NCBI GenBank assembly: GCA_017399025.1
Contig: JAFQEK010000126.1
Coordinates: 3,197-67,196 of the forward strand
Direction of reading: 5' to 3'
Length of the DNA stretch: 64,000 bases
Origin: Clostridia bacterium
Lineage (GTDB): Bacteria > Bacillota > Clostridia > Oscillospirales > CAG-272
Positions 1 through 64,000 of this stretch are shown here, in pieces. How positions within the stretch are numbered: the first letter of the stretch is position 1; each line of letters starts with the position of its first letter. A program made the position numbers and the translations under genes. Under the pieces are notes generated by a model that was not told the origin of the DNA, did no database searches, and worked only from the letters and a program-made list of their open reading frames with translations.

Positions 1-1476
1 CACGGCAAAACCGTGGGGAATTCGATAATCCGATTTTCCCTCGATGATCGGACTGAACGTATGTCCGAAATCCATCAATCTTCGCAATTCCTTTTGCTCG
101 TAAAAATTGCTGTGCAAATTCATCATCATGGTTTGAATGGCAAGATCCGTAATGATCTGAAAATCTTCGAGCAATCTTACGTTCGTCCTGAGAGAAAGCG
201 GAGAAAATGCGGTTTCTGCATGGGAAAACGACGAAACGATCTGCGGACAATCCGCAATCCCCGCTTTTAGAATTTCCGAAATACCGCAAACGAAATCCTC
301 CTGCGGCAGAGAAAACAAGAAATCCGTACAATTGATGACTAAAGAGGGAGGATAAAACGATCCCAATAAATTTTTACTGCTTTTATAGTTGATGCCCACC
401 TTAATACCAACGCCTGCATCGATTTGACCGACCAATGTTGTGGGAATCCTGTAATAGGAAACCATTCTTCGGTATTGCTGCGCCGCAAACCCAACAGTAT
501 CCAAAATCACGCCGCCGATACCGATCATTACGCCGTCTCTCGGCAGAGCGGTTTCCATTGCGCGAACAATAACCTTTTCCAGATTTTCCGCATCCTTCTT
601 TTCCCCACCATCTTCCAAAGGAGAAAGTTTCAGAATGTTGTAATCGGTATTTTCAAATATTTCACGAACTTTCCTTTCCAAACCGCCCCCATACAATGCA
701 TCCAGATGCCCGTCCAGCACGACGAGTGCTTTTTTACCGTCAAGTTCCTTCAAAAGGATATCACGCGCCATGAGAAACGAAGGCACACGAAAAATCGGAA
801 ATGCATGCCTGTGAGAGGTATTGACCGACAGCACGGGACTGTTGCCATAAACACCCGTATAAATACCATCGTTATCTTCCCCGCACTTTTGAAGATATGC
901 ATAAAGTCCGAGCAAGTTTTGCGTGCTTTCTCTTTCTGCATCGGCATCTGTGAAAAATTTCTTTTCTGACTTTTTTTGAAGCACAGCAAGGAAATCCTTG
1001 CGTAAAGCTGTAAATTCCACTCCGCCGAGACGGCTGAAAGAAATCAGCATCGTTTCCAACCCCATTGCAAGCGCAATCGGCATAATGCCGGCACAGCTGC
1101 GGTTCATAAACAAAAGCGTTCTGCTTCCATACCTATTTTTCAGGAAAGTACCGATATTGAGGGAAGTCCTTGAAGGATTCCCGTTATCATCCGAGAAAGG
1201 GGCCCAAACCCCCTCCTCACTGATCTCTCCCGTAGCGCAAACCGCAATCGGCAACAAAAACGGATGGATTTGCGGATAAACATCCCGTACATTTTGCGCA
1301 GTCAGGTCAAAAGACTGACCAAGCATAGAAAAAACGCAATCAGGGAACTTCGTTTTTTCATCGGCATATTTCAGAAAACATGCTTTATGAAAAATTCCCC
1401 GATGCAGATATCCGCCAAAAATACCTTTCTCACTAATATCTGCCGCAAGCAATATATAATTTTCCGTAAATGCCAA
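1..1476 (-). CDS. DHQS-fold (sugar-phosphate-cyclase-like) protein, paralog 2, with a ~225-aa unrecognised N-terminal extension. The C-terminus lies beyond the window edge.
   Basis: This ORF is absent from the ORF track because it has no stop codon inside the window. I translated the minus strand myself. Reading from TTG 1476 (AAGGAGG at 1484-1490, 7-nt spacer), the frame stays open for 492 codons down to nt 1. The motifs GIGGGVILDTVGFAAQQY, RIPTTLVGQIDAGVGIKVGINYKSSKNLLGSFYPP and DFGHTF...IPHGFAV fit the dehydroquinate-synthase fold, and the protein is a clear paralog of 5216-6970. All the short plus-strand ORFs listed in 13-1518 are shadows of this gene. Confidence 0.75.
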   Translation of the reverse strand, partial: MAFTENYILLAADISEKGIFGGYLHRGIFHKACFLKYADEKTKFPDCVFSMLGQSFDLTAQNVRDVYPQIHPFLLPIAVCATGEISEEGVWAPFSDDNGNPSRTSLNIGTFLKNRYGSRTLLFMNRSCAGIMPIALAMGLETMLISFSRLGGVEFTALRKDFLAVLQKKSEKKFFTDADAERESTQNLLGLYAYLQKCGEDNDGIYTGVYGNSPVLSVNTSHRHAFPIFRVPSFLMARDILLKELDGKKALVVLDGHLDALYGGGLERKVREIFENTDYNILKLSPLEDGGEKKDAENLEKVIVRAMETALPRDGVMIGIGGVILDTVGFAAQQYRRMVSYYRIPTTLVGQIDAGVGIKVGINYKSSKNLLGSFYPPSLVINCTDFLFSLPQEDFVCGISEILKAGIADCPQIVSSFSHAETAFSPLSLRTNVRLLEDFQIITDLAIQTMMMNLHSNFYEQKELRRLMDFGHTFSPIIEGKSDYRIPHGFAV

Positions 1477-1489
1477 ATCCAACCCTCCT

Positions 1490-4400
1490 TTATCGGTACA
1501 TTTCTACCAATCGTTTGATTTCCGTGTTTTGCTCCTCATTCTGAATCAGCTTGCAATTTTTCACAAATAAACCGGGAACAAACTCTATTTCTCCGCAAAT
1601 CTGAAGTTTTTCCGGAGAAAACAAAATTTCTTTGATTTTTCCGTCCTCGGAATAAGAGATGAAATGCGAATCATCCGTTTTCTTCAAAATGAAAATACGG
1701 GAATCATGTGGTTTTTCTTCCAAAATCTTCTCTGCCCCCCGATAAACCAATAATTCTCCTTTGGCATTGGATAACACCATGAATGCACCGAACGTAATCA
1801 CGGAATACAAAGAGGACGGAACACCTTTCAAATAATTGTCTTTTGCAAATATGCCCGTTTCATTTTTCCCATTGACAACGGAAAACGCATTGACATAACC
1901 CTTTCGTGAAGAAACAATCAAAGTTTTCCGTCCGGAATCGCTGTCACACATTTCAGCCGCGCAATAGGGCCAATCTCCTCGCGCGCGTTCGCTTTCCTGC
2001 AAAACTGCATTGGTCAGCATAGCGCAGACTTTCAATCTGCCATTTTCTGTTTTCCATATGCCGATTTTGTTTGTCCAATGTAAACTGACAATCAGATCGC
2101 AACCGTTGTGATCTGGCATATAATAGATGCTGTTGACGGCAGTTCCGGGAATTCTCTCATGCGTGCAAAACGCAGTATTGGAATCCAGTTGTCTGATCTG
2201 ACCGTTTTCCGCCGACCACAGGAAAACCTCATTGGAAGAATTGATACTGACGAAAAGATTTTCTCCCACCGTTTCTACGTCGTCCATACAGATTCCCGTT
2301 TTGGGTGTTCTGCTCAATATCTTTCGTTTTTCGATATCCCATAGAGAAAGACTTCCGTCAATCAAAGCCGAAACCAAATATTTTCCGTTCAATTCGCAAA
2401 TGGAATACGCTCGGATGTCATTGTCAAACAAAAACCATTCGAAAGCATTGTTTTTCAGAGAAAAACGCTTAATACTGCCGTCCGTACTCGGAAGATACAA
2501 GCTTTCTCCTTTCGCAGAGTGCAGGATTTTACGAATCCAATAGGATTCGCCCTTGAAACAGTCAATAACTTCTCCCTGTTTCATATCATAAATTTTGATG
2601 GAAAAATCACGGGAAGCTGTAATGATCAACCCGTTTCTCACGATAATATCTTCAATCACATCGTCGTGCGTATACAAACATTCGTAGGTTTCCCTGTTCA
2701 GATTCCAAAGGACGACACTGTGATCCTGATAAACGGCAACGGATTTTCTGAAATTTTCGCAATAAACTGCCTTGAGCGGAATGGAATCAGGATATTCCAA
2801 TCTTTTTGTTTCTTCCGTATCTTCATCGTACAGCATCAAGGTATCCGTAACCAAAAGCCATTCGCATTCATCCGTCTCGGTATTCAGATCCATCCATTGA
2901 ATTTCACCCACATTGTCTATTTCCGTACGGAATGATCCCGTCTCCGGATTCAATTCTTTGATTTGTCCCGACTCCGTGCAAACGTATGCTTTTCCGGCAT
3001 ACGTATTGTATTTTGCCGTAATGATTTTTTCATTCAGATCCGCCAAGGAAACAATCTTGTCCAATGCAAAACCGGAACGGAAAACCTTTCCGTCTTCGGT
3101 AAACAAGAGAATCTCCTCCTGCATTTTTTCCATGCGGATGACTGCGCGATTGCAAATTTGTTTTTCGGCGACTGTTTGCAGATAATGTTCTTTTGTGATC
3201 CGAATTCGAAGCACAAAACCATCCGATGTGGAAGCATAAACGAATCCGTTTATATATTCTACGCAAACCGCCTGCTCATGTCCCGACGGCAGCGTAAATT
3301 CACAATAGCTCAAGGGAACATTCCATAATTTGATTTTTCCGTCTCTTCCGCACGAAACAAAGATGTCATTATCGATTTCCGCAATGGAAAATACCCATTG
3401 TAAATGACCTTGCGGAAGGAAACGCAAATAATCAATACGGCAATTTTCAATCCGTGTATTAACGGTTTTGTTTCCGCGGTTCTGAGAAAGAAGGATCCCG
3501 TTCAGACCGTATCCCGACAAGTCAAGATTGCGGTAACGGTAGCCGTAAAGTCCTCCGTGAACTTTCAGCATGAGATCGAACAAATTTCGCACTGCAAGAT
3601 AATAACCCGGTACTTGACGATCCACAAAGCTGACCGCCGTAATGATTTCATGAATATGTTTGCCAGAATCCGTCTGCGCTTCGCCGTTTCCGTCATGCAA
3701 AATCTCTTCTCCGTAGAGCTGGCAGAAATAAACGGCGATCGTATTCGGCATGATTCTGTAAAAAAGATCCGATTTTTCCAATTGCAGATGTGTCTGATTG
3801 TAAATATGCAGCGCACTGAAAAAATCACGGAAAATCTGATGGTAAAAACTGTAACTGACACCGCGCCGTTCTCCGCCACGCATATTATTTTTGACAATGA
3901 CCGCAAGATCCTTTACAATATGGCTTTCAATCTGGCTAACGGGAATATTTTTTGTCAGTTCCAAAATTTCATCGTATTCATCATTGTCGATATCCAACAA
4001 CTCTTCAACGGATTCCAATCGGTCAACACGCAAAACCTCTTTCAGAAACTCCATAGCCTGTATGACAGATTTTCTAAGCTGCTCTCCATTGATATTAAAT
4101 ACGCATTGCGTTTCCATACTGTATCCGATGTACGGCAGAATCAAACGGTAGATCAGTTTTTCTTTTACATCGGAGGAACGCTTTTCCTGACACAGGCAAT
4201 ATTCCCGCAAAAGCATTCCCTCATTGGTCAGACTGCTGACTTTATCCGCATCGGAACGTTCCGTTCCGATTTGCTTATAAATGGAAAACATCATCGGATT
4301 CTGAATGATCTTCAAAAGTACGGGAGAAGCGGGGACCTGTAACCCCGCACGCAGAAGGAGATTTTTGACCGTTTCCTCCGAAAATCCGTGAACCGTCACC

Positions 4401-5200
4401 TTGAATAGCTCCAATCGGTCCGCGCCTTTGGTTTCACAACGGCTCGTGAGAACCATTTTCACATTGGGAAGCTCTTCCAATTTCGAAATATCCGCAAGAA
4501 TCCGTTCACGGTCCTTTTCATCGCGGAGTTCGTTGAAACCGTCTAACAGCAGGATAAAGCAGAATTTAGGATAACTGCGGAAATACTTGATCAATGTTTT
4601 CTGCGCTTCTTCTCCGACGGTGTCCCGGTTCCAATATTCCTTGCAAAGCGTTTCGGAAACGAAATATTCTCCGTCATGGTTCACGATTTTATTGAGCGCT
4701 ATAAAAAACGGCAATCGGCGTCCTTTGACCGCACCCCGTTTTCCGTTGGCAAGCGAACGGTAGACTACATATTGAAGCATGGTCGTTTTTCCTGCGCCTC
4801 CCGTAGCGACAATTTCAATATTTTTTTCTTTGGCAAGGACATCTTCAAGCTTTTCATATTCACCGTCTTCGCCCTCAATCTTCGGAAAAACAATATCTCT
4901 GTAAAATGACTCGCTGTACCCCTTATTTTTTATATGTTCCGAAAGCTGCGTTTCCATGCGTGCCGCTACAGGTTTCAATTTTCTGTTCTTGATAAACGAC
5001 ATTTTGCTGATCAGAATACCTAAAATCAAGAGCACGAGCAAGCTTAACGCAAGAATCAGTGCGATCTCCGGTCCCCAGCCAAGCAAGAAACTTCCGGCAG
5101 CTGAAAGTACGGGAACAATCAACGTTACCAAAAAGTCCTTTATCAAATCTAACACAACATCACTACTGATATCTTTTAATTTTTCTTTGATGTTTGCCAT
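1490..5200 (-). CDS. Membrane-anchored STAND NTPase: two N-terminal TM helices, a NACHT P-loop module, a helical linker and a double WD40-like beta-propeller.
   Basis: The ORF is 1236 aa. Hydrophobic helices lie at about aa 22-42 and 45-66. Walker A is VATGGAGKTT (aa 131-140, nt 4781-4810). Walker B is FILLLDGFNE (aa 215-224), the NACHT-type hhhhDGhDE pattern. The C-terminal ~640 aa contain about 13 blade-end motifs (GRDGKIKLWNV, DHSVVLWNL, SRDFSIKIYDM, STDGSIKRFSL, IDGSLSLWDI, NEVFLWSA, NKIGIWKT, SEDGKIKEILF and others). ATG 5200 lies 15 nt after the upstream stop, and the TAA stop at 1490-1492 overlaps the RBS of the next gene. Confidence 0.85.
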   Translation of the reverse strand: MANIKEKLKDISSDVVLDLIKDFLVTLIVPVLSAAGSFLLGWGPEIALILALSLLVLLILGILISKMSFIKNRKLKPVAARMETQLSEHIKNKGYSESFYRDIVFPKIEGEDGEYEKLEDVLAKEKNIEIVATGGAGKTTMLQYVVYRSLANGKRGAVKGRRLPFFIALNKIVNHDGEYFVSETLCKEYWNRDTVGEEAQKTLIKYFRSYPKFCFILLLDGFNELRDEKDRERILADISKLEELPNVKMVLTSRCETKGADRLELFKVTVHGFSEETVKNLLLRAGLQVPASPVLLKIIQNPMMFSIYKQIGTERSDADKVSSLTNEGMLLREYCLCQEKRSSDVKEKLIYRLILPYIGYSMETQCVFNINGEQLRKSVIQAMEFLKEVLRVDRLESVEELLDIDNDEYDEILELTKNIPVSQIESHIVKDLAVIVKNNMRGGERRGVSYSFYHQIFRDFFSALHIYNQTHLQLEKSDLFYRIMPNTIAVYFCQLYGEEILHDGNGEAQTDSGKHIHEIITAVSFVDRQVPGYYLAVRNLFDLMLKVHGGLYGYRYRNLDLSGYGLNGILLSQNRGNKTVNTRIENCRIDYLRFLPQGHLQWVFSIAEIDNDIFVSCGRDGKIKLWNVPLSYCEFTLPSGHEQAVCVEYINGFVYASTSDGFVLRIRITKEHYLQTVAEKQICNRAVIRMEKMQEEILLFTEDGKVFRSGFALDKIVSLADLNEKIITAKYNTYAGKAYVCTESGQIKELNPETGSFRTEIDNVGEIQWMDLNTETDECEWLLVTDTLMLYDEDTEETKRLEYPDSIPLKAVYCENFRKSVAVYQDHSVVLWNLNRETYECLYTHDDVIEDIIVRNGLIITASRDFSIKIYDMKQGEVIDCFKGESYWIRKILHSAKGESLYLPSTDGSIKRFSLKNNAFEWFLFDNDIRAYSICELNGKYLVSALIDGSLSLWDIEKRKILSRTPKTGICMDDVETVGENLFVSINSSNEVFLWSAENGQIRQLDSNTAFCTHERIPGTAVNSIYYMPDHNGCDLIVSLHWTNKIGIWKTENGRLKVCAMLTNAVLQESERARGDWPYCAAEMCDSDSGRKTLIVSSRKGYVNAFSVVNGKNETGIFAKDNYLKGVPSSLYSVITFGAFMVLSNAKGELLVYRGAEKILEEKPHDSRIFILKKTDDSHFISYSEDGKIKEILFSPEKLQICGEIEFVPGLFVKNCKLIQNEEQNTEIKRLVEMYR

Positions 5201-5215
5201 TGATGATTCATCCCT

Positions 5216-6970
5216 TCATTCAAAAATATGCGCAATCGCACACAAATCCCCGTATGCGAGGTCCATTTCCCGATAAAATTTTTCCTCGCTCCACACAGCA
5301 GTCAAATGTTCTCCGCAGTCTCGGCAGGAATCAAAGTTCAAAAAGCCGGCTTTCCCCTGACCGACAGGAACAACGAAATTCAAATTACCGTCCCTTTTAA
5401 CCAATATGGGCCCCACAAACGCATCTCGGATTCTTTCATATTCCTTTGCAAATATACGCAGACAAAACGGTTTTACGATACGGTATTTACGGAAAATCTC
5501 CAAAAGAAAACGATAATATTCTTCCGTAATCCAGCCATTGCGGTAAGACAATATCACACAAAACAGCATCTCCAATGCCACAGCATACCCATGGCTCATG
5601 CCGTTATTCTCCAGACATCCGATGAAAGAATGTCCGAAATCAAAATATCTGCCCTTGCTTTCCGTTTCATACGGATCGTTCTTCAGAAGATTCAAGATGG
5701 AAATTCCCGCTCGTGTTATAATTTCATAAAATAGTTTTCTCTGTTCCTTGCTTTTTCCGTTTTTAATCTTTTCAAAAAAATCCGCATCCAATCTCATGAG
5801 TTCTTTCAAAAGTCCGAAATCGCAGATCATGGCAATCTTGATAATTTCAGCAAGTCCGCATTCCGTCTTTTTCCGATTCAAAACTTCAATAAACTCGAAA
5901 GAATTGATCACAAATTCCGCAGGATAAAAAGAGCCCAGCAGATTTTTTCTGTTTGCATAATGAAACCCAACCTTGATACCGATTCCCGCATCGATCTGTC
6001 CGACCAGTGTCGCCGGAATTTTGATCCATGGAATCCCCCTTTTATAAAGCGATGCCGCGCAGCCCACAAGATCAAGCAACACGCCTCCGCCGATTGCCAC
6101 GGCGTAAGTATCTCTTGTCACATGATTTTCTATCATAATATCCAAAATCCGTTTCATGACACCGCTGTCCTTTTTTTCGCCGTTCGCGCCGTAGGTTGTG
6201 ATAGGAAATGCCTTGAAAACAATGGATTCTTCAAAAAATTTTTTGTAATATGCGGCCTTTTCGTCCGGCAAAGATTCAAAAAACACGCGGTCATAAAAAA
6301 CGATCGTTTTGTTTTTTTCAAAAAAATCCGAAACAGAGGAATTCTCCGTAAAACGTTCCGTGAAATAAACGTCGTACGCCAAATGTGCGCTCGGTGATGT
6401 ATGAATTCCGACCATCCCGTATTTTTCAATCAAACGGTTATTTTTTTCACGAAAAACAGGCTTGCCGGTTTCAAGATACGCAGAAATCAACGTTTCAACC
6501 GTACAGAAATGCATTTTACCGTCTGCGCAGATCAGAAAACCGTCCTGCCTGGCTTCCTTTTCTCCCGCATATACATAGGCATCCGAAAAAGCATCGTAAA
6601 GAAATTCCGTTCCGTTCGGAAATGAGCAGGTGTAATTTCTTCCCCGGATCGTCAAATGCAATTTGGCATAAACAGGAATCAGCGATTCCATATCGGTAAA
6701 AACAATATGCGTATGCGCGTATTCCTCCGTGCGAATCGAAAAACGCTGTTCCGCATAAAGAAAAATCTCCACAGCGTACAGCTTCTCCCAATATCCGATA
6801 TACGGAAGATCGGATAGCTTCTCTGCAATCACCTTGTCCAAAAGCATGATAAAAGCTTCTTTTTCATAGGACGGAATCGGCTCTTCCGTTGGCAAAATTC
6901 TTTTCCGTCCGTCCGATTCATAATAAAGAAAACGTATTTTATTTCCGCAAGCGTTCACAACAATTCTCAT
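5216..6970 (-). CDS. DHQS-fold (sugar-phosphate-cyclase-like) protein, paralog 1, with a ~200-aa unrecognised N-terminal extension.
   Basis: The ORF is 584 aa. The C-terminal ~385 aa carry AIGGGVLLDLVGCAASLY, KIPATLVGQIDAGIGIKVGFHYANRKNLLGSFYPA, FDFGHSFIGCLE and SHGYAVALE, which are the nucleotide-binding, Lys/Asn and metal-His motifs of the dehydroquinate synthase superfamily. I recognise no motif in the first ~200 aa. Confidence 0.8.
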   Translation of the reverse strand: MRIVVNACGNKIRFLYYESDGRKRILPTEEPIPSYEKEAFIMLLDKVIAEKLSDLPYIGYWEKLYAVEIFLYAEQRFSIRTEEYAHTHIVFTDMESLIPVYAKLHLTIRGRNYTCSFPNGTEFLYDAFSDAYVYAGEKEARQDGFLICADGKMHFCTVETLISAYLETGKPVFREKNNRLIEKYGMVGIHTSPSAHLAYDVYFTERFTENSSVSDFFEKNKTIVFYDRVFFESLPDEKAAYYKKFFEESIVFKAFPITTYGANGEKKDSGVMKRILDIMIENHVTRDTYAVAIGGGVLLDLVGCAASLYKRGIPWIKIPATLVGQIDAGIGIKVGFHYANRKNLLGSFYPAEFVINSFEFIEVLNRKKTECGLAEIIKIAMICDFGLLKELMRLDADFFEKIKNGKSKEQRKLFYEIITRAGISILNLLKNDPYETESKGRYFDFGHSFIGCLENNGMSHGYAVALEMLFCVILSYRNGWITEEYYRFLLEIFRKYRIVKPFCLRIFAKEYERIRDAFVGPILVKRDGNLNFVVPVGQGKAGFLNFDSCRDCGEHLTAVWSEEKFYREMDLAYGDLCAIAHIFE

Positions 6971-6991
6971 ACGGAAAATCCTTTCTTAAAT

Positions 6992-7735
6992 TTACTCCTT
7001 TACCCCCGGCGCTTCCGGCGGCGTTGTGGTCCGAAGCTCCAACTGGCTGATGCAAAGATTTTTAGAACCGAGCATAAGCTCTGCTACCGAAGCCACAGCT
7101 TCCGCCACGTCGGAAGGCGTCATTTTCAAATCCGCATTTGCGGAAAACCGTCTGGAAAAACCCGTGTTGACGCTGCCCAAAGAAACGTAAGTCACGCAAA
7201 TACCGTCTTTTCTGTATTCACAGAACAAATCCTCGGAAAAAGTTTTCAGAGAACCCTTGGAAGCGGCATACGCGATGTTCCCCGGGACATATTTTTCTAC
7301 CGAATAGCTTCCGATGTTCACAATAATGCCTTTGGGATACCCCTCGTTTTGCAAAAAAAGCGGAATCAGTTCTTCGCAAAGCATAACGGGTCCCATAAAA
7401 TTAACCGCAAAGATCCGCTGCCAGTCCTCCGCTCTTATATTTGTAAATGAATCAAAGACACCAACGCCCGCATTGTTGATCAGAATTTTCAGCGAACCGA
7501 GAGCATCCTGCGCAGAGGTTACAAACGTTTTGATCTGCGCTCCGTCGGCAACATTGCAAGCTCTCGCAAAATAACGGTTATCGGGGTATCTTTTTTTCAA
7601 TTCTTCCGAAAGCAAAAAACAGTCTTCCTCTCTCCCCGAACAAAACGCGATATCAAAGCCTCTTTGCGCAAATGCATAAACAAGCGATCTTCCGATGCCG
7701 CGCGTGGCTCCCGTAATCATAACTGCCGGTTTCAT
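6992..7735 (-). CDS. Short-chain dehydrogenase/reductase (classical SDR).
   Basis: The ORF is 247 aa and carries TGATRGIGRSL (TGxxxGxG), NNAG and YAASKGSL (YxxxK). Its ATG overlaps the cupin stop by 4 nt (ATGA, 7732-7735). Confidence 0.9.
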   Translation of the reverse strand: MKPAVMITGATRGIGRSLVYAFAQRGFDIAFCSGREEDCFLLSEELKKRYPDNRYFARACNVADGAQIKTFVTSAQDALGSLKILINNAGVGVFDSFTNIRAEDWQRIFAVNFMGPVMLCEELIPLFLQNEGYPKGIIVNIGSYSVEKYVPGNIAYAASKGSLKTFSEDLFCEYRKDGICVTYVSLGSVNTGFSRRFSANADLKMTPSDVAEAVASVAELMLGSKNLCISQLELRTTTPPEAPGVKE

Positions 7736-8079
7736 CCGTCCACCTTACCTTCAAACACCAGAATCACCAGATTTTCATCCGTATTATTTTCCAAACCGTG
7801 CCAATCTCCGTTGCGAGCAAGAATCACATCATTGGCGGAAACGCATTTTTTCGTTCCGTTCAGTGTAATTTTTCCCGAACCGGAAAGAATTACGTATACT
7901 TCTTCCGAACCGACGTGCTGATGATAACCGATCGTTGTTTTCGGAGGCATGACGGTATAATCCAAAAATTCAATTCCCGAGGCAAATTCCCGATCCAAAA
8001 CTCTGCGAAAAATAATTTCCCCTTTTCCTTCATGCGCAACGATATGCTCTGCGCTTTTCGTATATAAATTCGTGATCAT
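7732..8079 (-). CDS. Small metal-binding cupin (cupin_2-type; possible sugar isomerase/epimerase).
   Basis: GYHQHVGSEEVYVILSG (HxH...E) and GDWHGLEN (H...N) are the two cupin motifs. I prefer ATG 8079, which forms an ATGA overlap with the HAD stop at 8076-8078. The ORF-track start at 8145 would overlap the HAD gene by 70 nt. Confidence 0.8.
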   Translation of the reverse strand: MITNLYTKSAEHIVAHEGKGEIIFRRVLDREFASGIEFLDYTVMPPKTTIGYHQHVGSEEVYVILSGSGKITLNGTKKCVSANDVILARNGDWHGLENNTDENLVILVFEGKVDG

Positions 8080-9044
8080 TGAATCACACCGCTCCTTTTC
8101 ATATATTCTTCCGTACCCTTGCACAAATGCTGTTCGCCGTCCCATAAAACGACATTGAATCTTTCGGGAAGTTCCCCTTTCGGTTCCTCTCGGAAATCGA
8201 TTGCCCTCACATCATGCGGAAACGCTTCGCACATATGCGTATCCGTTCCGCCGTTAACGGTCGAAAATTTATCTCCCCAAATTTCCAGAGTCAAGGGCAT
8301 TTCCTCTTTTGAGGGAATGTTTTCCCAATACCCTGCCGCTTTTCCGTGATACATGATCGCTTCAATCGCGGTTGTTTTCGTTACACCCTTCACCGCAAAG
8401 TCCACAGCAAAGGTTCCTGCGGCTCTGGCGGTGATCGGAATATTCTTTTTCTCAAAAAGTTCGTTTGCATGCCGAATGATGGAAACACGCAAATCGCGGT
8501 CCGGCAATAAATAAGGAACTCTTTCCTTGAAATAACCGTACTGTTCATCATTCAGATTACAGCCGTTTACTACTTCAAAGGTAATCTGCGCCCTGCGATC
8601 CTCGTACATGATGATTTTCGGATCTCCTCCCGAAACCTCGGCAAACCGATCGCGCGGCATGGTTTCCAGTACGAGGAATCCGAAATCATCAATGATACCA
8701 CGGAGAATTTCTCTCCATTCCCGTTTCATTTCCTCAGTAAATTTGTCTTCATACATGCTGTAAAACGGCGCTTCTGCCAGTTTCCCGTCTGAAAACCCCC
8801 AGACCTCTGCGCCGCTGCAAGTGCCCAATAAAATCTGATTTCTGTATATAGGATGTAAACGACGGACAATTCTTTCGCAAATATTTTGTTCACCCTGTCC
8901 GCTTATGAAAAAAAAACGTTTTCCACGTTCAAGCATTGCGTTAAGTCCGCTAATAATGTTTTCGCTGGCGGGTTCATATACATCTGCCAAGGTATCGTCC
9001 ACGTCCGAAACGATAATCCTGAGCGAATTACGCATGGTAAGCAT
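8076..9044 (-). CDS. HAD-superfamily phosphatase with a large cap (HAD-IIB-like).
   Basis: The ORF is 322 aa. Motif I is SDVDDTL (DxDxT), followed by FISGQ and a C-terminal GDKFSTVNGGTDTHM acidic motif. GAAAGGAG lies 10 nt upstream of ATG 9044. This is the first gene after the promoter at 9090-9118. Confidence 0.75.
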   Translation of the reverse strand: MLTMRNSLRIIVSDVDDTLADVYEPASENIISGLNAMLERGKRFFFISGQGEQNICERIVRRLHPIYRNQILLGTCSGAEVWGFSDGKLAEAPFYSMYEDKFTEEMKREWREILRGIIDDFGFLVLETMPRDRFAEVSGGDPKIIMYEDRRAQITFEVVNGCNLNDEQYGYFKERVPYLLPDRDLRVSIIRHANELFEKKNIPITARAAGTFAVDFAVKGVTKTTAIEAIMYHGKAAGYWENIPSKEEMPLTLEIWGDKFSTVNGGTDTHMCEAFPHDVRAIDFREEPKGELPERFNVVLWDGEQHLCKGTEEYMKRSGVIQ

Positions 9045-9089
9045 TCCGAAAAAACTCCTTTCGTAAAAAGTATTTTAAGTTTTATATTC

Positions 9090-9118
9090 ATTATATCAGT
9101 TTTTCTGATATTTTTCAA
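9090..9118 (-). promoter_or_regulatory. Sigma-A-type promoter of the HAD-to-NACHT operon.
   Basis: The minus strand reads TTGAAA-17 nt-TATAAT (-35 at 9113-9118, -10 at 9090-9095), about 45 nt upstream of ATG 9044. Confidence 0.6.
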
Positions 9119-9256
9119 GGCAAAGCAAAGAGATTTCGCTGTACTTACCGAAATAAATCGGACGCTTTTTTATCTAAAGGAAAAATTTGAAATCGACACC
9201 GCGTTTTGACATAATTTTTATCAAAAGCATGTTATTCTTACATGTAAAGGATAGCA

Positions 9257-9370
9257 TTTTTTATTCTATAGGAAATTGTTCAAAACCGACCTCGCCGTTT
9301 TGCATTGCCTTGATACAGGAAAAGCTTATGCAGGAGAGCAATTTCCGGTGGGCATTGCCCGCTTTTTATT
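9257..9370 (-). repeat. ~114-nt intergenic element, copy 1. Its orientation is opposite to copies 2 and 3.
   Basis: The reverse complement aligns block by block with 28508-28621 and 50738-50850. The shared blocks are ATAAAAAGCGGGCAATGCCCACCGGA..., CTGTATCAAGGCAATGCAAAACGGCGAGG... and TTTTGAACAATTTCCTATAGAATAAAAAA. Confidence 0.75.
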
Positions 9371-9392
9371 TGCAAAACAGGGAGGATTCAAA

Positions 9393-9713
9393 ATGGAAGA
9401 AGCACTTCGTCTTTCTTACGGGGAAGACACACTGATTGCCTTTTTGGGCGGAGAACTTGACCATCACCGCGCAGTTTCCGTCCGTTCGCGGATCGACGAT
9501 GCTCTGTTCGAGCATTTACCGAAAAAACTCGTGATCGACATCGGACGCGTGGATTTTATGGACAGCTCCGGTCTCGGACTGATTATGGGACGGCTTGCCA
9601 AAACAAAAGAAATCGGCGCAGTTCTGGTTTTACAAAACCCGTCCTCACGCGTTATGCGCATGCTGAAAATGGCAAAGCTTGACCGTATGATCCAAACAAT
9701 CAAAAATCCATGA
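9393..9713 (+). CDS. spoIIAA: Anti-sigma-F factor antagonist SpoIIAA (STAS domain).
   Basis: MEEALRLSYGEDTLIAFLGGELDHHRA...DFMDSSGLGLIMGR is the STAS phospho-Ser motif. The RBS GGGAGGA lies 8 nt before ATG 9393. The gene sits upstream of spoIIAB and sigF. The ORF-track start at 9276 is an upstream extension that reads through the repeat. Confidence 0.9.
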   Translation: MEEALRLSYGEDTLIAFLGGELDHHRAVSVRSRIDDALFEHLPKKLVIDIGRVDFMDSSGLGLIMGRLAKTKEIGAVLVLQNPSSRVMRMLKMAKLDRMIQTIKNP

Positions 9714-9733
9714 TTCAGAAAGGATGTTTATAT

Positions 9734-10186
9734 ATGCCAAAAAAAGCCACAAATGAAATTCGATGCACATTTTTATCAAAATCCGAAAACGAAGCTTTGG
9801 CAAGGAGTATCATTTCCGGTTTTCTTTTGCCGTTGGACCCAACCGTGGACGAACTTGCGGATATTCGCTGTGCAATCAGTGAAGCGGTTACCAATTGCAT
9901 TGTCCACGGTTACCGCGGAACGGAAGGTATGATCATTTTGGGCGCAAAATCCTTTGACGACAGAAGCGTTCGGATCACCGTCATTGACCACGGCTGCGGT
10001 ATTGCAGACGTTGCACAGGCAAGAACGCCGCTTTTCACAACCTGTCCGGATGAGGACCGCTGCGGCATGGGATTTTCCATTATGGAAAGCTTTTCCGACC
10101 GTCTGACCGTTGTTTCCGCGCCCGGAAAAGGCACGCGGATCACGCTCACACGAAAACTGGCTTCACCTCTGAAGGGAAATACATAA
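9734..10186 (+). CDS. spoIIAB: Anti-sigma-F factor / serine kinase SpoIIAB.
   Basis: The HATPase_c motifs ISEAVTNCIVHGY, DHGCGI and GMGFSIM are present. The N-terminus aligns best from MPKKATNEIRCTF (ATG 9734, preceded by GAAAGGA). The alternative start is ATG 9710, which overlaps the spoIIAA stop. Confidence 0.88.
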   Translation: MPKKATNEIRCTFLSKSENEALARSIISGFLLPLDPTVDELADIRCAISEAVTNCIVHGYRGTEGMIILGAKSFDDRSVRITVIDHGCGIADVAQARTPLFTTCPDEDRCGMGFSIMESFSDRLTVVSAPGKGTRITLTRKLASPLKGNT

Positions 10187-10274
10187 CTTCGGAAAAGACA
10201 CTCCGAGATTTCCCCATCGGTAACAAACTCCGAGGAAAGGAGCCCGTTACAAAAATAAAAAACGGATAAAAATC

Positions 10275-11012
10275 ATGCCTGAACGTATGGAAATTGAAAA
10301 AAGCACCGACAATTTGGAATTGATACGGGAAGCCCAATCGGGCAACCGAAACGCCATGGAAAAACTCATTTCCCAAAATATGGGATTGGTAAAAAACGTT
10401 GCAAAACGCTTTATCGGCAGAAATGCGGAATACGAGGATCTTGTTCAGATCGGAACCATCGGTATGCTGAAAGCCGCAAAAAGCTTTGATCTGCAATTCG
10501 GGACCGCTTTTTCCACCTATGCCGTTCCTTTGATCATCGGCGAAATACGCCGTTTTCTCAGAGATGACGGAATGATCAAGGTCAGCCGCGATCTGCGAAA
10601 AAAGGGAACCGTGATCATGAAAGCCAAGGAAGATTTCATCAAAATGCATAGCAGAGAGCCAAAGCTTTCCGAGCTTGCCGAAGCCTGCGGAATGAACCCC
10701 GAAGAAATCGCTTACGCGCTCGATGCTGTTTGCCCTATCTATTCCCTGCAGGAAACGCTCGGAAACGACGAGGATGGCGCCACCTTGGAAGCGCTTACAC
10801 CCGCCAATGAAAACATCATCGAGGAAATGACAGACAAGCTGGCGCTTGCGGAAGCCATTTCCAAGCTTGACCAAAGAAGCCGCCAGATTATCCATCTTCG
10901 TTTTTACAAGGATCTTTCCCAACAGCAGACGGCGGAAATTCTCGGTATTACCCAAGTGAAGGTTTCCCGTGAAGAAAAGAAAATTTTTGAATTTCTGCGG
11001 AAACAATTTTAA
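10275..11012 (+). CDS. sigF: Sporulation sigma factor SigF.
   Basis: The ORF is 245 aa. Region 2 reads NMGLVKNVAKRF...YEDLVQIGTIGMLKAAKSFD and the region 4 HTH reads LSQQQTAEILGITQVKVSREEKK. It is the third gene of the spoIIA operon. Confidence 0.92.
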   Translation: MPERMEIEKSTDNLELIREAQSGNRNAMEKLISQNMGLVKNVAKRFIGRNAEYEDLVQIGTIGMLKAAKSFDLQFGTAFSTYAVPLIIGEIRRFLRDDGMIKVSRDLRKKGTVIMKAKEDFIKMHSREPKLSELAEACGMNPEEIAYALDAVCPIYSLQETLGNDEDGATLEALTPANENIIEEMTDKLALAEAISKLDQRSRQIIHLRFYKDLSQQQTAEILGITQVKVSREEKKIFEFLRKQF

Positions 11013-11068
11013 CTTTCATTTATCCGAAAACGCATTTTCTTGCAGGTAACTAACGGATAGTTTTCAAA

Positions 11069-11112
11069 AATACGGCATATCTCAAAATAGGTATGTCGTA
11101 TTTCTGTATTTG
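11069..11112 (+). terminator. Possible intrinsic terminator after sigF.
   Basis: AATACGGCATA-12 nt-TATGTCGTATT forms an 11-bp stem with one G-U pair, followed by TCTGTATTTGTG. The stem is AU-rich, so this is a weak call. Confidence 0.35.
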
Positions 11113-11129
11113 TGTCTACAAATGCAGTG

Positions 11130-11300
11130 CTTGTCAGGAAAAATGACAAGTCATAGATGAACAAAAGAAAAGGCTCCCTTGTACAAAGGGAGCTGACGCC
11201 GAAGGCGGCTGAGAGATTATTTTTGAGTAATTTAGAACTTTACAATCCCTCCGTTACGGCAAGCCGTGCCACCTCCCTTTACACAAGGGAGGCTTTTTCT
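11130..11300 (+). repeat. Hairpin-rich intergenic element (at least four stem-loops) ending in a terminator-like hairpin.
   Basis: The stem-loops are CTTGTCA-7-TGACAAG (about 11130-11150), GCTCCCTT-GTACA-AAGGGAGC (11173-11193), GCCG-AAGG-CGGC (11198-11209) and CCTCCCTT-TACAC-AAGGGAGG (11272-11292), the last followed by CTTTTTCT. Two of the stems share the arm CTCCCTT/AAGGGAG. The 74-aa ORF 11157-11381 is just a read-through of these hairpins. Confidence 0.55.
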
Positions 11301-11385
11301 ACCTCCCGGAAGGTAAAAGGTAAGCAAAAAGAGTTTTGGTTCGTAGCCATCTTTCCATACTCCTTGCCCTGCAAGGTATAGTGTG

Positions 11386-11961
11386 TTATGCCAAATAACT
11401 TGATACAATTTGTTTTGTCAACTCGAAATTCAAGTTGGGAAGAATTTCTGACAAGATTTCTTTTCCCTCGATTACTTTTCCCTCCTCGCATAACACAACA
11501 CCGGTTAAAAGTGCGAGAGTATTCTTCATTTCTTCGGTCGGCTCTATTTTTTCTTTATAAAGCTTCATTTGTTCAATATCTTTTTGCAGAACGTAATATA
11601 TACCGATCCAACAGTACTTTAAATTTTGTTGTTGTTCAAGCTTGTTTATGTGATCCCAAAACATATCGTATTTTGATAATCCCAAATAAGATATAGCAAG
11701 CCAAACATGAAAGGCTTCCATTTCCAGCTTTGTGCGTTTAACGCGGTATAATTTGTAACTACGTGTATAATATGTGATCAACTTGTTCGCAAGAAAAATC
11801 GATTTTTCATAATCGCCAGATTGACACAGCTTTTTCATTGAATTTATTTGTTTTGTTTTAACAATAGCCGTGAGCAGCACAGTAGCAGGAAGAATAACAA
11901 CAATAAAAATCAACAATGGTGCAAGATGAACTGTTGTATTTCCTATTTCGAAAGAAAGCAT
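11386..11961 (-). CDS. Hypothetical membrane-anchored protein (one N-terminal TM, helical-repeat-like remainder).
   Basis: The ORF is 191 aa. The N-terminal hydrophobic helix is LAPLLIFIVVILPATVLLTAIV, and the rest is helix-rich and Lys/Tyr/Leu-rich. The DNA is visibly AT-richer than its neighbours. I recognise no family motif. Confidence 0.5.
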   Translation of the reverse strand: MLSFEIGNTTVHLAPLLIFIVVILPATVLLTAIVKTKQINSMKKLCQSGDYEKSIFLANKLITYYTRSYKLYRVKRTKLEMEAFHVWLAISYLGLSKYDMFWDHINKLEQQQNLKYCWIGIYYVLQKDIEQMKLYKEKIEPTEEMKNTLALLTGVVLCEEGKVIEGKEILSEILPNLNFELTKQIVSSYLA

Positions 11962-11993
11962 AAACCCTCCTTATCTGCCTTGGATTTTTATTT

Positions 11994-12386
11994 TCAAGAC
12001 AAACGGAACCCATTCGGCAAAAGTGCACCGAGCGTGGTTTCCGTATAATGGTCTTCAGTTCCTCCGCAAAGAACGATCAGATTTTCATCGCAAAATTCAT
12101 ACAAAACCTGTCTGCAAACACCGCAAGGTGTGGTCGTACTCTCTTCGGGCCCGACAATCGCAATGGCAATAAAATCCCTCACACCCTCGGAAACCGCTTT
12201 CGCAACCGCGCATCGTTCCGCGCAAAGAGTAGGGGAATAGGCAGAATTTTCGATATTGCAACCGGTAAAAATTCTTCCGTTCGCGCTCAGAAGCGCCGCA
12301 CCCACATGGAAATTGGAAAAGGGCGCATATGAAAATTTTCTTACTTCCATTGCCGCATGAAGCAAAGCTTTCCGATCAAAATTCAT
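11994..12386 (-). CDS. cdd: Cytidine deaminase.
   Basis: The ORF is 130 aa and carries the zinc motifs CAERCAV and PCGVCRQ. Confidence 0.92.
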   Translation of the reverse strand: MNFDRKALLHAAMEVRKFSYAPFSNFHVGAALLSANGRIFTGCNIENSAYSPTLCAERCAVAKAVSEGVRDFIAIAIVGPEESTTTPCGVCRQVLYEFCDENLIVLCGGTEDHYTETTLGALLPNGFRLS

Positions 12387-13549
12387 TTTATCAAAACCTC
12401 TTTGAAGCTCTCGCCGTTCAGATCATAAGGAATGTCGAGCAAATCGGCAACCGTTGCCGCAACGTCCGAAAAAGATTCTCTCTCTCCGATATTCACGGGA
12501 TTAACGGCTTTTCCGTATACCAAGAGAGGCACGTTTTCTCTCGTATGATCCGTTCCCTTGTAGCCGGGATCGCAACCGTGATCTGCCGTAATCATCAGAA
12601 TATCGTCCTCACGTAAGCCACGGATAAAGCCGTCCAGCCACGTGTCAAGACGCATAACCGCCTCCGCATATCCCTTAGCATTGCGGCGGTGTCCGAAAAC
12701 CGTATCAAAATCCACGAAATTCACAAAGCAAAGTCCGTGAAAATCTCTGTCCAGAAGCGAAGACATGATTTCCATACCCTCGTCATTGCTGCCCGTACGA
12801 ATGGCTTCGGAAATACCGACACCCGCAAAAATATCGTTGATCTTTCCCACAGCGATGGTATCCAGACCGTGCTTTTGCAAAAGCTGTAAAACCGTTGTTT
12901 TCGGTGGAACGGCAGAATAATCATGTCTGTCTGCCGTGCGCTGATAAGGGTATTCTCCGATAAATGGGCGGGCAATCACTCTGCCCACACAATGCTCGCC
13001 GGAAAGCATTTCTCTTGCCATCTCACAGCAACGATAAAGCTCTGTAAGAGGAATTACGTCCGTATGCGCGGCAATCTGCATAACGCTGTCCACAGAAGTA
13101 TAAACGATCAGACCACCCGTTTCTCTCTGCTCGGCGGCATAATCCTTGATTACCTCCGTACCGGAATAAGCTTTGTTGCAAAGCACTTTCCTTCCCGTCC
13201 GATATTCAAATTCTTCTATGATCTCGGGCGGAAATCCATTCGGATATGTCGGGAGAGGTTCTTCGGAACGAATTCCCGCAAGCTCCCAGTGCCCGATCGT
13301 ACTGTCTTTTCCTTCCGATTGTTCACAAACTCTGGCATAAGCGCCGATCGGCTCTGCCTTGGAAAAGCTGTGGTCCGTACCGTTGATATGAAACAGTCCG
13401 AGACTGTCCAGAGCGGGAACGGAAAAGCCTTCCACACGCATCAAAGACCGCAAGGTATCACACCCTTCATCTCCGAACCGAGCCGCATCCTTTGCGCCTC
13501 CAATACCAAAACTATCCATAACCATCAAAAAAATACGTTTGGTTTTCAT
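12383..13549 (-). CDS. deoB: Phosphopentomutase.
   Basis: The ORF is 388 aa. It has the MVMDSFGIGGAKDA N-terminus, the TADHGCDP motif and the typical length. It overlaps cdd by 4 nt. Confidence 0.92.
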   Translation of the reverse strand: MKTKRIFLMVMDSFGIGGAKDAARFGDEGCDTLRSLMRVEGFSVPALDSLGLFHINGTDHSFSKAEPIGAYARVCEQSEGKDSTIGHWELAGIRSEEPLPTYPNGFPPEIIEEFEYRTGRKVLCNKAYSGTEVIKDYAAEQRETGGLIVYTSVDSVMQIAAHTDVIPLTELYRCCEMAREMLSGEHCVGRVIARPFIGEYPYQRTADRHDYSAVPPKTTVLQLLQKHGLDTIAVGKINDIFAGVGISEAIRTGSNDEGMEIMSSLLDRDFHGLCFVNFVDFDTVFGHRRNAKGYAEAVMRLDTWLDGFIRGLREDDILMITADHGCDPGYKGTDHTRENVPLLVYGKAVNPVNIGERESFSDVAATVADLLDIPYDLNGESFKEVLIK

Positions 13550-13663
13550 AGCATTTTCATTCCTTTTTACGATTCAAAAATCAAGTCCATCTATATTATA
13601 TCATTATTCCCCATATTTTGCAAGCAAAAATCAATCTTTTTCCATCAAGTTTCAAGATTAAAA

Positions 13664-13693
13664 TTGACAATCTCACCGCTTTCGATGTATAAT
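13664..13693 (+). promoter_or_regulatory. Sigma-A-type promoter of the ABC-F gene.
   Basis: The sequence is TTGACA (13664-13669), an 18-nt spacer, then TATAAT (13688-13693) with TG immediately upstream. It lies 57 nt before ATG 13750. Confidence 0.6.
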
Positions 13694-13749
13694 AATAAAA
13701 AGCGGTTCTTTTTCCGCTGATATCAATCAAAAGATAGGAATATAAAAGA

Positions 13750-15684
13750 ATGACCATACTCAGCGTAAGCGATATCCGTCTGGAATACGGAACGGATATC
13801 ATTTTACAAAAAATAAATTTTTCTGTCAATGAGGGCGACCGCCTTGGCATTGTCGGTGTCAACGGCGCAGGAAAATCCACTCTTTTGCGCATTATTGCGG
13901 GAACCACGGAGCCGAGCGGCGGCAATATTTTCATTGCCAAGGGAAAATCGATCGGTATGTTGGAACAAAACGCCATGCTGGAAAGTGACAAAACCCTCAT
14001 AGCGGAAATGGAAAGCGCATTCCCCGAATGCAAAAGAATCGAAACCCGTCTTGCTAAACTTCAATCGGAAATCGAAGCCGACACCTCAGCTTCCCACGGA
14101 GAAGCCTACGAACGCCTCATTTCAGAATTTACCAATCTCACAGAAAAATTCAAGGAAATCGGCGGTTACGAATATCAATCCCGTATCCGTTCCATGCTCA
14201 CACGCTTCGGTTTTCCCGAATCGGAGCAAGAAAAAACCATTGATACCTTGAGCGGAGGCGAACGAACAAGGCTTGCGTTAGTCCGCCTGCTGCTTGTCGA
14301 ACCGGACATCTTAATCCTCGACGAGCCGACTAACCACCTGGATACGGATACGCTTTACTGGTTGGAAGAACATTTGCGCGCCTATCCGAAAACCTTGCTT
14401 CTCGTTTCTCACGACCGTTATTTTCTGGATCGCACAGCCACAAAAATTCTGGATATCGAAAACACCAAAGCGGAGCTTTACAACGGAAATTACAGTGCAT
14501 TCGCCACACAAAAAACTGAAGCAAGAAAGCGCCTTCAAAAAATGTACGATCTTCAGCAAAAAGAAATCGCCCGCATTGAAGGCATTATTCAGACACAGAT
14601 TCATTTCGGTCAGGAACACAACTATATTACGATCGCAAGCAAAAAGAAACAAATCGAGCACATGGAAAAAATCGATGCGCCTGAGCGCGCACCCGGAAGC
14701 ATCCGACTTGCCTTTGCGGAAGCTGCCGAAAGCGGAAATGACGTTCTGGAAGCAGACGGACTTTCCAAATCCTTCGGCAACCGCCGCCTGTTCTCCGATC
14801 TTTCGTTCATGATCAAAAAACGTGACCACGTCATCATCATGGGACCGAACGGTTGCGGAAAATCCACGCTGATTAAGGTACTCGGCGGCTTTACGGAAGC
14901 GGACAGCGGTGTGATCGAATACGGAACGGGCGTGATTGCAGGATATTACGATCAGGAGCAACAAACACTTGACGAAAACAAAACCGTTCTCGAAGAATTG
15001 TGCAGCGCACACGAAAAGCTGACCATCACACAAATCCGAACCGCGCTCGCAGGCTTTCTCTTTTTCGCGGAAGATATCGAGAAAAAGGTCTCCGTCCTGT
15101 CGGGCGGTGAAAAAGCGCGTCTTATGCTCTGTAAAATGATCCTCTCCAAGGTCAATCTCCTGATTCTGGACGAACCTACCAACCATTTGGACATCGCCTC
15201 GCGCGAAGCCCTGGAAAACGCACTCCTTTCTTTCGGAGGAACCATCGTTGCGGTTTCACATGACCGTTACTTTATGAAAAAGCTTGCAACCCGTATTTTT
15301 GACCTTTCGAACGGTTTTTATGACTATCATGGTTCCTTTGACGAATATTTAGAATTCAAGGAGAACCATCGGATTGCCGTACAAACCGCAGTCAAAGCCG
15401 AAAAGCAGGAATCCGAAGGAAAAATCAAATATAATGAAGCAAAAAAACTGACCTCGGAAATACGAAAAGCAGAAAAACGCATAGAACGCGCAGAGAATGA
15501 AATCGAATGTCTGGAGGAAGAAAAATCCGTTCTGGAAGAAGAAATGAATTCTTCTGCGGCAACCGATTATGTTCGTCTTTCCGAAATTTCGGAAAGAATT
15601 TCTGAAATCGATGCCCGAATCGATGCGCTGTTCTCCGATATGGAAGAAGCAGAAGCGTTTCTTGCCGAATATAAAAATCCGTAA
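13750..15684 (+). CDS. ABC-F family ATPase (Uup/YdiF-like, two NBDs and a C-terminal coiled coil).
   Basis: Walker A motifs are GVNGAGKST and GPNGCGKST, each followed by an LSGGE signature, and there are no TM segments. The C-terminal tail is Glu/Lys-rich. Confidence 0.9.
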   Translation: MTILSVSDIRLEYGTDIILQKINFSVNEGDRLGIVGVNGAGKSTLLRIIAGTTEPSGGNIFIAKGKSIGMLEQNAMLESDKTLIAEMESAFPECKRIETRLAKLQSEIEADTSASHGEAYERLISEFTNLTEKFKEIGGYEYQSRIRSMLTRFGFPESEQEKTIDTLSGGERTRLALVRLLLVEPDILILDEPTNHLDTDTLYWLEEHLRAYPKTLLLVSHDRYFLDRTATKILDIENTKAELYNGNYSAFATQKTEARKRLQKMYDLQQKEIARIEGIIQTQIHFGQEHNYITIASKKKQIEHMEKIDAPERAPGSIRLAFAEAAESGNDVLEADGLSKSFGNRRLFSDLSFMIKKRDHVIIMGPNGCGKSTLIKVLGGFTEADSGVIEYGTGVIAGYYDQEQQTLDENKTVLEELCSAHEKLTITQIRTALAGFLFFAEDIEKKVSVLSGGEKARLMLCKMILSKVNLLILDEPTNHLDIASREALENALLSFGGTIVAVSHDRYFMKKLATRIFDLSNGFYDYHGSFDEYLEFKENHRIAVQTAVKAEKQESEGKIKYNEAKKLTSEIRKAEKRIERAENEIECLEEEKSVLEEEMNSSAATDYVRLSEISERISEIDARIDALFSDMEEAEAFLAEYKNP

Positions 15685-15725
15685 ACACGATTCTTCAAAT
15701 ATAACGATAATAAGGAAATGATTGT

Positions 15726-16973
15726 ATGAATGCAAAAAAAATCGCCGTCATCGGAGGCGGTGCCGCCGGTATGCTTGCCGCCGGTCAAGCGGCTAAACTC
15801 GGTGCTGACGTTACCCTGTTTGAACGCAATTCCCTGCTGGGCAAAAAGCTGGGTATCACCGGCAAAGGACGTTGCAATGTTACCAACAATTGCACACCGG
15901 AAGAATTTATCAAAAACATCACAGCAAACGGAAAATTTCTCTATTCCGCAATCAACCGTTTTTCTCCTGCCGACACCATGGCATTTTTTGAATCGCTCGG
16001 TGTTCCTTTGAAAACCGAACGCGGTAATCGCGTATTTCCCGTTTCGGACAACGCCGTGGATATCGTGTTGGCACTCAAAAAATTCTGCTTGCAAAACGGT
16101 GTGCGCATCGTAACCGAGCGCGTAACTGATTGGATGAGAAATGAAGACGGTACCCTTGCGGGTATTATTTCTGAAAAACAAAAACACATCGGATTCGATG
16201 CTTTTATTCTCTGTACCGGCGGTGTTTCATATCCCATCACGGGTTCAACGGGCGACGGTTACCGATTGGCGCAATCCGTGGGACACACCGTAAAGCCACC
16301 GATTCCTTCGTTGGTCGGTTTGACCTCCGACAGTGAAATCTGCGCCGCTTCCATGGGACTTGCTCTGAAAAACGTTGCCATTCAGGTAACGGATACCATG
16401 AAAAAGAAAGTCATTTACAAGGATTTCGGAGAAATGCTCTTTTGCCATTTCGGAATCAGCGGTCCCATGATTCTTTCCGCTTCGGCACATCTGCGTCCGA
16501 TGGAAAAAGACCGTTACAGCATTTCCATCGATCTGAAACCCGCTCTGGATATGCAAACCTTGGATAAACGTCTGCTTGCCGATTTTGAAAAAAATAAAAA
16601 CCGCAATTTTGCCAATGCCTTTGATGCACTTCTGCCCGCCAAACTGCGCGAACCTTTCATCAAGCTTACGAGAATTGCACCGGAGAAAAAAATCAATGCC
16701 GTAACCGCCGAAGAACGGCGCCGTGTGGCAACGCTGATCAAAGGTCTGCCGGTTTCCGTTACGGGCTTCCGTCCCATTACCGAAGCCATCGTAACAAGCG
16801 GCGGCATTGCCGTCAAGGAAATCGAACCTCAGACCATGCGTTCCAAAAAAATGCCAAATCTGTATTTTGCGGGCGAAGTCATGGATCTCGATGCCTATAC
16901 GGGAGGGTTTAATCTTCAGATCGCGTTTGCTACGGCTTACACAGCCGCCATTGCCGCCTCTTCCGATTCATAA
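15726..16973 (+). CDS. NAD(P)/FAD-dependent oxidoreductase, HI0933/YhiN (BaiN-like) family.
   Basis: The ORF is 415 aa. It carries the IAVIGGGAAGMLAA dinucleotide fold, GKKLGITGKGRCNVTN and a C-terminal FAGEVMDLDAYTGGFNLQ. Confidence 0.85.
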   Translation: MNAKKIAVIGGGAAGMLAAGQAAKLGADVTLFERNSLLGKKLGITGKGRCNVTNNCTPEEFIKNITANGKFLYSAINRFSPADTMAFFESLGVPLKTERGNRVFPVSDNAVDIVLALKKFCLQNGVRIVTERVTDWMRNEDGTLAGIISEKQKHIGFDAFILCTGGVSYPITGSTGDGYRLAQSVGHTVKPPIPSLVGLTSDSEICAASMGLALKNVAIQVTDTMKKKVIYKDFGEMLFCHFGISGPMILSASAHLRPMEKDRYSISIDLKPALDMQTLDKRLLADFEKNKNRNFANAFDALLPAKLREPFIKLTRIAPEKKINAVTAEERRRVATLIKGLPVSVTGFRPITEAIVTSGGIAVKEIEPQTMRSKKMPNLYFAGEVMDLDAYTGGFNLQIAFATAYTAAIAASSDS

Positions 16974-17016
16974 AAATAAAATATTTATATAAATGTTTAA
17001 GAAAGGACTGTTTCTC

Positions 17017-17682
17017 ATGATCAATATTGCACTGGATGGCCCCTCCGGCGCGGGAAAAAGCACGCTTGCAAAAGTACTCGCAGCCAAACTCGGTTACATT
17101 TATACCGATACGGGAGCCATGTACCGAACCATCGGGCTTGCCGCAAAACGCGCGGGAATCTCTCCCAAAAATAAGGAAGCCATCATCGGAATGCTCCCTT
17201 TTGTCAAAATTTCGCTCGGCTTTGAAAACGGCGAACAGAAAATTTATCTGGATGGAGAAGATGTCGGCGGACTGATCCGTACCAATGAAATTTCCGCTTA
17301 TGCTTCCAAAGTTTCAGCCATTCCTGAAGTCCGTGCGCATCTGCTTTCCCTGCAACGCACCATTGCCGCCGAAAATAACGTTATCATGGACGGACGCGAT
17401 ATCGGAACCGTGATTCTTCCGCACGCGCAGGTGAAATTTTTTGTAACCGTTTCCGATCGGGAACGCGCACGCCGCCGTTATCTCGAACTGATCGCCAAAG
17501 GCGAAAACACAACCGAACAAGAGGTTTATGAATCCATGAAGGCGCGTGATCTTCAGGACAGCACGAGAGAAATTGCCCCGGCCGTTCCTGCCGAAGATGC
17601 CATTTTCCTTGATAATTCCGGCGATTTTGACTCCGTGATTGAAACCGCGCTTGAAATCATCCAAAGAAAAACTCAAAATTAA
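17017..17682 (+). CDS. cmk: Cytidylate kinase.
   Basis: The N-terminus is MINIALDGPSGAGKSTLAK...DTGAMYR. AAAGGA lies 9 nt upstream of ATG 17017. The ORF-track start at 16993 adds 8 aa. Confidence 0.92.
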   Translation: MINIALDGPSGAGKSTLAKVLAAKLGYIYTDTGAMYRTIGLAAKRAGISPKNKEAIIGMLPFVKISLGFENGEQKIYLDGEDVGGLIRTNEISAYASKVSAIPEVRAHLLSLQRTIAAENNVIMDGRDIGTVILPHAQVKFFVTVSDRERARRRYLELIAKGENTTEQEVYESMKARDLQDSTREIAPAVPAEDAIFLDNSGDFDSVIETALEIIQRKTQN

Positions 17683-17699
17683 GAAAGGACCTTGTTACC

Positions 17700-18311
17700 A
17701 TGACCAAAATGTACCGTTTTTTTCAAATTCTTTTTAAGCCTTTTTATAAGCTCTTCTTCCGCGTTGAAATAGAGGGTTTGGAAAACGAAATGAAGGAGGG
17801 CGCTTGCATTATCTGCGCCAACCATATCAGTATGCATGATATTTTCTTCATCGGAACACACCTGAAACGTCAGATTTATTTCTTTGCAAAAAAAGAACTT
17901 TTCAAAAATCCGATCCTCGGAAAAATTCTCCGTTCCTTCGGTACAATTCCCGTCAACCGCGGTGCAGGCGACCTGAAAGCCATCAAATCCACCATCGAGG
18001 TTCTGGAAAAAGGAAGCTACGTCGGTATTTTTCCGCAGGGTACACGTATTCCTGATAAAGAGCCTTCTGTTGACGATGCCAAAGCGGGTATCGGTCTTTT
18101 CGCTTACCGCACCAAATGCAGCATTCTGCCTATACATATCAAAACAAAAAATTACCGTGTCCGTTTATTCCGTAAAGTAAAAGTCATCATCGGCAAACCG
18201 ATTCCGTATGAAGAACTCGGATTCGAAAAAGGAAACATGGCAGAATACAATACCGCTGCCAAGATGATTTTTGAACGCATTTGCGAACTCGGAAAAGAGG
18301 AACAGAAATAA
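17700..18311 (+). CDS. plsC: 1-acyl-sn-glycerol-3-phosphate acyltransferase.
   Basis: The ORF has ANHISMHD (HX4D) and FPQGTR motifs and is 203 aa. Confidence 0.88.
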   Translation: MTKMYRFFQILFKPFYKLFFRVEIEGLENEMKEGACIICANHISMHDIFFIGTHLKRQIYFFAKKELFKNPILGKILRSFGTIPVNRGAGDLKAIKSTIEVLEKGSYVGIFPQGTRIPDKEPSVDDAKAGIGLFAYRTKCSILPIHIKTKNYRVRLFRKVKVIIGKPIPYEELGFEKGNMAEYNTAAKMIFERICELGKEEQK

Positions 18312-20285
18312 ATGGAAATCATCAGAGCCAAATATGCAGGCTTTTGCTTTGGTGTCAAGCGCGCCGTTGATGCCGTTTTTGACTTATCCAAAGAAAAGCC
18401 CGATGCACATATCTATACCGTAGGGGAGCTGATTCACAATCCCAATGTCAATGCCAAACTGAAAGAAAACGGCATTGATATACTCAGAGAAAACAATCCG
18501 CAAGAATTGCAAAACGCCGATCCGCAATCGGTCTTCGTTGTCCGTACCCACGGAGTCCCCTGCCACACACTGGATTCACTGCGCGCATTCGTTCAAAAAA
18601 ATCCGAAATCTGAAATTGCAGACATGACCTGCCCTTTCGTTGCTAAAATCTACAAAATCATGGAAGAAAATACCTCCGATGATACTTTTACAATTTTAAT
18701 CGGCACCGCCACACATCCCGAGGTTGTGGGCATTGCGAGCTATATCCGTGGAAAATTTCGTATTTTTTCGGATTTTTCTGAATTGGAAGAAGCCTTCAAA
18801 AGCAATTTTGCACAAGACATTGGTGCAAAATCAATCATTTTGGCTTCTCAAACAACTCATAATTTGGAAGATTATCAAAATTGTAAAAAATTTCTCAAAA
18901 AACTATATACAAACGCTTTATTTTTTGATACAATATGTAATGTTACGGAAACGCGCCAAAAGGAAATTGAGAAGCTTTCCCGCGAATGCGATGCCATGCT
19001 TATCATCGGCGGACGTGAAAGCTCCAATACAAAAAAGCTCTACGACATCAGCAGAGCAAACTGTCCCGAAACCCATTTTATCGAGACCGCACGCGATATC
19101 CCGTTTCATATTACACAGATGACCGGCAAAGTCGGCATCGCTGCCGGAGCTTCCACGCCCGGCTACATAATTGAGGAGGTACAAAACACCATGAGCGAAC
19201 AAGAAAATTTCGCACAACTGCTTGAGGAATCTTTCAAAACTTTAAATACAGGAGACACCGTTCGAGGCATCGTAACATCGGTAACCAACACCGAAGTACA
19301 CGTAGACATCGGTTCCAAGGTAACCGGCGTTCTGACCATTGAAAACGTTACCGACGATCCGCAAGCTAAACTCGAAACCCTTTTCAAGGTTGGCGACGAA
19401 GTAGAAGCTGTTGCTGTTCGCGTAAGCGACCTTGACGGCATTGCAACCCTTTCCAAAAAGAAAGTTGATGCACACAACAACTGGGCCAAAATCGTTGAAG
19501 CAAAGGAAAACGATGAAATCCTCGAAGGCAAGATCACAGAAGCTGTTAAGGGCGGCGTTATCGCATACGCACTTTCTCAGAAGATCTTCATTCCCGCATC
19601 CCAGACCAATGTTCCCAAGAACGGCGAACTGCAGAGCATTGTAGGCACAAAGCAGAGATTCAAAATCATTGAAATCAAAGAAGACAGAAGACGTGCAATC
19701 GGCTCCATCCGCGTTGTTCTCAGAGAAGAAAGAAAAGCACTTCTTGAAAACTTCTGGGCAAACATCGAAGTAGGTAAGCACTACACCGGTAAGGTTAAGA
19801 GTCTCACTTCCTACGGCGCATTCGTTGACCTCGGCGGCGTTGACGGCATGGTTCACACCACCGAACTCTCCTGGCTGCGCATTTCCTCTCCTAAGGATGT
19901 TGTTTCCATCGGTGATACTCTTGAAGTATTCGTTAAGGATTTCGACCGTGAAAAGAACAGAATCTCTCTCGGCTACAAGACCGAAGACACCAACCCTTGG
20001 AAGCTCTTCACCGATAAATACTCCATCGGCGACGTTGCGCCCGTTACCATCGTTTCCATGATGCCTTTCGGCGCATTCGCACAGATCATCCCCGGCGTTG
20101 ACGGTCTCATTCACATCACCCAGATCGCTAACAAGAGAATCGCTGCTCCTGCAGAAGTTCTTACTCTCGGTCAGGTTGTTGATGCAAAGATCATCGACAT
20201 TGACACAGAAAAGCACAAAGTAAGCCTCTCCATCCGCGCACTCATTGAAGCTGCTGCTGAAGAAGCTACCGAAGCTGCTGAATAA
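18312..20285 (+). CDS. ispH: Fused 4-hydroxy-3-methylbut-2-enyl diphosphate reductase (IspH) and ribosomal protein S1 repeats.
   Basis: The ORF is 657 aa. The N-terminal ~285 aa are LytB/IspH-like (GFCFGVKRAVD, SSNT). The C-terminal part has four S1 OB-fold repeats (for example YTGKVKSLTSYGAFVDLGGVDGMVHTTE). Confidence 0.9.
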   Translation: MEIIRAKYAGFCFGVKRAVDAVFDLSKEKPDAHIYTVGELIHNPNVNAKLKENGIDILRENNPQELQNADPQSVFVVRTHGVPCHTLDSLRAFVQKNPKSEIADMTCPFVAKIYKIMEENTSDDTFTILIGTATHPEVVGIASYIRGKFRIFSDFSELEEAFKSNFAQDIGAKSIILASQTTHNLEDYQNCKKFLKKLYTNALFFDTICNVTETRQKEIEKLSRECDAMLIIGGRESSNTKKLYDISRANCPETHFIETARDIPFHITQMTGKVGIAAGASTPGYIIEEVQNTMSEQENFAQLLEESFKTLNTGDTVRGIVTSVTNTEVHVDIGSKVTGVLTIENVTDDPQAKLETLFKVGDEVEAVAVRVSDLDGIATLSKKKVDAHNNWAKIVEAKENDEILEGKITEAVKGGVIAYALSQKIFIPASQTNVPKNGELQSIVGTKQRFKIIEIKEDRRRAIGSIRVVLREERKALLENFWANIEVGKHYTGKVKSLTSYGAFVDLGGVDGMVHTTELSWLRISSPKDVVSIGDTLEVFVKDFDREKNRISLGYKTEDTNPWKLFTDKYSIGDVAPVTIVSMMPFGAFAQIIPGVDGLIHITQIANKRIAAPAEVLTLGQVVDAKIIDIDTEKHKVSLSIRALIEAAAEEATEAAE

Positions 20286-20316
20286 TTTCAAGCAGATCAA
20301 TAAAAATTTTGCTTTT

Positions 20317-20350
20317 ATCTCCTCCTGCCTTAGACAGGGGGAGATTTTCA
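20317..20350 (+). terminator. Intrinsic terminator after ispH/rpsA.
   Basis: ATCTCCTCCTG-CCTTAGA-CAGGGGGAGAT forms an 11-bp stem with one G-U pair, followed by TTTTCATTTT. Confidence 0.7.
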
Positions 20351-20450
20351 TTTTGAAATGACTTGAAAAAATTTCTCCCGCACAATGCCGGAAATCGGAC
20401 ACCGCACAGGAGAATGTATTTACGGCTATGTTGATTTTTACGATTTCGGA

Positions 20451-22592
20451 TTACAAAATGGAAGTGGATTCCACGGTAAGTTCCATCGATTGCAGAGAAT
20501 TCAGATTTCCGCCGATCATGATGTCAAAAACGCCCGCTTCCAGAACTGTTTTCCCCTGCGCATCGATCAGCGCAAGCCCATTCACTTCAAGAGGAATTTC
20601 CACACGAACGGTTTCTCCCGCTTTGATCCATACCTTGGAAAAACCGCAAAGCTGTTTTTCCGGTGTCAGAACGGAACTGTAACGGTCGTTATAATAAAGC
20701 TGAACCGTCTCATATCCGTCTGTATCTCCCGTATTGGTAACATCTGCGGAAACGGTCAGCACATCGCCCGCATTTGCCGTATCGGAAGAAATTACAGGAT
20801 TGGCATAGGCGAATGAGGTAAAGGAAAGTCCGTAACCGAAATCATAAAGATTTCCTGCTTCCACATCCATATATTTTCCGCCGTGCCAACCTGCATACTG
20901 ATTATAATAACAAGGAGTCTGCGCAGAAGAGCGAGGGAAAGAAATAGGAAGTTTTCCCGAAGGATTGAAATTACCTGCGATCAATTCCGCTGCGCAAAGA
21001 CCGCCGAGATCACCCCCGTTAAAGGTTTCAATAACCGCATTGCTGTTTTTCACAGCTTCTCCGATACAAAGAGGTTTTCCGTTGACAAGCACTGTAATCA
21101 CGGGTTTGCCCGTTTTCTTCAAAAGATACATCAGTTCGTTCTGTCTGCCTGAAAGTTCCAGATTTGCGCGGTCTCTTCCTTCTCCATTTTGTTTGAGACA
21201 GTCTCCGATTACTGCAATTATGATATCCGCGCTCTCGGCAAGCGCAACCGCCTCCTCCAGCATGGCATCACTCGTTTCATCCATGATATGACAGCCTTTT
21301 GCATAAACCACTTCGCTGTCCGAAAAAACGGTTTTCACACCGCGCAAAATCGTATAATAATCACTCAGCGGCTTACAATCTTCAGGCGCGGCATCGGGGT
21401 GAGAGAAGAATGTCCAATCGCCGTACTGCGCGCGGATATCGTCCGCATTTGGTCCGATCACGGCAATTCTGTGCGGTTTTGTCTTCAAAGGCAGAATTCC
21501 GTCATTTTCCAGAAGAACAAGACTTTCTCTTGTCAGCTTATGGTTGACCGCAATATGCTCAGCAGAACCGATCACGTTGCGAGACAAGCGTTTTTTATCG
21601 GGATCAAAGAGTCCGAGAGAGAATTTCACACGCAAAATACGCCGAACCGCTTCGTCAACAACCTCCATGGAAAGCTTGCCCTCTTTTACCTGCTGAATGG
21701 CGGAATCGTAAAAACGGTAGGTATTCATGCTCATGTCGTTTCCCGCTTCCACGGCAAGACGTACGCCGTCATGGAAGCTTTCCACCGCTTTTTGGTTGGT
21801 ACGCAGGGATTGGATATTATACCAATCCGTTACCACAAATCCTTCGAATCCCAGCTCTTCTTTTAGAATATCGCGCAAAAGCTCTTTATGTAAGGTCATG
21901 GGCACGCCCGAAATGGAGCCATACGCAGTCATCACACTCGATGCGCCCGCTTGCACGGCACGGCGGAATACAGGCAAAAAGGTTTCTCTGACCTTACGGA
22001 TCGAAACCTCCGTATCATAAGAATCCCTTCCGCCCGTCGCTTCTCCGTAACCGATATAATGCTTCAGACAAGCTGCCACGAGACCGTCCTCTTCATACCC
22101 TTTTGTAATTGCCTTTCCCAATGTTCCTGCCAGATAAGGATCTTCTCCGAACGTTTCATCCACTCTGCCCCAACGGGTATCTCTGCCCAGACACAAAACG
22201 GGAGAAAAAACCCAATCCAATCCATCCGCATTCACTTCTCTTGCCGCAACTCTTCCCATTTCCTCGACAAGAGTCGGATTCCACGCGCAGGCGACCGCAA
22301 GCTGAGAGGGAAAAATGACCGCTCCGTTGCAAAGCGAATGCCCGTGTATGGCATCGATGCCGAAGATCGGCGGAATTTTCATGCGTGTCTGCTTCGCCTG
22401 TTCCCGAATACGGTCGGCTTCCTCACCCAACACATGCAAAAAAGAGCCTGCTCCCAATGCGCGGAAGCGCTCAAATACCTCCGGACGGTAACTTTCATAA
22501 CTGATCTGCTGCATTTGTCCGATTTTTTCTTCCACCGTCATTTCGGAAAGCATTTCCGTAATTCTTTTTTCTGTTTCCTGAGATACTTTCAT
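20451..22592 (-). CDS. Glycoside hydrolase family 3 beta-glucosidase (BglX-like).
   Basis: The ORF is 713 aa. It has GIDAIHGH, GFEGFVVTDW (the nucleophile Asp context) and a C-terminal Fn3-like domain. There is no signal peptide. Confidence 0.88.
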   Translation of the reverse strand: MKVSQETEKRITEMLSEMTVEEKIGQMQQISYESYRPEVFERFRALGAGSFLHVLGEEADRIREQAKQTRMKIPPIFGIDAIHGHSLCNGAVIFPSQLAVACAWNPTLVEEMGRVAAREVNADGLDWVFSPVLCLGRDTRWGRVDETFGEDPYLAGTLGKAITKGYEEDGLVAACLKHYIGYGEATGGRDSYDTEVSIRKVRETFLPVFRRAVQAGASSVMTAYGSISGVPMTLHKELLRDILKEELGFEGFVVTDWYNIQSLRTNQKAVESFHDGVRLAVEAGNDMSMNTYRFYDSAIQQVKEGKLSMEVVDEAVRRILRVKFSLGLFDPDKKRLSRNVIGSAEHIAVNHKLTRESLVLLENDGILPLKTKPHRIAVIGPNADDIRAQYGDWTFFSHPDAAPEDCKPLSDYYTILRGVKTVFSDSEVVYAKGCHIMDETSDAMLEEAVALAESADIIIAVIGDCLKQNGEGRDRANLELSGRQNELMYLLKKTGKPVITVLVNGKPLCIGEAVKNSNAVIETFNGGDLGGLCAAELIAGNFNPSGKLPISFPRSSAQTPCYYNQYAGWHGGKYMDVEAGNLYDFGYGLSFTSFAYANPVISSDTANAGDVLTVSADVTNTGDTDGYETVQLYYNDRYSSVLTPEKQLCGFSKVWIKAGETVRVEIPLEVNGLALIDAQGKTVLEAGVFDIMIGGNLNSLQSMELTVESTSIL

Positions 22593-22768
22593 TTTACTAT
22601 TTCCTTTCTTACGGAAGATATGATTGTATTCTTATATTATCATAAAATCTGCCCTTTTGCAACCGTATTTTTCCCGGAACTCCCCGATCTGCCAAAATCC
22701 CCGTCTGTTTTTGCAAAATCTTTTTATTTCCTATTTCCGCTCGTCTGTTTGCTTTTGCGCAATACCTC

Positions 22769-23008
22769 TGTGGAAAACCTCTTTTTTCGTTCCCATAAAG
22801 ACCGTTTTTACAAATTTTTCCCCACAGATCAAGCAGACTTTTCCACATTTCCATTCTGAAAAATCCTCTGTTTTTTTAGGCAAAAAGTCTTGCATTTTCA
22901 ATATATATCCTTTATAATAAATATGTTATCAACGGGAATACAAAGAAAATCTTGAGTTTTCCACAGTTTCCACGAGGTTTTCCACACCCTCGTCCGCATA
23001 TTTCCACA
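22769..23008. promoter_or_regulatory. Cluster of seven DnaA-box-like 9-mers upstream of rsmH.
   Basis: The sites are TGTGGAAAA (22769-22777, reverse orientation), TTCCCCACA (22818-22826), TTTTCCACA (22839-22847, 22957-22965 and 22978-22986), GTTTCCACG (22966-22974) and ATTTCCACA (23000-23008). The consensus is TTATCCACA. Confidence 0.45.
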
Positions 23009-23081
23009 ATTCCAATCGGATTTTCCTCATTGACTTCTGCTTTCCCGCATCAAAACCTCAAAAAGAAAGAATCTGAATTTT

Positions 23082-24032
23082 ATGGAACATACTTTTTCAC
23101 ATATATCCGTCCTGCTTCACGAATGTATTGAAGCCCTGAATATCAATCCCAACGGGATCTATGTCGATTGTACCCTTGGAGGCGGAGGCCATTCTCTTGA
23201 AATCGCCAAACGCCTGGAAAACGGTAAACTGATCTGCATCGACCAGGATGCCGCCGCTATCGAAGCGGCAAGCAAAAGACTTGCGGATTATAAAGATAAA
23301 ATTATCTTTGTAAAAAACAACTTTTCCGCTTTCTCCGAAATTTTAGCCGAGCTCGGCATTGAAAAAATAGACGGCGCGCTTCTGGATCTCGGCGTTTCTT
23401 CCTATCAACTCGATACCCCCGAACGCGGATTTTCCTATAATACCGAAGCACCTCTGGACATGCGTATGAACGAAACAGCCGCGTTTTCCGCATACGATGT
23501 TGTCAATACCTATTCCGAAGCAGAGCTTCGCCGTATCATCAGTATATACGGCGAGGACAACAATGCTTCCCGTATCGCTTCCGCCATTGTAAAAGCACGT
23601 GCGGAAAAAAACATCAAAACCACCACGGAGTTGGTAGACATCATCAAAAGCGTAACGCCGAAAAAATTGCTCGCGGTCGGACACCATCCCGCAAAAAAGA
23701 CTTTCCAGGCAATCCGCATTGAGGTCAACTCGGAAATCTCCATCATTGAGCCGACTCTGAAATCCATCGCTTATCATTTGAATCCGAACGGAAGAATCGC
23801 GGTCATTACTTTCCACTCTCTGGAAGACCGCGCCGCAAAGCACACCTTCGCTTCCCTTGCGACGGGTTGTACCTGTCCTCCCTCGTATCCCGTCTGTGTT
23901 TGCGGAAAAAAACCGATCGTTACGCTTATCAATAAAAAACCGATTCTTCCGAGCGAAGAAGAATTGCAAAACAATCACCGTTCCCACAGCGCCAAGCTCC
24001 GCATCGTTCAAAAAAACGATGACATTTTCTGA
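23082..24032 (+). CDS. rsmH: 16S rRNA (cytosine1402-N4)-methyltransferase.
   Basis: The ORF is 316 aa. It carries [18 protein letters not shown] and HSLEDR motifs and is the first gene of the dcw cluster. Confidence 0.93.
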
Positions 24033-24047
24033 AAGGATTTTTCCGTC

Positions 24048-24473
24048 ATGAAGCAAAAATTGAAAATCTTCTTTTTGGACATTTTCTTCGGCGGCAGAGA
24101 ATATAAAACAAAAGCCATTACCGGAAAAACGCCCTTCCCTTTCATAACGGTTCTCCTCACAGCTGTCTCCACGGTATTGATTCTCTGTACAATCTTTTCC
24201 CTGATTCGCATATCGGAGCTTTCCTCAGAGATTACATCCATGAAAAAACAAACCGTGTCTCTTTCAGCGAAAAAAGCATCTCTGGAAAACGAACTGGATC
24301 ACCGATATTCGTACAACGAAATCATTGATTCCGTAAAAGAGCTCGGCTTTTCACCCGACGGCGGCAGAATTGTTTACATTGATACCAAAGAAAAAGACGA
24401 ATCCGAAGAGCAGGATTCCGCCGAAGATGAAGATTCCGATGAAAACGAAAATTTGGAAGAATATCCATCATAA
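24048..24473 (+). CDS. ftsL: FtsL-like cell-division protein (TM plus coiled coil, acidic tail).
   Basis: The ORF is 141 aa with a single TM (FPFITVLLTAVSTVLILCTIFSLI) followed by heptad-like sequence. It sits between rsmH and the PBP gene. Confidence 0.65.
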   Translation: MKQKLKIFFLDIFFGGREYKTKAITGKTPFPFITVLLTAVSTVLILCTIFSLIRISELSSEITSMKKQTVSLSAKKASLENELDHRYSYNEIIDSVKELGFSPDGGRIVYIDTKEKDESEEQDSAEDEDSDENENLEEYPS

Positions 24474-24631
24474 ATTTCAAGAAACAAAATATACATACTA
24501 TACCGGCATGAAACAGAGAGAGGACTTTATCGAAAAAACGGTACGCCTCTCTTTATCTTGTTTTTCTGCGTTTTTTCCTCATGTTTTTTCATAAACAAAT
24601 CGGTTCATGCGGTTGAAAGGAATCATAAAAT

Positions 24632-26941
24632 ATGTCAAATTCTCGCAAAACCGACCCAGGAAAGCCCGCCTCCATTCTCGGCAGACAGCCCTCCGAAATG
24701 AAATTGCGCGCGCTTATCGTATTCGCTGTTTGTTCCGTCCTGACACTCGTTGTCATCGGCAGACTCTTTTATCTGCAAATCATCCACCATACCTATTATA
24801 AAAAACTTGTTTTGGAGCAAATGCTCTACGAAACAGAAATTTCAGCCTATCGAGGTGCCATCACCGACAGAAACGGCGTTACACTTGCTGCCAACTATAC
24901 AACAGAACGTGTCTTCATCGATCCCTCCAATATCGCAAAAGCAGATGATCCCGAAGCGGTACGCGAAATGATTTCCGAAAAGCTTTCCGAAATTCTGGAA
25001 CTGGAATACGACTTCGTTTACGGAGAAACCAAAAAATCCAAATACAGGGATCGCACCATCAAGAAAAATGTGGAAAAGGAAGTTACCAATCGGATTCGCG
25101 AATTCATCGTGGAAAACAAAGATCTGAAGCTTTCCGAAAAATATGAAAAGCTGAAGCTTTCTGACATGATCTATTTTGCGGAGTCCACAACCCGTGTGTA
25201 TCCTTTCGGTACGTTGGCTTCCCACGTTATCGGCTTTTGCGGTAATGACGGCGGTCTTTACGGCTTGGAATACCAATATAACAAAATGCTTTCGGGTACA
25301 TCCGGAAAAATCATGAGTGCAAAAGACGGAAACAATGGCTCCATGCCCTATAACTATGAAACCTACGTGGATGCCGAAAACGGCGCCAATCTCGTCACAA
25401 CGCTGGATTATAAAATTCAAAGCTATCTGGAAAAATATCTGGAGGAAGCCGCTGTGGAATCCGGATGTGTATCCCGCGCCTGCGGTATGGTCATGAACGT
25501 GAAAACAGGCGAAATTTATGCCATGGCAACTTATCCTTACTTTGACCTCAACAGTCCAAGTACCCTGCCCTCCTATTATGACGAAGCTCTTGCCGATTAT
25601 GCGGAACGTTACGGATCGGATACTACGCAATATTTGTCATACAAAACCAATCTTCTGTTCTCCACATGGAATAACAAATGTCTGACGGATACCTATGAAC
25701 CGGGTTCCACATCTAAAATTTTTACAACTTCCATGGCGCTGGAAGAAAATCTTGCTTCTTTGAAGGATACCTTTATTTGTACGGGGGGATATCTCGTCAG
25801 CGGTTGGTCAAAACCCATCCATTGCCATAAAACGACAGGCCACGGAGTTTTGGATTTTGCGGGCGCACTGCAACAGTCCTGCAACCCCGCTATGATGCAG
25901 CTTGCCGAACGTATAGGTATCAAAACCTACGGCGAATATTTCAAGGCGTTTGGTCTTGACAGCAAAACGGGCATTGATCTTCCCGGTGAAGCAGGTTCCA
26001 TTTACACTCCTGCTGAGAACATGTCCAATGTTGACCTTGCGGTTTACTCGTTCGGTCAGCGTTATAACGTAACCGCCGTTCAACAGATCGCGGCAGTTGC
26101 CGCAGTTGCAAACGGCGGAACCATGGTTGTTCCTCATGTCGTGAAAGAAATCACGGATAACGACGGAAATATTCTCGCATCCTTCGGCACCACGGCAGTC
26201 CGTCAGGTTATCAGTGAAGAAACCGCTGCCACCATTTCCAAAATTCTGGCAGATGGCGTATCGGGTGATGGCGGCGCCAAAAACGCCTATGTTCAGGGTT
26301 ATTCCGTTGCCGCCAAAACAGGTACTTCAGAAAAAGGTACGAAAGGCGCTCGCATTGCTTCCACAGTTGCTTATGCGCCTGCAGACGATCCCGAAGTGAT
26401 TTGCATTGTCATCGTGGATGAACCCACCATCGGCTCCCGTTACGGAAGCACGGTAGCTGCTCCTTATGTTTCCAAAATTCTTGCCGATGTACTTCCTTAT
26501 CTCGGTATTGAACCGGAATACACCGATGAAGAACTCGCAAAGCTTGAAATCAATCTTCCCAACTATCGCGGTCTTTCCTTGGACGAAGCAATTATGCGGC
26601 TGAGTGAAGCCGGTCTTTCCTGTGAAGTCGTTGGTACGGGAAACAGCATTATCAATCAGATTCCTCCTGCAAAAAGTACGATTTCCAAGGATAACGGACG
26701 CGTGATCCTGTATACAAGCGAGACGGCAGAGGAAATTAACGCCACCGTTCCCGATGTCATCGGCCTGACGGCGGCACAAGCAAACAAAGCATTGGCAGAT
26801 GCCGGATTCAATATTCATCTGGAAGGCGCATTGAACGGTTCGGGTGCAGTTGTTATGTCCCAATCGCTTCCCAAAGGAACCATTGCCGCCAAAGGAACCG
26901 TCATTACCGTGGATATCCGACATACCAATTTCACGGACTGA
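24632..26941 (+). CDS. Class B penicillin-binding protein (PBP2B/SpoVD/FtsI type) with two C-terminal PASTA domains.
   Basis: The ORF is 769 aa with an N-terminal TM. It carries STSK (SxxK), SCN (SxN) and KTGT motifs. Two PASTA-like repeats lie in the last ~130 aa. Confidence 0.92.
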   Translation: MSNSRKTDPGKPASILGRQPSEMKLRALIVFAVCSVLTLVVIGRLFYLQIIHHTYYKKLVLEQMLYETEISAYRGAITDRNGVTLAANYTTERVFIDPSNIAKADDPEAVREMISEKLSEILELEYDFVYGETKKSKYRDRTIKKNVEKEVTNRIREFIVENKDLKLSEKYEKLKLSDMIYFAESTTRVYPFGTLASHVIGFCGNDGGLYGLEYQYNKMLSGTSGKIMSAKDGNNGSMPYNYETYVDAENGANLVTTLDYKIQSYLEKYLEEAAVESGCVSRACGMVMNVKTGEIYAMATYPYFDLNSPSTLPSYYDEALADYAERYGSDTTQYLSYKTNLLFSTWNNKCLTDTYEPGSTSKIFTTSMALEENLASLKDTFICTGGYLVSGWSKPIHCHKTTGHGVLDFAGALQQSCNPAMMQLAERIGIKTYGEYFKAFGLDSKTGIDLPGEAGSIYTPAENMSNVDLAVYSFGQRYNVTAVQQIAAVAAVANGGTMVVPHVVKEITDNDGNILASFGTTAVRQVISEETAATISKILADGVSGDGGAKNAYVQGYSVAAKTGTSEKGTKGARIASTVAYAPADDPEVICIVIVDEPTIGSRYGSTVAAPYVSKILADVLPYLGIEPEYTDEELAKLEINLPNYRGLSLDEAIMRLSEAGLSCEVVGTGNSIINQIPPAKSTISKDNGRVILYTSETAEEINATVPDVIGLTAAQANKALADAGFNIHLEGALNGSGAVVMSQSLPKGTIAAKGTVITVDIRHTNFTD

Positions 26942-27032
26942 CACTTTTTACCGACTGCAAGGATTCAAAACCCAAGGATTGCAAAACTCCGGACGTGTAA
27001 AAGAAAATTTTTCTGATACCCTCGGAGGATTT

Positions 27033-28481
27033 ATGCAATTTTCTCATATCATCAGACCCGAAGAAATTTTATTTCCGAAAATCCCTTTCGATGCCGAAAT
27101 CGGTATCCCGCAATCTGATTTCCGAAAGCTGAAACCGGGAGATATTTTCTTTTGCGAAGACGGTTTTCATGAAAGCGGTTTTTCCTATGTTGCAAATGCG
27201 CCCGAAAAAGGCGCACTTGCCGTCATTGCGCCTCCCGGCGGCGCCGAACGAATCGGTAACATCCCTATTCCCGTTTTTGAAGTGGAAAATGTTCGCAAAA
27301 GCTATGCGCTTGCATGGAGCCGTTACGAAAAGAACCCTGCAGACGGACTTCGTCTGATCGCGATTACAGGAACGAACGGAAAAACCTCCGTTTCTTCCTT
27401 TCTGCATACCCTGCTATCGGCATCGGGTATTTCTGCGGGGCTCATCGGTACCGTGGAATATACGAGCGGAGAAAGCCATTGCCCTTCTTCTTATACTACC
27501 CCGCCGCCCGACGTGCTTTATCCCATGCTGAGAGAAATGAAAAACAAAGGGATCACGACCGTTGTCATGGAAGCATCTTCTCATGCTATCGCACAGCAGC
27601 GTCTTTACGGCTTACAATTCGAAACCGCTGTTTTCACAGGACTTTCCCGTGACCATCTCGATTACCACAAAACATGGGAAGCTTATCGGGATACCAAAGC
27701 TTCCCTTTTCAAGCAAGCAAAAAACGCGCTCATTTATCACAACGATGCGCAAGCCGAATATATGGGATTTTCCGCAACGGGTAGCGTATACTATTACGGA
27801 AGAAATCCCGAAGCGGATTTTCACATCCGCCTGCCGCAATGCGACAGTGGAGGGATCCGTTATACTCTGCATTCCGAAAAAGATGTCTTACCCGTTTTTG
27901 TTCCCGTCATCGGCAATTTTCATATTGAGAACAGTGCGGCAGCTATTGCCTGCGCATATCTGGAAGGTCTTGACGGAAAGACGATTTCCCAAGCCGTCAA
28001 GCAACTGCATTCACCTACGGGAAGAATGGAAAAATTAGATCTTCCGACCGATTTTTCCGTCTATATCGATTATGCGCATTCTCCGGATGCCATGAAGATG
28101 GCGCTGACTTCTCTTCGTCCTCTTACCAAGAAATTAACTGTTCTTTTCGGAGCGGGCGGCGACCGCGACCGTGGGAAACGGCCCGAAATGGGTGCTGTCG
28201 CCGAGGAATTGGCAGACCTTGTAATTCTGACCGATGACAATCCGAGAAATGAATCACCGTGCGACATCCTTGACGATATTGAAAGAGGCATGAAAAAGAC
28301 CAATCATGTCCGTATCGAAAATCGCGAAAAAGCCATCATCCGGGCACTGAATCAAGCTGAAAAGGGCGAAATTCTTTTGCTCGCAGGCAAAGGACATGAA
28401 AATTACAGCATTGACAAAAATGGGAAACACGCTTTTTCCGAAAAAGAAATCATAAAAAAGTGGGCAACCGCCATTCGGTAA
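27033..28481 (+). CDS. murE: UDP-N-acetylmuramoyl-L-alanyl-D-glutamate--2,6-diaminopimelate ligase.
   Basis: GTNGKTS and the DDNPR motif (the meso-DAP type) are present. GGAGGA lies 4 nt before ATG 27033. The ORF-track start at 26844 would overlap the PBP gene. Confidence 0.92.
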   Translation: MQFSHIIRPEEILFPKIPFDAEIGIPQSDFRKLKPGDIFFCEDGFHESGFSYVANAPEKGALAVIAPPGGAERIGNIPIPVFEVENVRKSYALAWSRYEKNPADGLRLIAITGTNGKTSVSSFLHTLLSASGISAGLIGTVEYTSGESHCPSSYTTPPPDVLYPMLREMKNKGITTVVMEASSHAIAQQRLYGLQFETAVFTGLSRDHLDYHKTWEAYRDTKASLFKQAKNALIYHNDAQAEYMGFSATGSVYYYGRNPEADFHIRLPQCDSGGIRYTLHSEKDVLPVFVPVIGNFHIENSAAAIACAYLEGLDGKTISQAVKQLHSPTGRMEKLDLPTDFSVYIDYAHSPDAMKMALTSLRPLTKKLTVLFGAGGDRDRGKRPEMGAVAEELADLVILTDDNPRNESPCDILDDIERGMKKTNHVRIENREKAIIRALNQAEKGEILLLAGKGHENYSIDKNGKHAFSEKEIIKKWATAIR

Positions 28482-28507
28482 TGGCTCGTCTTGCTTAATT
28501 CTCCACC

Positions 28508-28621
28508 ATAAAAAAGCGACGAATCGCCGCTGATGGTTGCTTGCCTATTCAAAATTCATCTGTATTCAAGCAATGCAAAACGGCAAGGCTCATTTTGCGC
28601 AATTTCCTATAGAATAAAAAA
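28508..28621 (+). repeat. ~114-nt intergenic element, copy 2 (between murE and murF).
   Basis: It aligns with 50738-50850 and with the reverse complement of 9257-9370. The blocks are ATAAAAAAGCGACGAATCGCCGCTGATGG..., CTGTATTCAAGCAATGCAAAACGGCAAGG... and TTTTGCGCAATTTCCTATAGAATAAAAAA. Confidence 0.75.
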
Positions 28622-28653
28622 GAATATACCCAAAAACAGAAAAGGAACTAAAA

Positions 28654-30057
28654 ATGTATTTCAGTTTAGAAAAAAATGGCTTGGATATCCAAACCTTTGC
28701 AGAATTTACAAACGGGCATGCACCTCTTTCCAACGAAACATTCCCCCTTGCTTACGGAATTTCCACAGACTCTCGTACGGCGAAACCGGGAGATGTATTT
28801 TTTGCACTTCGCGGAGAAAATTTTGACGGCCATCGCTTTATGGAAGCCGCGCAAAAAGCAGGCTGTGTGTTTGCCGTTGCCGAATATATTCCCGAGCATT
28901 GCACGCTCCCCTGCATTCTCGTTGATGATACGACCAAAGCTTTGGGCGCATTTGCCCGCGCTTACAAAAAGATATTCCATCCTCTCACGCTTGCCGTTAC
29001 GGGAAGCGTAGGAAAAACCACATCAAAGCAATTTATTTTTTCCGTTCTCAACACCGTATTTCCGACAAACGTTACAAAAGGCAATTTCAACAATGAAATC
29101 GGTCTCCCTCTGACACTCCTGAACCTCAACGCCGATCACCGTGCGTTGCTTTTAGAAATGGGGATGAATCATAAAGGAGAGATTTCATATCTCTCCCAGC
29201 TTGCCGAGCCCGATATTGCAGTCATTACCAATATCGGAAGCGCACATTTGGAGAATCTCGGTTCCCGTGAGGGCATTCGCGATGCCAAAGCGGAAATCGC
29301 GGAGGGTATGTCCAAAGGCGGTATCCTGATCTTGAACGGCGATGAACCGCTTCTTGAAAATCTCCGGACTGAAGGACTGACAAAAATCTACATTGGAATG
29401 AAAAATGAAAATGCAACCTATCTTGCAAAAAACATTCGTATGGGAGATGCTCATATGCTCTTTGACATCGCTCTCCACGGTACGGAAATCCTGACCGACA
29501 TACGTATAAATGCCATTGGCAAGCACAATATATATAACGCGTTGATCGGTGCGGTTTGCGGCATGCTCCTCGGTATTTCCGAAGAAAATATCCGGAAGGG
29601 ACTTCTGTCATTCGTTCCCGCAGACATGCGCCAATCCATTTCTCAACAAAACGGTATGACGATTATCGAAGATTGTTATAATGCAAGCCCTGAATCCATG
29701 CGTGCAGGACTTGATGTACTTCTTCACACAGCAAAAACCGGAAATCTCCGCCCCGTTGCCGTTCTCGGAGATATGCGCGAATTGGGAAGCATATCCGAAC
29801 AAGCACACAGATCAGTCGGCGCATACACCGCAGAGATCGGTATCTCTTTGCTGTTTACGTTTGGAAAAGATGCGGCTCTGATCGCCAAGGGCGCCGAAGA
29901 AGCAGGTATGCCTGCGGAAAAGATTCTGACTGCCGAGGATACCGAAAATCCAGAAGAAGCCGTCCGCCTTCTGAAAACCGTTCTGCAAGAGGGAGATGCC
30001 GTTCTTTTCAAAGCCAGCCGCGCGGTTGCGCTGGAACGTCTGATCCGATTGCTCTGA
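28654..30057 (+). CDS. murF: UDP-N-acetylmuramoyl-tripeptide--D-alanyl-D-alanine ligase.
   Basis: The ORF is 467 aa with GSVGKTT and Mur ligase middle and C-terminal domains. It follows murE. Confidence 0.92.
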   Translation: MYFSLEKNGLDIQTFAEFTNGHAPLSNETFPLAYGISTDSRTAKPGDVFFALRGENFDGHRFMEAAQKAGCVFAVAEYIPEHCTLPCILVDDTTKALGAFARAYKKIFHPLTLAVTGSVGKTTSKQFIFSVLNTVFPTNVTKGNFNNEIGLPLTLLNLNADHRALLLEMGMNHKGEISYLSQLAEPDIAVITNIGSAHLENLGSREGIRDAKAEIAEGMSKGGILILNGDEPLLENLRTEGLTKIYIGMKNENATYLAKNIRMGDAHMLFDIALHGTEILTDIRINAIGKHNIYNALIGAVCGMLLGISEENIRKGLLSFVPADMRQSISQQNGMTIIEDCYNASPESMRAGLDVLLHTAKTGNLRPVAVLGDMRELGSISEQAHRSVGAYTAEIGISLLFTFGKDAALIAKGAEEAGMPAEKILTAEDTENPEEAVRLLKTVLQEGDAVLFKASRAVALERLIRLL

Positions 30058-30077
30058 TCAAACGGACAATACCTATT

Positions 30078-30131
30078 AAATCATGCAAAACAGCGGGATT
30101 GAATCCCCGAAATCTTCTATAAATCAAAAAG
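30078..30131 (+). repeat. Partial (3'-half) copy of the intergenic element, upstream of mraY.
   Basis: AAATCATGCAAAACAGCGGGATTGAATCCCCGAAATCTTCTATAAATCAAAAAG aligns with the 3' half of copy 3 (CAATCATGCAAAACGGCGAGG...AATTTCCTATAGGTTAAAAAC). Confidence 0.55.
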
Positions 30132-30170
30132 AAAAACAAATCCATTGATGCAAAACAGAAAGGAAACGCC

Positions 30171-31157
30171 ATGCTTTTATTTTTCATTCTTTCGGTACTG
30201 CTCGCCTTTGCCGTTACCGTTATTTTATCCAAAAAATATATTCCCGTGTTGATCAGCAAAAAAATGAACCAGCCGATTTATGAAATCGGTCCGCGTTGGC
30301 ACAAATCCAAAGCCGGAACCCCTACCATGGGAGGCATCTTTTTCATTATCGCCATTCTGCTGACCATGGCGGTGCTTTCGTTTTTCGCGATTGATAAAGA
30401 AATGCTCGTACCGCTCTGGATTACGCTTGCCATGGCAACGCTTTTTGCCGCCATCGGACTTGTGGATGACTATGCCAAGCTAATCAAAAAGCAAAACGAA
30501 GGTTTGAAAGCCTATCAGAAATTTTTGTTACAGCTCGTTGTAGCTTCGCTTTACATCGGCGTAATGTGTTCGCTCGGTTACATGGATACCGTCATTCCGA
30601 TTCCTTTTACCGAAATCGAATGGGACTTCGGTATTGCTTTTTATCCGCTCGCTGTCATTCTCATCGTCGGCGTTGACAACAGCGTCAATCTCACGGATGG
30701 CATTGACGGACTTTGCGCTTCCGTAACGGCAGTGATCGCCGCATTCTTCTCCCTTTTCGGTTTTACCGTTGTGGGTCTCGCATTCGATCAGGCAGTCATC
30801 TGTTTTGCGGGCGCACTCTTCGGCGGAATGCTCGGATTCCTTGTTTACAACTGGAATCCCGCAAGAATTTTTATGGGAGATACCGGTTCTCTTTTCCTTG
30901 GAGGTATGGTTACCGGACTTGCTTTCCTTTGCGACAGTCCCATCCTGATTCTGATCGTGGGATTGCTCTATCTCATTGAAACCGCTTCCGTCATTTTACA
31001 GGTCGGTTCCTATAAGCTTTTCAAAAAAAGAATTTTCAAAATGGCACCCATCCATCATCATTTTGAACAGTGCAATTGGAGCGAACGAAAAATCGTTTTC
31101 GTATCCGTTGCCATCACCTTCGTTTTGTGCGCAGCCGTATATTGTCTATCTATCTAA
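30171..31157 (+). CDS. mraY: Phospho-N-acetylmuramoyl-pentapeptide transferase.
   Basis: The ORF is 328 aa and polytopic. It carries NLTDGIDGL and the GDTGSLFLGG motif. Confidence 0.93.
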   Translation: MLLFFILSVLLAFAVTVILSKKYIPVLISKKMNQPIYEIGPRWHKSKAGTPTMGGIFFIIAILLTMAVLSFFAIDKEMLVPLWITLAMATLFAAIGLVDDYAKLIKKQNEGLKAYQKFLLQLVVASLYIGVMCSLGYMDTVIPIPFTEIEWDFGIAFYPLAVILIVGVDNSVNLTDGIDGLCASVTAVIAAFFSLFGFTVVGLAFDQAVICFAGALFGGMLGFLVYNWNPARIFMGDTGSLFLGGMVTGLAFLCDSPILILIVGLLYLIETASVILQVGSYKLFKKRIFKMAPIHHHFEQCNWSERKIVFVSVAITFVLCAAVYCLSI

Positions 31158-31175
31158 ATGAAAAGAGGTGCGTTC

Positions 31176-32417
31176 ATGCCCAATGCGACAAAAAAACAAA
31201 ACACCGAAAACCATCCCGTCCAGGAGATGATCGGCAAAAAAAAGCCGAACCTTTTTCTTGAAATTCTGAACGCGCTCCTCTCTCCCGACCGCACCACCGT
31301 TTACCGTGTAAGGGGAGGCGTTGATAGACCGTTCGTCATCATCGTCGTACTCCTCGTTTGCTATGGCTCCGTCATGGTTGCTTCCTCCAGTTACGTCTTT
31401 TCTCTTTCGGAAATGGGAGACAGTTTTTATTTCATAAAAAAACAGCTTCTCTGGGCGACACTCGGCGTGATCGCCATGCTGGTCATGTCCGTCGTGGACT
31501 ACGGATTTCTGAAAAAAGCCACACCCGCCATCTTTGCGGTCAGTTATCTGTTGCTGTTATGTGTTTTCATTCCCGGTATTGGTGTAACCAATAAGGGCGC
31601 AACCCGTTGGGTTGACTTGAAAATCGTACAGTTTCAACCTTCGGACGTTATGAAATTTGCTCTCGTCCTCATGATGGCACTTTACATATCAAAATTTGAA
31701 AGAAAAACAAAAACCTTCAAATACGGTATTTTCTGCCCCGCGTGTATTGTCGTTCTCGTCTGCGGAACGGTTGCGTTGGAAAAACATATGTCCGCAACCA
31801 TCATTCTCTTTATTATCGGCGCAGCAATGATTTTCATTGCGGGTGCGGATATGCGTTGGGTGAGCGGTATCGCAGGAGTATTCGGTGTCGCGGCAGCAGG
31901 ACTCGTGCTTTTTACGGATTACACCAAAGCTCGCGTGGATGCATGGCTGCACCCCGAAAATGATATCAGCGGAAGCGGCTGGCAACCCTACCAGAGCTTG
32001 CTTGCCATCGGCTCGGGCGGTTTGTTCGGCGTGGGTCTGGGAAACAGTTATCAAAAACATCTCTGGCTTCCGGAACCGCAGAATGACTTTATTTTCGCAA
32101 TCGTTTGCGAGGAGCTCGGTTTTGTCGGCGCACTCTGTTTGATCTCGCTCTTTCTTCTCCTGATCTGGAGAGGATTTCTGATCGCAACCAAAGCGCCTGA
32201 CACCTATTCAGCACTTGTTGTGATGGGGCTGACGCTGAAAGTCGGAATCCAAGCCGTTTTGAATATTGCCGTGGTTACCACAACCATTCCCACGACGGGA
32301 ATCGCGCTTCCCTTTTTCAGCTATGGCGGTACAGCACTCGTCATGCAGCTTGCGGAAATGGGCATCATTCTTTCCATTTCCCGATTCTCCTCCGGTGAAA
32401 AAGCAATTTTTCAATAA
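31176..32417 (+). CDS. ftsW: SEDS-family peptidoglycan polymerase (FtsW/SpoVE type).
   Basis: The protein is polytopic with a C-terminal PFFSYGGTA motif. AAGAGGTG lies 6 nt before ATG 31176 (the alternative is ATG 31158, abutting the mraY stop). It sits between mraY and murG. Confidence 0.88.
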   Translation: MPNATKKQNTENHPVQEMIGKKKPNLFLEILNALLSPDRTTVYRVRGGVDRPFVIIVVLLVCYGSVMVASSSYVFSLSEMGDSFYFIKKQLLWATLGVIAMLVMSVVDYGFLKKATPAIFAVSYLLLLCVFIPGIGVTNKGATRWVDLKIVQFQPSDVMKFALVLMMALYISKFERKTKTFKYGIFCPACIVVLVCGTVALEKHMSATIILFIIGAAMIFIAGADMRWVSGIAGVFGVAAAGLVLFTDYTKARVDAWLHPENDISGSGWQPYQSLLAIGSGGLFGVGLGNSYQKHLWLPEPQNDFIFAIVCEELGFVGALCLISLFLLLIWRGFLIATKAPDTYSALVVMGLTLKVGIQAVLNIAVVTTTIPTTGIALPFFSYGGTALVMQLAEMGIILSISRFSSGEKAIFQ

Positions 32418-32486
32418 ACCATTTACCGATTCAAAATAAATTTCCATACAATAATAAAATTCTGTTTCAGAAAGGAATCCGGCATC

Positions 32487-33605
32487 ATGAAAATTCTTCT
32501 TGCAGGCGGCGGAACGGGCGGACACATCAATCCAGCCATCGCCATTGCCAATACAATCAAAGCAAACGATCCCCAAGCGCAAATTGCGTTTATCGGCACA
32601 AAAAAAGGAATGGAAAACAATCTCGTCGGCAAGGCGGGATATCCTCTTTATCACATTGAAATGCGCGGATTGCGCCGCAGTCTTTCACTTTCCAATATCA
32701 AAACCGCATATTATTATTTTACGGCACCTTTAAAAGCAAAAAAATTGCTTTTGGATTATCAACCCGATGTAGTTGTCGGAACAGGTGGTTATCTCTCCTG
32801 GCCTCTGCTTCATGCCGCAGCAAAGCTTGGCATTCCGACCGCAATCCATGAATCCAATGCTATTCCCGGAAAAGCCGTCAAAATGCTGGAAGATGAGGTT
32901 GACCGCATTTATATCAACTTTCCCTCCACAGCAGAAGCTTTCCGCGCAACGGAAAAAGTCATGTGTGTCGGTAATCCGCTGATTACCGTTCCCGACACCA
33001 AAGCGGAAACAGGGCTTCGAGAAAAGCTCGGTATTCCGAAAAACACAAAAAAAATTCTGCTCTCTTTCGGGGGCAGTCTGGGTGCAGAACGCGTCAACGA
33101 AGAAATTCTTGCGCTTATGCGCGATGAAATCGCAAACCGTCCCGAAATTTTCCATATCCATGCAACGGGAAAAATCGAATATGAAGCAGCTATGGCAAAA
33201 GCCGCTGAATACGGCTTGACAGATAAACCGAATATCCGTCTGCTGGAATATATTTATGACATGCCTCTCTGGGAAAAAGCTGCCGACCTTGTCATCTGCC
33301 GTGCAGGTGCAATGACCATTGCGGAAATGGCGCTTCTCGGCAAAGCTTGTATTTTAATTCCTTCTCCCAACGTTGTCAACAACCATCAATATGAAAATGC
33401 AAAACGTTTGGCCGATGCAGGCGCCGCTGTTTTGCATGAAGAAAAAAATCTGAAACCCGGTATACTTGCGGCAAGTGTACTCGAAATTCTGGAAAACGAA
33501 AAAAATACCTCTGCACTTTCTGCTTCCATCCGATCGTTTGCCAAGCCCAATGCTGCCGACGATATTTATCGGGATCTCCTTTTGCTCTCCCGGAAAACGG
33601 TTTGA
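32487..33605 (+). CDS. murG: Undecaprenyldiphospho-muramoylpentapeptide beta-N-acetylglucosaminyltransferase.
   Basis: The ORF is 372 aa. It has a GGTGGHINPAIA N-terminus and a C-terminal NHQYENA motif. Confidence 0.93.
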   Translation: MKILLAGGGTGGHINPAIAIANTIKANDPQAQIAFIGTKKGMENNLVGKAGYPLYHIEMRGLRRSLSLSNIKTAYYYFTAPLKAKKLLLDYQPDVVVGTGGYLSWPLLHAAAKLGIPTAIHESNAIPGKAVKMLEDEVDRIYINFPSTAEAFRATEKVMCVGNPLITVPDTKAETGLREKLGIPKNTKKILLSFGGSLGAERVNEEILALMRDEIANRPEIFHIHATGKIEYEAAMAKAAEYGLTDKPNIRLLEYIYDMPLWEKAADLVICRAGAMTIAEMALLGKACILIPSPNVVNNHQYENAKRLADAGAAVLHEEKNLKPGILAASVLEILENEKNTSALSASIRSFAKPNAADDIYRDLLLLSRKTV

Positions 33606-33728
33606 CCGTTTGAAAAAGGAATACGCTTTGTTCCACATTACCGTATATGACGGACACATCCCTTTCCGCATATACGGTAATTGAAAAAGCGCAAAAAAGC
33701 CTCGTTATGGCAAAACAGGAAGGTATTC

Positions 33729-34526
33729 ATGAAACAAAAGAAAAAGCTAAAAATCATCCGATCCTCTCCGGGTAAAATTCTGCGCCGAAAATTTCTCATC
33801 GTCTTTTTGATGACTGCAACGGCAATTGCAATCACTTTTTCCTTTCTTTTCTTTTTCCGTGTCAAAACAGTTTCCGTTTTTCTCAATCAAAAAATTCTGA
33901 CAGAAGATATTCTTGCTGCGGCAGATATTCCGTTAAACCGTCATATTTTTTCTGTCAACGCGAAAAAAGCCGAATCTTCTATTCTTTCTCTCAGTCCTTA
34001 TATCCGATCTGTATCCGTAAAGCGTAAATTTCCTTCCGGAATCATCATCGAATCGGAAGAATATACTGCGGATTTCTATGTTTGCATAGAAAAAAAGTAT
34101 TATCTGGTCTCCGATACGCTCGTTATTCTGGAAGAAATTGATTCTTCCGAAATTTCAGGTACGGGAGCTGCCGAGTTGCGATTGCCCGAAGTCAATACGG
34201 ATTCCAAAAAATTCGGAATTGGCAAAAAAATTGTTTTTACGGAAAAAGATGATAGAGATGCCATCCCCCTGATGATGGAAACGCTTTCAAAAAGCAGTTT
34301 GTCCGATTCCTTTACCGGGGTATTTCTGGATGAAGAAGCCAATCTCACGGCAATTGTCAACGGACAGTATACCTTAAAATTCGGAAATAAAAAAGAACTG
34401 AAAAAAAAGCTCCGTCTCTGCGAAGAAGCCATCGAATATCTTTCCGCAAATATGACCAGCGTTACAGGTACGCTCCACGCTTGGACAGCGGAAAAAGTAA
34501 CTTTTGAAATCACCGGCGTAACTTGA
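33729..34526 (+). CDS. ftsQ: FtsQ/DivIB-type cell-division protein (TM plus POTRA).
   Basis: A TM segment (FLIVFLMTATAIAITFSFLFFF) is followed by a POTRA-like stretch (FRVKTVSV...IRSVSVKRKFPSGIIIE). AGGAAGG lies 6 nt before ATG 33729. The ORF-track start at 33681 is a TTG. Confidence 0.75.
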   Translation: MKQKKKLKIIRSSPGKILRRKFLIVFLMTATAIAITFSFLFFFRVKTVSVFLNQKILTEDILAAADIPLNRHIFSVNAKKAESSILSLSPYIRSVSVKRKFPSGIIIESEEYTADFYVCIEKKYYLVSDTLVILEEIDSSEISGTGAAELRLPEVNTDSKKFGIGKKIVFTEKDDRDAIPLMMETLSKSSLSDSFTGVFLDEEANLTAIVNGQYTLKFGNKKELKKKLRLCEEAIEYLSANMTSVTGTLHAWTAEKVTFEITGVT

Positions 34527-34619
34527 AGATATTTTTACATATTTTAACAATAATCGCTGTTTCAAACCTGTTTTTTTAAAAATTATTTTAATTTTTCCTA
34601 ATAATTTTCAAAAAACATA

Positions 34620-34648
34620 TTGCAAATTTCGAAAAAAAAGATTACAAT
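34620..34648 (+). promoter_or_regulatory. Sigma-A-type promoter upstream of ftsZ.
   Basis: The sequence is TTGCAA (34620-34625), a 17-nt spacer, then TACAAT (34643-34648). It lies 50 nt before ATG 34698. Confidence 0.55.
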
Positions 34649-34697
34649 GGTATTGTATATGTTTATCAAGTTCATTATTTTAGGAGGAATATAAAAA

Positions 34698-35861
34698 ATG
34701 GATTTATTTGGATACACTTCGGAAAATACCGAAACCGAAGCATACTATGACAGCGGTGTTAAAATCAAAGTTATCGGTGTGGGCGGCGGTGGCGGTAACG
34801 CTGTAAACAGAATGTTGGATTCCAACATTCGCGGCGTTGAATTTATTACCGTAAACTGCGACAGACAGGCTCTCACTGCTTCCAACGCAAAAACAAAAGT
34901 TATCATCGGCGAAAGAATCACAAACGGACACGGCGCAGGTTCCAATCCCGAGGTTGGTAAACAAGCTGCCGAAGAAAATCTTGACGATCTCAAACAGATC
35001 CTCAGCGGTGCTCACATGGTGTTCATCACAACTGGTATGGGTGGCGGTACAGGTACAGGTGCAGCTCCTGTTGTTGCAAAGCTTGCAAAAGAAATGGGCA
35101 TTCTCACCATCGGTATCGTTACCAAGCCTTTCTCCTTTGAAGGCAGAAAACGTATGATCCAGGCAGAAGCAGGTATTGCAAATCTCCGTCAGTACGTAGA
35201 CTCTTTGCTCGTTATCCCCAATGAAAGACTCAAACAGATTTCCGAAAACAAGATCACTCTTCTTAACGCTTTCGTTTATGCCGATGACGTTCTTCGTCAC
35301 GGTGTTCAGAGTATCTCTGACTTGATCAGCAGCCACGGTATTGTCAATCTTGACTTTGCCGACGTTTCGTCCGTTATGAAGGATGCAGGTTATGCTCACA
35401 TGGGTATCGGCGAAGGCAAAGGCAAAGACAAAGCAGAAGTTGCAGCAAGAATGGCTGTATCCAGTCCTCTGCTCGAAACTTCCATCTCCGGTGCTACCGG
35501 TATTCTGATCAACATCACAGCTTCTCCCGACATCAGCCTTGATGAAGTTGAAACCGCATCTGCAATGGTTTCCAACGAAGCACATCCCGAAGCAACCATC
35601 ATTTGGGGTCTTGCTTTTGACGAAAAACTGGATGACACCATCAAAGTTACCGTTATCGCAACAGGTTTCCAGGATGTAGCAAAGAAAGCTCCCTCCGCTA
35701 CCGATACATTCAGCGCATACAGAGCTTATTCTCAGACTTCCGAAACCGCTACTCACACCAATCAGTTCCAGACTGCTCATCAGGACACTGCGGACACACT
35801 CGTTCCTTCTCGCAATGTCGATGACATCGTCAACATTCTGAACCAGAAAAAGAGATATTAA
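34698..35861 (+). CDS. ftsZ: Cell-division GTPase FtsZ.
   Basis: [13 protein letters not shown] and [13 protein letters not shown] are the tubulin signature. The ORF is 387 aa, and AGGAGGAA serves as the RBS. Confidence 0.97.
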
Positions 35862-35876
35862 TTCCGTGTAACAAAA

Positions 35877-35932
35877 ACAGAGCAAGAATAAAAGATCACT
35901 TCCGATTTTATTCTTGCTCTGTTTATTTTTAA
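35877..35932. terminator. Strong intrinsic terminator after ftsZ. It may be bidirectional, and the convergent HAD gene ends at 36021.
   Basis: ACAGAGCAAGAATAAAA (35877-35893) pairs perfectly (17 bp) with TTTTATTCTTGCTCTGT (35906-35922). The hairpin is followed by TTATTTTT and preceded by an A-run. Confidence 0.85.
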
Positions 35933-36020
35933 AATTTTTCATAAATATTGATTCCAAAAAACGCAGAGGACAACCGTCTGAGGTTATTCTCTGCGTTTTA
36001 ATTGAAAATACATTCAAATA

Positions 36021-36857
36021 TTATATCAGATATCCGTCGATCTTTTTTTCAATGGCATCAATCATTTCCGCAAGCGCACCGTCTTTACAGTGGCACATAT
36101 GTAATCGGCAGATTTTTTTAATTTCATCCACCGCATTTTCGGGACAAACGGCAACATCGGCGCCCCGAAGCATTTCCACGTCATTGTGGAAATCTCCGAT
36201 GCACCACAGCTCGGTATGAGGGTAAAGTTTTTTCAAATACGGAAATTGCGTTGTTTTGGAAACACCTGCCGGCAAAATTTCCAAAATGGTTTTATCCGAA
36301 GTGGTTATATTGAATTCTTTTCCATAGCATTCTTGAAATTCAGACTGCAACGAAAGTAATTTGTGAGCATCCTCAGACACAAAAACGGCTTTGAATATCT
36401 TTTCATCTGCAAAATCATTGATAGGGCGAACAACCGCAAGATGTTCCAGATTGGAATCTTTCAAAAAACCAATCGCAACCGAATCCTCTTCGGGACAAAG
36501 AAAGCCTCTGTGAATCCCCGCCCGCATTCCGACATCATCGTATTTGCTTTTCACTGCCTTAAACGCTTCGATCAAAGGAATCGGATTCAGATAATGCGGA
36601 TTCAGAATTTTCTCGGTTACGGCATCAAAAAGATAACTTCCGTTACACAAAATGCAAGGCATATTGATATAAGGACGCAATTTTTCCGCAATTACAAAAA
36701 CATCTTTATGGCTGCGTCCCGTAGCAAGTGAAAAATGACCGCCGTTTTCGCAGAAATAACGAAGTTTTTCAAAATTGCGAGGATGGATGTATCGGGATTT
36801 CCAAAGAACGGTGCCGTCAATATCGGATGCTATCAAAATATTTTCAAATTTTTTCAT
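36021..36857 (-). CDS. Cof-type HAD-IIB phosphatase.
   Basis: Motif I is IASDIDGTVL and motif IV is GDFHNDVEML. I prefer ATG 36857 (MKKFENILIASDIDGT). The ORF-track start at 36896 is a TTG that overlaps the rluD stop. Confidence 0.82.
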   Translation of the reverse strand: MKKFENILIASDIDGTVLWKSRYIHPRNFEKLRYFCENGGHFSLATGRSHKDVFVIAEKLRPYINMPCILCNGSYLFDAVTEKILNPHYLNPIPLIEAFKAVKSKYDDVGMRAGIHRGFLCPEEDSVAIGFLKDSNLEHLAVVRPINDFADEKIFKAVFVSEDAHKLLSLQSEFQECYGKEFNITTSDKTILEILPAGVSKTTQFPYLKKLYPHTELWCIGDFHNDVEMLRGADVAVCPENAVDEIKKICRLHMCHCKDGALAEMIDAIEKKIDGYLI

Positions 36858-36892
36858 AAGCGTTTCTTTTCTTTCCAACAAAGGTTTCAATA

Positions 36893-37843
36893 TCAATCGG
36901 TCTTTCGGAGCGTTTCCAATATTTTATTAAAATAAGGAGGGATGTCGCAAACAAAGTGCATGGGTTCTCCCGTTCTCGGATGTGTGAGTAAAAGTTCTTT
37001 CGCATGAAGGCATTGTCCCTGTGTAACCCCTGCAAATTTATGATTTAAGGGAAGTTTGGGGCTTCCGTAAACAAAGTCTCCGAGCAACGGATGGTTTTTA
37101 TGGGAAAGATGTACACGAATCTGGTGTGTTCTCCCCGTTTCCAATTCACAGCGGATATACGAAGCGGAAGAAAACTGCTCCAGAACGCGAACGTGTGTAA
37201 CGGCATTTTTCGAATTTTTTTCGGTTACCGCCATTTTTTTCCGATCAACGGGATGTCTGCCGATCGGAAGATTGACCGTGAAGGACTCTTCTGTTTTTCC
37301 AATGGCAATTGCGTGATAGATACGAGAAACCTTGTGTTCCTTGATTTGTTCGGAAAGAGAGAGATGTGCGGCATCGTTTTTTGCAACGACAAGCAAACCG
37401 CTGGTATCTTTGTCAATACGATGCACAATACCGGGACGAATTACGCCGCCGATTGCAGAAAGCCGTTCCCCGCAATGATAAAGCAATGCGCTGACAAGCG
37501 TTCCCGTATAATTGCCGGCGGCAGGATGAACAACCATGCCTTTCGGTTTGTTTACGACAATAATATCCTCATCCTCATAAATAATATCTATCGGAATATT
37601 TTCTGCCTCCGCACGGCAGGGAACAGGCGCGGGATAACAGAATTCCACGCTGTCATCTTTACGGATTTTATAATTTTTGGCAACGGCAACACCATTGACG
37701 AAAACAAGTCCGTCCTGTAAAAGTTTTTGTGCCTGTGAACGGGTTAGGTCCTCCTCCGTTTCCGAAAGAAAGACGTCAAGGCGTTTGCCGATATCATCCA
37801 TTTCCGTTGTCAACGTTTTCTTGATTTGTTCCGTCATCTGCAA
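36893..37843 (-). CDS. rluD: RluA-family 23S rRNA pseudouridine synthase (RluD-like, N-terminal S4 domain).
   Basis: HRIDKDTSGLLVVAK is the catalytic Asp motif, and an S4-like N-terminus is present. The start is uncertain: ATG 37843 overlaps lspA by 50 nt, and ATG 37801 is an alternative. Confidence 0.85.
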   Translation of the reverse strand: MQMTEQIKKTLTTEMDDIGKRLDVFLSETEEDLTRSQAQKLLQDGLVFVNGVAVAKNYKIRKDDSVEFCYPAPVPCRAEAENIPIDIIYEDEDIIVVNKPKGMVVHPAAGNYTGTLVSALLYHCGERLSAIGGVIRPGIVHRIDKDTSGLLVVAKNDAAHLSLSEQIKEHKVSRIYHAIAIGKTEESFTVNLPIGRHPVDRKKMAVTEKNSKNAVTHVRVLEQFSSASYIRCELETGRTHQIRVHLSHKNHPLLGDFVYGSPKLPLNHKFAGVTQGQCLHAKELLLTHPRTGEPMHFVCDIPPYFNKILETLRKTD

Positions 37844-38336
37844 TTTTCACCTCTTCTGCTGTTTGCAGCGTTTGTTTTTTATCCACAAAAAGTTCTTTGT
37901 CAAAAAAGATCACATAAATCATCATAATGATCGCACCAAAAACAACACAGATATCGGCAACATTGAATATAGGGAAATCAATGAAAGTAAATTGCAGAAA
38001 ATCTACAACATACCCTAAAAATATACGGTCAATCATATTGCCGATCGCACCGCCGATAAACAGCGAGAGTGAAAGACCGAACAGAAAATGAAGTTTTCTG
38101 TAACGGTAAAGAATGATCGGCATGGCAATCAGAGCAAGAGAAGTAATCACCATAAAGACCCAACGGTGGTCGCTGAACATTCCCCAAGCCGCTCCGTAAT
38201 TATGAATATATTGAAAAGAAAAAATTTTTTTGATCAGTACAATCGATTGCCCATATTCCATGGTATTGACAACGATCAGTTTGGTTACCTGATCCAAAAT
38301 GACGGAAGCCGTAATAATCAAAATCCACAAAAGCAT
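37794..38336 (-). CDS. lspA: Lipoprotein signal peptidase (signal peptidase II).
   Basis: The ORF is 180 aa with four TM segments. It carries the NYGAAWGM and FNVADICV motifs. Confidence 0.9.
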   Translation of the reverse strand: MLLWILIITASVILDQVTKLIVVNTMEYGQSIVLIKKIFSFQYIHNYGAAWGMFSDHRWVFMVITSLALIAMPIILYRYRKLHFLFGLSLSLFIGGAIGNMIDRIFLGYVVDFLQFTFIDFPIFNVADICVVFGAIIMMIYVIFFDKELFVDKKQTLQTAEEVKIADDGTNQENVDNGNG

Positions 38337-38348
38337 GGCAAAACTCCT

Positions 38349-39143
38349 TTATTTCTTTTTCTTCATCGTAACACCCGCAACTGACGGATGGTCGAAATCC
38401 AACATAAACTGTTGCTCGGAAACACTTTTTTCTTCAAGCCGTGCATCATGATCTTCGTATTCTTCGATCAATTCCATGACGGTCGGTGTTTTTTTGACAT
38501 TTTTCTTCCTGGTTTGCGTACGCCTGGAACATGCACCCTCGGGGGTACATGTTTTTTCCGCTTCTTTCTCCGTACGGTTATTTTCCGTTTCTGATTCGGG
38601 AAAAATTCCATACTGCGCGGAAATTTTGCGCTTCAATTCCAGAACGATATGTTGTGCGTATGCATCGGGAGTCCAATTTTGTTCCCCATCTTGCTCCGGA
38701 AAAATATTTTCAATCCATTCAATATGCGTACGGTACTGTTCAAACAAATCATTTTTGAACTTCAAAATATTTTTCTTCATTTCCGCAAGCGCTTTTTCTT
38801 CCATTTCGGCTTTTTCCTTGAAATGCCTCAGAATGGAATCGCAATTCATTTGTACGGAAGCCAGAATATCGTCTGCCTTAATATAGGCATCTTCAATGAT
38901 CTTATCGCTTTGCGCTTGCGCTTTTTGCAGATTTTCCTGTGCAAGCGCTTGCTGACGGGTAAGCTCATTCAGCTTACCCGAAGTTTCGCGAAGCTGTTTC
39001 AACAGCGCAGCGTTCTCCCTGTATAAAAGGGAATAATTTTCGGTAAGACGTTGGATGTAATCGTCTACCTCGTTTGTATCATATCCCGAAGCGGTTTTGG
39101 AAAACGGCTGTGTGCAAAGCGATTCGGGTTTTATCGGTATCAT
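38349..39143 (-). CDS. DivIVA-domain protein.
   Basis: The N-terminus FSKTASGYDTNEVDDYIQRL is the DivIVA signature and is followed by a long coiled coil. The gene sits downstream of sepF. Confidence 0.82.
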   Translation of the reverse strand: MIPIKPESLCTQPFSKTASGYDTNEVDDYIQRLTENYSLLYRENAALLKQLRETSGKLNELTRQQALAQENLQKAQAQSDKIIEDAYIKADDILASVQMNCDSILRHFKEKAEMEEKALAEMKKNILKFKNDLFEQYRTHIEWIENIFPEQDGEQNWTPDAYAQHIVLELKRKISAQYGIFPESETENNRTEKEAEKTCTPEGACSRRTQTRKKNVKKTPTVMELIEEYEDHDARLEEKSVSEQQFMLDFDHPSVAGVTMKKKK

Positions 39144-39242
39144 GCAAAATTCTCCCTGTTTCTTGAGTCACATAATTTTGGGTTTTTCGGTTTTGCTCAA
39201 TAAATATGACGGGGCTATTTGCCCCGTCATTCTCTCTCCGGA

Positions 39243-39728
39243 TCAAAACAAGCTGTCGCTTGTCAAATCAGAGTTCGTATTCGTTGTCTGGTTGGCAAAA
39301 TTTTGCTGCGCTTCCGCAACTCTTACCTGTGTATCGGCAACATCAACATTGCAGGGTGTGATAATATAGGTATTGTTGGCAACGTTTTTCAACTGACCGT
39401 CAATGGAATATGCAACACCTGCAAGGAAGTCAATCAATCTTTTAGCAACTTCTCTGTTGGTCGCTTCCAGATTGAGAACAACAGTACAATGATTGAGCAA
39501 ATAGTCTGCAATTTCCGTTACATTTGCGAATGTTTCGGGTCTTACAACTTTAAGCTCAACGACGGAATCTTCCTGACCGGAAATACCGAGCGCGGGTTTT
39601 TGCGCTGCAACTTTAGCGGGAACGAGATTTTCTTCTTGCTTCACTTCTTCCTCCGTTTCTTCTTTTCCGTAATCATCCCCGTAAGGATCTACGGAAACCA
39701 TGCCTTTGATTTTATCAAATAAGCCCAT
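39243..39728 (-). CDS. sepF: Cell-division protein SepF.
   Basis: The ORF is 161 aa. The C-terminal domain reads VVRPETFANVTEIADYLLNHCTVVLNLE...AKRLIDFLAGVAYSIDGQ. Confidence 0.9.
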   Translation of the reverse strand: MGLFDKIKGMVSVDPYGDDYGKEETEEEVKQEENLVPAKVAAQKPALGISGQEDSVVELKVVRPETFANVTEIADYLLNHCTVVLNLEATNREVAKRLIDFLAGVAYSIDGQLKNVANNTYIITPCNVDVADTQVRVAEAQQNFANQTTNTNSDLTSDSLF

Positions 39729-39885
39729 TTTATACCTCCGAACATATCTCTTTTACGGAATATTGATTTCTCAATATCGCATAAATATTAAAATTATAAC
39801 TTCTATAACATTATAACATAATCCATAGTTAAATTGCAATCTGTTTTTTGAAAAAAAGTAAAAAAATTGTGAATCAAAAAAATGG

Positions 39886-40587
39886 TTATTCTTTTTTGGG
39901 CAATACGTTCCGTTTTCCGAAAATACCTTCTCCGATCCGGATGATGTCAGAGCCGTTTTCCAGAGCCTGCGAGAAGCTTCCCGACATTCCCATGGAAAGA
40001 ATAGGCTTTTCCTCTTGCGGAAAATACGCCGGGAAAATACGATTTTTCAAAAGATTCATTTCCGAAAAATAGCGGTTATATTCATTTTTATCCTCACAAA
40101 CAGGCGCAATCGTCATCAGTCCGTGCACAGATATATTCGGATATCCCGAAAGAACACGGCAAAAGTCATCCAGCGCTTCCGGGAAAATCCCGCTTTTCGC
40201 TTCTTCTCTGCCGATATTCACTTCAATGAGCACGGGCATAATCTTTCCGATCTTTTCTGCCCGTTTTTGAATTTCTTCGGCAAGTCCTTCGCTGTCGAGT
40301 GATTCAATCATGTCAACCTTGTCAATAATATATTTGACTTTATTTTTTTGCAGAGTACCGATAAAGTGGACTTCTGCCGTTTTGTCGATTTCTTCATACC
40401 GTGAAAGCAACTCCTGCACACGGTTTTCTCCGACCAGTGTAATGCCGCATTCACGGATTACAAAATTGATTTCTTCCGCGGTTCTCGTTTTAATCACAGC
40501 CATAAGATTGGTATTCGGATAATCGGCCAGATCCTTACGAATACGTGCAATATTTTCACGGATTTCCGCTTGTTTCGCTTCTGTCAT
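39886..40587 (-). CDS. yggS: YggS-family pyridoxal-phosphate homeostasis protein.
   Basis: The ORF is 233 aa. It carries AVIKTRT (the PLP Lys context), HFIGTLQKNK and SMGMSGSF. Confidence 0.9.
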   Translation of the reverse strand: MTEAKQAEIRENIARIRKDLADYPNTNLMAVIKTRTAEEINFVIRECGITLVGENRVQELLSRYEEIDKTAEVHFIGTLQKNKVKYIIDKVDMIESLDSEGLAEEIQKRAEKIGKIMPVLIEVNIGREEAKSGIFPEALDDFCRVLSGYPNISVHGLMTIAPVCEDKNEYNRYFSEMNLLKNRIFPAYFPQEEKPILSMGMSGSFSQALENGSDIIRIGEGIFGKRNVLPKKE

Positions 40588-40611
40588 GATAGTTTCCTTT
40601 CTGAAAATGGA

Positions 40612-41829
40612 CTAATCTATAAATTTATTTTCGTACAGATCGGTATCGTTGATGATAATAAGGTCATTAAGCGCAAGCATATTGTCGTTATTATCTTTAT
40701 TTGCGGAAACAATATAGTAACCGTTTTGTTCCCATAAAATAATTACTTCTCTGCGCACGGCACATCCCTCCTTAAAAACATATACAAATGTTTTTCCTTT
40801 GTCCGCACGGACCACCTCTGTCGGAATGCGAAAACCCTCGTAAGAGCCTCTGGTTGCCTGCATACGCTGTACACGGGTAATATCAAAATCTCTCGGCATG
40901 GAGGAAGAGTAAAATACGAGCAATGTCTGCGCCGATTGCGTTTCTTTTGAAACAAGCTTCATCGGAATGGTTTCCGTATAGCCGTTATCCAGGAACAAAC
41001 AATCGTAAATTGTGCCGATGAGAAACCCGTCCGCATTTTCTTCCGGCACTTTTGCGGCATAATACCATTGCGCACTCGTTACCAATGTGCCGACCGTATT
41101 TGCTCTGTTGACAGGCGCGGTCATGCTCAGCAAATCAAATTGCTCCGTTGTCAAAGATTGCGCGGCTTCCGTTGTGAAAATATCTTCATAGCCGTCCGTT
41201 TGCGAATAGAAATATCCCGAAGTAGACGTCAAAATACTCTCGGCAGGCGTCCCCAGAGAAGAAACCAACGCAGCTTTTTGATTTTCCAGTTCGGCAATAT
41301 CCGCCGTATAATCATTTTTTCCCGAAACAAGCAATTCTTTTTTTGCCATCAGCACAAGAAGTTCGTCGCTGAGCGCATTTGCCGCGGTAGGATCTCCGGA
41401 TGCATTTTTTTGCGTAATTTCATAAGAAACCAATTCAATTTTCTGATTGACCTCCCCAACGGTCAGTTTTCCGAGCGACATAGCGGAACGAAAAATTTCG
41501 ATTTGCTTTTTGATATCCGAAATCCGGGAAAAAACCTCCTTATTTCCGAAAGGATACACATCCGCAACGGCGCGGTTGGCAGGAATTTTTTCTCCGTCAT
41601 AATAATGATAGTTACAGGAACCCGATATTTGGGATGTGAGAACCGTTTCTTCTCTGAAAATATATCCCGTAAAAATCTGACTGTCATTTGCGGTATAAGG
41701 ACGAACCGCAAAAAATTCGGCTTCGGGACGCAATCTGTGGGCAATATGATAAATGAGATAAACAGCTGCAAGCAAACAAAGAGCGACGGTCAGGATTTTT
41801 TTAGAAATATTGGTATTGCCGTTTTTCAT
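40612..41829 (-). CDS. Membrane-anchored hypothetical protein (HlyD/barrel-sandwich-like adaptor; tentative).
   Basis: The ORF is 405 aa with an N-terminal TM (ILTVALCLLAAVYLIYHI), a central coiled-coil-like stretch and a beta-rich C-terminus. The family assignment comes from overall architecture only. Confidence 0.45.
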   Translation of the reverse strand: MKNGNTNISKKILTVALCLLAAVYLIYHIAHRLRPEAEFFAVRPYTANDSQIFTGYIFREETVLTSQISGSCNYHYYDGEKIPANRAVADVYPFGNKEVFSRISDIKKQIEIFRSAMSLGKLTVGEVNQKIELVSYEITQKNASGDPTAANALSDELLVLMAKKELLVSGKNDYTADIAELENQKAALVSSLGTPAESILTSTSGYFYSQTDGYEDIFTTEAAQSLTTEQFDLLSMTAPVNRANTVGTLVTSAQWYYAAKVPEENADGFLIGTIYDCLFLDNGYTETIPMKLVSKETQSAQTLLVFYSSSMPRDFDITRVQRMQATRGSYEGFRIPTEVVRADKGKTFVYVFKEGCAVRREVIILWEQNGYYIVSANKDNNDNMLALNDLIIINDTDLYENKFID

Positions 41830-41841
41830 GGTCCGCTCCTT

Positions 41842-42816
41842 TTATGTATTCCGTGCGTTTACGGCGTGAATATCTATAATCGCATGCGCGGCAGAAACCA
41901 ATTGATCGCTGTCCTCATAACGTTCATCGTCGGGATACAGCCAATGGATGTCCGGATTGCGGCGAAACCAGGTAAGCTGTCTTTTGGCATAATGTCTTGT
42001 TGCGGTTTTGATGGCATCGGCAGCTTCTTTTTTCGTCATTTCTCCGCGCAGATAACCGAGAAGCTCCTTGTAACCGATCGCCCCTCCCGCTGTGGTATTG
42101 GGAGAAAGATATCCGGCATTCCAAAGATCACGGACTTCCTGTTCCAAACCTGTCGCAAACATTTCATCCACGCGCATGTGAATACGCGCATACAAATTTT
42201 CGCGGTTTCTGTAATCAAGCGCAAGAATACATGCGGAATACGGTGATTCGTTTTTGACCGCTTTTTTGTCCCACTCCGTTTTCGTCATACCGGAAAGGCG
42301 GCAGATTTCCAACGCACGGACAACACGTTTGACATTATTCGGATGGATTGCCTGTGCTGCTTCGGGATCTACGGCAGTCAAACGGTCATGGAGTGCTTGC
42401 GTTCCTTCTTTTTCCGCAAACGCCAAAAGTTCTGCACGATAGGAGGGATCGGAATCCATTTCTCCGAAATCTACACCTTTCAGAACGGAATCCAGATATA
42501 ATCCGGTGCCGCCGCACAGAATGGGCATTTTTCCTCTTGCGTAAACGTCCGCAATCGCCTGCGTTGCCAATTCGGCAAAAGCGGCGGCTGAAAAGTCTGT
42601 ATTCGGTTCGCAAATATCAATCAGATGGTGAGGAATCTCGCTGCGTTCGCGAAGAGAAGGCTTTGCCGTACCAATATCCATTCCTTTATAAATCTGCATG
42701 GAATCGCAGGAGATCAGTTCTCCGTTATAATCATGGCAAAGACGAAGCGCGAGCGCGCTCTTTCCGCTTGCCGTGGGACCTGCCACCGCAATCACGGGGA
42801 TTTTAGAATTCATCAT
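41842..42816 (-). CDS. miaA: tRNA dimethylallyltransferase.
   Basis: The P-loop AVAGPTASGKSALA, the DSMQIYKGMDIGTAKP motif and the length (324 aa) all fit. Confidence 0.93.
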   Translation of the reverse strand: MMNSKIPVIAVAGPTASGKSALALRLCHDYNGELISCDSMQIYKGMDIGTAKPSLRERSEIPHHLIDICEPNTDFSAAAFAELATQAIADVYARGKMPILCGGTGLYLDSVLKGVDFGEMDSDPSYRAELLAFAEKEGTQALHDRLTAVDPEAAQAIHPNNVKRVVRALEICRLSGMTKTEWDKKAVKNESPYSACILALDYRNRENLYARIHMRVDEMFATGLEQEVRDLWNAGYLSPNTTAGGAIGYKELLGYLRGEMTKKEAADAIKTATRHYAKRQLTWFRRNPDIHWLYPDDERYEDSDQLVSAAHAIIDIHAVNARNT

Positions 42817-42873
42817 TTTTTACCTCTTTCGGTTTTATAACATAGTAAAAAAGCATATAATACAGAATAAAGA

Positions 42874-44142
42874 TCAACTTTCGTTCCAGCTGTTTGCTTC
42901 ATCTGTAAAATTTTCAATTTTTGCAGAAAAGCAAGGAATTTTTCCATCGGCCGCATTCTCACGCAAGCAAAGCTTTTGCAACATGCCCTCTGTATACACG
43001 GGACAAGAAACATCCGTAAAAACACAACGTAAAACATCAACCGACAGTGTTTTTGCCAAAGGCGTATCACCGCCGATGATCTTTACACCGTACTCGTTGT
43101 TCTCACACTGACAATCTGAAAGCGTAATGTCGGCAAACTGTGTTTTTCCTCCGGCTTCCGTCTGATGTATCGCAAAACCTGCCAATGTATCGTTTCTGCT
43201 CACACAGTTCAGAACTTCGGTACCAACGGCATTTTCAAAATAAAATCCGTAATGCTGCGCCTCCGAAGATACACATGAGTCATAAACGGCATTTCTTGCC
43301 ATCAATCCACCGTAATTATAGAGATTTCCCCGTGAAACACAATCCCGGAGCAAAAGTTCTTCCACACGCTCGGTTCCGTAGCGTTCATCGCTGAAAAGTC
43401 CTTGATGCTCAAAGAAAAATCCAAATTTTCGATTATCCTCTGCGGTACAGCCGACAATCTGTATACTTTCTTCCTCACAATAACCAAAGCCAATACCGAA
43501 GCCGGAAGCACCCGTACTTTCGACGGTTGCGCCTTTTCCGCATCCGATGGCTGTACAGTCAGTCATACTGCTGTCAATAGGGCAGTCCACGCCAAATCCT
43601 GTAGCATCGGTATATTGAACCGTTACATTTTTCCAATGGCAATTACGGAACAGATTGAACATAAAGCCCTTACCTGCGGATGTATAAATACGGCAGGATG
43701 TCTGCGAACCGTCGATCACAAAATTTTCAAACCGACAGTTTTCCAGATAGACAGCTTCTCCGATATCCAGATATTCGTTGAAATAAAACATATCCAATCC
43801 CGCATAAGAATCACCTGTCGGTTTCAACACGGTTGTTTCACCGTCTCCGATAATATGTACATTGGATTTCATTTTGATACAATGAGAACCCAGAAGCTGT
43901 GTTCCGTTTTTAGCAAATTCATATTCTCCGGAGGGGATATAAACCGTGCCTCCTTTTTCTGAAAGCATATCAATCAGGTTCTGCAAAATTTTACTGTTTT
44001 CTTCCCCCGTATTTTCTGCTGAAAGTCCATATTCGGATGCATTCAAAAAGTCTTCTCGGTGATCTTGGGAACCAGACGGAGAACACCCGAATATAAAAAG
44101 CGAAAATATCATCACACAAAGAAAAATTTTTGCGGTTTTCAT
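42874..44142 (-). CDS. Lipoprotein with a right-handed parallel beta-helix (pectate-lyase-3 / tailspike-like fold).
   Basis: The signal peptide and lipobox read MKTAKIFLCVMIFSLFIFGC. GGTVYIPSGEYEF is a typical N-terminal cap of pectate_lyase_3 domains. Repetitive Gly/Asn/Cys-containing beta-strand turns follow. Confidence 0.55.
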   Translation of the reverse strand: MKTAKIFLCVMIFSLFIFGCSPSGSQDHREDFLNASEYGLSAENTGEENSKILQNLIDMLSEKGGTVYIPSGEYEFAKNGTQLLGSHCIKMKSNVHIIGDGETTVLKPTGDSYAGLDMFYFNEYLDIGEAVYLENCRFENFVIDGSQTSCRIYTSAGKGFMFNLFRNCHWKNVTVQYTDATGFGVDCPIDSSMTDCTAIGCGKGATVESTGASGFGIGFGYCEEESIQIVGCTAEDNRKFGFFFEHQGLFSDERYGTERVEELLLRDCVSRGNLYNYGGLMARNAVYDSCVSSEAQHYGFYFENAVGTEVLNCVSRNDTLAGFAIHQTEAGGKTQFADITLSDCQCENNEYGVKIIGGDTPLAKTLSVDVLRCVFTDVSCPVYTEGMLQKLCLRENAADGKIPCFSAKIENFTDEANSWNES

Positions 44143-44286
44143 ATCTTAAAACTCCTTTTTTTGTGCCGAATCCAATTCGTCAAAAAAGCATTGCATTTCC
44201 ACGATATCCGGAAAGCAATCATAATGAAAAAACGCAGCTGTTTTCCTGCCTAAGAAAGTGCTTCATTTGAATTGTTTCACACGCTT

Positions 44287-45378
44287 TTATTGAATAAGCA
44301 TCGCATCGCCAAAAGAGAAAAATCTGTATCTTTCCCTGACGGCGGTTTCATAAGCGTTCATCACGATTTCACGGTTCGAAAATGCGGAAACGAGCATGAT
44401 GAGCGTACTTTGCGGCAGATGGAAATTGGTAACCAAGGCATCGACTGCTTTGAAGCGATAACCGGGATAAATAAAGATTCCTGTATCTTCACACATGGCA
44501 TGAACGATACCGCTTTCATCGGATGCGCTCTCCAACGTACGGCAGGACGTTGTGCCGACAGCAATAATTCTGCCTCCGTTTTTTCTGGCACGATTGATTT
44601 TTTCGGCGCTTTCCTCGGTTACGGTAAAAAATTCGCTGTGCATGACGTGGTCGGTAATACAATCCGCTTTTACGGGACGGAACGTTCCGAGTCCGACGTG
44701 GAGCATGACGGGCGCGATTTCAATACCCATCGCGCTGATTTTTTCAAGCAGTTCTTCCGTAAAATGCAATCCTGCAGTGGGGGCTGCGGCAGAGCCTTCT
44801 TCCCTTGCATAAACAGTCTGATAATCGCTGTTTCTCTGAAGCTCCTGCGTAATGTAAGGGGGCAAGGGCATTTTCCCAATTTCATCCAGAATGGAGTAAA
44901 GGTTTTTTCCGTTTGTCCGATCGTATTCAAAGCGGACGATTCTGTTTCCTTCTTCCGTCACATCTTCGATCACTGCTTCCAGCAAGCCGTCTCCAAAGCG
45001 CACACGTGCACCCGTTTTCAGTCTTTTTCCCGGACGGACAATCGTTTCCCAGAGATCAAGAGAACGTTGGCGCAGGAGCAAAAATTCGCAGTCGGCACCT
45101 TCAGTCAGATCTTCTCTTATTTTTTTACCGTAGATGCGCGCGGGAATCACCTTGGAATCATTAATGACGAGAACATCGCCGGGGTTAAGATATTCTGTGA
45201 TATCATGAAAGATCCGATGCGAAATTTCACCGCTCTCTTTATCCAGAACCATCAGTCTTGCGGCATCGCGCTGTTCCGTCGGATATTGCGCGATCAGTTC
45301 TGTGGGCAGATCGTAATCGAAATCGGAAGTTTTTAATTCGGTTTTTGTAAGATCGTTTTTAATCATAATCGTATTCAA
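44287..45378 (-). CDS. queA: S-adenosylmethionine:tRNA ribosyltransferase-isomerase.
   Basis: [14 protein letters not shown] at the N-terminus, [10 protein letters not shown] and the length (363 aa) all fit. Confidence 0.93.
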
Positions 45379-45450
45379 GCCTTTATTTTCAAAAATATTA
45401 AAAAATATTAGTTATTATATCATATCCGTAAAAAAGATACAATATAAATT

Positions 45451-45996
45451 TTATGAATTTTCCGATTCCTCTCGCTTTTGTTCCAGCACCTCCAGAAATT
45501 CGTTCAGATCGGCTTCCAGGCGCATCAGATCATCGCCGAGACACACCCATTCCGTCCAGAAGGATTTATATGTCCGGACGAGCATAACGCAGGTAAAGGC
45601 AACGGAACGCTTGCTCTCATCTTCGCTTTTGCGGAGTGCTTCGTCGTTTTCCAGCTGTTCTGCTTCTTCTTCCGTTTCGCAAGCACCGATCAGTTCTCTG
45701 TTTTCCTGAGCCAAGCGCTGATCCTTTGCCAATTCCTCTTCCGTCTTCCGGCGTTTGACGGTAATCATTGCACGGCTGAGATAACCGGATTCGAATTTTT
45801 TTGTTTTGTCATTTGAAAAAATTTCAAAACGCGCTTGCGCTTCGTTTTCTTTCTGACCGAATTCGAGATCAAGCTCATAACCCAATGACTGAAATTCGGA
45901 ATTTCTGTTTTTACAGATTCGTGCAACTTCTTCCACAAATTTCTGTTCTTCTGCGTAAATTTCTTCCGTAGTAATTTTTTTGCGTTTGATTTCCAT
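45451..45996 (-). CDS. Hypothetical acidic protein.
   Basis: The ORF is 181 aa, Glu/Lys-rich, with no TM segments. I recognise no motif. Confidence 0.5.
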   Translation of the reverse strand: MEIKRKKITTEEIYAEEQKFVEEVARICKNRNSEFQSLGYELDLEFGQKENEAQARFEIFSNDKTKKFESGYLSRAMITVKRRKTEEELAKDQRLAQENRELIGACETEEEAEQLENDEALRKSEDESKRSVAFTCVMLVRTYKSFWTEWVCLGDDLMRLEADLNEFLEVLEQKREESENS

Positions 45997-46132
45997 TTAT
46001 ATAAATCTCCTTTTTATGAAATTTTTTGAAAAAATTTTCAGTTTTTTTGCGTATCTTTATAAAAAAATGTTGAAAAATTAATTTTTTAGGTATACAATAG
46101 AAAAGAACTTATAAAAAGAAAGGATCAGAACT

Positions 46133-46402
46133 ATGCCCATGTACCAACCCGATCAAACCGTCACCTTCCCTCTTGCGAGTGACAAGGAAAGACAAAACAG
46201 AATGATTTTACAGGAGGTGTATTCTGCGCTTCTCGAAAAAGGCTATAACCCCATCAATCAGATCGTCGGTTATCTTCTTTCTGAGGATCCCACATACATT
46301 ACCAACTATAAGAACGCAAGAAGCCTTATCCGAAAAATTGACCGCGACGATCTTCTCGGCAGTATGCTGAAAGAATATCTGCAAAATAATCACTCCCTTT
46401 AA
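46133..46402 (+). CDS. IreB-family regulatory phosphoprotein (UPF0297).
   Basis: The ORF is 89 aa. [51 protein letters not shown] matches the UPF0297 core. Confidence 0.85.
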
Positions 46403-46679
46403 TATTATAATAGAACTGCACCGCAAATTGCAATAGTTTTTTGTAAAAAGAAAAATCGGACGGAAAGAAAGCGGAAAAACAGCTTTGTTTCTGTCTGTTT
46501 TTTTACCGGAATAAAATTTCTGTTCGTTTTTTCCCTCAGAGCGTTTTTCCAATAAAACAAAATGGGAAAAAGCATGAAAAATCTTATCAAAATCCCTGAT
46601 AAGGGTTTGATTTTTATAAAAAAATATGATAAGATAAAAGAAAAGTTCTCTTAACAAAAAACAGGAAGGAACGATCTTT

Positions 46680-47285
46680 ATGAAACCGAATCTTACCGAA
46701 AAAGAAAACGGCGTATACCGTTATATTTGCGAAGCAACCGAAAAAAACGGATATTCACCCTCCGTGCGTGATATTCAGGAGGCTCTGGGAATCAAAAGCA
46801 CTGCCACGGTGCATTCCTATCTGAATAAACTGGAATCCAAAGGATATATCCAGAAAACGCAGGGAAAAAGCCGTACACTCCGCGTAGATGTCGATTATAC
46901 AGCCTCCCGCGCCACCAATATTCCGATCGTAGGACAGGTTGCCGCAGGACTACCGATTCTTGCGCAGGAAAACTGTGAAGGCTATATTGAATTTTGTCCG
47001 CCTAAGGGCGCGCTCAAGGGAGAACTTTTTGCGTTGAAAGTCAAGGGAGAAAGCATGATCGAAGCAGGCATCCTTGACGGAGATTATGTCATTGTAAACC
47101 GCACCAACTATGTTGATAACGGCGATATTGCGGTTGTACTGATCGGCGAAGAAGCCACGGTAAAAACATTCTACCGCGAAAACGGCGTTTTCCGTTTACA
47201 GCCCGAAAACTGCACCATGCAACCGATCATCACCAAAAACGTCTATATCCTCGGAAAGGTCATCGCGAGCATCCGTTATTATTGA
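46680..47285 (+). CDS. lexA: LexA repressor.
   Basis: An N-terminal winged HTH (GYSPSVRDIQEALGIKSTATVHSYL) is present. The Ala-Gly cleavage context is VAAGLP. S24 peptidase motifs are GESMIEAGILDGDYVIV and VKT. Confidence 0.93.
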   Translation: MKPNLTEKENGVYRYICEATEKNGYSPSVRDIQEALGIKSTATVHSYLNKLESKGYIQKTQGKSRTLRVDVDYTASRATNIPIVGQVAAGLPILAQENCEGYIEFCPPKGALKGELFALKVKGESMIEAGILDGDYVIVNRTNYVDNGDIAVVLIGEEATVKTFYRENGVFRLQPENCTMQPIITKNVYILGKVIASIRYY

Positions 47286-47290
47286 ATTTT

Positions 47291-48112
47291 ATGAAAAAAA
47301 ACATCTTATGTTCCACAGGAACCATCGTTGGCAGAGCCAATGGATTTGACTACCGTTTGATTCTACGGTATCGGAATGAAATCTGCGCAGACGGATTTGA
47401 ATTGATGATGCTGAAAGCCTATTACGGAAATCTGTCGAAAATTGCGGCGGACCTGGAGCAAGCATCCGTAAAAATACCTTTGATTCATTTCGAAAAGGAT
47501 ATCACGGCATTGCTCGGACTTGGCAATGAGGACGACCGCCGCGAAGGATTGCGCATTTTTGAAGAAAATGTCAAGATGGCGCAAGCCGTCGGCGCAAAAG
47601 GCGCCGTCTTTCATCTTTGGGACGGCCGTTTTGACAAAACACATCTGAACAGCGGAATCTTGCTTTTGGAAACACTTTATGAAATCTGCGAAAAACGCGG
47701 TGTGGAACTTCTTGTCGAAAATGTCCCCTGCCGGATTTCTCCGTATGAGAACATCCTGAAAATCGCAGAAATGTATCCGAACGCCCGCTTTACATTTGAT
47801 ACCAGACATGCGGACTTTATCGGAGAAACCGCCCGCTTTACGGAAAGTCCGATCTGGCAAACCAAAATCGGACACATCCACATCAGCGATCACTGCGGAC
47901 AGACCGTACCCGGCATGTGGGGGGTAACACGCCCGATTTTACATCCCACAGAAGGCAACATCGATTTCTCCTCTCTGTTTGCATCCATGCCGCCTTACAT
48001 CGGAGAGACGGTTACGCTGGAATCCCCCGTCATGCTTCCCGACGGTACACATGACTTGAACAAATTAAACCGATCGCTCTCATTTATACGAAAAAAAATA
48101 AACGAATCCTGA
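47291..48112 (+). CDS. Xylose-isomerase-like TIM-barrel protein (sugar phosphate isomerase/epimerase family).
   Basis: The protein is about 273 aa. The pattern of beta-strand-end His/Glu/Asp residues (FHLWDG, LLVENVP, DTRHA, HISD) is typical of AP-endonuclease-2/TIM-barrel proteins. This is a moderate call. Confidence 0.55.
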   Translation: MKKNILCSTGTIVGRANGFDYRLILRYRNEICADGFELMMLKAYYGNLSKIAADLEQASVKIPLIHFEKDITALLGLGNEDDRREGLRIFEENVKMAQAVGAKGAVFHLWDGRFDKTHLNSGILLLETLYEICEKRGVELLVENVPCRISPYENILKIAEMYPNARFTFDTRHADFIGETARFTESPIWQTKIGHIHISDHCGQTVPGMWGVTRPILHPTEGNIDFSSLFASMPPYIGETVTLESPVMLPDGTHDLNKLNRSLSFIRKKINES

Positions 48113-48150
48113 ATTTTTTGACAAAGTTTGCATTCTTTATGAGGAAAAGG

Positions 48151-48179
48151 TTGCATTTGCCGTAAAATTATGATAGTAT
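48151..48179 (+). promoter_or_regulatory. Sigma-A-type promoter (extended -10) upstream of the PPIase lipoprotein gene.
   Basis: The sequence is TTGCAT (48151-48156), a 17-nt spacer ending in TGA, then TAGTAT (48174-48179). Confidence 0.45.
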
Positions 48180-48235
48180 AAATCGGCACAATATTCAAAG
48201 AAACCCATTTATAAAAAGAAAGGAACCCTGAAGGC

Positions 48236-49666
48236 ATGAAAAAATTACTCTGTCTGCTGCTTGCCGTTTCGATGTGCGCTGCGCTGTTTACCGGTTGCGG
48301 AAAATTCGATGTGGAAAACGCAGATATTTCCGATTATGTCACGCTTTGCGATATTTCCGAAATCCCTTATGAAAACCTCAAAAAAGCATATGAGGATTAC
48401 CGCGAATATCTTTCCGAAGATCTTACCTCCTGCGCACTTTCCACAGGCTATACTATCGACTTTTTCGTAAAAGCCGAACTTCTCGATGCCGAGGGCAAAG
48501 TCACGGAAACCGTTGAAAAATGGACACACAATACCGAAACCGATATGGTAAAAGGTTATGACGTCTGCAAAAATCCCACTCTTTTCGACGAGGCTTTGAT
48601 GTATCTCGCTACCGAAGCAGGTATGCAAACCACAACGGGCAGAACCGTGGAAGTCGGAAAAGATTTTTCCTTTACAATGAAACTGAAAGAAGACTACGAA
48701 GATTCCGCACTCGCGGGAAAAAACATTAAATTTACCGTCAATGTTAAAAAAGTTCTCCCAGCCGTTTATCCTGACAGCAAGATCGCAGAAAGATTGAACG
48801 ATTTTTTCAAAGTTGCCAAAACAACCAAAGAAACGGTTGAAAAAGGTGATACGATTACCATTGATTATGAAGGAACCATCGACGGCAAATCTTTTGACGG
48901 CGGTACAGGTTCCAATTACGCTTTCGTTATCGGACAAAGCAAACTGATCAGACTTTTCAGTCTTGCCGAAGAATTTGAAACACTTCTGATTGGGCACTCG
49001 CTGAACGAGAAATTTGATATTACCGTAAAATACCCCGAGGATTGCGGTGTGGAAATACTTGCAGGCAAAGAAGTGGTCTATTCCATTAAGATCAAAGATC
49101 TTTATAACGATACCGAAATTATTCAGAATACCACGGATTACGAAAATATGTGGGAACTGAAATATGCACTTCGCGTGGAAAGCTATATTTTCTACGCTCT
49201 GACCAATTATATCGAAAATCAATCCGAATTGATCGCTTATCCCGAAAAGCTCCTGAAACGTTTTGAAAAGATATTCAAAAACTACGTCAAGCGCGATGTT
49301 GCGGAAAGAGTTTTGGAATACGCAGAATCCGGCTATTCCTATACAAAAAAAGAAATGAAAGAAATTCTTTATCCGGATGGCGCTGATCTGACTTATATCA
49401 AGGAAGGTTCGGAAGCAGCTGCTTACAGTTATCTGATTGCGGTTGCCATTCAAAGAGAGTTGGGTCTGAGTTACACGGAAGAAGATTATAAAAAAGATAT
49501 CCAACTGATTGCAGAAGAATATACGAACTATTACGGAGAAACTTATACAGCAAAGGATATTGAATCCTTGTACGGCAAAGAGGTACTCTACACATCGTTC
49601 CTTGTTGCGTTCATTACGGAGCCATTGATAGAAAACATTACGGGAATGCCCGAAATTCCCGGTTAA
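48236..49666 (+). CDS. Lipoprotein with a trigger-factor-like FKBP peptidyl-prolyl isomerase domain.
   Basis: The signal peptide and lipobox read MKKLLCLLLAVSMCAALFTGC. The central GDTITIDYEGTIDGKSFDGGTGSNYAFVIGQSKLI matches the trigger-factor PPIase core. Confidence 0.7.
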   Translation: MKKLLCLLLAVSMCAALFTGCGKFDVENADISDYVTLCDISEIPYENLKKAYEDYREYLSEDLTSCALSTGYTIDFFVKAELLDAEGKVTETVEKWTHNTETDMVKGYDVCKNPTLFDEALMYLATEAGMQTTTGRTVEVGKDFSFTMKLKEDYEDSALAGKNIKFTVNVKKVLPAVYPDSKIAERLNDFFKVAKTTKETVEKGDTITIDYEGTIDGKSFDGGTGSNYAFVIGQSKLIRLFSLAEEFETLLIGHSLNEKFDITVKYPEDCGVEILAGKEVVYSIKIKDLYNDTEIIQNTTDYENMWELKYALRVESYIFYALTNYIENQSELIAYPEKLLKRFEKIFKNYVKRDVAERVLEYAESGYSYTKKEMKEILYPDGADLTYIKEGSEAAAYSYLIAVAIQRELGLSYTEEDYKKDIQLIAEEYTNYYGETYTAKDIESLYGKEVLYTSFLVAFITEPLIENITGMPEIPG

Positions 49667-49694
49667 AAACCACATACACATCTATGGATAAAAC

Positions 49695-49735
49695 AAAAGA
49701 ACAGGCTCTTTTCAAGGTGTCTGTTCTTTTGTATA
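49695..49735 (+). terminator. Intrinsic terminator after the PPIase lipoprotein gene.
   Basis: AAAAGAACAG (49695-49704) pairs with CTGTTCTTTT (49721-49730) as a 10-bp stem running into a T-tract. Confidence 0.6.
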
Positions 49736-49753
49736 ACAGAAAGGGGATTTTTT

Positions 49754-50533
49754 ATGAGAGAATTTTTAACAGAACTGCTCGTCTATCTGGTAGCAGGTCT
49801 GGGAGCCGGTGTCGGCACAGGTCTTTCGGGGCTTTCCGCTGCTTCCGTGATTTCTCCCATGCTGATCACATTTCTCGGTATGGATTCTTATATGGCAGTC
49901 GGTATTGCACTGGCTTCCGATGTTCTGGCTTCGGCTGTGTCTGCCTATACATACGGAAAAAATGACAATCTGGATCTGAAAAACGGCAAGATTATGCTGA
50001 TTACCGTTTTAATTTTTACCCTTGTCGGAAGCTATGCGGGTTCGCATATTCCGCAGAACACAATGGGGTCTTTCTCTTTAATCATGACCACGGTTCTCGG
50101 TATTAAATTTATTTTCAAACCCGTTATGACCACAAAAGAAGTCAACGCGCAAAAAAGTCGCTGGGTAAAAATCTTCCAATCGATTTTCTGCGGTGTGGTT
50201 ATCGGTTTTATCTGCGGCTTCGTCGGTGCGGGCGGCGGTATGATGATGCTTATGATTCTGACCAGTATACTTGGCTATGAGCTGAAAACCGCAGTCGGCA
50301 CAAGTGTTTTCATCATGACTTTTACAGCATTTGTCGGCGCTTCTTCCCATTTTGCGCTTTCGGAAACACTCGTTGACTTTTCTGCACTCTTTTTCTGTGT
50401 GCTCTTTACCTTTATCTTTGCTCAGCTTTCATCTAAATTCGCCAACAAAGCAAAACCTTCCACGCTGAACCGCGTAACGGGCTTTGTTTTGACAGCTCTT
50501 GGTATTTTAATGTTCTCCGTAAAAGGTCTGTAA
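49754..50533 (+). CDS. TauE/SafE-family anion exporter.
   Basis: The ORF is 259 aa with about 8 TM segments and duplicated Gly-rich motifs (GLGAGVGTGLSG and VGAGGGMMM). Confidence 0.75.
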   Translation: MREFLTELLVYLVAGLGAGVGTGLSGLSAASVISPMLITFLGMDSYMAVGIALASDVLASAVSAYTYGKNDNLDLKNGKIMLITVLIFTLVGSYAGSHIPQNTMGSFSLIMTTVLGIKFIFKPVMTTKEVNAQKSRWVKIFQSIFCGVVIGFICGFVGAGGGMMMLMILTSILGYELKTAVGTSVFIMTFTAFVGASSHFALSETLVDFSALFFCVLFTFIFAQLSSKFANKAKPSTLNRVTGFVLTALGILMFSVKGL

Positions 50534-50535
50534 GA

Positions 50536-50570
50536 CAAAAATTCTCCGCCAAAGCGGAGAATTTTTAAAT
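50536..50570 (+). terminator. Intrinsic terminator after the TauE-family gene.
   Basis: ATTCTCCGC-CAAA-GCGGAGAAT forms a 9-bp stem (50541-50562), followed by TTTTTAAATTTT. Confidence 0.8.
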
Positions 50571-50737
50571 TTTCATAAAAAATATCGATCTTCTTCATTT
50601 TATTTTTATAAAACTATGGAAAATAAAAAAAGTTTGTGATATAATATTAAAATAAGGTTTTTTATATCATTTTGATCATTTATGTTTTATGGAAAAAATT
50701 CCATAAAGCTTATATATAAGAAAATCGGTTCGCTCCG

Positions 50738-50850
50738 ATAAAAAGCGGGCAACGCCCGCCGGATGTGCTCAGCATGTTTGCGTTTTGTATTTACATCAAT
50801 CATGCAAAACGGCGAGGCATATTCTGAGCAATTTCCTATAGGTTAAAAAC
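50738..50850 (+). repeat. ~114-nt intergenic element, copy 3 (upstream of lon).
   Basis: The blocks are ATAAAAAGCGGGCAACGCCCGCCGGATG..., TTGTATTTACATCAATCATGCAAAACGGCGAGG... and TTCTGAGCAATTTCCTATAGGTTAAAAAC. It ends 24 nt before ATG 50874. Confidence 0.75.
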
Positions 50851-50873
50851 AGCGAAAGGAAACAGCAAAAATT

Positions 50874-53222
50874 ATGGTTACAACCGAATCAATCAAAAAA
50901 ATAACAATGTCATGCGCAATCATGCGCAATCTGGTGGCATTTCCCGGAATCCCCATGACCATTGATATGGATAAAGGTCCCGCGAAGCGCATTTTCGAAA
51001 ATGCAATCAAGGAAAACTCTCCCGTTTTCATCGTTTGCCAAAAAAATCCCATGAAAGACGTTCATGAACTAAGCGATGTTTATTCTGTTGGTGTTATAGC
51101 AAGGATCAAGCAAACGGTAAAAACGCAAAGCGGCGTATTTCGTGTGATCGTTGAACCGCAGGCAAGAGCCATTCTCACGGGTTTTACGGATGATAAATTC
51201 ACCCATGCGGAAATTTATGAAAAAGAAGAGGATGTCGAAATCGAAGAAAGTCCCCGTTCCATGGCTTTGCTTCGAGAAATCAAGGGAATCATCCATGATT
51301 TTGCAAAATTCGCTCCTTCCTTTTCCAAAGAATTCTGGCTTCTTTTCGATACCATCCGCGATCTGGGAACCGCTTGCGATTTTGCGGCAGGCAATCTTGT
51401 GCCGGAACCTTGGGACAAACAAATGATTCTCGAAGAATTTTCACCCACGGAACGCGCGCGCAAGCTCATTGAACTGTTGGAATCTGAAAGAACGATCATG
51501 GAAGAACGCGTTCATATCAAAAAAGAAGTCGATGAACGCATGAAGAAAAACCAGCGCGACTATTATTTAAGAGAACAGCTGAAAGTCATTCACGATGAAC
51601 TCGGCGATGACGATGAATATGACGATGACGATCTGAAAGAATACGTTTCCCGTCTGGAAAACGGCAATTATCCCGAAAATGTCAAGACCGCGCTGACCAA
51701 GGAAATCAAACGCTTATCCCGTATTCCTTTCGGTTCGGCGGAAAATACCGTCATCCGTAATTATATTGAGGTTTGTCTGGAAATTCCGTATCTTGTGAAA
51801 ACAGAGGAACGCCTTAATATTGAAGAAGTTCAGAAAATTCTGGACGACGATCATGAAGGTCTGACAAAGGTTAAGGAACGAATCATTGAATATCTTGCCG
51901 CTCTGAAATTAAGTCCTGCGCTCCGCGGACAGATCATTTGCCTTGTCGGTCCTCCCGGAACAGGTAAAACCTCCATCGCTATTTCCATCGCCAAAGCCAC
52001 AAACCGCAAATTCGTACGCGTATCTCTCGGCGGTGTACACGATGAATCCGAAATCCGCGGTCACAGAAAAACCTACATAGGCGCCATGCCCGGCAGAATC
52101 GTCAATGCGCTGATCGAAGCCAAAGCTTCCAATCCGCTGATCCTCTTTGACGAAATCGATAAAATGGCACACGACATGCGCGGTGACCCCGCTTCCGCCA
52201 TGCTTGAGGTTCTGGACCGTGAACAGAATAAAACTTTCCGCGATAATTTCGTTGAGCTCCCGATCGATCTTTCCGACTGTATGTTCATCACAACGGCAAA
52301 CAGCCTGGAAACTATTCAGCGTCCTTTGCTGGACCGCATGGAGATCATTGAGCTTCACGCATACACGCGCCCTGAAAAATTCGCCATTGCGCGCGGACAC
52401 CTGATTCCCAAGCAGATGAAAAAGCACGGACTTCTGGCACGCACCTTCAAGATAGACGATGCCGCCGTTTATGAACTGATCGACTGCTATACCAGAGAAG
52501 CGGGTGTAAGAAGTCTGGAACGCTGCATTGAGAAATGCTGCCGCCGCGCTGCCAAGCAGATTGCTTGCGAAGAAAAGAAAAGCGTACGCGTAACCGTCAA
52601 AAACCTCGCTTATTATGTCGGCGAAAAAAAACTGATCAAAGAAAAAATTTCCGATGTCAATGAAATCGGTATTGTCAACGGCATGGCATGGACGGAGCTC
52701 GGAGGCGATCTTTTGCAGATCGAAGCGTTGGCGCTTCCCGGAACAGGAAAGCTGGAACTCACGGGTTCTTTGGGTGACGTAATGAAAGAATCCGCAAAAG
52801 CGGCAATCAGCTACATCCGAAGCAAAGCCGAGCTACTTGGTATTGATCCCGATTTTTATAAAAACAAAGACATTCACATCCACGCTCCCGAAGGCGCGAT
52901 CCCCAAGGACGGTCCCTCGGCAGGCGTTACCATGGTCAGCGCGCTTGTCAGTGAGCTGACAGGAATCCCCGCAAAAGCCGATGTTGCAATGACGGGCGAA
53001 ATTTCTCTCCACGGAAAAGTAATGGCAATCGGCGGACTCCGCGAAAAAACAATGGCAGCATATCTTGCCGGTGTACGCACAATCCTGATTCCCAAAGACA
53101 ATGAAAAGGATATCCCCGAGCTTGCCGATGAAGTCAAGGAAAACGTCCGTATTCTCCCCGTTTCCAAAGCAGAAGAGGTTCTTGCGGTCATCCTTGAAAA
53201 AAATCCCTTTGAGAAAGAATGA
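50874..53222 (+). CDS. lon: ATP-dependent Lon protease (LonA).
   Basis: The ORF is 782 aa. It has a LON N-terminal domain, the Walker A motif GPPGTGKTS, and the protease motif DGPSAGVTM (catalytic Ser) with a downstream Lys. Confidence 0.96.
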   Translation: MVTTESIKKITMSCAIMRNLVAFPGIPMTIDMDKGPAKRIFENAIKENSPVFIVCQKNPMKDVHELSDVYSVGVIARIKQTVKTQSGVFRVIVEPQARAILTGFTDDKFTHAEIYEKEEDVEIEESPRSMALLREIKGIIHDFAKFAPSFSKEFWLLFDTIRDLGTACDFAAGNLVPEPWDKQMILEEFSPTERARKLIELLESERTIMEERVHIKKEVDERMKKNQRDYYLREQLKVIHDELGDDDEYDDDDLKEYVSRLENGNYPENVKTALTKEIKRLSRIPFGSAENTVIRNYIEVCLEIPYLVKTEERLNIEEVQKILDDDHEGLTKVKERIIEYLAALKLSPALRGQIICLVGPPGTGKTSIAISIAKATNRKFVRVSLGGVHDESEIRGHRKTYIGAMPGRIVNALIEAKASNPLILFDEIDKMAHDMRGDPASAMLEVLDREQNKTFRDNFVELPIDLSDCMFITTANSLETIQRPLLDRMEIIELHAYTRPEKFAIARGHLIPKQMKKHGLLARTFKIDDAAVYELIDCYTREAGVRSLERCIEKCCRRAAKQIACEEKKSVRVTVKNLAYYVGEKKLIKEKISDVNEIGIVNGMAWTELGGDLLQIEALALPGTGKLELTGSLGDVMKESAKAAISYIRSKAELLGIDPDFYKNKDIHIHAPEGAIPKDGPSAGVTMVSALVSELTGIPAKADVAMTGEISLHGKVMAIGGLREKTMAAYLAGVRTILIPKDNEKDIPELADEVKENVRILPVSKAEEVLAVILEKNPFEKE

Positions 53223-53234
53223 GAATTGAAAACC

Positions 53235-53834
53235 ATGCTGAATACTCAAAATGTTATTTTGAAAATGACGGCGGGCAGAAAAGATCAATTTCCGAAAGAC
53301 GGGAAAGTGCAGATTGCACTTTCCGGTCGTTCCAATGTCGGAAAAAGCTCGCTGATCAACACCTTGCTCGGCAGAAAGAGTTTTGCGCGTACAAGCGCAC
53401 AGCCGGGCAAGACAATTACCATCAACTTTTATGAAGTTGACAAGAAACTTTATCTCGTTGACCTCCCCGGATACGGCTATGCGCGCCGTTCCGCAGATTC
53501 CCGTAAGGTTTGGGCAGGACTGACAAACGATTATCTGGAAGCGGGAACCATGCAAACCGTATTCCAGCTGATCGACCTGAAAGTCGGCCCCACCGAGGAT
53601 GATTACATGATGATCGATTGGCTCAACGCCAACCAAGTTCCCTACGTTGTCGTAGCAACCAAAGCCGATAAGCTGAACACAACAACGAGAAACGCAAATT
53701 ACGCAGCACTCGCCGATCATCCTCTGCTCAATCCCCCTTATGCCAATGAAAAGATCCGCGTGATCATGTTTTCTGCGCAAACGGGTATGGGAAAAAATGA
53801 CCTCCTTGCCATTCTCTCCGAGAACTTGAAATAA
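53235..53834 (+). CDS. engB: Ribosome-biogenesis GTPase EngB/YsxC.
   Basis: G1 is GRSNVGKSSLIN, G3 is DLPGYG and G4 is TKADK. The gene sits immediately downstream of lon, as in many Firmicutes. The ORF-track start at 53226 is a TTG 3 codons upstream. Confidence 0.9.
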   Translation: MLNTQNVILKMTAGRKDQFPKDGKVQIALSGRSNVGKSSLINTLLGRKSFARTSAQPGKTITINFYEVDKKLYLVDLPGYGYARRSADSRKVWAGLTNDYLEAGTMQTVFQLIDLKVGPTEDDYMMIDWLNANQVPYVVVATKADKLNTTTRNANYAALADHPLLNPPYANEKIRVIMFSAQTGMGKNDLLAILSENLK

Positions 53835-53858
53835 CGGTAAGAAAGGAATTTTCCGATC

Positions 53859-54587
53859 ATGAATCCAGTTTCTATCATTTCTCTTTTGCTTTCCATTCCC
53901 GGCGTATTCCTGACGCTTGCCGTTCATGAATACGCGCACGGCTGGGCTTCTTATCAGCTCGGCGACCCCACGGCAAGAAATCTCGGAAGACTGACACTCA
54001 ACCCCATCAAGCACATCGATCCCATCGGTTTGCTCTGTATGATCTTCTTCCGTTTCGGTTGGGCAAGGCCTGTTCCCGTCAATGCCAGATATTATAAAAA
54101 GCCGAGACGGGACATGGCGCTGGTTGCGGCAGCAGGTCCTGCTTCCAACCTTGTCATGATGGTTTTATCTATGTTTCTCATCCATCTTTCCTATTTTATC
54201 TATGCTCTTGCAACAACACAGTCATATTCTTTTATATACTTTCTGAACCTGTGGGAAGGGAATCCCACACTTTTGATTCCGGAAGAAGTCGGCGCAAAAC
54301 TGATGTTCCTCTGGTTCACTTTTCTGATGAATTTCTGCCTGTTGAATGCAAGCCTTGCGGTTTTTAATCTTTTGCCCATTCCGCCGCTTGACGGTTCCCG
54401 TATCGCATTTATTTTCCTTCCCGTAAAATTCTATTTCGGCATCATGCGTTACGAACGAATCATCCAGACGATTATGTTTGTCCTCTTGTTTATCGGCGTA
54501 TTTGACAAACTTCTTTCTTCCCTAACACTCGCTCTTCTGAACGGAACCCTATGGCTTGTGGAACTGATCCCGATTTTCAAGTTTTAG
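53859..54587 (+). CDS. Site-2 protease family (M50) membrane metalloprotease.
   Basis: HEYAHG (HExxH) and NLLPIPPLDGS motifs are present, and the protein is polytopic. Confidence 0.85.
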   Translation: MNPVSIISLLLSIPGVFLTLAVHEYAHGWASYQLGDPTARNLGRLTLNPIKHIDPIGLLCMIFFRFGWARPVPVNARYYKKPRRDMALVAAAGPASNLVMMVLSMFLIHLSYFIYALATTQSYSFIYFLNLWEGNPTLLIPEEVGAKLMFLWFTFLMNFCLLNASLAVFNLLPIPPLDGSRIAFIFLPVKFYFGIMRYERIIQTIMFVLLFIGVFDKLLSSLTLALLNGTLWLVELIPIFKF

Positions 54588-54662
54588 TTATCCGACATTC
54601 TCCGTTCTTCAAACGGAAAAATCCAATCATCAAAATCGGCGATACTGCCGTGGAGGCATTTT

Positions 54663-55409
54663 TTGGAACAACTCGTTTTCAAAATTGAAATATACGAAGG
54701 TCCTCTCGACCTGCTTCTTTCCCTGATTGCCAAACATAAAATGGATATCAAGGATATCAAAATCTCCTTGATCTTCGAGCAATATATGGCTTATGTGGAA
54801 ACCATGCAGCGCATGGATATGGAAATTGCGGGAGAGTTTATTACCATGGCTTCGGAGCTCATGCTCATCAAAAGTAAAATGCTGCTTCCGAAACAGGAAA
54901 AAGACCCCCGCGAAGAACTCGTCCGTGTTTTGATGGAATACAAAAGCGCAAAAGAAGCCGCGAGATGGCTTTCCGACAGAGAAAAGGATTTTGCGGGCAG
55001 ATTTGAAAAGGATACGGACGAAATCAAACCCGATAAAGAAATCCTGGATCCTATGGATATTCACATTCTTTCCAAAGCATTGGAACGTATGCTTCTGCGC
55101 ATGGGAGAAAGACGGGAAGAGAAAGAAGAAAATCCCATCGAAAAAATACATCCGATCATCAAAAAACAAATTGTTCCCGTTTCCGTCAAAATCGTTTCCG
55201 TACTCCGCTTCATGCACAGACGAGGAACGGCACATTTTGAAGAACTTTTCGAAGGAGCGAGAAGCCGATCGGAAATCATTGCAGTCTTTTACGCAACGCT
55301 CGAGCTTCTCAAAGCCGGCCGTCTTTCTCTGCTGAAAGCAGTCGGCGATATGACAAATTCCAATGTGATTCTGGAATTCAATAAGAATCACAACCGCAAA
55401 AACGCATAA
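54663..55409 (+). CDS. scpA: Segregation and condensation protein A.
   Basis: YEGPLDLLLSLIAKHKMDIKDIKISLIFEQY is the ScpA N-terminal signature. The start is TTG 54663, with GGAGG 6 nt upstream. Confidence 0.9.
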   Translation: MEQLVFKIEIYEGPLDLLLSLIAKHKMDIKDIKISLIFEQYMAYVETMQRMDMEIAGEFITMASELMLIKSKMLLPKQEKDPREELVRVLMEYKSAKEAARWLSDREKDFAGRFEKDTDEIKPDKEILDPMDIHILSKALERMLLRMGERREEKEENPIEKIHPIIKKQIVPVSVKIVSVLRFMHRRGTAHFEELFEGARSRSEIIAVFYATLELLKAGRLSLLKAVGDMTNSNVILEFNKNHNRKNA

Positions 55410-55496
55410 AATTCCGTTTTTGCAACACCGCAAGCGCGGAAAAAGAGAAGAGCGGCATTCCGCTGATCTCACAAAATACAAAAGAAAGGAAAAGCT

Positions 55497-56048
55497 ATGG
55501 ACGAGGAAAAAATTTTAACTTCTGAGGAAATCAAAAGGATTCTGGAAGCCGTCTTATTTGCCGCCGGCCATCCCGTAACCTTCGCAAAGCTTGCGGATGT
55601 AATCGGTGTCAGCGAAAAAGAAATCTCCCATTTGGTCGGCGAATATGCGAAGGAATACGAATCCTGCGGACTTCCGAGAGGCATTCAGCTTCTGCAGCTC
55701 GGAAATGCCTGTCAGCTTGTAACAAAAGAAGTCTTCGCACCCTATGTCAAACAAACACTCGGTGTCAAGGACGGAGGCAATCTTTCTAAAGCTTCTTTGG
55801 AAACGTTGGCAGTCATCGCTTACAACCAACCCGTTACCCGCACATATATCGATCAGGTACGCGGTGTGGAAAGCGCTTATTCCATCGGTGTTTTGATGGA
55901 ACGCGAGCTGATTACGGAAATGGGTCGCCTGGACGTTCCCGGCCGTCCCCGTCTTTACGGTACAACGGAAGTTTTTTTGAGGGTATTCGGACTCTCCGAC
56001 CTCTCGGAACTGCCTCCTCTTGCAATTGCCGGCGGTGAAAGCGGATGA
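55497..56048 (+). CDS. scpB: Segregation and condensation protein B.
   Basis: ILEAVLFAAGHPVTFAKLA..., LETLAVIAYNQPVTRTYIDQVRGV and GRPRLYGTT are the tandem winged-helix motifs. Confidence 0.9.
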   Translation: MDEEKILTSEEIKRILEAVLFAAGHPVTFAKLADVIGVSEKEISHLVGEYAKEYESCGLPRGIQLLQLGNACQLVTKEVFAPYVKQTLGVKDGGNLSKASLETLAVIAYNQPVTRTYIDQVRGVESAYSIGVLMERELITEMGRLDVPGRPRLYGTTEVFLRVFGLSDLSELPPLAIAGGESG

Positions 56049-56722
56049 CGGGACTTTGGATTACACTCGGTATTTTTCTTTTCTTTGTCTTTCTTTTCAG
56101 CGTACCGTTTCACGTTACGGTCAGCTTACAGGAAAGTGTCAGCGTCATGGCAAGAGTCCTCTTTTTGAAGATTCCCATTTTCCCAAGGCCGAAATCCACG
56201 AAAAAGAAACCGAAAAATAAGAAACAAGCCGATCAGAAAACAAAAAAAGAAAAAAAACCCAAAAAGGATAAAAAACAAAAAAAAGAAAAGAATAAAAAAG
56301 AAGAAAACGGAGATGAACAAAAGAAAAAGCCAAAGAAAAAGATTGACATCGTTTTCTGGGTTCGTTTGCTTCTGGATGTTGTTACCGCACTCTTCAAAAA
56401 GCTCGGACGGAATTTCAAAATCAGAGTGCATGCATATGAGATCTGTGTAGCCTCCGAGGATGCCGCAAAAACGGCGGTTATGTATGGAACCGTACAAACT
56501 CTTTCTGAAACGCTGTTTTTGCGTTTGGAAAAAGCAATCAATTTCAAAATCGTAAAAAATGCGCCCTTTGGCGTATATGTGAATTTTCTGGAAGAAAAGT
56601 CGAAAGCCAACGTCAAAATCGATTTCAGCATCAGCCTCGGCGGTATATTCGGCATCGTCTTCGGCGTAATATTCGCTTTCATCCGATCATTCGTAACATT
56701 ATCAATAAAAAAGAACGGCTAA
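56045..56722 (+). CDS. YtfI-like (DUF2953-type) sporulation membrane protein with a Lys-rich insert.
   Basis: The ORF is 225 aa with an N-terminal TM. It forms an ATGA overlap with the scpB stop and sits directly upstream of a YtfJ/GerW homolog, as in the Bacillus ytfI-ytfJ pair. The family call rests mainly on context. Confidence 0.5.
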   Translation: MTGLWITLGIFLFFVFLFSVPFHVTVSLQESVSVMARVLFLKIPIFPRPKSTKKKPKNKKQADQKTKKEKKPKKDKKQKKEKNKKEENGDEQKKKPKKKIDIVFWVRLLLDVVTALFKKLGRNFKIRVHAYEICVASEDAAKTAVMYGTVQTLSETLFLRLEKAINFKIVKNAPFGVYVNFLEEKSKANVKIDFSISLGGIFGIVFGVIFAFIRSFVTLSIKKNG

Positions 56723-56741
56723 AGCCGGAAAGGAATACATT

Positions 56742-57251
56742 ATGGATAACCAAAAAAACACACAGAAAAACAAATTGAACGAACTTGTTGACACAGCGCT
56801 TGACAACCTTCGCGGTCTTGTCGATGCCAATACCGTAATCGGCACACCGATCGTAACCGCTTCGGGAACAACTGTTATTCCCGTTTCCAAGGTTTCCATC
56901 GGTATCGCAGGCGGCGGTAACGATTATTCTCAGAAAGGGGAAACCGCAAGCGGTAAAGCCAGCTTCAGCGGCGGCGGCGGCACCGGACTTACCATGATCC
57001 CTCTCGGATTTCTCGTAGTTTCTCCCGATGGCTCTGTTGAACTTCTGAATATCTCAAATCCGACGGGCAAAAAAGGTGCAGAAGCGGCAAAACCCGCTCC
57101 CGATCTCGGTTCTGCAATCGAAACCGTGCTGGACAAAGCACCCGAAGCCATCAGCAAAATCAAAGATGTTTTCACCAAAAAGAAAAAGGATGAACCCGCT
57201 CCCGATGAAATGGAAATCGTTACCGACGATGCTGCGGGCGAACAGAAATAA
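56742..57251 (+). CDS. ytfJ: GerW/YtfJ-family sporulation protein.
   Basis: NLRGLVDANTVIGTPIVTASGTTVIPVSKVSIGIAGGG matches the conserved YtfJ core. Confidence 0.8.
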   Translation: MDNQKNTQKNKLNELVDTALDNLRGLVDANTVIGTPIVTASGTTVIPVSKVSIGIAGGGNDYSQKGETASGKASFSGGGGTGLTMIPLGFLVVSPDGSVELLNISNPTGKKGAEAAKPAPDLGSAIETVLDKAPEAISKIKDVFTKKKKDEPAPDEMEIVTDDAAGEQK

Positions 57252-57271
57252 ACTTCTTCATTCGGCATAGC

Positions 57272-57324
57272 ATTCCTGCCTTGTTCATATATATGCATCG
57301 ATTATATATGATAAAGGCAGGAAT
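57272..57324 (+). promoter_or_regulatory. Long two-tier hairpin whose 3' arm contains the RBS of the downstream carboxypeptidase gene.
   Basis: ATTCCTGCCTT (57272-57282) pairs perfectly with AAGGCAGGAAT (57314-57324). An inner stem joins CATATATA (57286-57293) and TATATATG (57303-57310). The ATG is at 57330. Confidence 0.5.
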
Positions 57325-57329
57325 TTCAA

Positions 57330-58463
57330 ATGAAAAAAATAACGGTTTTATTGACAGCAGTCTTTCTCTTTCTATCTCTTTTTTTCATAAGAGTATCGGC
57401 TTCTCCCGAAATCTCCGCCAAAAGCGCGGTTGTCATTGATGCGGAAAGCGGAAAAATTTTATACGAAAAAGATGCGCACACAAGAAGAGGCATGGCAAGC
57501 ACAACAAAAATCATGACTGCTTTGGTTGCACTGGAAAACAGTTCTTTGGATCGTATCGTAACTGTAGACCCGCGTGCCTGCGGTGTGGAAGGTTCCTCTG
57601 TCTATCTTTTTAAAAACGAAAAGATCACCATGGAATCGCTCCTGTATGCGCTCATGCTCCAAAGCGCAAACGATGCTGCAGAAGCGATCGCCTATGCGGT
57701 CAGCGGAAGCATGGAAGCTTTCGTTGCGCTGATGAATCAAAAAGCGGACGAAATGGGACTTACTGCCACACATTTTGACAATCCTCACGGATTGGACGGA
57801 GAAACACATTATACAACCGCTTATGAATTGGCGCTCATCTCAGCAAAAGCTTTGGAAAACGATATTTTTGCCGAAATCGTTTCCACAGTTAAAAAATCAA
57901 TCCCTCTGCATAACGGAGAAGCAACCAGACTGCTGATCAATCACAACCGTCTTTTGCTTGAATATGACGATATCATTGGCGTGAAAACCGGATATACGAA
58001 AAAATGCGGAAGAACGCTCGTTTCGGCAGCACAGAAAGACGGAAACCGTTTGATTTGTGTTACACTCGATGACGGAAACGACTGGGCTGATCACAGAGCT
58101 CTTTTGGATTTCGGATTTTCACTTTATGAAGACACCGTTCTCTCCTATGCAGGCGATCTTTCTTATACCGTTCCGGTTTGCGGAGGAGAGTCTTCTTCCG
58201 TTTGTGTCCAAAATCGGGAATCCTTATCGGCAGTTTTGCCGAACAATCATGGAGAAATCCGAACTATAACGGAATTACCCAGGTTTTTGTATGCGGGAGT
58301 CAAAAAAGGCGATGTCATCGGAAAAACTATCTTTTATGCGGATGGTGTAAAAATCGGAGAGGTTTTGCTTTATGCGCAAGACTCTGTGCCGATTCAACGG
58401 AAAGAAAAAAATTTTTGGAAAATTATTTTTCCGTTTTTATATGAACGGAAAAGGGAAACCTAA
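57330..58463 (+). CDS. D-alanyl-D-alanine carboxypeptidase (S11, DacB/DacF-like).
   Basis: A signal peptide is present, along with the ASTTKIMT (SxxK), SAND (SxN) and KTGYT motifs. The ORF is 377 aa. Confidence 0.88.
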   Translation: MKKITVLLTAVFLFLSLFFIRVSASPEISAKSAVVIDAESGKILYEKDAHTRRGMASTTKIMTALVALENSSLDRIVTVDPRACGVEGSSVYLFKNEKITMESLLYALMLQSANDAAEAIAYAVSGSMEAFVALMNQKADEMGLTATHFDNPHGLDGETHYTTAYELALISAKALENDIFAEIVSTVKKSIPLHNGEATRLLINHNRLLLEYDDIIGVKTGYTKKCGRTLVSAAQKDGNRLICVTLDDGNDWADHRALLDFGFSLYEDTVLSYAGDLSYTVPVCGGESSSVCVQNRESLSAVLPNNHGEIRTITELPRFLYAGVKKGDVIGKTIFYADGVKIGEVLLYAQDSVPIQRKEKNFWKIIFPFLYERKRET

Positions 58464-58483
58464 GAAAGTAAAGGAATATTTGA

Positions 58484-59194
58484 ATGGAAGAAATGCGTCT
58501 TCAAAAATTTCTGTCCGAGCAAGGCATTTTATCCAGACGCGCGGCGGAAGAAGAAATTAAAAGAGGAAAAGTAAAGGTCAACGGTGTTCCGGCAGAACTC
58601 GGCACCAAAATCTGCCCCGAAACAGATATCGTGGAATACAAAGGGAACCGCGTGGGCGGTGCTGTCAGAAAGGTTTATATCATGCTCAACAAACCCGTCG
58701 GCTACGTAACAACCATGAGCGATGAAAAAGGCCGTCCCTGCGTTGCCGAACTTGTGGAAAATGTCGGTATGCGTGTATATCCCATCGGCAGATTGGACTT
58801 GGAATCCGAAGGTCTTTTGCTCTTTACCAATGACGGAGAGCTTGCAAACCGTCTTATGCATCCGAAATACCATAAACCTAAAATATACCATGTAAAAATC
58901 CGAGGAGAGGTGGAAGCGGAAAAAATTGAAATACTCGGAAAACCTATGGTCATTGACGGCTACCGCACAAAACCCGTCGGAATTTCCGTCATTACGCGCA
59001 AACAGGATTATACCGTGCTTGCAATGGAGCTTTTTGAAGGCAGAAACCGACAGATACGAAAAATGTGCGAACAACTTTCTTTGCACATTCTGACACTGAA
59101 ACGCATTTCCATCGGAGATGTCAAATTGGGAAATCTTGCTTTGGGAGAATGGCGCCATCTCACAAAAGCGCAAGTGGAATCCTTAAAAAAATAA
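58484..59194 (+). CDS. rluB: RsuA/RluB-family pseudouridine synthase.
   Basis: An S4 domain at the N-terminus (RLQKFLSEQGILSRR) is followed by GRLDLESEGLLLFTNDG, the catalytic Asp motif. Confidence 0.88.
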   Translation: MEEMRLQKFLSEQGILSRRAAEEEIKRGKVKVNGVPAELGTKICPETDIVEYKGNRVGGAVRKVYIMLNKPVGYVTTMSDEKGRPCVAELVENVGMRVYPIGRLDLESEGLLLFTNDGELANRLMHPKYHKPKIYHVKIRGEVEAEKIEILGKPMVIDGYRTKPVGISVITRKQDYTVLAMELFEGRNRQIRKMCEQLSLHILTLKRISIGDVKLGNLALGEWRHLTKAQVESLKK

Positions 59195-59215
59195 AGGGAA
59201 CGAGGAAAAACAATC

Positions 59216-59605
59216 ATGTTGGAAATCAAACCGATTCAAGATAAAAACGAGCAAAAACTGCTGTGCGACCTTTGTAAAACGGTTTACCGCCCGTCAGCAT
59301 TGGCTTATTCCGCTTATGATAACGGAGACCCCGTAGGCATCTGCCAATTCCGTATCAAAAATGACAACGGCTATCTTTATGATCTTTGCAATACAGATGG
59401 AACCGATGATTTGGAAGCTTTGATCATCATGGGCCGCGCAACCTTGAATTTCATTGATCTTTGCGGCGTACATACAGCTTACTTCGAGGGAGATAAAACA
59501 CGTGCGGCAATCGCTGTCGGCTTCCGTGAAAAGGATGGCGCACTCTTTGCTGATCTTACAGGAATGTTTGAAAGTCCTTGTAAAAAACATAAAGAATGCG
59601 AATGA
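59216..59605 (+). CDS. Hypothetical small protein (possibly a GNAT-like fold).
   Basis: The ORF is 129 aa. I recognise no clear motif. It is tightly spaced after rluB. Confidence 0.45.
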   Translation: MLEIKPIQDKNEQKLLCDLCKTVYRPSALAYSAYDNGDPVGICQFRIKNDNGYLYDLCNTDGTDDLEALIIMGRATLNFIDLCGVHTAYFEGDKTRAAIAVGFREKDGALFADLTGMFESPCKKHKECE

Positions 59606-59747
59606 TTTTAAAAATCTCTGCAAAAACAGTTTACAAACACAAATATATTTGATATAATAGAAGCGGATATTTCTCGTAAAATACAGTCAAACAAAAGCAT
59701 TCCCGACGGAATGTTTTGATGATACAGCAGAAATCGGAGGACAAACA

Positions 59748-60851
59748 TTGATTATTCAATTGGAAGAAGCCAAAAGAACGCTTCAAGGAATGAAAGGCGA
59801 TATCGCTGAGCTCGGAAACGCTCTGCGAATCGAAAAAATCAGCGAAGAAGCTGAAGAATTGGAACAAAAAACACTGGTTCCGAATTTTTGGGACGATGCG
59901 GCAAATTCAAGTAAAATTTTAAGAGAACTCAAACAGATCAAAGATACCATCGAAGAATATGAAAATCTGAAGACCGCATTGGATGATGCCATCATGCTGG
60001 CGGATATGGGCATCGAAGAAAATGACGAAAGCGTTGTTGAAGAAGTTCTCGCTGAGCTTGACAGAATCACAGAAATCGAAGAACGTATGCGTCTGGAAAC
60101 CTTGCTTTCCGGTGAATACGACTCTTGCAACGCAATCGTATCTTTCCACCCCGGCGCAGGCGGTACGGAAGCGCAGGACTGGGCTTCCATGCTTTACCGT
60201 ATGTATACCCGTTGGGCAGAAAACCACGGCTTTACCGTAAAACTTCTGGAATGGCTTGACGGTGATGAAGCAGGATTGAAGAGCGCAACCTTCATTGTGG
60301 AAGGTACACACGCATACGGCTTTTTGAAGAGTGAGCACGGCGTTCACCGTCTGGTTCGCGTATCTCCTTTTGATGCTTCCGGCAGAAGACAAACATCCTT
60401 TGCTTCCGTGGAAGTTACACCCGAATTGGACGACAGCGTAGATATCGAAATCCGTGAAGAAGATATCGAAGTTACTGCACACCGTTCCAGCGGCGCGGGC
60501 GGCCAGCACATCAATAAAACGGACTCCGCGATCCGTATCGTACACAAACCCACCGGTATTGTTGTCGGCTGTCAGACGGAACGCAGCCAGCTTCAGAATA
60601 AAGAAACCGCGTTGCGTATGCTGAAAAGCAAACTTGCGGAAATCAAAGAAAGAGAAAATCTCGACCGCATCGAAGATATCCGCGGTGAAAAAACCCGTAT
60701 CGAATGGGGTTCGCAAATCCGTTCTTATGTATTTATGCCTTATACCTTGGCAAAGGATACCCGTACGGGTTATGAGGATGGTAACATCGATGCCGTTATG
60801 GACGGCGAAATCGACGGCTTTATCAACGCTTATCTGAAAAGCAAAGCGTAA
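59748..60851 (+). CDS. prfB: Peptide chain release factor 2, encoded in one frame (no programmed frameshift).
   Basis: SPF (SPFDASGRRQTSF) and GGQ (SGAGGQHINK) motifs are present. The start is TTG 59748, with GGAGG 7 nt upstream. The region equivalent to the usual CTT TGA C shift site reads GCT CTG CGA ATC in frame. Confidence 0.92.
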   Translation: MIIQLEEAKRTLQGMKGDIAELGNALRIEKISEEAEELEQKTLVPNFWDDAANSSKILRELKQIKDTIEEYENLKTALDDAIMLADMGIEENDESVVEEVLAELDRITEIEERMRLETLLSGEYDSCNAIVSFHPGAGGTEAQDWASMLYRMYTRWAENHGFTVKLLEWLDGDEAGLKSATFIVEGTHAYGFLKSEHGVHRLVRVSPFDASGRRQTSFASVEVTPELDDSVDIEIREEDIEVTAHRSSGAGGQHINKTDSAIRIVHKPTGIVVGCQTERSQLQNKETALRMLKSKLAEIKERENLDRIEDIRGEKTRIEWGSQIRSYVFMPYTLAKDTRTGYEDGNIDAVMDGEIDGFINAYLKSKA

Positions 60852-60942
60852 ATGAATCCATCCCGTTTATAAATCAAAAAATAATGTCCCGGCCCTTTCG
60901 GCTTCGGCATTATAAAAATAATATGGAAAGGGGATTTTTATC

Positions 60943-61248
60943 ATGTTCAAGAAAACCAAACTCTTTGTAGGCGTTTCTCTTTGCGTTCAGGCTGTAAGTG
61001 CAGTCTTCATGTTCTTCATCCTCCTCAGCAAGAAAAAGAGCCTTGCAGGCGCATTTATGGCTCTTGCTGCTGTTTGCGGTGTTGCAGGCGCTTATCTCCT
61101 CTACGATTGCAAAAAAGATGAAGAGCTTTCCTTCGGCTGTCTGGATTGCGACGAAGATTACGACTGCTGCGACTGCGATTGCTGCGGCGATGACCTCGAT
61201 CTCGACGGTGATATCTTCGGCAACGAAGACACAACAGCAGAAGCTTAA
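60943..61248 (+). CDS. Small membrane protein with a Cys/Asp-rich C-terminal tail.
   Basis: The ORF is 101 aa with two predicted TM helices. The tail reads FGCLDCDEDYDCCDCDCCGDDLDLDGDIFGNED. The RBS is GAAAGGGGA, and a terminator follows at 61271-61312. Confidence 0.6.
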   Translation: MFKKTKLFVGVSLCVQAVSAVFMFFILLSKKKSLAGAFMALAAVCGVAGAYLLYDCKKDEELSFGCLDCDEDYDCCDCDCCGDDLDLDGDIFGNEDTTAEA

Positions 61249-61270
61249 TTTTATCAAAAACCAGTAAAGC

Positions 61271-61312
61271 AAAAAAATCCATCGCAGATAAAAACCTGTG
61301 ATGGATTTTTTT
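61271..61312. terminator. Bidirectional intrinsic terminator between convergent genes.
   Basis: AAAAAATCCATC (61272-61283) pairs with GATGGATTTTTT (61300-61311). A-tracts and T-tracts lie on both sides. Confidence 0.75.
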
Positions 61313-61325
61313 GCTGTTTTATATC

Positions 61326-62543
61326 TTATTTTGTATAAATCTTAACAACTTTCGAGAATGACCAACCGGATATCAGCTGAAACACCGCCGCTGCCGCGAG
61401 CAGATACGGAATGGGTATGATTGCGGCAAGCGATGTGGCAATCAACGTACCCGCATTCTGCAAAACCATACGCCAGGCATGATACGGACCCGCAATCTCA
61501 ACAGGAACAACTTTAAGTAACATAGCGGGGATCGAATAATCGATCAGTGTTCTTCCTATCATGATCACAATATACATAATCAGAAAAAGCATACCGTTTC
61601 TAATTAACAGCAAAGGAATCAAACCGATAAATAAACTGCCTGCGATCACAATTTTGCGTCCGCATATCCGCTTCGAGACTATAGCAAAAAATGCACAAGC
61701 AGAAAGTGATGCAATGGACTGCGCATAGACCATCGAGGCAGTCAATGTCTCGGTATGTCCCAAATCAAGTGCAACGGTAGCAAGAACGCTTATGACACCC
61801 GCTGCGAAACCGCGCATAAGATTTGCATGGATCAGGAGAGTAAACAGAGGGGTTTTCATAAGTCTTACTTCGGACTTTTCTGTTGTCTTAACAGATTCTT
61901 CGGACTTCTCCTCTTCCCTCAGACTTTTCTCTAAATAGATTGCTGCAAATGCAATCAACATCAAAACAGCGGAAATCACGAATGCAAACTTCATAATCAC
62001 AGTAAAAGCAAATCTTGACGTAAGAAAAGTGATGAAAAATCCGAGCAAAAGGGAAAAGACAGAGGAAATGATACCGCATATCGAAAGCATCATACCGTAT
62101 TCATCTGCCTTATATATGTAATAAGGTGTCTTATACTCGCATACAGTGAAAAATCCATAAGAAATCTGTTGCAGGACACCAATCGAAATCAGCAATATAT
62201 AAGATAACGTCGTTGCGTTATTTGCAATTGCAATCGGAACATAACAAAGAAACAGCAACCCTATCGGTATTGTCGTAAATGCCGATTTCTTGATCGGAGA
62301 GCCGTTATTTGCCCAATTGGAAGCAAGAATGATGGTGAGTACATTTGCTGTTTGTAGAAGCGTGGAATGAAAGTAAATCAATGAACTTTCAAAACCGAGC
62401 GAAGCCAGAAAAGTTTGCATTAATGTGCCCGAGGCACACATCAAAGCAACTGTCCTCGCCGTATATGCAATAATTGCTTTGATCTTATTTTTTGTTACGT
62501 GGCTGAATTTTTCTTTTTTTATCAGCGTTTTTGTCTCTCTCAT
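61326..62543 (-). CDS. MFS-type transporter.
   Basis: The ORF is 405 aa. About 12 hydrophobic segments fall in two halves separated by a charged loop (SLREEEKSEESVKTTEKSEVR). The substrate is not inferable. Confidence 0.6.
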   Translation of the reverse strand: MRETKTLIKKEKFSHVTKNKIKAIIAYTARTVALMCASGTLMQTFLASLGFESSLIYFHSTLLQTANVLTIILASNWANNGSPIKKSAFTTIPIGLLFLCYVPIAIANNATTLSYILLISIGVLQQISYGFFTVCEYKTPYYIYKADEYGMMLSICGIISSVFSLLLGFFITFLTSRFAFTVIMKFAFVISAVLMLIAFAAIYLEKSLREEEKSEESVKTTEKSEVRLMKTPLFTLLIHANLMRGFAAGVISVLATVALDLGHTETLTASMVYAQSIASLSACAFFAIVSKRICGRKIVIAGSLFIGLIPLLLIRNGMLFLIMYIVIMIGRTLIDYSIPAMLLKVVPVEIAGPYHAWRMVLQNAGTLIATSLAAIIPIPYLLAAAAVFQLISGWSFSKVVKIYTK

Positions 62544-63713
62544 ATCGAGATCTCCTTTTTACATTATATCTTTATAATATTATACAAAAAATCGCGCCGT
62601 ATTTACTCTTTTCAAAGCCTTTTTGATGATTTTCATACCTCTTAAAAATATACTTTGGTGCATAACCTTACCCACTATTCACAGATACTATACGCTGGCT
62701 ATACAATCAACAAATTCGGAGATTTGGATACTTTTATGTTAACTCTGATATTTCCATTTGTCAAGTGTATTTCCCGAAAAGATTTTTTATTTGTCTGAAA
62801 ATAAAACTTAGTAGAACCGTTGGCATGTTAGACCAAAGTCGTGTTCATTCTATTTTTGATTCCGATGCACCTTCTTGAAAAAATGCTTACGGAAGAACAG
62901 AAAAAGCGCTTGAAAAGTTCGAAGATGAGTAAATCAGTCTCGCGGTGCATCAGACACCATGGGATTGATCTTTGACAGTGTGATCAGATAGATCTACTGC
63001 CCGTTTACGGAAGTGATTATCGTTTTGAAATGGCATAAAATTGAAAAATAGAGATGGTAAGCAAAGCTGTATGCCATCCCCAAAGTATCGAAAAAGTCCG
63101 AAAGCTTGTGCTTTCGATCTTGAGTCTAAGTGCCTGGACTTGAACTATCGGCCTCTACCACCCCAAGCAAAGGGGTATGGTTTTTTGCGTGATATAGCGT
63201 CCAATACGTGCTTTTTTGTCCGAAAAAATTGATACAAAGTCCGCTGTGTGCTACTGTCTCCGGGTAGTCCGGTTCTGAAAGTGGTCAAACATGTGGTCAT
63301 AAAATCCGCTCCGTTGCGTGAGAAGAAAAACATTTGGAAACCACGGTGTTTCCTGCTTTTTGTCGTATTGTAACTCTTCCTTTGTAATTTGTCAAGTGGC
63401 TTAAGAATCAAAAATTGCACCGCAGTAGCCAAAGAAAACAGAGAGAGCCAAAGGACAAGCTAATACTATACAGATTTCGCAGAATATTGAAAACAAAGCA
63501 TTGTTTGATATTTTACTCGAAGGAAGAATTCGTATGAACATCATTTCCCAAGAGCGAGAGAAATTAGAGTTAACATTGCTGGCAATGAATGAGATAGAGG
63601 TTGACGAATCGGATCTCCGCGAGTAACCGGAAGCGGAGATTGCCACTACCAATAACTTTCGACATTGTCGACGCTTGAGTGTCGAAACATTCGATGGAAC
63701 ACCGTCGAAAGTG

Positions 63714-63742
63714 TTGACAAAACAATTGTTTTATGATATAAT
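63714..63742 (+). promoter_or_regulatory. Consensus sigma-A promoter with an extended -10, upstream of the AlbA_2-domain gene.
   Basis: The sequence is TTGACA (63714-63719), a 17-nt spacer ending in TGA, then TATAAT (63737-63742). GGAGG lies at 63766-63770 and the ATG at 63776. Confidence 0.7.
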
Positions 63743-63775
63743 GATGGTGTACTTAAATCAAACATGGAGGCAAAT

Positions 63776-64000
63776 ATGGCAATACCGGTAAATGTAGAAG
63801 AGCTGATTAACAAGAGAGTGGTGGAATCAACGCGTATAGAATTTAAGGGTGATTGGAATCCCAATCCAATCATTCACAGTATCTGCGCTTTTGCAAACGA
63901 TATTGATAATGTGGGTGGGGGCTATATTATCATAGGCGTTGAGGAAGTTGATGGAAGTCCGGTGTTTCCCATTAAGGGAATCAAGCAAAATGAAATTGAC
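63776..64000 (+). CDS. AlbA_2 (Schlafen/AAA_4-type putative DNA-binding) domain protein, 5' fragment running off the window.
   Basis: My own translation is MAIPVNVEELINKRVVESTRIEFKGDWNPNPIIHSICAFANDIDNVGGGYIIIGVEEVDGSPVFPIKGI. The ESxxxEFK...AFANxxGGxIxIGV pattern is the AlbA_2 signature. It is not in the ORF track because it is open at the window end. Confidence 0.75.
   Translation, partial: MAIPVNVEELINKRVVESTRIEFKGDWNPNPIIHSICAFANDIDNVGGGYIIIGVEEVDGSPVFPIKGIKQNEID

Follow-up and report, generated by a model that had tools for sequence, protein, structure and literature searches.

A NACHT-WD40 STAND NTPase gene is embedded in a conserved operon of predicted cyclitol-forming enzymes

In this study, we closely examined a gene cluster at the left end of a 64,000-nucleotide stretch of contig JAFQEK010000126.1 from a Clostridia bacterium (here called the window). 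In this cluster, a gene for a NACHT-WD40 STAND NTPase, a bacterial protein related to immune receptors of animals and plants, lies among genes for sugar-phosphate cyclases and further enzymes of a cyclitol type. We show that STAND genes of two families have remained combined with this clade of cyclases, a short-chain dehydrogenase/reductase (SDR), and a ROK kinase over deep divergence. The recurrence of this combination in at least 10 diverged lineages and with two receptor families makes it look like a real functional unit. As the favored explanation, we propose that the NLR-like STAND NTPase may be an integral partner of a short pathway from sugar phosphate to cyclitol and may be gated by the cyclitol; we put the probability of this tentative reading at roughly 0.4.

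RESULTS

Organization of the operon

An ORF check bore out the coordinates of the six minus-strand genes proposed in an earlier note on this DNA (Table 1), which form a single, tightly packed same-strand unit. The cupin gene overlaps both adjoining genes via ATGA stop/start overlaps (8076-8079 and 7732-7735), the other gaps measure 21, 15, and 13 nt, and the TAA stop codon of the NACHT gene overlaps the AAGGAGG ahead of DHQS2, all as claimed before. Also in line with the earlier note, which saw no hairpin plus T-tract inside the operon, terminator-like matches occur there only at chance level (13 versus 10.8 ± 3.5 expected), and a hairpin at the DHQS1/NACHT junction (5261-5226) folds no better than shuffled sequences (z = -1.37). 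Upstream of the first gene, TTGAAA-17-TATAAT with an extended TG is the top promoter-like site within positions 1-9800 (11/12 matches). Since the total number of such sites is not above the shuffled expectation (22 versus 17.5 ± 4.3), the sigma-A-type promoter at 9118-9090 is plausible as a candidate only.

Table 1. Features of the operon in the window
Feature	Position	Strand	Description
HAD-IIB-like enzyme	8076-9044	-	322 aa; without Pfam family; predicted sugar-phosphate mutase or phosphatase
Cupin	7732-8079	-	115 aa; Pfam Cupin_2; candidate sugar/cyclitol isomerase or epimerase
SDR	6992-7735	-	247 aa; Pfam adh_short
DHQS1	5216-6970	-	Sugar-phosphate cyclase domain (~190-584) plus ~190-aa N-extension
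STAND NTPase NACHT-WD40	1490-5200	-	1236 aa; Pfam NACHT and WD40
DHQS2	<1-1476	-	TTG start; first 492 of 617 codons in window
Candidate sigma-A-type promoter TTGAAA-17(TG)-TATAAT	9090-9118	-	~45 nt 5' of first start codon

It had been suspected that the operon runs on beyond the window's left end, and indeed one more gene follows. On a contig with an identical NACHT protein (L001), the full-length DHQS2 (617 aa) is overlapped by 20 nt by a gene for a ROK sugar kinase (328 aa, 15559-16545), after which genes on the opposite strand come. The unit therefore comprises seven genes.

Both DHQS-fold proteins resemble sedoheptulose-7-phosphate cyclases

Both cyclases match the Pfam families DHQ_synthase and DHQS_C and have kept the catalytic residues; in DHQS1, metal and catalytic residues are invariant. 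Their closest named relatives and structures are the sedoheptulose-7-phosphate (SH7P) cyclases ValA and DDGS, with ValA as the best PDB match of DHQS2 (2e-35). The Pfam domain name and some source annotations as "3-dehydroquinate synthase" would point to ordinary shikimate-pathway enzymes (AroB), the case that the earlier note had held against its own idea. However, this assignment is hardly tenable: the NCBIfam aroB model, with a cut-off of 305, scores 160.6 for DHQS1 and 158.0 for DHQS2, the nearest relatives are SH7P cyclases, and the operon is devoid of other shikimate genes. Furthermore, the positions that we take to correspond to AroB N268, H275, and K356 are occupied by D/P/H in DHQS2 and by D/G/K in DHQS1, the latter unlike both AroB and DHQS2. 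One glycine is deleted from the otherwise invariant GGGV NAD loop of DHQS2, so that the copy in the window may be impaired.

The idea that the N-terminal extensions of the two cyclases represent a shared novel domain did not hold. The N-domain of DHQS2 (approximately aa 1-204) is a degenerate, truncated ROK-like domain: in hhalign comparisons, it matched the N-domains of ROK~cyclase fusions (95.9%), and these in turn matched the stand-alone ROK (99.95%), which retains the DIGGT, GEIGH, and Cys/His motifs. For the N-extension of DHQS1, no relative beyond its own cluster was detected among 1.84 billion representatives; its model starts with a low-confidence beta-beta-beta-alpha-beta-alpha-beta-alpha order.

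Further enzymes of the cassette

The cupin was assigned to Pfam Cupin_2 (7.9e-14), with a weak match to the C-terminal domain of mannose-6-phosphate isomerase, and its gene adjoins that of the cyclase in many loci. The SDR matched adh_short at 1.4e-43. For the product of 8076-9044, Pfam Hydrolase_3 stayed below threshold (16.8 bits versus a cut-off of 20.9). The predicted HAD fold of this protein is confirmed by its DxDxT motif, which is invariant along with the other HAD motifs (44 homologues), by an AF2 model (pLDDT, 95), and by a fold search with Foldseek, in which an atypical alpha-phosphoglucomutase (4bnd) and eukaryotic phosphomannomutases were the best matches. The earlier designation as a HAD phosphatase thus stands in its first part, while the second is in doubt, the predicted structure being nearest to phosphomutases; the protein may be a phosphomutase and not a phosphatase. 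Gene fusions join enzymes of the cassette, namely, ROK~cyclase and, in L005 and L111, HAD~cyclase. Overall, the proposal of a cyclitol-type enzyme set was substantiated and can be sharpened to SH7P-cyclase-like cyclases with a ROK kinase as the seventh gene. An ordinary C7N-type cluster of Bacillus is likewise built around the cupin-cyclase-ROK trio.

The STAND-cyclase pairing recurs in diverged lineages

The NACHT gene had been described as embedded in the operon and not appended to it, and this arrangement is kept: the gene string with the STAND gene inside was found in L002 (NACHT identity of 41%), in L003, which shares the cassette with L004 in different genomic flanks, and in eight further lineages, with L005, L006, L007/8, L089/90, L091-93, L094-96, and L111 among the instances. 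In a neighbor-joining tree, all STAND-linked cyclases fell into one clade. Ten of the 11 clade lineages with readable context carry a STAND gene inside the SDR/cyclase/ROK string, 8 of them with a related NACHT-WD40 protein and 2 with an NB-ARC-TPR protein; the SDR is present in 9/10 STAND-linked lineages, with L005 and L111 cut upstream. Among the matches listed, a STAND neighbor is missing from all 79 other cyclase loci. A Fisher test, which did not yet treat L111 as a lineage of its own, gave a P value of 1.6e-11 (9/10 lineages versus 0/79 loci among the matches listed); most gene contexts in this census were drawn from 11 look-ups. One clade member, L009 (Candidatus Magnetobacterium), has the order SDR-ROK~cyclase-ROK and no STAND gene within 10 kb. 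Conversely, enzymes accompany only 1/80 remote NACHT-WD40 loci among the matches listed. The neighborhood census that the earlier note had called for thus shows that NACHT homologues do neighbor cassette enzymes.

These data bear on the notion that the juxtaposition is meaningless and that a stand-alone, defense-type NACHT gene landed in a metabolic operon and was passed on with it. Among the matches listed, relatives of this NACHT family are indeed mostly stand-alone genes or tandem arrays, and published bNACHT genes are rarely found in operons. However, conservation already largely refutes a chance insertion, which we regard as very improbable: the pairing has outlasted divergence down to 27 to 41% identity as well as rearrangements of gene order, the equivalent position can be taken by a second, unrelated STAND family, intergenic gaps measure 10 to 60 nt in most loci, and 10/11 lineages versus 0/79 loci among the matches listed is far from chance. 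Protein identities of 27 to 58% among STAND-linked loci also speak against one mobile element having been copied among them recently.

The flanks consist of housekeeping or metabolic genes, and no recognizable defense islands surround the loci whose flanks were viewed. The pairing of a STAND protein with cyclitol enzymes is apparently undescribed: in agreement with the earlier note, which knew of no such system, we could not find a PADLOC model or a paper on it in the literature searched.

Domains of the STAND proteins

The STAND protein of the window scored 35.7 bits for NACHT (cut-off, 26.7) and also matched WD40. Two N-terminal hydrophobic helices (approximately aa 20-70, by hydropathy analysis) are followed by the NACHT NOD (approximately aa 126-560), with GGAGKT as Walker A and LLLDGFNE as Walker B, and by WD40 repeats (approximately aa 560-1236). 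The putative N-terminal output regions of NACHT-type STAND proteins are predicted transmembrane (TM) helices, and a DUF4062-like N-terminal domain is present in STAND proteins of some relatives. The NB-ARC-TPR protein of L006 starts with a Metallophos domain that matches the PADLOC candidate PDC-S60 (1.6e-31) and the CBASS "Effector Endonuclease" model (1e-25). Judged by sequence, the N-terminal domains look like effectors. PADLOC models matched neither any NOD nor the cassette enzymes.

Some STAND ATPases, MalT and the LAL/AfsR regulators among them, control sugar regulons and biosynthetic clusters. By analogy, the cassette could be an ordinary cyclitol metabolite cluster with the STAND protein as its regulator or scaffold, tuned to the nutrient or developmental state and unrelated to conflict or cell death. 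The core shared with a typical C7N-type cluster, the housekeeping or metabolic flanks, and the conserved sensor region would fit. We nevertheless consider such a role unlikely: Pfam detected no DNA-binding domain in any STAND protein examined, the N termini are of the TM, CBASS-effector-homologous, or DUF4062-like types, and the cassettes have neither tailoring genes nor a recurring export gene, both of which a secreted natural product should have.

Between the window and L002, conservation of the WD40 region equals that of the NOD (38 to 45% versus 39 to 45%), a pattern more in keeping with a constant ligand than with a target in an arms race. This weighs against a different division of labor, in which the STAND protein would sense a phage protein or stress signal via its WD40 or TPR repeats and the enzymes would be its effector arm; such a sensor should show excess divergence. 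The activated STAND protein would recruit or activate the cyclase through the ROK-like or orphan N-domain, resulting in chemical defense by a toxic carbasugar antimetabolite or in a drain of sugar phosphate and ATP via a kinase-phosphatase pair. The cyclase clade is nearly always STAND partnered, whereas the NACHT-WD40 family mostly stands alone among the matches listed, so that the enzymes look dependent on the STAND protein. In addition, the non-catalytic-looking N-domains of the cyclases could serve as docking modules, the cassettes combine a kinase with phosphatase-type enzymes (HAD and IMPase), and metabolite-depleting and antimetabolite-producing defenses are known from viperins, NADases, and ATP nucleosidases. 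Still, we rate this scenario as somewhat unlikely. The STAND proteins have effector-like N-domains of their own, which makes an additional multienzyme effector arm seem superfluous, a route through four to six enzymes would be slow for an acute response, and a defense-island context is missing.

DISCUSSION

In the cyclitol-gated switch that we favor, the ROK kinase and mutase-type enzymes (the HAD-IIB-like protein in the window; PGM/PMM and DeoB-like enzymes in relatives) would supply or recycle hexose or heptose phosphate. The cyclase(s), via transient use of NAD+, would turn the sugar phosphate into a keto-cyclitol, which the cupin and the SDR would then epimerize and reduce. No transporter gene recurs among the cassettes, and aminotransferase, glycosyltransferase, and nucleotidyltransferase genes are absent from them, so the probable product is a simple cyclitol or its phosphate that is kept inside the cell. 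Similarly to MalT with maltotriose, the STAND protein might use its repeat domain to perceive this compound or a cassette enzyme that carries it. A nucleotide-dependent switch would then drive the N-terminal output domain, i.e., the membrane helix pair in the window and a CBASS-effector-like phosphoesterase or DUF4062-like domain in relatives. The system may serve in defense against phages or competitors, in dormancy, or in signaling of nutrient status. As the sensor differs by lineage (WD40 or TPR), a single shared mode of ligand binding is not obvious. Further points against the proposed switch are the lack of a defense-island context and of a PADLOC match to the NOD or the enzymes, as well as the STAND-less L009 and the glycine deletion in the DHQS2 of the window.

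MalT is a STAND ATPase gated by maltotriose, and the adjoining malPQ genes make and consume the inducer. The cassette likewise couples a repeat-sensor STAND NTPase genetically to sugar enzymes that could generate its ligand, and the TPR regions of L006 and L007 show weak TPR_MalT matches. In contrast to MalT, however, the cassette STAND proteins have no LuxR or other HTH output domain; in its place, they carry predicted TM helices, a nuclease-like phosphoesterase, or a DUF4062-like domain. Moreover, the enzyme operon encloses the STAND gene, its enzymes are predicted to form cyclitols and not to process glucans, and the NACHT-WD40 proteins belong to another STAND family.

The cassette STAND proteins have the tripartite build of bNACHT and Avs proteins, with an effector-like N-domain, a NOD of the NACHT or NB-ARC type, and WD40 or TPR repeats at the C terminus; in addition, the N-domain of L006 shows homology to PDC-S60 and to an endonuclease effector of CBASS. 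They differ in that a conserved enzyme operon surrounds their gene, with neither a PADLOC match to the NOD nor a defense-island context.

The clusters for C7-cyclitols and C7N-aminocyclitols (validamycin, ValA; acarbose, Acb) resemble the cassette in their SH7P-cyclase-like enzyme, ROK-family kinase, cupin, SDR, and HAD-type enzyme, and the C7N-type cluster on a Bacillus plasmid has the same cupin-cyclase-ROK core. Unlike these clusters, the cassette is devoid of the three transferase types named above and includes a STAND NTPase (0/79 other cyclase loci among the matches listed), and its cyclases form a clade of their own with degenerate ROK-like or orphan N-domains.

Finally, the cassette may follow a logic similar to that of CBASS, Thoeris, Pycsar, and type III CRISPR, in which operon enzymes make a small molecule that acts on a receptor-effector; the CBASS-effector homology in L006 adds to this likeness. 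Unlike the nucleotide signals of these systems, which one enzyme makes, the putative signal of the cassette would be a cyclitol derived from sugar in several steps, and the putative receptor would be a STAND NTPase in place of a SAVED, CARF, SLOG, or STING domain.

Organization of the operon

All six open reading frames predicted in the earlier note were recovered on the minus strand of the window, and a base-by-base check reproduced their junctions, with ATGA overlaps at 8076-8079 and 7732-7735 and further gaps of 21, 15 and 13 nt. The stop codon TAA of the NACHT gene is embedded in the AAGGAGG preceding the TTG start of the second DHQS-fold gene (DHQS2). The cupin, the SDR, both DHQS-fold proteins and the NACHT and WD40 domains were confirmed by Pfam and NCBIfam. 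A mechanical call extends the cupin gene to an upstream ATG at 8145 within the HAD gene (7732-8145, 137 aa), but its true start is likely the ATGA overlap at 8079 (115 aa), as in the gene calls of all related contigs.

The promoter proposed for the operon (TTGAAA-17-TATAAT) is the strongest of the promoter-like sites in this region and carries an extended TG, but the number of such sites does not exceed the expectation from shuffled sequence, so that it is plausible rather than proven. Terminator-like matches occur at chance level in the operon, and no convincing internal terminator was found, as had been supposed; a candidate at the junction of the first DHQS-fold gene (DHQS1) and the NACHT gene was rejected, as its hairpin folds no better than shuffled sequence (z = -1.37). 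The suspicion that the operon is larger than the window shows proved right: contig L001, from the metagenome assembly of a Clostridia MAG, encodes an identical NACHT protein and runs past the left edge. There, DHQS2 has its full length of 617 aa and is overlapped by 20 nt by a gene for a ROK-family kinase of 328 aa, followed by genes on the opposite strand. The unit thus comprises seven genes and about 10.4 kb.

Upstream of and divergent from the cassette promoter lies an operon of spoIIAA (STAS), spoIIAB (anti-sigma kinase) and a sigF-type sigma factor gene, which indicates that the source organism is an endospore-forming member of the Clostridia. This adjacency is not kept in L003, a locus with the same seven genes, or in any of the other loci. 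A DeoB-like "Metalloenzyme" mutase gene is located 3.3 kb upstream of the window operon beside a cytidine deaminase gene. Its product is very similar (4e-114) to a mutase encoded directly downstream of the ROK gene in L006, and a further copy flanks the L111 cassette. In the window, the mutase may serve plain nucleoside salvage or be a loosely linked member of the pathway.

Coordinates of the operon genes and of other features in the window and at related loci
Locus	Coordinates	Strand	Feature
Window	9118-9090		Promoter-like site
Window	8076-9044	minus	HAD-like protein
Window	7732-8079	minus	Cupin
Window	6992-7735	minus	SDR
Window	5216-6970	minus	DHQS1
Window	1490-5200	minus	NACHT-WD40 STAND protein
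Window	<1-1476	minus	DHQS2
Window	9276-11012		spoIIAA-spoIIAB-sigF-type operon
Window	12383-13549	minus	DeoB-like mutase
L006	9708-10880		DeoB-like mutase
L111	6817-7950		DeoB-like mutase
L009	6843-12556		297-aa unknown protein, NUDIX, SDR, ROK~cyclase (803 aa), ROK
L131/L133	5868-15872		Tandem NACHT-WD40 array
L119	7732-15256		Tandem NACHT-WD40 array
L151			Tandem NACHT-WD40 array
L002	12887-13216		109-110-aa conserved protein
L091	146-478		109-110-aa conserved protein
L092, L093			109-110-aa conserved protein
L005	8014-12340		Two large proteins (998 aa, >427 aa)
L091 (also L092)	11296-12971		IS21-family transposase pair
L089	12291-16032		STAND protein (928 aa) and WD40 protein (243 aa)

The DHQS-fold proteins are sugar phosphate cyclases distinct from AroB

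Both DHQS-fold proteins belong to the sugar phosphate cyclase superfamily, their DHQ_synthase N and C domains scoring above the Pfam gathering score (102.9 and 44.2 bits in DHQS1, 102.1 and 30.5 bits in DHQS2). Residues K267, D327, K333, N343, E375, K378, H447 and H460, which include the E, H and H that bind the metal as well as the catalytic Lys, Asp and Asn residues, are invariant in the cyclases, and the fold matches reach a TMt of about 0.8. Against the NCBIfam equivalog TIGR01357 (AroB), the two proteins score only 160.6 and 158.0 bits, about half the cut-off of 305. Their best solved relatives in sequence and fold are ValA (2-epi-5-epi-valiolone synthase) and DDGS, and the closest homologues that carry a name are "sedoheptulose 7-phosphate cyclases". 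The residues that bind the substrate in AroB (N268, H275 and K356 in A. nidulans numbering) are presumably equivalent to D281, P288 and H360 of ValA. In a motif alignment, these positions read D/P/H, as in ValA, in DHQS2 and most relatives and D/G/K in DHQS1 and its L002 orthologue. Taken together, it is exceedingly improbable that the two are ordinary AroB enzymes, and we consider this essentially excluded.

Kean et al. reportedly described in 2014 a 14-residue active-site fingerprint for SH7P cyclases (EEVS, EVS and DDGS). At the three of these 14 positions that were placed, DHQS2 matches ValA throughout, whereas DHQS1 differs at two, so that the two cyclases probably act on different substrates or make different products. 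In a neighbour-joining tree, the STAND-linked cyclases separate from the named EEVS proteins; the cassettes define a new clade of sugar-phosphate cyclases. At residues of about 318 to 326, DHQS2 of the window reads GIGGV where all relatives have the NAD-loop GGGV, which amounts to a one-glycine deletion; GGGV is kept even in the L003 orthologue, which is 76% identical. Since the same DHQS2 protein sequence occurs on three contigs, the deletion is not a read error, and it may, judging from the sequence, impair this copy.

N-terminal extensions and gene fusions

An N-terminal domain shared by DHQS1 and DHQS2 was rejected, as BLASTP aligns their cyclase domains only. Many cyclase relatives are ROK~cyclase fusions, the N-domains of which match stand-alone ROK proteins with 99.95% in hhalign, and over its first 120 residues or so the DHQS2 extension matches these fusion N-domains with 95.9%. 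Because of its truncation and the loss of DIGGT, in place of which it has DISEKG, the extension represents a vestigial and not a functional ROK domain. For DHQS1, assignment of the extension as a ROK or HAD domain was rejected (hhalign with ROK, fusion N-domain and DHQS2 extension all <=2%). When 1.84 billion representatives were searched exhaustively with HMMER, relatives of this extension turned up only in its own cluster, and a fold search with the whole DHQS1 model yielded cyclase matches only. Its AF2 model has an ASKHA-like beta-beta-beta-alpha-beta-alpha-beta-alpha start at low confidence (pLDDT 53-80). The DHQS1 extension is a domain without detectable relatives. The cyclases of L005 and L111 carry the HAD-like protein as their N-terminal domain. 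These HAD~cyclase and ROK~cyclase fusions indicate that HAD, ROK and cyclase are functionally linked, and they can guide biochemical work.

The HAD-like protein, the ROK kinase and the putative pathway

The HAD-like protein is a member of HAD superfamily IIB, with an intact DxDxT motif and invariant D14, D16, T18, K223 and D258; its Pfam and NCBIfam matches are all sub-threshold. It represents a large and well-conserved family without a Pfam model, with more than 255 members of 40 to 50% identity (P0136-P0255 among them). Its predicted structure (pLDDT 95) is closest to an atypical alpha-phosphoglucomutase and eukaryotic phosphomannomutases, followed by sugar phosphatases. Of the original label "HAD phosphatase", the HAD fold stands, but with mutases as the closest folds the model suggests that the protein may be a mutase instead. 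In genomes of CPR (Saccharibacteria, Curtissbacteria) and DPANN (L178, L180-L182), the gene occurs on its own, surrounded by genes for ribosomal proteins and tRNA synthetases. Given its predicted fold, the protein may supply the hexose-phosphate mutase that these reduced genomes otherwise lack. A large HAD-IIB family, housekeeping-like in CPR bacteria, is newly defined here.

The stand-alone ROK protein encoded by the seventh gene matches PF00480 and keeps all kinase motifs, namely, the DxGxT phosphate-1 motif (DIGGT), GEIGH of the catalytic region and the Cys/His zinc motif (CxCG..H). The same combination of ROK, cupin and cyclase forms the core of an ordinary cluster of the aminocyclitol type found on a plasmid of Bacillus, and the designation of the window genes as a cyclitol-type enzyme set is therefore sound. 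Enzymes of three mutase families (HAD-IIB-like, PGM/PMM and DeoB-like) recur among the cassettes, which connects the pathway with the pools of sugar-1-phosphate and sugar-6-phosphate; the recurrent PGM/PMM-type enzymes make hexose-6-phosphate a possible substrate beside SH7P. Since the cassettes contain no tailoring genes and no transporter gene recurs among them, the product is likely a simple intracellular cyclitol or cyclitol phosphate.

Conservation of the STAND-cyclase pairing across lineages

Comparison of gene neighbourhoods, drawn from 11 individual retrievals and two large scans, showed that NACHT and enzyme genes co-occur across lineages.

Gene order in cassettes related to that of the window
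Locus	Gene order	Remark
L002	HAD, cupin, HAD, SDR, cyclase, NACHT-WD40, ROK~cyclase, ROK	41% NACHT identity
L003/L004	The seven genes of the window	83% NACHT identity; entirely different flanks
L005	HAD~cyclase, ROK, NACHT-WD40	
L111	HAD~cyclase, ROK, NACHT-WD40	
L006	HAD, IMPase, Metallophos-NB-ARC-TPR, cupin, SDR, ROK~cyclase, ROK, DeoB-like mutase	
L007/8	GHMP-like kinase, IMPase, NB-ARC-TPR, SDR, ROK~cyclase, ROK, Zn-ADH	
L089/90	HAD-like, cupin, SDR, NACHT-WD40, WD40, ROK~cyclase, ROK, PGM	
L091-93	110-aa protein, PGM, HAD-like, SDR, NACHT-WD40, ROK~cyclase, ROK	
L094-96	HAD-like, SDR, NACHT-WD40, cyclase, ROK, SDR	

The NACHT proteins of the cassettes are all mutually related and have the Walker B motif LLLDGFNE in common; the two NB-ARC-TPR proteins (L006, L007) are related only to one another. 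All STAND-linked cyclases fall into one clade of a simple neighbour-joining tree of cyclase domains. Within this clade, a STAND gene is present in 10 of the 11 lineages with readable context, compared to none of the 79 cyclase/AroB loci outside it among the matches listed from species-representative genomes (phmmer, HMMs of the nucleotide-switch domain [NOD] and a looser Walker A pattern). A Fisher test of clade lineages versus other cyclase loci, run with 9 of 10 lineages before L111 was counted as its own lineage, gave p = 1.6e-11. Conversely, a NOD-alignment scan of metagenomes revealed enzyme genes at only 1 of 80 remote NACHT-WD40 loci (L111), again among the matches listed, both large scans being samples and not an exhaustive census. 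The cyclase clade thus goes with a STAND gene, whereas STAND families mostly occur alone. The latter would be compatible with a meaningless juxtaposition, but in view of the former we regard this explanation as highly improbable and essentially excluded, and we are confident that the functional coupling of STAND gene and cyclitol enzymes is real.

The one exception in the clade, L009 (Candidatus Magnetobacterium), has no STAND gene within 10 kb of its cyclase cassette and is a useful natural "minus-STAND" comparator. Some remote NACHT-WD40 relatives form tandem arrays of two or three paralogues without enzyme genes, a layout typical for diversifying NLR-like genes. At the cassette edge of L002 and L091-L093, a conserved protein without a Pfam match is encoded directly before the PGM/PMM gene; between the L002 and L091 lineages it is 62% identical and the PGM/PMM protein 79%, and it is absent from the window. 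Two large proteins without a Pfam match follow the NACHT gene on the same strand in L005 and are absent from L111. On its downstream side, the L091 cassette is followed at a distance of about 500 nt by an IS21-family pair, which consists of IstB and a transposase containing an rve and a Mu-transposase C-terminal domain. The presence of this pair and the fact that the flanks of L001 and L003 differ suggest that the cassette moves between genomes. Carriage on plasmids or phages was rejected, as tblastn with DHQS2 found there only ordinary SH7P cyclases or AroB with <37% identity.

Domains of the STAND proteins and possible mechanism

The window protein is a NACHT-type STAND NTPase by Pfam (NACHT, 35.7 bits versus 26.7; WD40, 34.8 versus 27) with intact Walker A (GGAGKT) and Walker B (LLLDGFNE) motifs and, by hydropathy, two N-terminal hydrophobic helices. 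From their sequences, the N termini of the cassette STAND proteins appear effector-like. Those of the NACHT type are hydrophobic helices, and that of L006 is a calcineurin-like phosphoesterase (Metallophos) matching the PADLOC candidate PDC-S60 (1.6e-31) and a CBASS "Effector Endonuclease" model (1e-25). The N-domain in L007 can be read as DUF4062-like, the database support being a weak sub-threshold NPHP3 match. In L089, a shortened STAND protein is followed after a 223-nt gap by a separate WD40 protein; the sensor may be split between two proteins, or the gene may have been truncated or hit by a frameshift.

The preferred reading, to which we assign a probability of roughly 0.4, is a metabolite-gated STAND switch. 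By analogy with MalT, which reads maltotriose, the cassette enzymes would make a cyclitol, the WD40 or TPR sensor of the STAND protein would read it, and this would switch on the N-terminal output. Between the window and L002, the WD40 region (38-45% identity) is conserved like the NOD (39-45%), the TM segment being most variable at 10%; this pattern is more readily explained by a ligand or partner that stays constant than by an arms race against phage proteins. Alternatively, the STAND protein could sense infection or stress and control the enzymes, with their product or a metabolic drain as the effector; this alternative seems unlikely to us. PADLOC returned nothing significant for the seven proteins of the window and no NOD or enzyme match there or in relatives, in which matches were limited to repeat regions and the L006 Metallophos domain, and membership in the catalogued antiphage NLR-like systems (bNACHT, Avs) was rejected by the PADLOC HMMs. 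The flanks of the L001, L003/L004, L089 and L094 loci consist of metabolic or housekeeping genes, with no defence-island context. A third possibility is that the STAND protein regulates or scaffolds a specialised pathway and has no role in conflict. Such metabolic surroundings would suit it, but no HTH or SARP domain was detected by Pfam in the STAND proteins of the window, L005, L006, L007, L089, L091 and L094, so that a MalT/LAL-type transcription regulator, defined by a LuxR HTH or SARP DNA-binding domain, was rejected; we consider this role somewhat less likely still.

The cassettes could represent a new class of prokaryotic NLR-like immune or cell-fate systems, in which a sugar-derived cyclitol or its phosphate, made by the operon enzymes, would activate or license the STAND protein to kill or arrest the cell via its membrane or nuclease effector domain. 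We put this forward tentatively, as a possibility on the unlikely side. If true, it would mean that an NLR-type receptor responds to a second messenger or sentinel metabolite which is a carbasugar and not a nucleotide, and should the cyclitol prove to be an immune ligand, the system would be categorically new.

Comparison with known systems

The earlier view that no system of this composition has been described held up, with neither a PADLOC model nor a published link found. Full-text literature searches yielded no paper linking STAND, NACHT, NLR or defence with dehydroquinate synthase, cyclitol, EEVS or sugar phosphate cyclase and nothing relevant pairing a cyclase with cupin and ROK, and a review on cyclitols as signals, published in 2026, makes no mention of NACHT or WD40.

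Innate immunity in animals, plants, fungi and bacteria relies on STAND/NLR proteins as its central switches. To our knowledge, the bacterial members have so far been either stand-alone proteins directly recognising phage proteins or transcription factors such as MalT. A conserved operon joining an NLR-like protein to a cyclitol-forming pathway suggests that receptors of this class can have a small molecule as their input or output, and as the cassette is self-contained and about 10.4 kb in size, such a link between receptor and small molecule would be easy to test. Among known systems, the cassette would stand closest either to STAND switches that, like MalT, are linked to a metabolite or to conflict proteins of the NLR-like type.

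Follow-up and report, generated by a model that had tools for sequence, protein, structure and literature searches.

The window (the whole 64,000-nucleotide stretch of DNA that was analysed) carries a gene for a NACHT-WD40 protein (GenBank MBQ3490290.1) within a row of co-oriented enzyme genes (Table 1). Its start codon is preceded about 10 nt upstream by a Shine-Dalgarno-like AAGGGA. Neighbouring genes of the operon are separated by 13–21 nt or overlap by 4 nt, as do the cupin start with the HAD stop and the SDR (short-chain dehydrogenase/reductase) with the cupin stop. DHQS-b starts 13 nt past the NACHT stop; it is complete in the parent contig L001 (13725–15578), where the next gene, already beyond the window, is that for the ROK kinase. 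The promoter-like site ahead of the operon was the top-scoring minus-strand site in window positions 1–10200, as a match to consensus only, and no convincing internal terminator was found within the operon in the window. Because of this single upstream site and the tight spacing, the NACHT gene is probably co-transcribed with the enzyme genes.

Table 1. Operon features in the window, in order of transcription, with the parts of the NACHT-WD40 protein below its gene.
Feature	Position	Strand	Basis or remark
Promoter-like site	9090..9118	(-)	TTGAAA, 17-nt spacer, TG-TATAAT; 11/12 matches; upstream of first operon gene
HAD-IIB-like protein, 322 aa	8076..9044	(-)	DVDDTL motif; first operon gene
Cupin_2 protein, 115 aa	7732..8079	(-)	Pfam Cupin_2, E 8e-14; gene call in L001
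SDR, 247 aa	6992..7735	(-)	Pfam adh_short, E 1e-43
DHQS-a, sugar-phosphate cyclase paralogue, 584 aa	5216..6970	(-)	Pfam DHQ_synthase and DHQS_C
NACHT-WD40 gene, 1236 aa	1490..5200	(-)	ATG start
Hydrophobic helical hairpin, aa 23–65	5006..5134	(-)	Kyte-Doolittle, Hessa-type scores, AF2 helices
NACHT NTPase core, aa 105–300	4301..4888	(-)	Pfam PF05729; alternating alpha/beta elements in AF2 model
Helical/winged-helix arm, aa 301–550	3551..4300	(-)	AF2 secondary structure; Apaf-1 alignment
Fourteen WD40-like blades, aa 601–1206	1583..3400	(-)	AF2 models; two seven-bladed propellers
C-terminal tail, aa 1207–1236	1493..1582	(-)	VPGLFVKNC strand, then helix
DHQS-b, ROK-like/ValA-like cyclase fusion	1..1476	(-)	First 492 of 617 codons; runs off window

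The HAD-IIB-like protein matched NCBIfam HAD-SF-IIB weakly (E 3e-4) and no PDB relative was found for it; it is 50–56% identical to the products of the first genes of sister operons. The Cupin_2 protein, a putative isomerase or epimerase, shares 49–55% identity with its counterparts in operons B, D and L069, and the SDR 40–43% across sister operons. For both cyclases the closest PDB match was 4p53 (DHQS-a, E 1e-34; DHQS-b, E 2e-35), which was deposited as 'Cyclase' and which we take to be ValA. DHQS-b, a degenerate ROK-like domain fused to a ValA-like cyclase, has the full DFGH(S/T)FSP motif of 4p53 (common motif LRRLxDFGHxFSP), where true DHQS enzymes have N(L)GHTFGH. DHQS-a shares the DFGHSF part only, forms a deep branch in the cyclase tree and has a 260-aa N-terminal domain of no known type; it was found only in operons whose NACHT protein has a transmembrane (TM) hairpin. 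Homologues of the ROK kinase (35–44% identical) bear the JGI name 'C7-cyclitol 7-kinase'.

Taken together, these enzyme types resemble those of a C7-cyclitol (pseudosugar) pathway. Cyclase, ROK-like kinase, epimerase, reductase and HAD types match those of the acarbose (acb) and validamycin (val/vld) clusters, and the ValA-type DFGHxFSP motif recurs in DHQS-b. Those clusters differ in their actinomycete hosts, whereas the present cyclase carries a fused, degenerate ROK-like domain and the operon has neither glycosyl- nor aminotransferases. Neither NACHT nor WD40 genes are known to us from the acb and val/vld clusters. Acarbose and validamycin are made with the help of a DHQS-like sedoheptulose-7-P cyclase, ROK-like cyclitol kinases, HAD phosphatases, an epimerase and a reductase, and a PGM-like phosphate shift has been discussed (PMC9200736).

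Architecture of the NACHT-WD40 protein

The protein consists of a hydrophobic N-terminal hairpin, a NACHT NTPase, a helical arm and two WD40 propellers. Pfam and AF2 bear out this order as given in the initial annotation, and its motif positions were exact: Walker A, GGAGKTT, at aa 134–140 and Walker B, LLLDGFNE, at aa 217–224 (followed by TSR at aa 252–254). Pfam NACHT (PF05729) was matched over aa 135–284 (E 9.9e-9; 35.7 bits vs a cut-off of 26.7). Searches of Pfam, NCBIfam and PADLOC found no enzymatic domain, as had been claimed; this includes the linker (aa 300–550), part of the aa 300–600 stretch in which a cryptic enzyme had been considered. That region is entirely helical in AF2, aligns to the Apaf-1 arm within the full-length match and contains the motifs NPMM and HQxFRDFF, which do not vary in alignments A2 and A4.

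Two AlphaFold2 models were used (model 1, aa 1–1200, pLDDT 81.7, pTM 0.72; model 2, aa 561–1236, pLDDT 86.1, pTM 0.77). They fold the C-terminal repeats as 14 four-stranded blades over aa 603–1206, arranged as 7+7. The two propellers anticipated earlier were thus recovered, and the count of about 13 blades was slightly low. Pfam WD40 (PF00400) scored 34.8 bits vs a cut-off of 27, and aa 595–1060 were matched by many beta-propeller families in Pfam. The repeats are strongly degenerate in operons A and D. The C-terminal tail (E656–659 and H666–674 in model 2) is kept in relatives as NIPGLxIxGCxFxNL (consensus of alignments A5 and A6).

In the hairpin, helix 1 (aa 23–44) and helix 2 (aa 46–65) are joined by a GWGPE turn; the AF2 helices are H2–40 and H44–66. 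Kyte-Doolittle analysis (19-residue window) gave only two peaks in the whole protein, of about 2.1 (aa 23–41) and 3.33 (aa 46–64). A position-independent Hessa-type scale makes helix 2 a clear TM segment (-6.5 kcal/mol) and helix 1 a marginal one (+1.2). Both helices named at the outset are present, one of them of TM grade. Helix 1 would probably insert into the membrane only as part of the hairpin. The N-terminus is not signal-peptide-like, since a charged 22-residue N-region is followed by two adjoining helices of at least 20 residues each; a cleaved signal peptide or a soluble helix had been the explanations to be considered. Six K/R residues follow helix 2, which fits a cytoplasmic NACHT domain. 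The hairpin is retained in orthologues P0003 (83% identical) and P0058 (41% identical) with changed sequence and conserved hydrophobicity.

A true TM hairpin was confined to the A/E/D sub-lineage. In the six sister proteins used for comparison (five of them from equivalent operons, the sixth being P0041) the hairpin is amphipathic, about 45 aa long and below TM grade, and the N-termini of type I sisters lie in the top 1–3% for amphipathicity, each ranked within its own protein. Stable membrane insertion therefore cannot define the function of the operon-linked family.

The best whole-chain structural match was full-length Apaf-1 (3shf, 3sfz; E 3e-30, about 1240 columns), and the top matches comprised tandem 7+7 propellers and Apaf-1. 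Like the Apaf-1/Dark apoptosome proteins, the protein has a NOD, a helical arm and two C-terminal beta-propellers. Apaf-1 propellers are 7+8, unlike the 7+7 arrangement here, and Apaf-1 has a CARD in place of the hydrophobic hairpin. Sequence identity is only 11–12%, and the present gene lies within a bacterial operon. The NTPase is a NACHT by Pfam, whereas that of Apaf-1 belongs to the AP-ATPase family according to the cited literature. The architecture had initially been called unusual; this did not hold, as Apaf-1 likewise combines a NOD with a double WD40 propeller and TM segments are on record for many clades of bacterial NACHT proteins. Bacteria are already known to have Apaf-1-like NACHT ATPases of this build, with a membrane hairpin and a pair of seven-bladed propellers. 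The new element is the gene context, and no published link between a NACHT-WD40 gene and a sugar-cyclase operon was found in the literature.

Operon linkage and selection across loci

Gene context was available for eight related clostridial loci: A (L001, the contig of the window), B (L002), C (L006), D (L059), E (L060), F (L061), G (L065/66) and H (L067). The NACHT-WD40 gene is present in all eight, co-oriented and at the same place, as a fixed component of this sugar-cyclase (cyclitol-type) operon of gut Clostridia. The shared order is HAD-like, (cupin), SDR, NACHT-WD40, ROK-like/ValA-like sugar-phosphate cyclase and ROK kinase, sometimes with a phosphoglucomutase. The gene directly follows the SDR or DHQS-a gene (8/8) and directly precedes the (ROK-)cyclase gene in the seven loci that reach that far, the contig of F ending at the NACHT stop. 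For G and H the search was anchored on the ROK kinase, so that these two were not picked for carrying a NACHT gene. Linkage persists across deep divergence, with NACHT identity dropping to 22–25% while the enzymes hold 40–61%. Because flanking genes vary among the loci and the cassette stays intact, the cassette is the unit of inheritance.

Intact frames of 1215–1256 aa were found in seven lineages; the copy in operon B is broken into two ORFs, of 928 and 243 aa. An orthologous enzyme operon without a NACHT gene occurs at L069, whose contig also has a porin gene, and a looser enzyme set likewise without it at L058. As the L069 operon works as a unit, the ATPase is not required for the chemistry. 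Operon G adjoins an IS21 element, recombinases and a phage capsid gene.

The NACHT-WD40 gene is under purifying selection, with dN/dS of 0.10 (0.075–0.10 in the propellers, about 0.1 over every domain; 0.10–0.21 in the enzymes). Between G and H its divergence keeps pace with that of the enzymes (identity of 71% for the NACHT protein, 70% for the ROK-cyclase and 74% for ROK). In a pair of close strains whose flanks are 96–100% identical, divergence rises to about 20% over DHQS-a, NACHT and DHQS-b and breaks off sharply at the ROK gene.

The HMM-defined clade of the protein has about 590 representatives at E<=1e-30. SMEK_N, SIR2_2 or Metallophos effector domains were found at five of eight sampled N-termini, and one of them likewise in P0002, so that by its domains the wider clade looks conflict-type. 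PADLOC returned nothing significant for the NACHT-WD40 protein or six neighbouring proteins, no defence genes were seen near the locus, where the neighbourhood is housekeeping, and no relatives of the protein were found in viral contigs.

Readings of function

The protein is tentatively read as a pathway-coupled, membrane-associated Apaf-1-like STAND switch, fixed in a cyclitol-type operon, and not as a free-standing defence gene. The two propellers would serve as the ligand-binding sensor, possibly for a pathway protein or metabolite, and a short helical hairpin would have replaced the enzymatic N-terminal effector found in sampled members of the clade. In the A/E/D sub-lineage the hairpin is hydrophobic enough for the membrane, which would place ATPase and propellers on the cytoplasmic side. 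ATP-dependent oligomerisation could then cluster the hairpins at the membrane, and the cyclitol pathway might thereby be controlled, localised or coupled to export. Of the two possible outputs suggested in the initial annotation, the putative tethering of the neighbouring enzymes gains real, if indirect, support from the conserved operon link, to which that annotation had merely alluded.

The signals to which MalT and GutR respond are sugars or polyols; like AfsR/SARP-LAL, both have a genetic link to a pathway for a sugar, a polyol or a secondary metabolite and are switched by a small-molecule ligand and ATP. These regulators, which come from other STAND clades, have HTH/LuxR or SARP DNA-binding outputs and sensors of TPR-like type. 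The protein here has WD40 propellers, and no DNA-binding domain was found in it by Pfam or in the AF2 model, a difference from known metabolic STAND regulators that counts against a pathway-coupled switch. MalT, GutR and AfsR nevertheless offer a precedent for a pathway-coupled switch: they are likewise STAND ATPases and are named as non-immune transcriptional regulators interspersed with defence clades, the authors pointing to many functional switches (PMC13581612). Also against pathway coupling, a gene once inside an operon can persist through descent alone, and the TM hairpin is absent from type I sisters.

Further observations that weaken this reading speak for the main rival, a stand-alone NLR-like abortive-infection sensor for which the enzyme operon is a mere landing and inheritance site: the conflict-type effectors of the clade, the enzyme operon at L069 and the looser set at L058 that lack the gene, the mobile elements beside operon G and the divergence island between close strains, of a kind also typical of conflict loci. 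The propellers would recognise a phage or invader protein, the NACHT domain would oligomerise and the hairpins would perforate or depolarise the membrane. STAND outputs are normally N-terminal, the antiphage family is known to include TM-bearing bNACHT proteins, and the amphipathicity of type I N-termini is compatible with latent membrane-active helices. In ZAR1-type resistosomes and HeLo/MLKL proteins, the membrane is the target of the N-terminal helices of an NLR-type switch that oligomerises, and these helices are soluble until activation. They may serve as a model for the membrane perturbation suggested in the initial annotation; helix 2 here, in contrast, scores as a constitutive TM segment, and no homology was detected. 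A constitutively inserted 2-TM hairpin would be an odd latent toxin. The bNACHT antiphage proteins (Kibby et al., bioRxiv 10.1101/2022.07.19.500537) share the NACHT domain, the N-terminal output position and the C-terminal repeat sensor, and in the HMM-defined clade described above SIR2, SMEK or phosphoesterase effectors occur in sampled members. The present protein differs in having no conflict-type effector, defence island or PADLOC match, and its gene is fixed in a metabolic operon with the sensor under plain purifying selection. Defence genes are usually patchy, whereas this one keeps its place in 8/8 loci, appears co-transcribed with enzymes, diverges as fast as they do in the G/H pair and has propellers that are not hypervariable. 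An abortive-infection sensor is accordingly considered rather unlikely.

The same conserved linkage would also fit a composite conflict or competition system, with the NACHT-WD40 protein as sensor or guard and the cyclitol pathway as chemical arm. Activation might yield a glycosidase-inhibitor-like pseudosugar or a signal, or the NLR might guard the enzymes against tampering. The divergence of DHQS-a, NACHT and DHQS-b as one island ending at the ROK gene agrees with this, and phage sensing by the NLR-related bNACHT25 is reportedly mediated by DnaJ, to go by the title of the paper. A STAND protein that senses the perturbation of host chaperones has been cited (PMC13581612), and C7-cyclitols such as acarbose have been proposed as competitive-exclusion agents or signals (PMC12904256). 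A composite system appears improbable, as the pathway is present at L069 without the sensor and no precedent was found in the literature for post-translational STAND control of a multistep small-molecule pathway. Least probable by far is a decaying or functionless passenger, a conflict NACHT remnant minus its effector domain. The lost enzymatic N-terminus, the degenerate WD40 repeats of A and D and the split copy in operon B would suit such a remnant, but purifying selection in every domain already disfavours it, the frames are intact in seven lineages, both Walker motifs are intact and the AF2 fold is confident.

Domain architecture of the NACHT-WD40 protein

The gene at 1490-5200 (minus strand) is a single ORF with an ATG start, encoding 1236 aa. 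A Shine-Dalgarno-like AAGGGA lies ~10 nt 5' of the ATG, which is placed 15 nt past the stop of the preceding gene. The product is identical to GenBank entry MBQ3490290.1, a MAG-derived 'NACHT domain-containing protein [Clostridia bacterium]'. Pfam searches located the NACHT domain (PF05729) at aa 135-284, where it scores 35.7 bits (gathering score 26.7; E 9.9e-9), and WD40 or beta-propeller family matches spanned aa 595 to ~1060. An intact Walker A motif (GGAGKTT, aa 134-140) and the Walker B motif LLLDGFNE (aa 217-224) were found exactly where the initial annotation had placed them, and its other sequence observations (ORF, hydrophobic hairpin, NACHT module and WD40 region) were likewise confirmed. 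The NACHT Walker B signature was described as D[GAS]hDE, with a small residue after the Mg-binding Asp and then two acidic residues (Kibby et al.). Here it reads D220-G-F-N-E224, with the small residue and the second of the acidic residues in place and Asn at the first acidic position; DGFNE is invariant among the relatives aligned. With PF05729 above its curated threshold and Walker A intact, the protein was assigned from its sequence to the NACHT clade within the STAND NTPases. Beyond the Pfam matches, NCBIfam and PADLOC searches of the protein returned nothing significant; no Avs profile model was matched, and the sole PADLOC-DB match was mad8, insignificant (E 0.004) and without any passing stretch. 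No HTH family was found by Pfam or NCBIfam, and no LuxR-type HTH or SARP output. A reading as transcription factor was rejected because the HTH domain is absent.

Across the whole protein, hydrophobic peaks were limited to aa 23-41 (KD19 ~2.1) and aa 46-64 (3.33). On a position-independent Hessa-type scale, helix 2 scored -6.5 kcal/mol, clearly TM-grade, and helix 1 scored +1.2, which is marginal; a single-span N-out topology may be an alternative to the 2-TM hairpin (N-in/C-in). Six K/R residues after helix 2 are consistent with a cytoplasmic ATPase. The segment consists of a charged N-region of 22 residues and two helices of at least 20 residues, joined by GWGPE. A cleaved signal peptide, the alternative to the proposed membrane hairpin, was rejected because the charged N-region spans 22 residues and the two long helices stand back to back; the shape of aa 1-65 is not signal-peptide-like. 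The NACHT proteins of two sister operons, P0003 (83% identical) and P0058 (41% identical), carry two equally hydrophobic helices despite differing hairpin sequences, and over aa 1-95 the window protein and P0003 are only 57% identical (dN/dS 0.23). Since hydrophobicity is kept in both although the sequences differ, the hairpin appears to be real and under selection. Apart from this hairpin, aa 1-127 contained no effector domain detectable with Pfam, NCBIfam or PADLOC, in agreement with the earlier statement that no enzymatic effector is recognisable. In six operon NACHT proteins, the first 100-127 aa matched no Pfam family at E<=10, with compositional TM matches alone in one protein.

AlphaFold2 models were generated for aa 1-1200, from a 31-sequence alignment (pLDDT 81.7, pTM 0.72), and for aa 561-1236 (pLDDT 86.1, pTM 0.77), where the last blade was completed. 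In the first model, two low-confidence N-terminal helices precede an alpha/beta NTPase (aa 108-300), after which come an all-helical arm (aa 300-550) and 55 beta-strands from aa 603 on. Taking both models together, only the hairpin precedes the NOD and only one short helix follows the propellers. Strand grouping in the models gave 14 four-stranded blades, and the WD40 repeats of the window protein and P0058 are strongly degenerate in sequence. Of the initial estimate of ~13 blades in two propellers, the two propellers were retained and the count was replaced by 14. In whole-chain Foldseek searches, full-length Apaf-1 ranked first (3shf, E 3e-30 over ~1240 aligned columns; 3sfz, E 5e-28), followed by the apoptosome, Dark and the tandem-WD40 proteins Gemin5, Utp21 and AIP1 (tandem-WD matches E 1e-20 to 1e-24); the AIP1 entry is titled 'Two Seven-Bladed Beta-Propeller Domains'. 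Models and tandem-WD matches alike bear out that the repeats fold as propellers. The window protein and Apaf-1 have the whole-chain fold and two closed WD40 propellers in common, and the predicted architecture is Apaf-1-like, with NOD, helical arm and tandem beta-propellers. A cryptic enzyme in aa 300-600 was rejected: the region is all-helical and aligned with the Apaf-1 arm, so that the linker in which the initial annotation had considered a hidden enzyme corresponds to the usual STAND helical arm.

Operon context, sister loci and enzymes

The NACHT-WD40 gene is one of seven co-oriented genes spaced by 4-nt overlaps or 13-21 nt gaps. A strong promoter-like site was found 5' of the first gene, and no convincing internal terminator within the operon. 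A weak hairpin with a T-run in the last codons of cyclase 'a' (DHQS-a), just 5' of the NACHT start, could reduce read-through towards the NACHT gene; such sites are no more numerous in the region than in shuffled sequence. The divergent operon upstream, which indicates that the host is a spore-forming Firmicute, adjoins the cyclitol operon elsewhere only in the close relative E.

Coordinates of features in the window (own contig, locus A = L001) and in other loci
Feature	Locus	Position	Strand	Remark
HAD-IIB-like protein	window	8076-9044	-	operon gene 1, 322 aa, co-oriented
Cupin	L001			operon gene 2, co-oriented
SDR	L001			operon gene 3, co-oriented
DHQS-like cyclase 'a' (DHQS-a)	L001			operon gene 4, 584 aa, co-oriented
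NACHT-WD40	window	1490-5200	-	operon gene 5
DHQS-like cyclase 'b' (DHQS-b)	window	1-1476	-	operon gene 6, 617 aa, runs off the window, degenerate ROK-like N-domain
ROK kinase	L001			operon gene 7, co-oriented
Weak hairpin and T-run	window	5227-5244	-	in last DHQS-a codons
spoIIAA/spoIIAB/sigF-like operon	window	9393-11012	+	STAS protein, anti-sigma kinase, sigma-70 family protein
A/E divergence island	L001	8250-15450		compared with L060; window ~1-6950
NACHT-WD40, first ORF of operon B	L002	10001-12787		928 aa
WD40 ORF of operon B	L002	13011-13742		243 aa
ROK-cyclase fusion of operon B	L002	13804-16152		NISGA in place of DxGGT
Operon G with adjoining mobile elements	L065	11510-19187		IS21-type transposase pair, two serine recombinases, phage capsid gene
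ROK homologue cluster	L063	2750-12420		Thiotrichaceae MAG

The arrangement recurs in seven other loci, making eight with the window's own contig. Loci G and H were found with the ROK kinase, not the NACHT protein, as search anchor. Across loci the enzymes are 40-61% identical, and identity of the NACHT protein goes down to 22-25%. Flanking genes vary by locus, so the cassette including the NACHT gene is the conserved unit. Literature searches that joined NACHT, WD40 or STAND to EEVS, to sugar phosphate cyclase or to dehydroquinate synthase returned nothing relevant. An NLR-like ATPase is embedded, and conserved, in a sugar-phosphate-cyclase operon of gut Clostridia, a link for which no published description was found.

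Sister operons and identity of their NACHT proteins to the window protein
Locus	NACHT protein	Identity	Remark
E (L060)	P0003	83%	synteny identical, including spoIIA operon
D (L059)	P0058	41%	second 321-aa ORF of no known family after cupin; PGM present
B (L002)	P0001	25%	ROK-cyclase fusion of 782 aa; PGM present
C (L006)	1256 aa	23%	Oscillospiraceae MAG
F (L061)	P0113	23%	short contig; SDR fragment abuts NACHT gene
G (L065/66)	1215 aa	22%	found via ROK kinase
H (L067)	1217 aa	~22%	found via ROK kinase

Operon B has two ORFs ~220 nt apart in place of one NACHT-WD40 gene; jointly they match the single 1215-1256-aa sister proteins, and a genuine split, a pseudogene or an error of assembly could explain this. 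Many contigs carry operon G, with index blocks in 68 parts of the collection, and mobile elements follow it directly on L065.

For both cyclases the best PDB match, by a small margin over true DHQS entries (2e-35 for cyclase 'b', against 1e-33), was 4p53, deposited as 'Cyclase' and which we take to be ValA, 2-epi-5-epi-valiolone synthase. Cyclase 'b' has 'LRRLxDFGHxFSP' ('DFGHTFSP') in common with 4p53, where the DHQS 3zok reads 'LRATLNLGHTFGH' ('NLGHTFGH'); cyclase 'a' has only the 'DFGHSF' part in common with 4p53. Every NCBIfam aroB score was under the cut-off. For the 322-aa HAD-like protein no PDB relative was found, and nothing beyond a weak match to HAD-IIB. ROK homologues at 35-44% identity carry the JGI label 'C7-cyclitol 7-kinase'; C7-cyclitols include glycosidase inhibitors, e.g. 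acarbose. The acarbose and validamycin pathways comprise a DHQS-like cyclase, ROK-like cyclitol kinases, an epimerase, reductases and HAD phosphatases, and a PGM-like phosphate shift is also discussed for them (PMC9200736). A C7-cyclitol-type pathway is a reasonable, putative label for the operon enzymes. The cyclase-fused ROK-like domain lacks the DxGGT phosphate-binding motif, with NISGA in B and DISEK in A, and is probably a pseudokinase or ligand-binding module; the stand-alone ROK has kept DIGGT. The fused domain was also found in L069, a locus of related enzymes.

L069, a contig with a porin gene, carries no NACHT gene: a divergent HAD-like gene is followed by cupin, SDR, an 826-aa ROK-cyclase fusion and ROK, with the SDR directly abutting the cyclase gene and the enzymes 39-55% identical to the clostridial ones. 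A ROK-anchored metagenome scan yielded four distant loci, with part of the enzyme set only in L058, where the ROK adjoins cupin and cyclase and the NACHT gene is again absent. The enzyme pathway is therefore self-sufficient. P0028, a NACHT protein 34% identical to that of B, is located elsewhere, with no such enzymes nearby. As judged from gene order, the NACHT gene was probably inserted at one junction, in a lineage-specific manner, and has been retained since. In neighbour-joining (NJ) trees of the enzymes, L069 falls outside the operon clade (ROK) or beside B (cyclase, SDR).

Relatives, divergence and possible role

Of 1.84 billion representatives searched exhaustively with a profile (HMM), 590 were relatives at E<=1e-30, a number that rose to 6051 at E<=1e-3. 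This search was required because word-indexed protein searches, for which the N-terminal 599 aa and a three-sequence profile served as queries, gave two proteins only and overlooked even the 83% and 41% identical relatives. Among the matches listed, the median position of Walker A was 297, which indicates an N-terminal extension ~100-300 residues longer in most relatives than in the window protein. Eight N-termini were sampled: two SMEK_N, one SIR2_2, two calcineurin-like phosphoesterases and three without family. The relative P0002 has SMEK_N at its N-terminus and is adjoined by a toxin-antitoxin pair. By its SMEK_N, SIR2_2 and phosphoesterase N-termini, the clade resembles an ordinary conflict family of effector/NACHT/WD40 type. 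Because TM-bearing bacterial NACHT proteins are already described in many clades, with TM-only N-termini among the bNACHT architectures (Kibby et al.), the architecture alone is unsurprising; its earlier description as unusual was not supported, and the protein is a TM-bearing, Apaf-1-like bacterial NACHT protein of known kind.

Two marks of bNACHT antiphage genes were looked for, a conflict-type effector domain (N- or C-terminal) and a genomic association with defence systems or mobile elements. No such domain was found in the window protein, and its gene neighbours are metabolic and sporulation genes. PADLOC matches of six neighbouring proteins were absent or insignificant. Scans of viral contigs for the NACHT protein and for the ROK kinase found none, and one distant NACHT protein was found in the plasmid collection. 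STAND regulators of the MalT, GutR and AfsR/LAL type differ from the window protein in having a DNA-binding output (LuxR-type HTH or SARP); MalT and GutR respond to sugars or polyols. Non-immune STANDs (MalT, GutR, AfsR) are interspersed with defence clades, from which many functional switches were inferred (PMC13581612).

Two subtypes were distinguished among the operon NACHT proteins. Type II (A, E, D; 40-83% mutual identity) combines the TM-grade hairpin and highly degenerate repeats with an additional cyclase, 'a', whose branch lies deep in the cyclase tree. Among the type I proteins (B, C, P0041, F, G, H) mutual identity is 32-38%, except for G/H (72%) and C/P0041 (71%); P0041 was counted as a protein, and operon context was seen for B, C, F, G and H. 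Identity between the types is 21-25%. The type I N-terminus is a ~45-aa helix-turn-helix, e.g. LKFLTPILNAIPWVGGVLESLLDKIID, which is amphipathic (top 1-3% within its own protein) and not TM-grade (Hessa-type +3 to +12). Since A, E and D lie among type I operons in the enzyme NJ trees, which carry no support values, type II looks derived. The NJ tree of the NACHT module, also without support values, is star-like with a long A/E/D branch.

In the comparison of A with E, the NACHT gene has a dN/dS of 0.10, its two propellers have values of 0.075-0.10, and the enzymes range over 0.10-0.21. Between G and H, the NACHT protein is 71% identical, the ROK-cyclase 70% and the ROK 74%. A dN/dS of ~0.1 with enzyme-like G/H divergence is a pattern unlike that of a fast-evolving antigen sensor, and a hypervariable immune-type sensor was rejected on the propeller values. 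Nucleotide identity between A and E is 96-100% in the flanks and 67-87% from DHQS-a to DHQS-b, with a sharp break at the DHQS-b/ROK junction and dS of ~1.0 in the NACHT gene against 0.07 in the ROK gene. The DHQS-a/NACHT/DHQS-b segment is an allele-like divergence island, either an imported recombinant segment or long-lived alleles.

Bacterial NLR-like proteins are currently viewed as almost exclusively phage sensors with their own toxic effector. In this NACHT lineage the effector was dropped, the intact ATPase and sensor were kept under purifying selection, and the gene stayed locked in the sugar-cyclase operon as the enzymes diverged to ~50% identity. The favoured reading, to which we give a little less than an even chance, is a STAND switch coupled to the pathway; an operon position that stays invariant over deep divergence, the tight spacing, the enzyme-like rates and the lack of defence context speak for it. 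In this reading the propellers would have a protein or metabolite of the pathway as ligand, ATP-dependent oligomerisation would gather the N-terminal hairpins at the membrane, and the clustered hairpins would control or localise the cyclitol pathway or couple it to export. The main rival, possible but rather unlikely, is an abortive-infection sensor acting on its own: its clustered hairpins would damage the membrane, and the operon would be no more than the place in which its gene is inherited. The conflict-type clade, the N-terminal position of the output, the occurrence of the operon without the NACHT gene, the divergence island between A and E and the mobile elements beside operon G (IS21 element, recombinases, capsid gene) point in its direction. 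A composite system of sensor and chemical arm, or a guard, is improbable. The purifying-selection pattern (dN/dS ~0.1) and the enzyme-like divergence argue against a decaying gene, and a dead passenger is accordingly very improbable.

A more far-reaching proposal, which we regard as doubtful, is that an NLR-type STAND ATPase has been recruited from a conflict-system clade as an integral membrane-associated part of a C7-cyclitol-like pathway. The propeller would read an enzyme or intermediate, and membrane oligomerisation would gate pseudosugar production, assembly or release; or else the pathway would be the chemical arm of an immune or competition response. If the proposal is true in either form, this NLR-like protein, tied to metabolism yet lacking a DNA-binding domain, would be the first of its sort. 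Were the coupling functional, the operon would offer a tractable natural example of a STAND protein that switched function from conflict to metabolism, or an immune sensor with a biosynthetic pathway as output; otherwise the gene would be an ordinary TM-bearing bNACHT-like gene. The operon flags an uncharacterised cyclitol-type pathway in gut Clostridia.

Homologues of the HAD-like protein and the kinase in other settings

A genome scan anchored on the HAD-like protein returned mostly stand-alone homologues in CPR/Saccharibacteria and archaea, and one informative locus. Homologues in loci L007-L054 are 38-52% identical; many are from CPR/Saccharibacteria, some from archaeal and some from gammaproteobacterial MAGs, and the other operon genes are not nearby, with at most a distant SDR match in a few. 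In the Thiotrichaceae locus L063, a ROK homologue (54% identical) adjoins a GT2 glycosyltransferase and three radical-SAM/B12-binding enzymes. As neither cyclase nor NACHT gene is present there, the same kinase type serves in a different cluster.

Follow-up and report, generated by a model that had tools for sequence, protein, structure and literature searches.

A hairpin-bearing element of about 114 nucleotides lies in the spacer between murE and murF and recurs in front of lon and spoIIAA in the same stretch of DNA from an uncultured member of the Clostridia, raising the question of whether it regulates these genes or came to lie beside them as a mobile repeat. The window, i.e. the whole 64,000-nucleotide stretch analyzed here, is part of a MAG (hereafter G000) of 2.24 Mb in 170 contigs that is 84% complete. 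For this window a first-pass annotation had offered four readings of the element: an sRNA gene family, a shared promoter/operator module, a leader with a conserved mini-ORF, and a selfish MITE- or REP-like repeat.

Copies of the repeat in the window

Throughout, the R strand denotes the strand that bears the repeat's own terminator, which is the reverse complement of the orientation used in the first-pass annotation. Both nhmmer and a covariance model recover the three full copies that had been reported at 9257-9370 (inverted), 28508-28621 and 50738-50850, with nhmmer E-values of 1e-24 to 1e-29 against a profile built from copies of the repeat, and scores of 78-99 bits against a covariance model built partly from these very copies. 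Their neighbor genes code, by Pfam, for two Mur ligases, Lon and a STAS-domain (SpoIIAA-like) protein. On the R strand, each of the three full copies is scored as an intrinsic terminator, bearing out the terminator-like appearance, a hairpin trailed by T5-6 on the opposite strand, that had been noted in the first pass.

The copy in the murE/murF spacer (28508..28621; nhmmer and covariance model) has its R strand on the minus strand, antisense to murE-murF. It belongs to subfamily B and is young, being 92-97% identical to about 15 other copies, and its own terminator hairpin AGCGGCGATTCGTCGCT followed by TTTTTT (28515..28531, minus strand) is directed against the dcw operon. Beside it, at 28453..28499 on the minus strand, lies a degraded partial copy spanning model positions 1-46 (nhmmer E 4e-3, together with alignment to relatives), which had been overlooked in the first pass. 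This partial copy supplies the last codons of murE, which read ...KKWATAIR* as against ...KKTLGIL* in the relative G007; the C-terminus of MurE would then be derived from the element.

Another copy, decayed through internal deletions, is found in the murF/mraY spacer (30077..30129, minus strand; nhmmer E 3e-4, covariance-model E 0.27), where it adjoins AAAAAG and lacks an intact terminator hairpin. It corresponds to the half copy previously marked before mraY, which proves to be weak but real, the insertion being absent from three syntenic relatives. A still weaker fragment that had been proposed before murG, at about 32436-32462, is detected by neither nhmmer nor the covariance model.

The lon-leader copy (50738..50850, R strand on the minus strand) is identified by nhmmer, the covariance model and empty sites in relatives, and terminator scoring places its own hairpin GGCGGGCGTTGCCCGCT, followed by TTTTT, at 50744..50760 on the minus strand. 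The spoIIAA-leader copy (9257..9370) is in R orientation along the plus strand, running in the same direction as the STAS-domain (spoIIAA-like) gene, and its terminator hairpin GGTGGGCATTGCCCGCT, likewise followed by TTTTT (9347..9363, plus strand), leaves about 15-20 nt to the ribosome-binding site of spoIIAA. The target run of this copy belongs to a host hairpin, ATGTTATTCTT/AAGGATAGCAT followed by T6 (9229..9262, plus strand). Sequence comparison finds two G.T wobble pairs in this host hairpin on the plus strand, and a perfect hairpin, ATGCTATCCTT/AAGGATAGCAT, in the relative G008.

Census and distribution of the family

While the earlier count of three full copies stands for the window, it falls far short of the extent of the family: BLAST and iterated nhmmer find about 161 copies in G000, organized in 139 arrays (119 single, 19 double and one quadruple) that make up 0.75% of the genome. 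The units of tandem arrays are all co-oriented and share one A/T-run. Across the family the unit is non-coding and 110-132 bp long, and three subfamilies can be told apart, namely A (about 111 nt), B (the murE/murF type, 92-97% identical) and C (about 132 nt, with an extra hairpin). Of 120 copies, 30 match some other copy at 97% identity or more, and yet the median identity over all pairs is 70%; the family appears to have gone through both old and recent bursts.

Ten of the 16 species of the genus carry the repeat, whereas BLAST found it in none of 15 genomes from other genera. Judging by MurF identities, the clade nearest to G000 seems to be among the carriers. With the covariance model it was recovered from five of 97 genera sampled from the family, comprising its own genus and, sporadically, four others, with at least 31 copies in one genome from the latter. 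When public genomes were scanned for an exact pattern, the matches were mostly herbivore-gut MAGs labelled Clostridia, Eubacteriales or Oscillospiraceae, along with a few single-match records in unrelated phyla, as chance would give. The Rfam check proposed in the first pass gave nothing at the gathering threshold anywhere in the window; for the element itself, searched to E<=10, no match was better than E 1.1, and BLAST of the consensus against plasmid and phage collections returned no match. A literature search found no paper describing this repeat family. The family appears to be newly described; the kind of element is already known, and as a genomic feature it is ordinary.

Empty sites and target choice

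The syntenic contigs of three relatives (G007, G008 and G013), at 70-86% nucleotide identity to the window, allow filled and empty sites to be set side by side. The murE/murF spacer is filled in G000 only and is empty in all 15 other genomes of the genus, with a hairpin and an A-run at this place in the relatives. The lon leader is filled in G000 and empty in G007, G013 and G008, the site in G007 reading CCGATAAAAAAACAGCG as against CCGATAAAAAG, the element and AAAACAGCG in the window. The murF/mraY spacer, with its decayed copy, holds about 55-60 extra bases in G000 and is empty in G007, G008 and G013. Two sites show insertions on the side of the relatives. First, a terminator at 20317..20355 on the plus strand (ATCTCCTCCTG...CAGGGGGAGAT followed by TTTTCATTTTG), after a gene ending at 20285, is an empty target in G000 and in G013, and is filled in G007 and G008 with copies in R orientation directly after the T-run; as these two copies belong to different subfamilies, the fills are independent. 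Second, the spacer before murE harbors a triple array in G008 and is empty in G000, G007 and G013, the target being TAAAAG. Further filled/empty pairs, one of them within coding sequence, display the same pattern.

Among the orthologous sites compared, only the spoIIAA leader holds a copy shared between species: the copy behind the host hairpin and T6 is present in G000 and, in truncated form, in G008, and no empty site was seen there. Because G008 keeps a truncated copy at the same place, this is an old insertion. On these comparisons, the three full copies of the window are ordinary members of the family, those at murE/murF and lon being recent and species-specific and that at spoIIAA old.

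Copies always sit in a T-run with the R strand on the T-run strand, so that direct T-runs flank each of them. Filled sites have T4-6 on both sides and empty sites a single T/A-run; as the run is a homopolymer, duplication of the target and a run borne by the element look the same. Terminator tails are the favored T-runs. The flanks at the R start fall below the 5th percentile of background folding energy in 39% of cases, versus 3.8% at the other flank, and under a strict test 29% of the arrays abut a perfect hairpin, versus 6.8% of 6,586 intergenic runs of T>=5 (odds ratio 5.5, p 9e-13). All four copies of the low-copy genome G142 are at terminators. The terminator of an existing copy is also used as a target, which accounts for the head-to-tail arrays. 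A second target class consists of A-tracts just 5' of ribosome-binding sites, and 16 of the 58 arrays facing a gene start have an end within 40 nt of the start codon; A-tracts in coding DNA are an occasional target.

Structure of the R strand

Read along the R strand, the repeat opens with TTTTT, followed by ATNCCATAGGAAATTGC and a spacer, and many copies begin TTTTTAT. The middle forms a long irregular hairpin, CCTCGCC-GTTTTG-(variable apical hairpin)-AAAAC/AAAGC, with the stems CTCGCC/GGCGAG and GTTTT/AAAAC. The end comprises GATAGGCGAG, a hypervariable 9-mer and then GCGGGC-GTT-GCCCGC-TTTTT(T)A, i.e. a terminator motif made of a GC-rich hairpin of 6-7 bp and T5-6. Such a GC hairpin is present at only one end of the element. 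Terminal inverted repeats are absent: the ends are direct A/T-runs, and inverting the 5' end TAAAAAAGCGGGC does not give the 3' end CCTATGGAATAAAAA.

The terminator stem, the first hairpin of the earlier description, had been said to change its sequence and keep its pairing, and 120 copies from G000 confirm this with compensatory pairs: position pair 7-19 is CG in 75 copies and TA in 26, 10-16 is GC in 73, CG in 29 and AT in 7, and 11-15 is CG in 71, GC in 16 and AT in 14, with 89% Watson-Crick pairing overall. Three helices (CTCGCC/GGCGAG, GTTTT with the apical stem, and the terminator stem) were then evaluated over 73 copies from several species. Pairing is seen in 93% of cells versus 87% in column shuffles, none of 500 of which reach the observed value, and slid partners pair in 40-49%. 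Double changes number 90 cells versus 24.5 in the shuffles; given the relatedness of the copies by descent, both comparisons overstate independence. G.U pairs in the three stems amount to 146 on the R strand versus 44 on the complement (3.3-fold, with independence again inflated by shared descent), and this excess points to the R strand as the one which folds, either as RNA or as single-stranded DNA. An additional outer stem proposed in the first pass, GGAAATTG/CAATTTCC, fails as a family feature, with only 47-71% Watson-Crick pairing per pair in G000, except for one pair that is mostly G.T, and a 3' arm that is hypervariable across species. The unpaired blocks ATAGGAAATTGC and GATAGGCGAG are strongly conserved, for which a function in the host could equally be responsible.

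These properties bring up the alternative that the long hairpin and terminator of the R strand form a functional RNA module used by the host as sRNAs or 3'-end modules. Such modules might back up terminators, insulate against read-through or antisense transcription, affect RNA stability, or give rise to trans-acting sRNAs cut from 3' UTRs. The three covarying stems with their G.U excess over the complement, the conserved unpaired blocks and the terminator motif closing each copy all agree with such a use, as does the position of about half of the arrays after a gene 3' end, many of them directly behind a terminator. We nevertheless regard it as quite unlikely. The repeat carries no promoter, with no promoter-like site inside the three copies, and it has no match in Rfam. 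As many as 55% of the arrays face gene starts, and since the orientation of co-directional arrays is random (25 versus 29), half of the copies would terminate operons or sit antisense. Further, sister species differ in their copies at orthologous sites, one copy lies in frame inside a gene, and six species of the genus do without the repeat. The earlier suggestion of an sRNA family was thus right as to the strand, which is where the terminator, the covarying stems and the G.U excess are found, and mistaken as to an independent gene: such a family is rejected in view of the absence of a promoter of its own, loci that differ between sister species, and the copy number and turnover of a mobile repeat.

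Gene context and effects on host genes

With respect to their flanking genes, 29 of the arrays in G000 are convergent, 28 divergent and 54 co-directional, the last being split into 25 R-sense and 29 R-antisense. The counts track the intergenic bases of each class and reveal no orientation preference; for example, convergent sites take up 26% of the arrays versus 19% of the gene pairs, which matches the fraction of intergenic bases that they hold. Where copies seemed to overlap ORFs, the cause was mostly an over-extended ORF start. One copy, absent from the orthologues in G007 and G003, lies in frame within a hydrolase gene, to which it adds about 36 residues and no stop. A second candidate for a copy inside a gene was also noticed.

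Contexts that are random in both orientations, with one copy inside a gene, argue against a regulatory role, as the first-pass annotation had anticipated; together with the approximately 161 copies, the species-specific insertions and the clean empty sites, they favor the last of its readings, a selfish MITE- or REP-like repeat. The repeat is not a dedicated regulator of murF, lon or spoIIAA. Comparison of genomes shows that this non-coding repeat is mobile, or has at any rate multiplied recently, and that it inserts in T-runs with a fixed strand relation.

Two of the other readings tie the repeat to the expression of the downstream gene. In the first of these, the repeat would act as a shared promoter/operator for murF, mraY and lon, placing a -10-like TATAGAAT and a binding site for a protein 35-45 nt ahead of each gene. 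A TAGAAT/TGGAAT sequence near the 3' end of the consensus and the 16 of 58 start-facing arrays that lie close to the start codon speak for it. However, none of the three window copies has a -35/-10 pair with acceptable spacing, and no such pair occurs throughout the murE/murF stretch that was scanned, whereas the promoter-like sites in the spoIIAA and lon stretches are upstream of the copies. The same genes lack the element in relatives (15 genomes for murE/murF, three for lon and mraY), and about half of the family borders on gene 3' ends or is antisense. The near-constant distance to the ATG, for its part, follows from insertion in the A-tract just 5' of the ribosome-binding site, a preferred target. 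A promoter module is therefore very improbable.

The second of these readings holds that the repeat is a leader in which a conserved mini-peptide (MxNFL) controls the downstream gene by translation. The underlying TTG/CTG...TAG frame can indeed be read after GGC(G/A)AGG in the three window copies. Beyond the window, however, the supposedly conserved TAG is TGG (CCTATGGAAT) in most copies of the genome, which read CCTATGG rather than CCTATAG, so the frame runs on; moreover, a conserved Shine-Dalgarno sequence is absent and copies are found in all orientations and contexts. We consider the odds of such a leader negligible.

Returning to the reading as an inserted repeat, the orientation of a copy would decide its effect on the host, with the copy acting as an extra terminator in one direction and merely as a folded stretch of the host transcript in the other. 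At murE/murF the terminator opposes the dcw operon, so that sense transcription would not be stopped. In front of lon, the copy comes after a promoter-like site (50617-50645) and before the ribosome-binding site, and would be transcribed as its non-terminating complement within the lon 5' UTR. At spoIIAA the terminator of the copy comes downstream of a promoter-like site (9187-9215) and of the host hairpin, and could attenuate the operon; the truncated copy in the spoIIAA leader of G008 has lost this terminator. The insertions remodel genes, providing a new murE C-terminus, 36 additional residues of a hydrolase, structure in the lon leader and a terminator before spoIIAA. Annotation pipelines should treat the element as a repeat to be masked; labels such as riboswitch, sRNA or promoter (of lon, or of genes for the cell wall or sporulation) should be avoided.

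Relationship to known elements

The closest in kind is bcr1, the group A interspersed repeats of the Bacillus cereus group (Okstad 2004, Klevan 2007 and Kristoffersen 2011, summarized in PMC3184786 and PMC6542083), the likeness being one of general description. As summarized there, bcr1 is a non-coding repeat of 100-155 bp, present in tens to more than 100 copies and confined to one clade, and the repeat described here is alike in these respects. In both, positions are not conserved between close relatives (PMC3184786; PMC6542083), and 5-bp asymmetric, A/T-rich direct repeats form the flanks, TTTAT in bcr1 (PMC6542083) and T5-6 here. Both retain their stems by compensatory change, and bcr1 has no known transposase, just as none was found here. 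They differ in that bcr1 is described there as a two-hairpin cruciform, whereas our repeat has one long hairpin and a T-tailed terminator hairpin, and in that PMC3184786 and PMC6542083 describe no preference of bcr1 for terminator tails. According to these sources, transcription has been shown for bcr1. With its many young copies and sister species, the present family provides material for studying the movement of repeats that lack terminal inverted repeats, a question it shares with bcr1.

SPRITE, a Firmicute repeat of about 105 bp, is likewise terminator-like with A/T runs at its ends, has no insertion sequence with matching ends, and is clustered with other repeats (PMC3049150). However, SPRITE consists of one 18-bp duplex with a long U-rich tract, in contrast to the 6-7-bp stem beside a separate long hairpin seen here, and its ends are inverted (AAAA...TTTT) rather than direct T-runs. 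It has about 30 copies with a strong enrichment at convergent sites, as opposed to about 160 distributed in proportion to intergenic length (PMC3049150). No empty sites are available for SPRITE (PMC3049150), whereas several define the target here. The present family is a well-resolved example of a T-run-seeking repeat that settles behind terminators in a fixed orientation, brings its own terminator, and has the real empty sites that were lacking for SPRITE.

Class C group II introns resemble the repeat in their target, as they insert strand-specifically just after the stem-loop and T-run of a terminator, recognizing it more by structure than by sequence and 'hiding' behind terminators (Robart 2007, cited in PMC7306698). 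The element differs from them in having neither intron RNA domains, such as the 5' GUGYG and domains V and VI, nor an Rfam intron match, and an intron-type reverse transcriptase is absent from these genomes. A group IIC intron or a relic of one was accordingly rejected, there being no Rfam match and the RVT_1 matches being RT-Cas1 fusions. A group II intron is also far longer than this element of about 110 nt.

The in-frame copy inside a protein-coding gene recalls Rickettsia palindromic elements (RPEs) and intragenic ERIC/RU elements (PMC10969869; PMC2759123), with the difference that in-gene copies are the rule for RPEs (PMC10969869) and rare here, with one verified and one candidate; the sequences are not related. 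In being small, non-coding, high-copy, structured, intergenic and clade-restricted, the repeat is comparable to classical MITEs (RUP, Correia) and to REP/BIME elements. It is less than 300 bp long, non-coding, multi-copy and polymorphic for presence and absence, as MITEs are; yet, unlike classical MITEs, it lacks terminal inverted repeats, so that the standard MITE route does not apply, and no insertion sequence was found to share its ends. As for REP/BIME elements, the unit here is a composite of 110 bp and not a 20-40-bp palindrome with a GTAG/CGTC tag. A REP/BIME system with RAYT was rejected, as no RAYT gene tracks the element. A PATE derived from IS200/IS605 was set aside too. Such elements have similar hairpins near both ends and an insertion orientation tied to the lagging strand, whereas here the hairpin is at one end only, the distribution of TnpA does not follow that of the element, and gene direction, a proxy for replication direction in Clostridia, shows no effect (25 versus 29).

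How the repeat might move

In our assessment this is probably a bcr1/SPRITE-like non-autonomous mobile, non-coding interspersed repeat, which has spread through a genus of uncultured herbivore-gut Clostridia. T-runs behind hairpins are its preferred targets, and the terminator motif of a copy can itself become the next target. The strand lock and the direct-repeat flanks suggest a strand-specific route of movement, which might pass through a single-stranded intermediate or else resemble site-specific recombination, with the T-run as its core. A 'site-specific recombination-like' route with a TTTAT core has been proposed for bcr1 (PMC6542083). Catalysis would take place in trans, by a putative enzyme, and the stems of the R strand would be kept since this strand must fold, for mobility and/or for termination.

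Several candidate mobilizers were considered and rejected. The Y1 transposase domain (PF01797) is present in five of 16 genomes, and its presence does not track the element; G000 has a single match, an IS200-like gene for which a copy of the repeat has served as the insertion site. The presence of reverse transcriptases does not track the element either, the RVT_1 matches being RT-Cas1 fusions only. Target-primed reverse transcription, as in a SINE-like retroelement, was rejected on the weak bias toward 5' truncation (41 versus 25 truncated copies) and the lack of a suitable reverse transcriptase. An autonomous version, in which the 5' and 3' parts of the repeat would be split by 0.2-5 kb, was seen neither in G000 nor in 111 loci, and no ORF flanked by split copies was found in the same set, which derives from fragmented MAGs that lose insertion sequences. 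The sequence and ORF layout around the four copies of G142 gave no sign of a partner gene.

It is conceivable, if unlikely, that the family spreads without any dedicated transposase, through a strand-specific route that makes use of the terminator structure itself. In a template-switch version, a nascent DNA strand would stall at a hairpin and T-run, switch to another copy at its initial T-run, and return on reaching the hairpin and T-run which that copy itself carries. In an alternative version, the folded R strand would undergo recombination in the manner of integron attC sites. Either version would account for the direct T-run flanks, the locked orientation, the 5.5-fold preference for hairpin-abutted T-runs and the tandem arrays, as well as the lack of terminal inverted repeats, the lack of a partner gene and the G.U excess on the R strand. 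Other 'terminator-hugging' repeats of gut Clostridia perhaps share such a transposase-free spread.

The multiplicity of the repeat also leaves its mark on the assembly: fourteen matches to it lie within 150 nt of contig ends, and the repeat explains part of the fragmentation of these MAGs.

Copies within coding sequences

A copy outside the window, at C86:3936-4046 of G000 (the genome that contains the window), lies in frame in a protein-coding gene specifying a hydrolase-like protein of 273 aa. Sequence comparison with two relatives of the same genus confirms this as a genuine in-frame insertion, because the ~36 residues encoded by the repeat are absent from the orthologues in G007 and G003. 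A candidate second case, likewise outside the window, is the copy at C152:18564-18672 in the gene for an 860-aa protein; the translation of both in-frame copies takes the form KKxGNAHS...ATQTA(K/R)SVL. Two further repeat matches, at C56:15224-15317 and C42:3793-3874, lie beneath long ORFs, with translations that look spurious.

Hairpins in spacers and leaders

In the dcw operon of relatives (L113-L118 and the syntenic blocks of G007, G008 and G013), the spacers between murE and murF, and between the PBP gene and murE, hold small hairpins that, read on the antisense strand, run into a T-run. The sites coincide exactly with the places of repeat insertion in G000 or G008. The hairpins could be terminators for the antisense strand, or just palindromes.

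The leader of the spoIIAA-like operon (window 9187-9385) displays, in order, a promoter-like site (9187-9215), a host terminator-like hairpin with a T-run (9229-9257), the terminator-like hairpin and T-run of the repeat itself (9347-9363) and the ribosome-binding site. For a sporulation operon it is unusual to have two terminator-like hairpins ahead of the ribosome-binding site. The terminator of the repeat is deleted in the spoIIAA-like leader of G008. Upstream of lon, within window 50617-50709, a promoter-like site (TGGAAA-17-TATAAT, with a TG) is followed by an 11-bp palindrome, GTTTTATGGAAAAAATTCCATAAAGC, which lies outside the repeat and may act as an operator.

Transposase and reverse transcriptase genes and neighboring repeats

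A Pfam scan of the reverse-transcriptase gene of G007 (L147:1303-3207) shows it to be an RT-Cas1 fusion of the CRISPR adaptation type; G008 has a similar gene of about that length, and G000 a fragment (C141:2985-3287). Apart from these genes, no RVT_1 match was found in the repeat-carrying genomes of the genus. The only IS200-like Y1 transposase gene of G000 (C168:11281-11742, minus strand, within the region 11036-11850) has its own end hairpins and is inserted into the repeat copy at 11036-11144, at the 3' end of that copy. Copies of the element are also adjoined by two further small repeat families, forming composite repeat clusters. These have units of ~140 nt and ~83 nt (C141:15544-15684 and 15778-15860) and occur in roughly 8-10 copies each in G000, with matches on contigs C66, C36, C135, C78, C49, C94, C22, C143, C62 and others.
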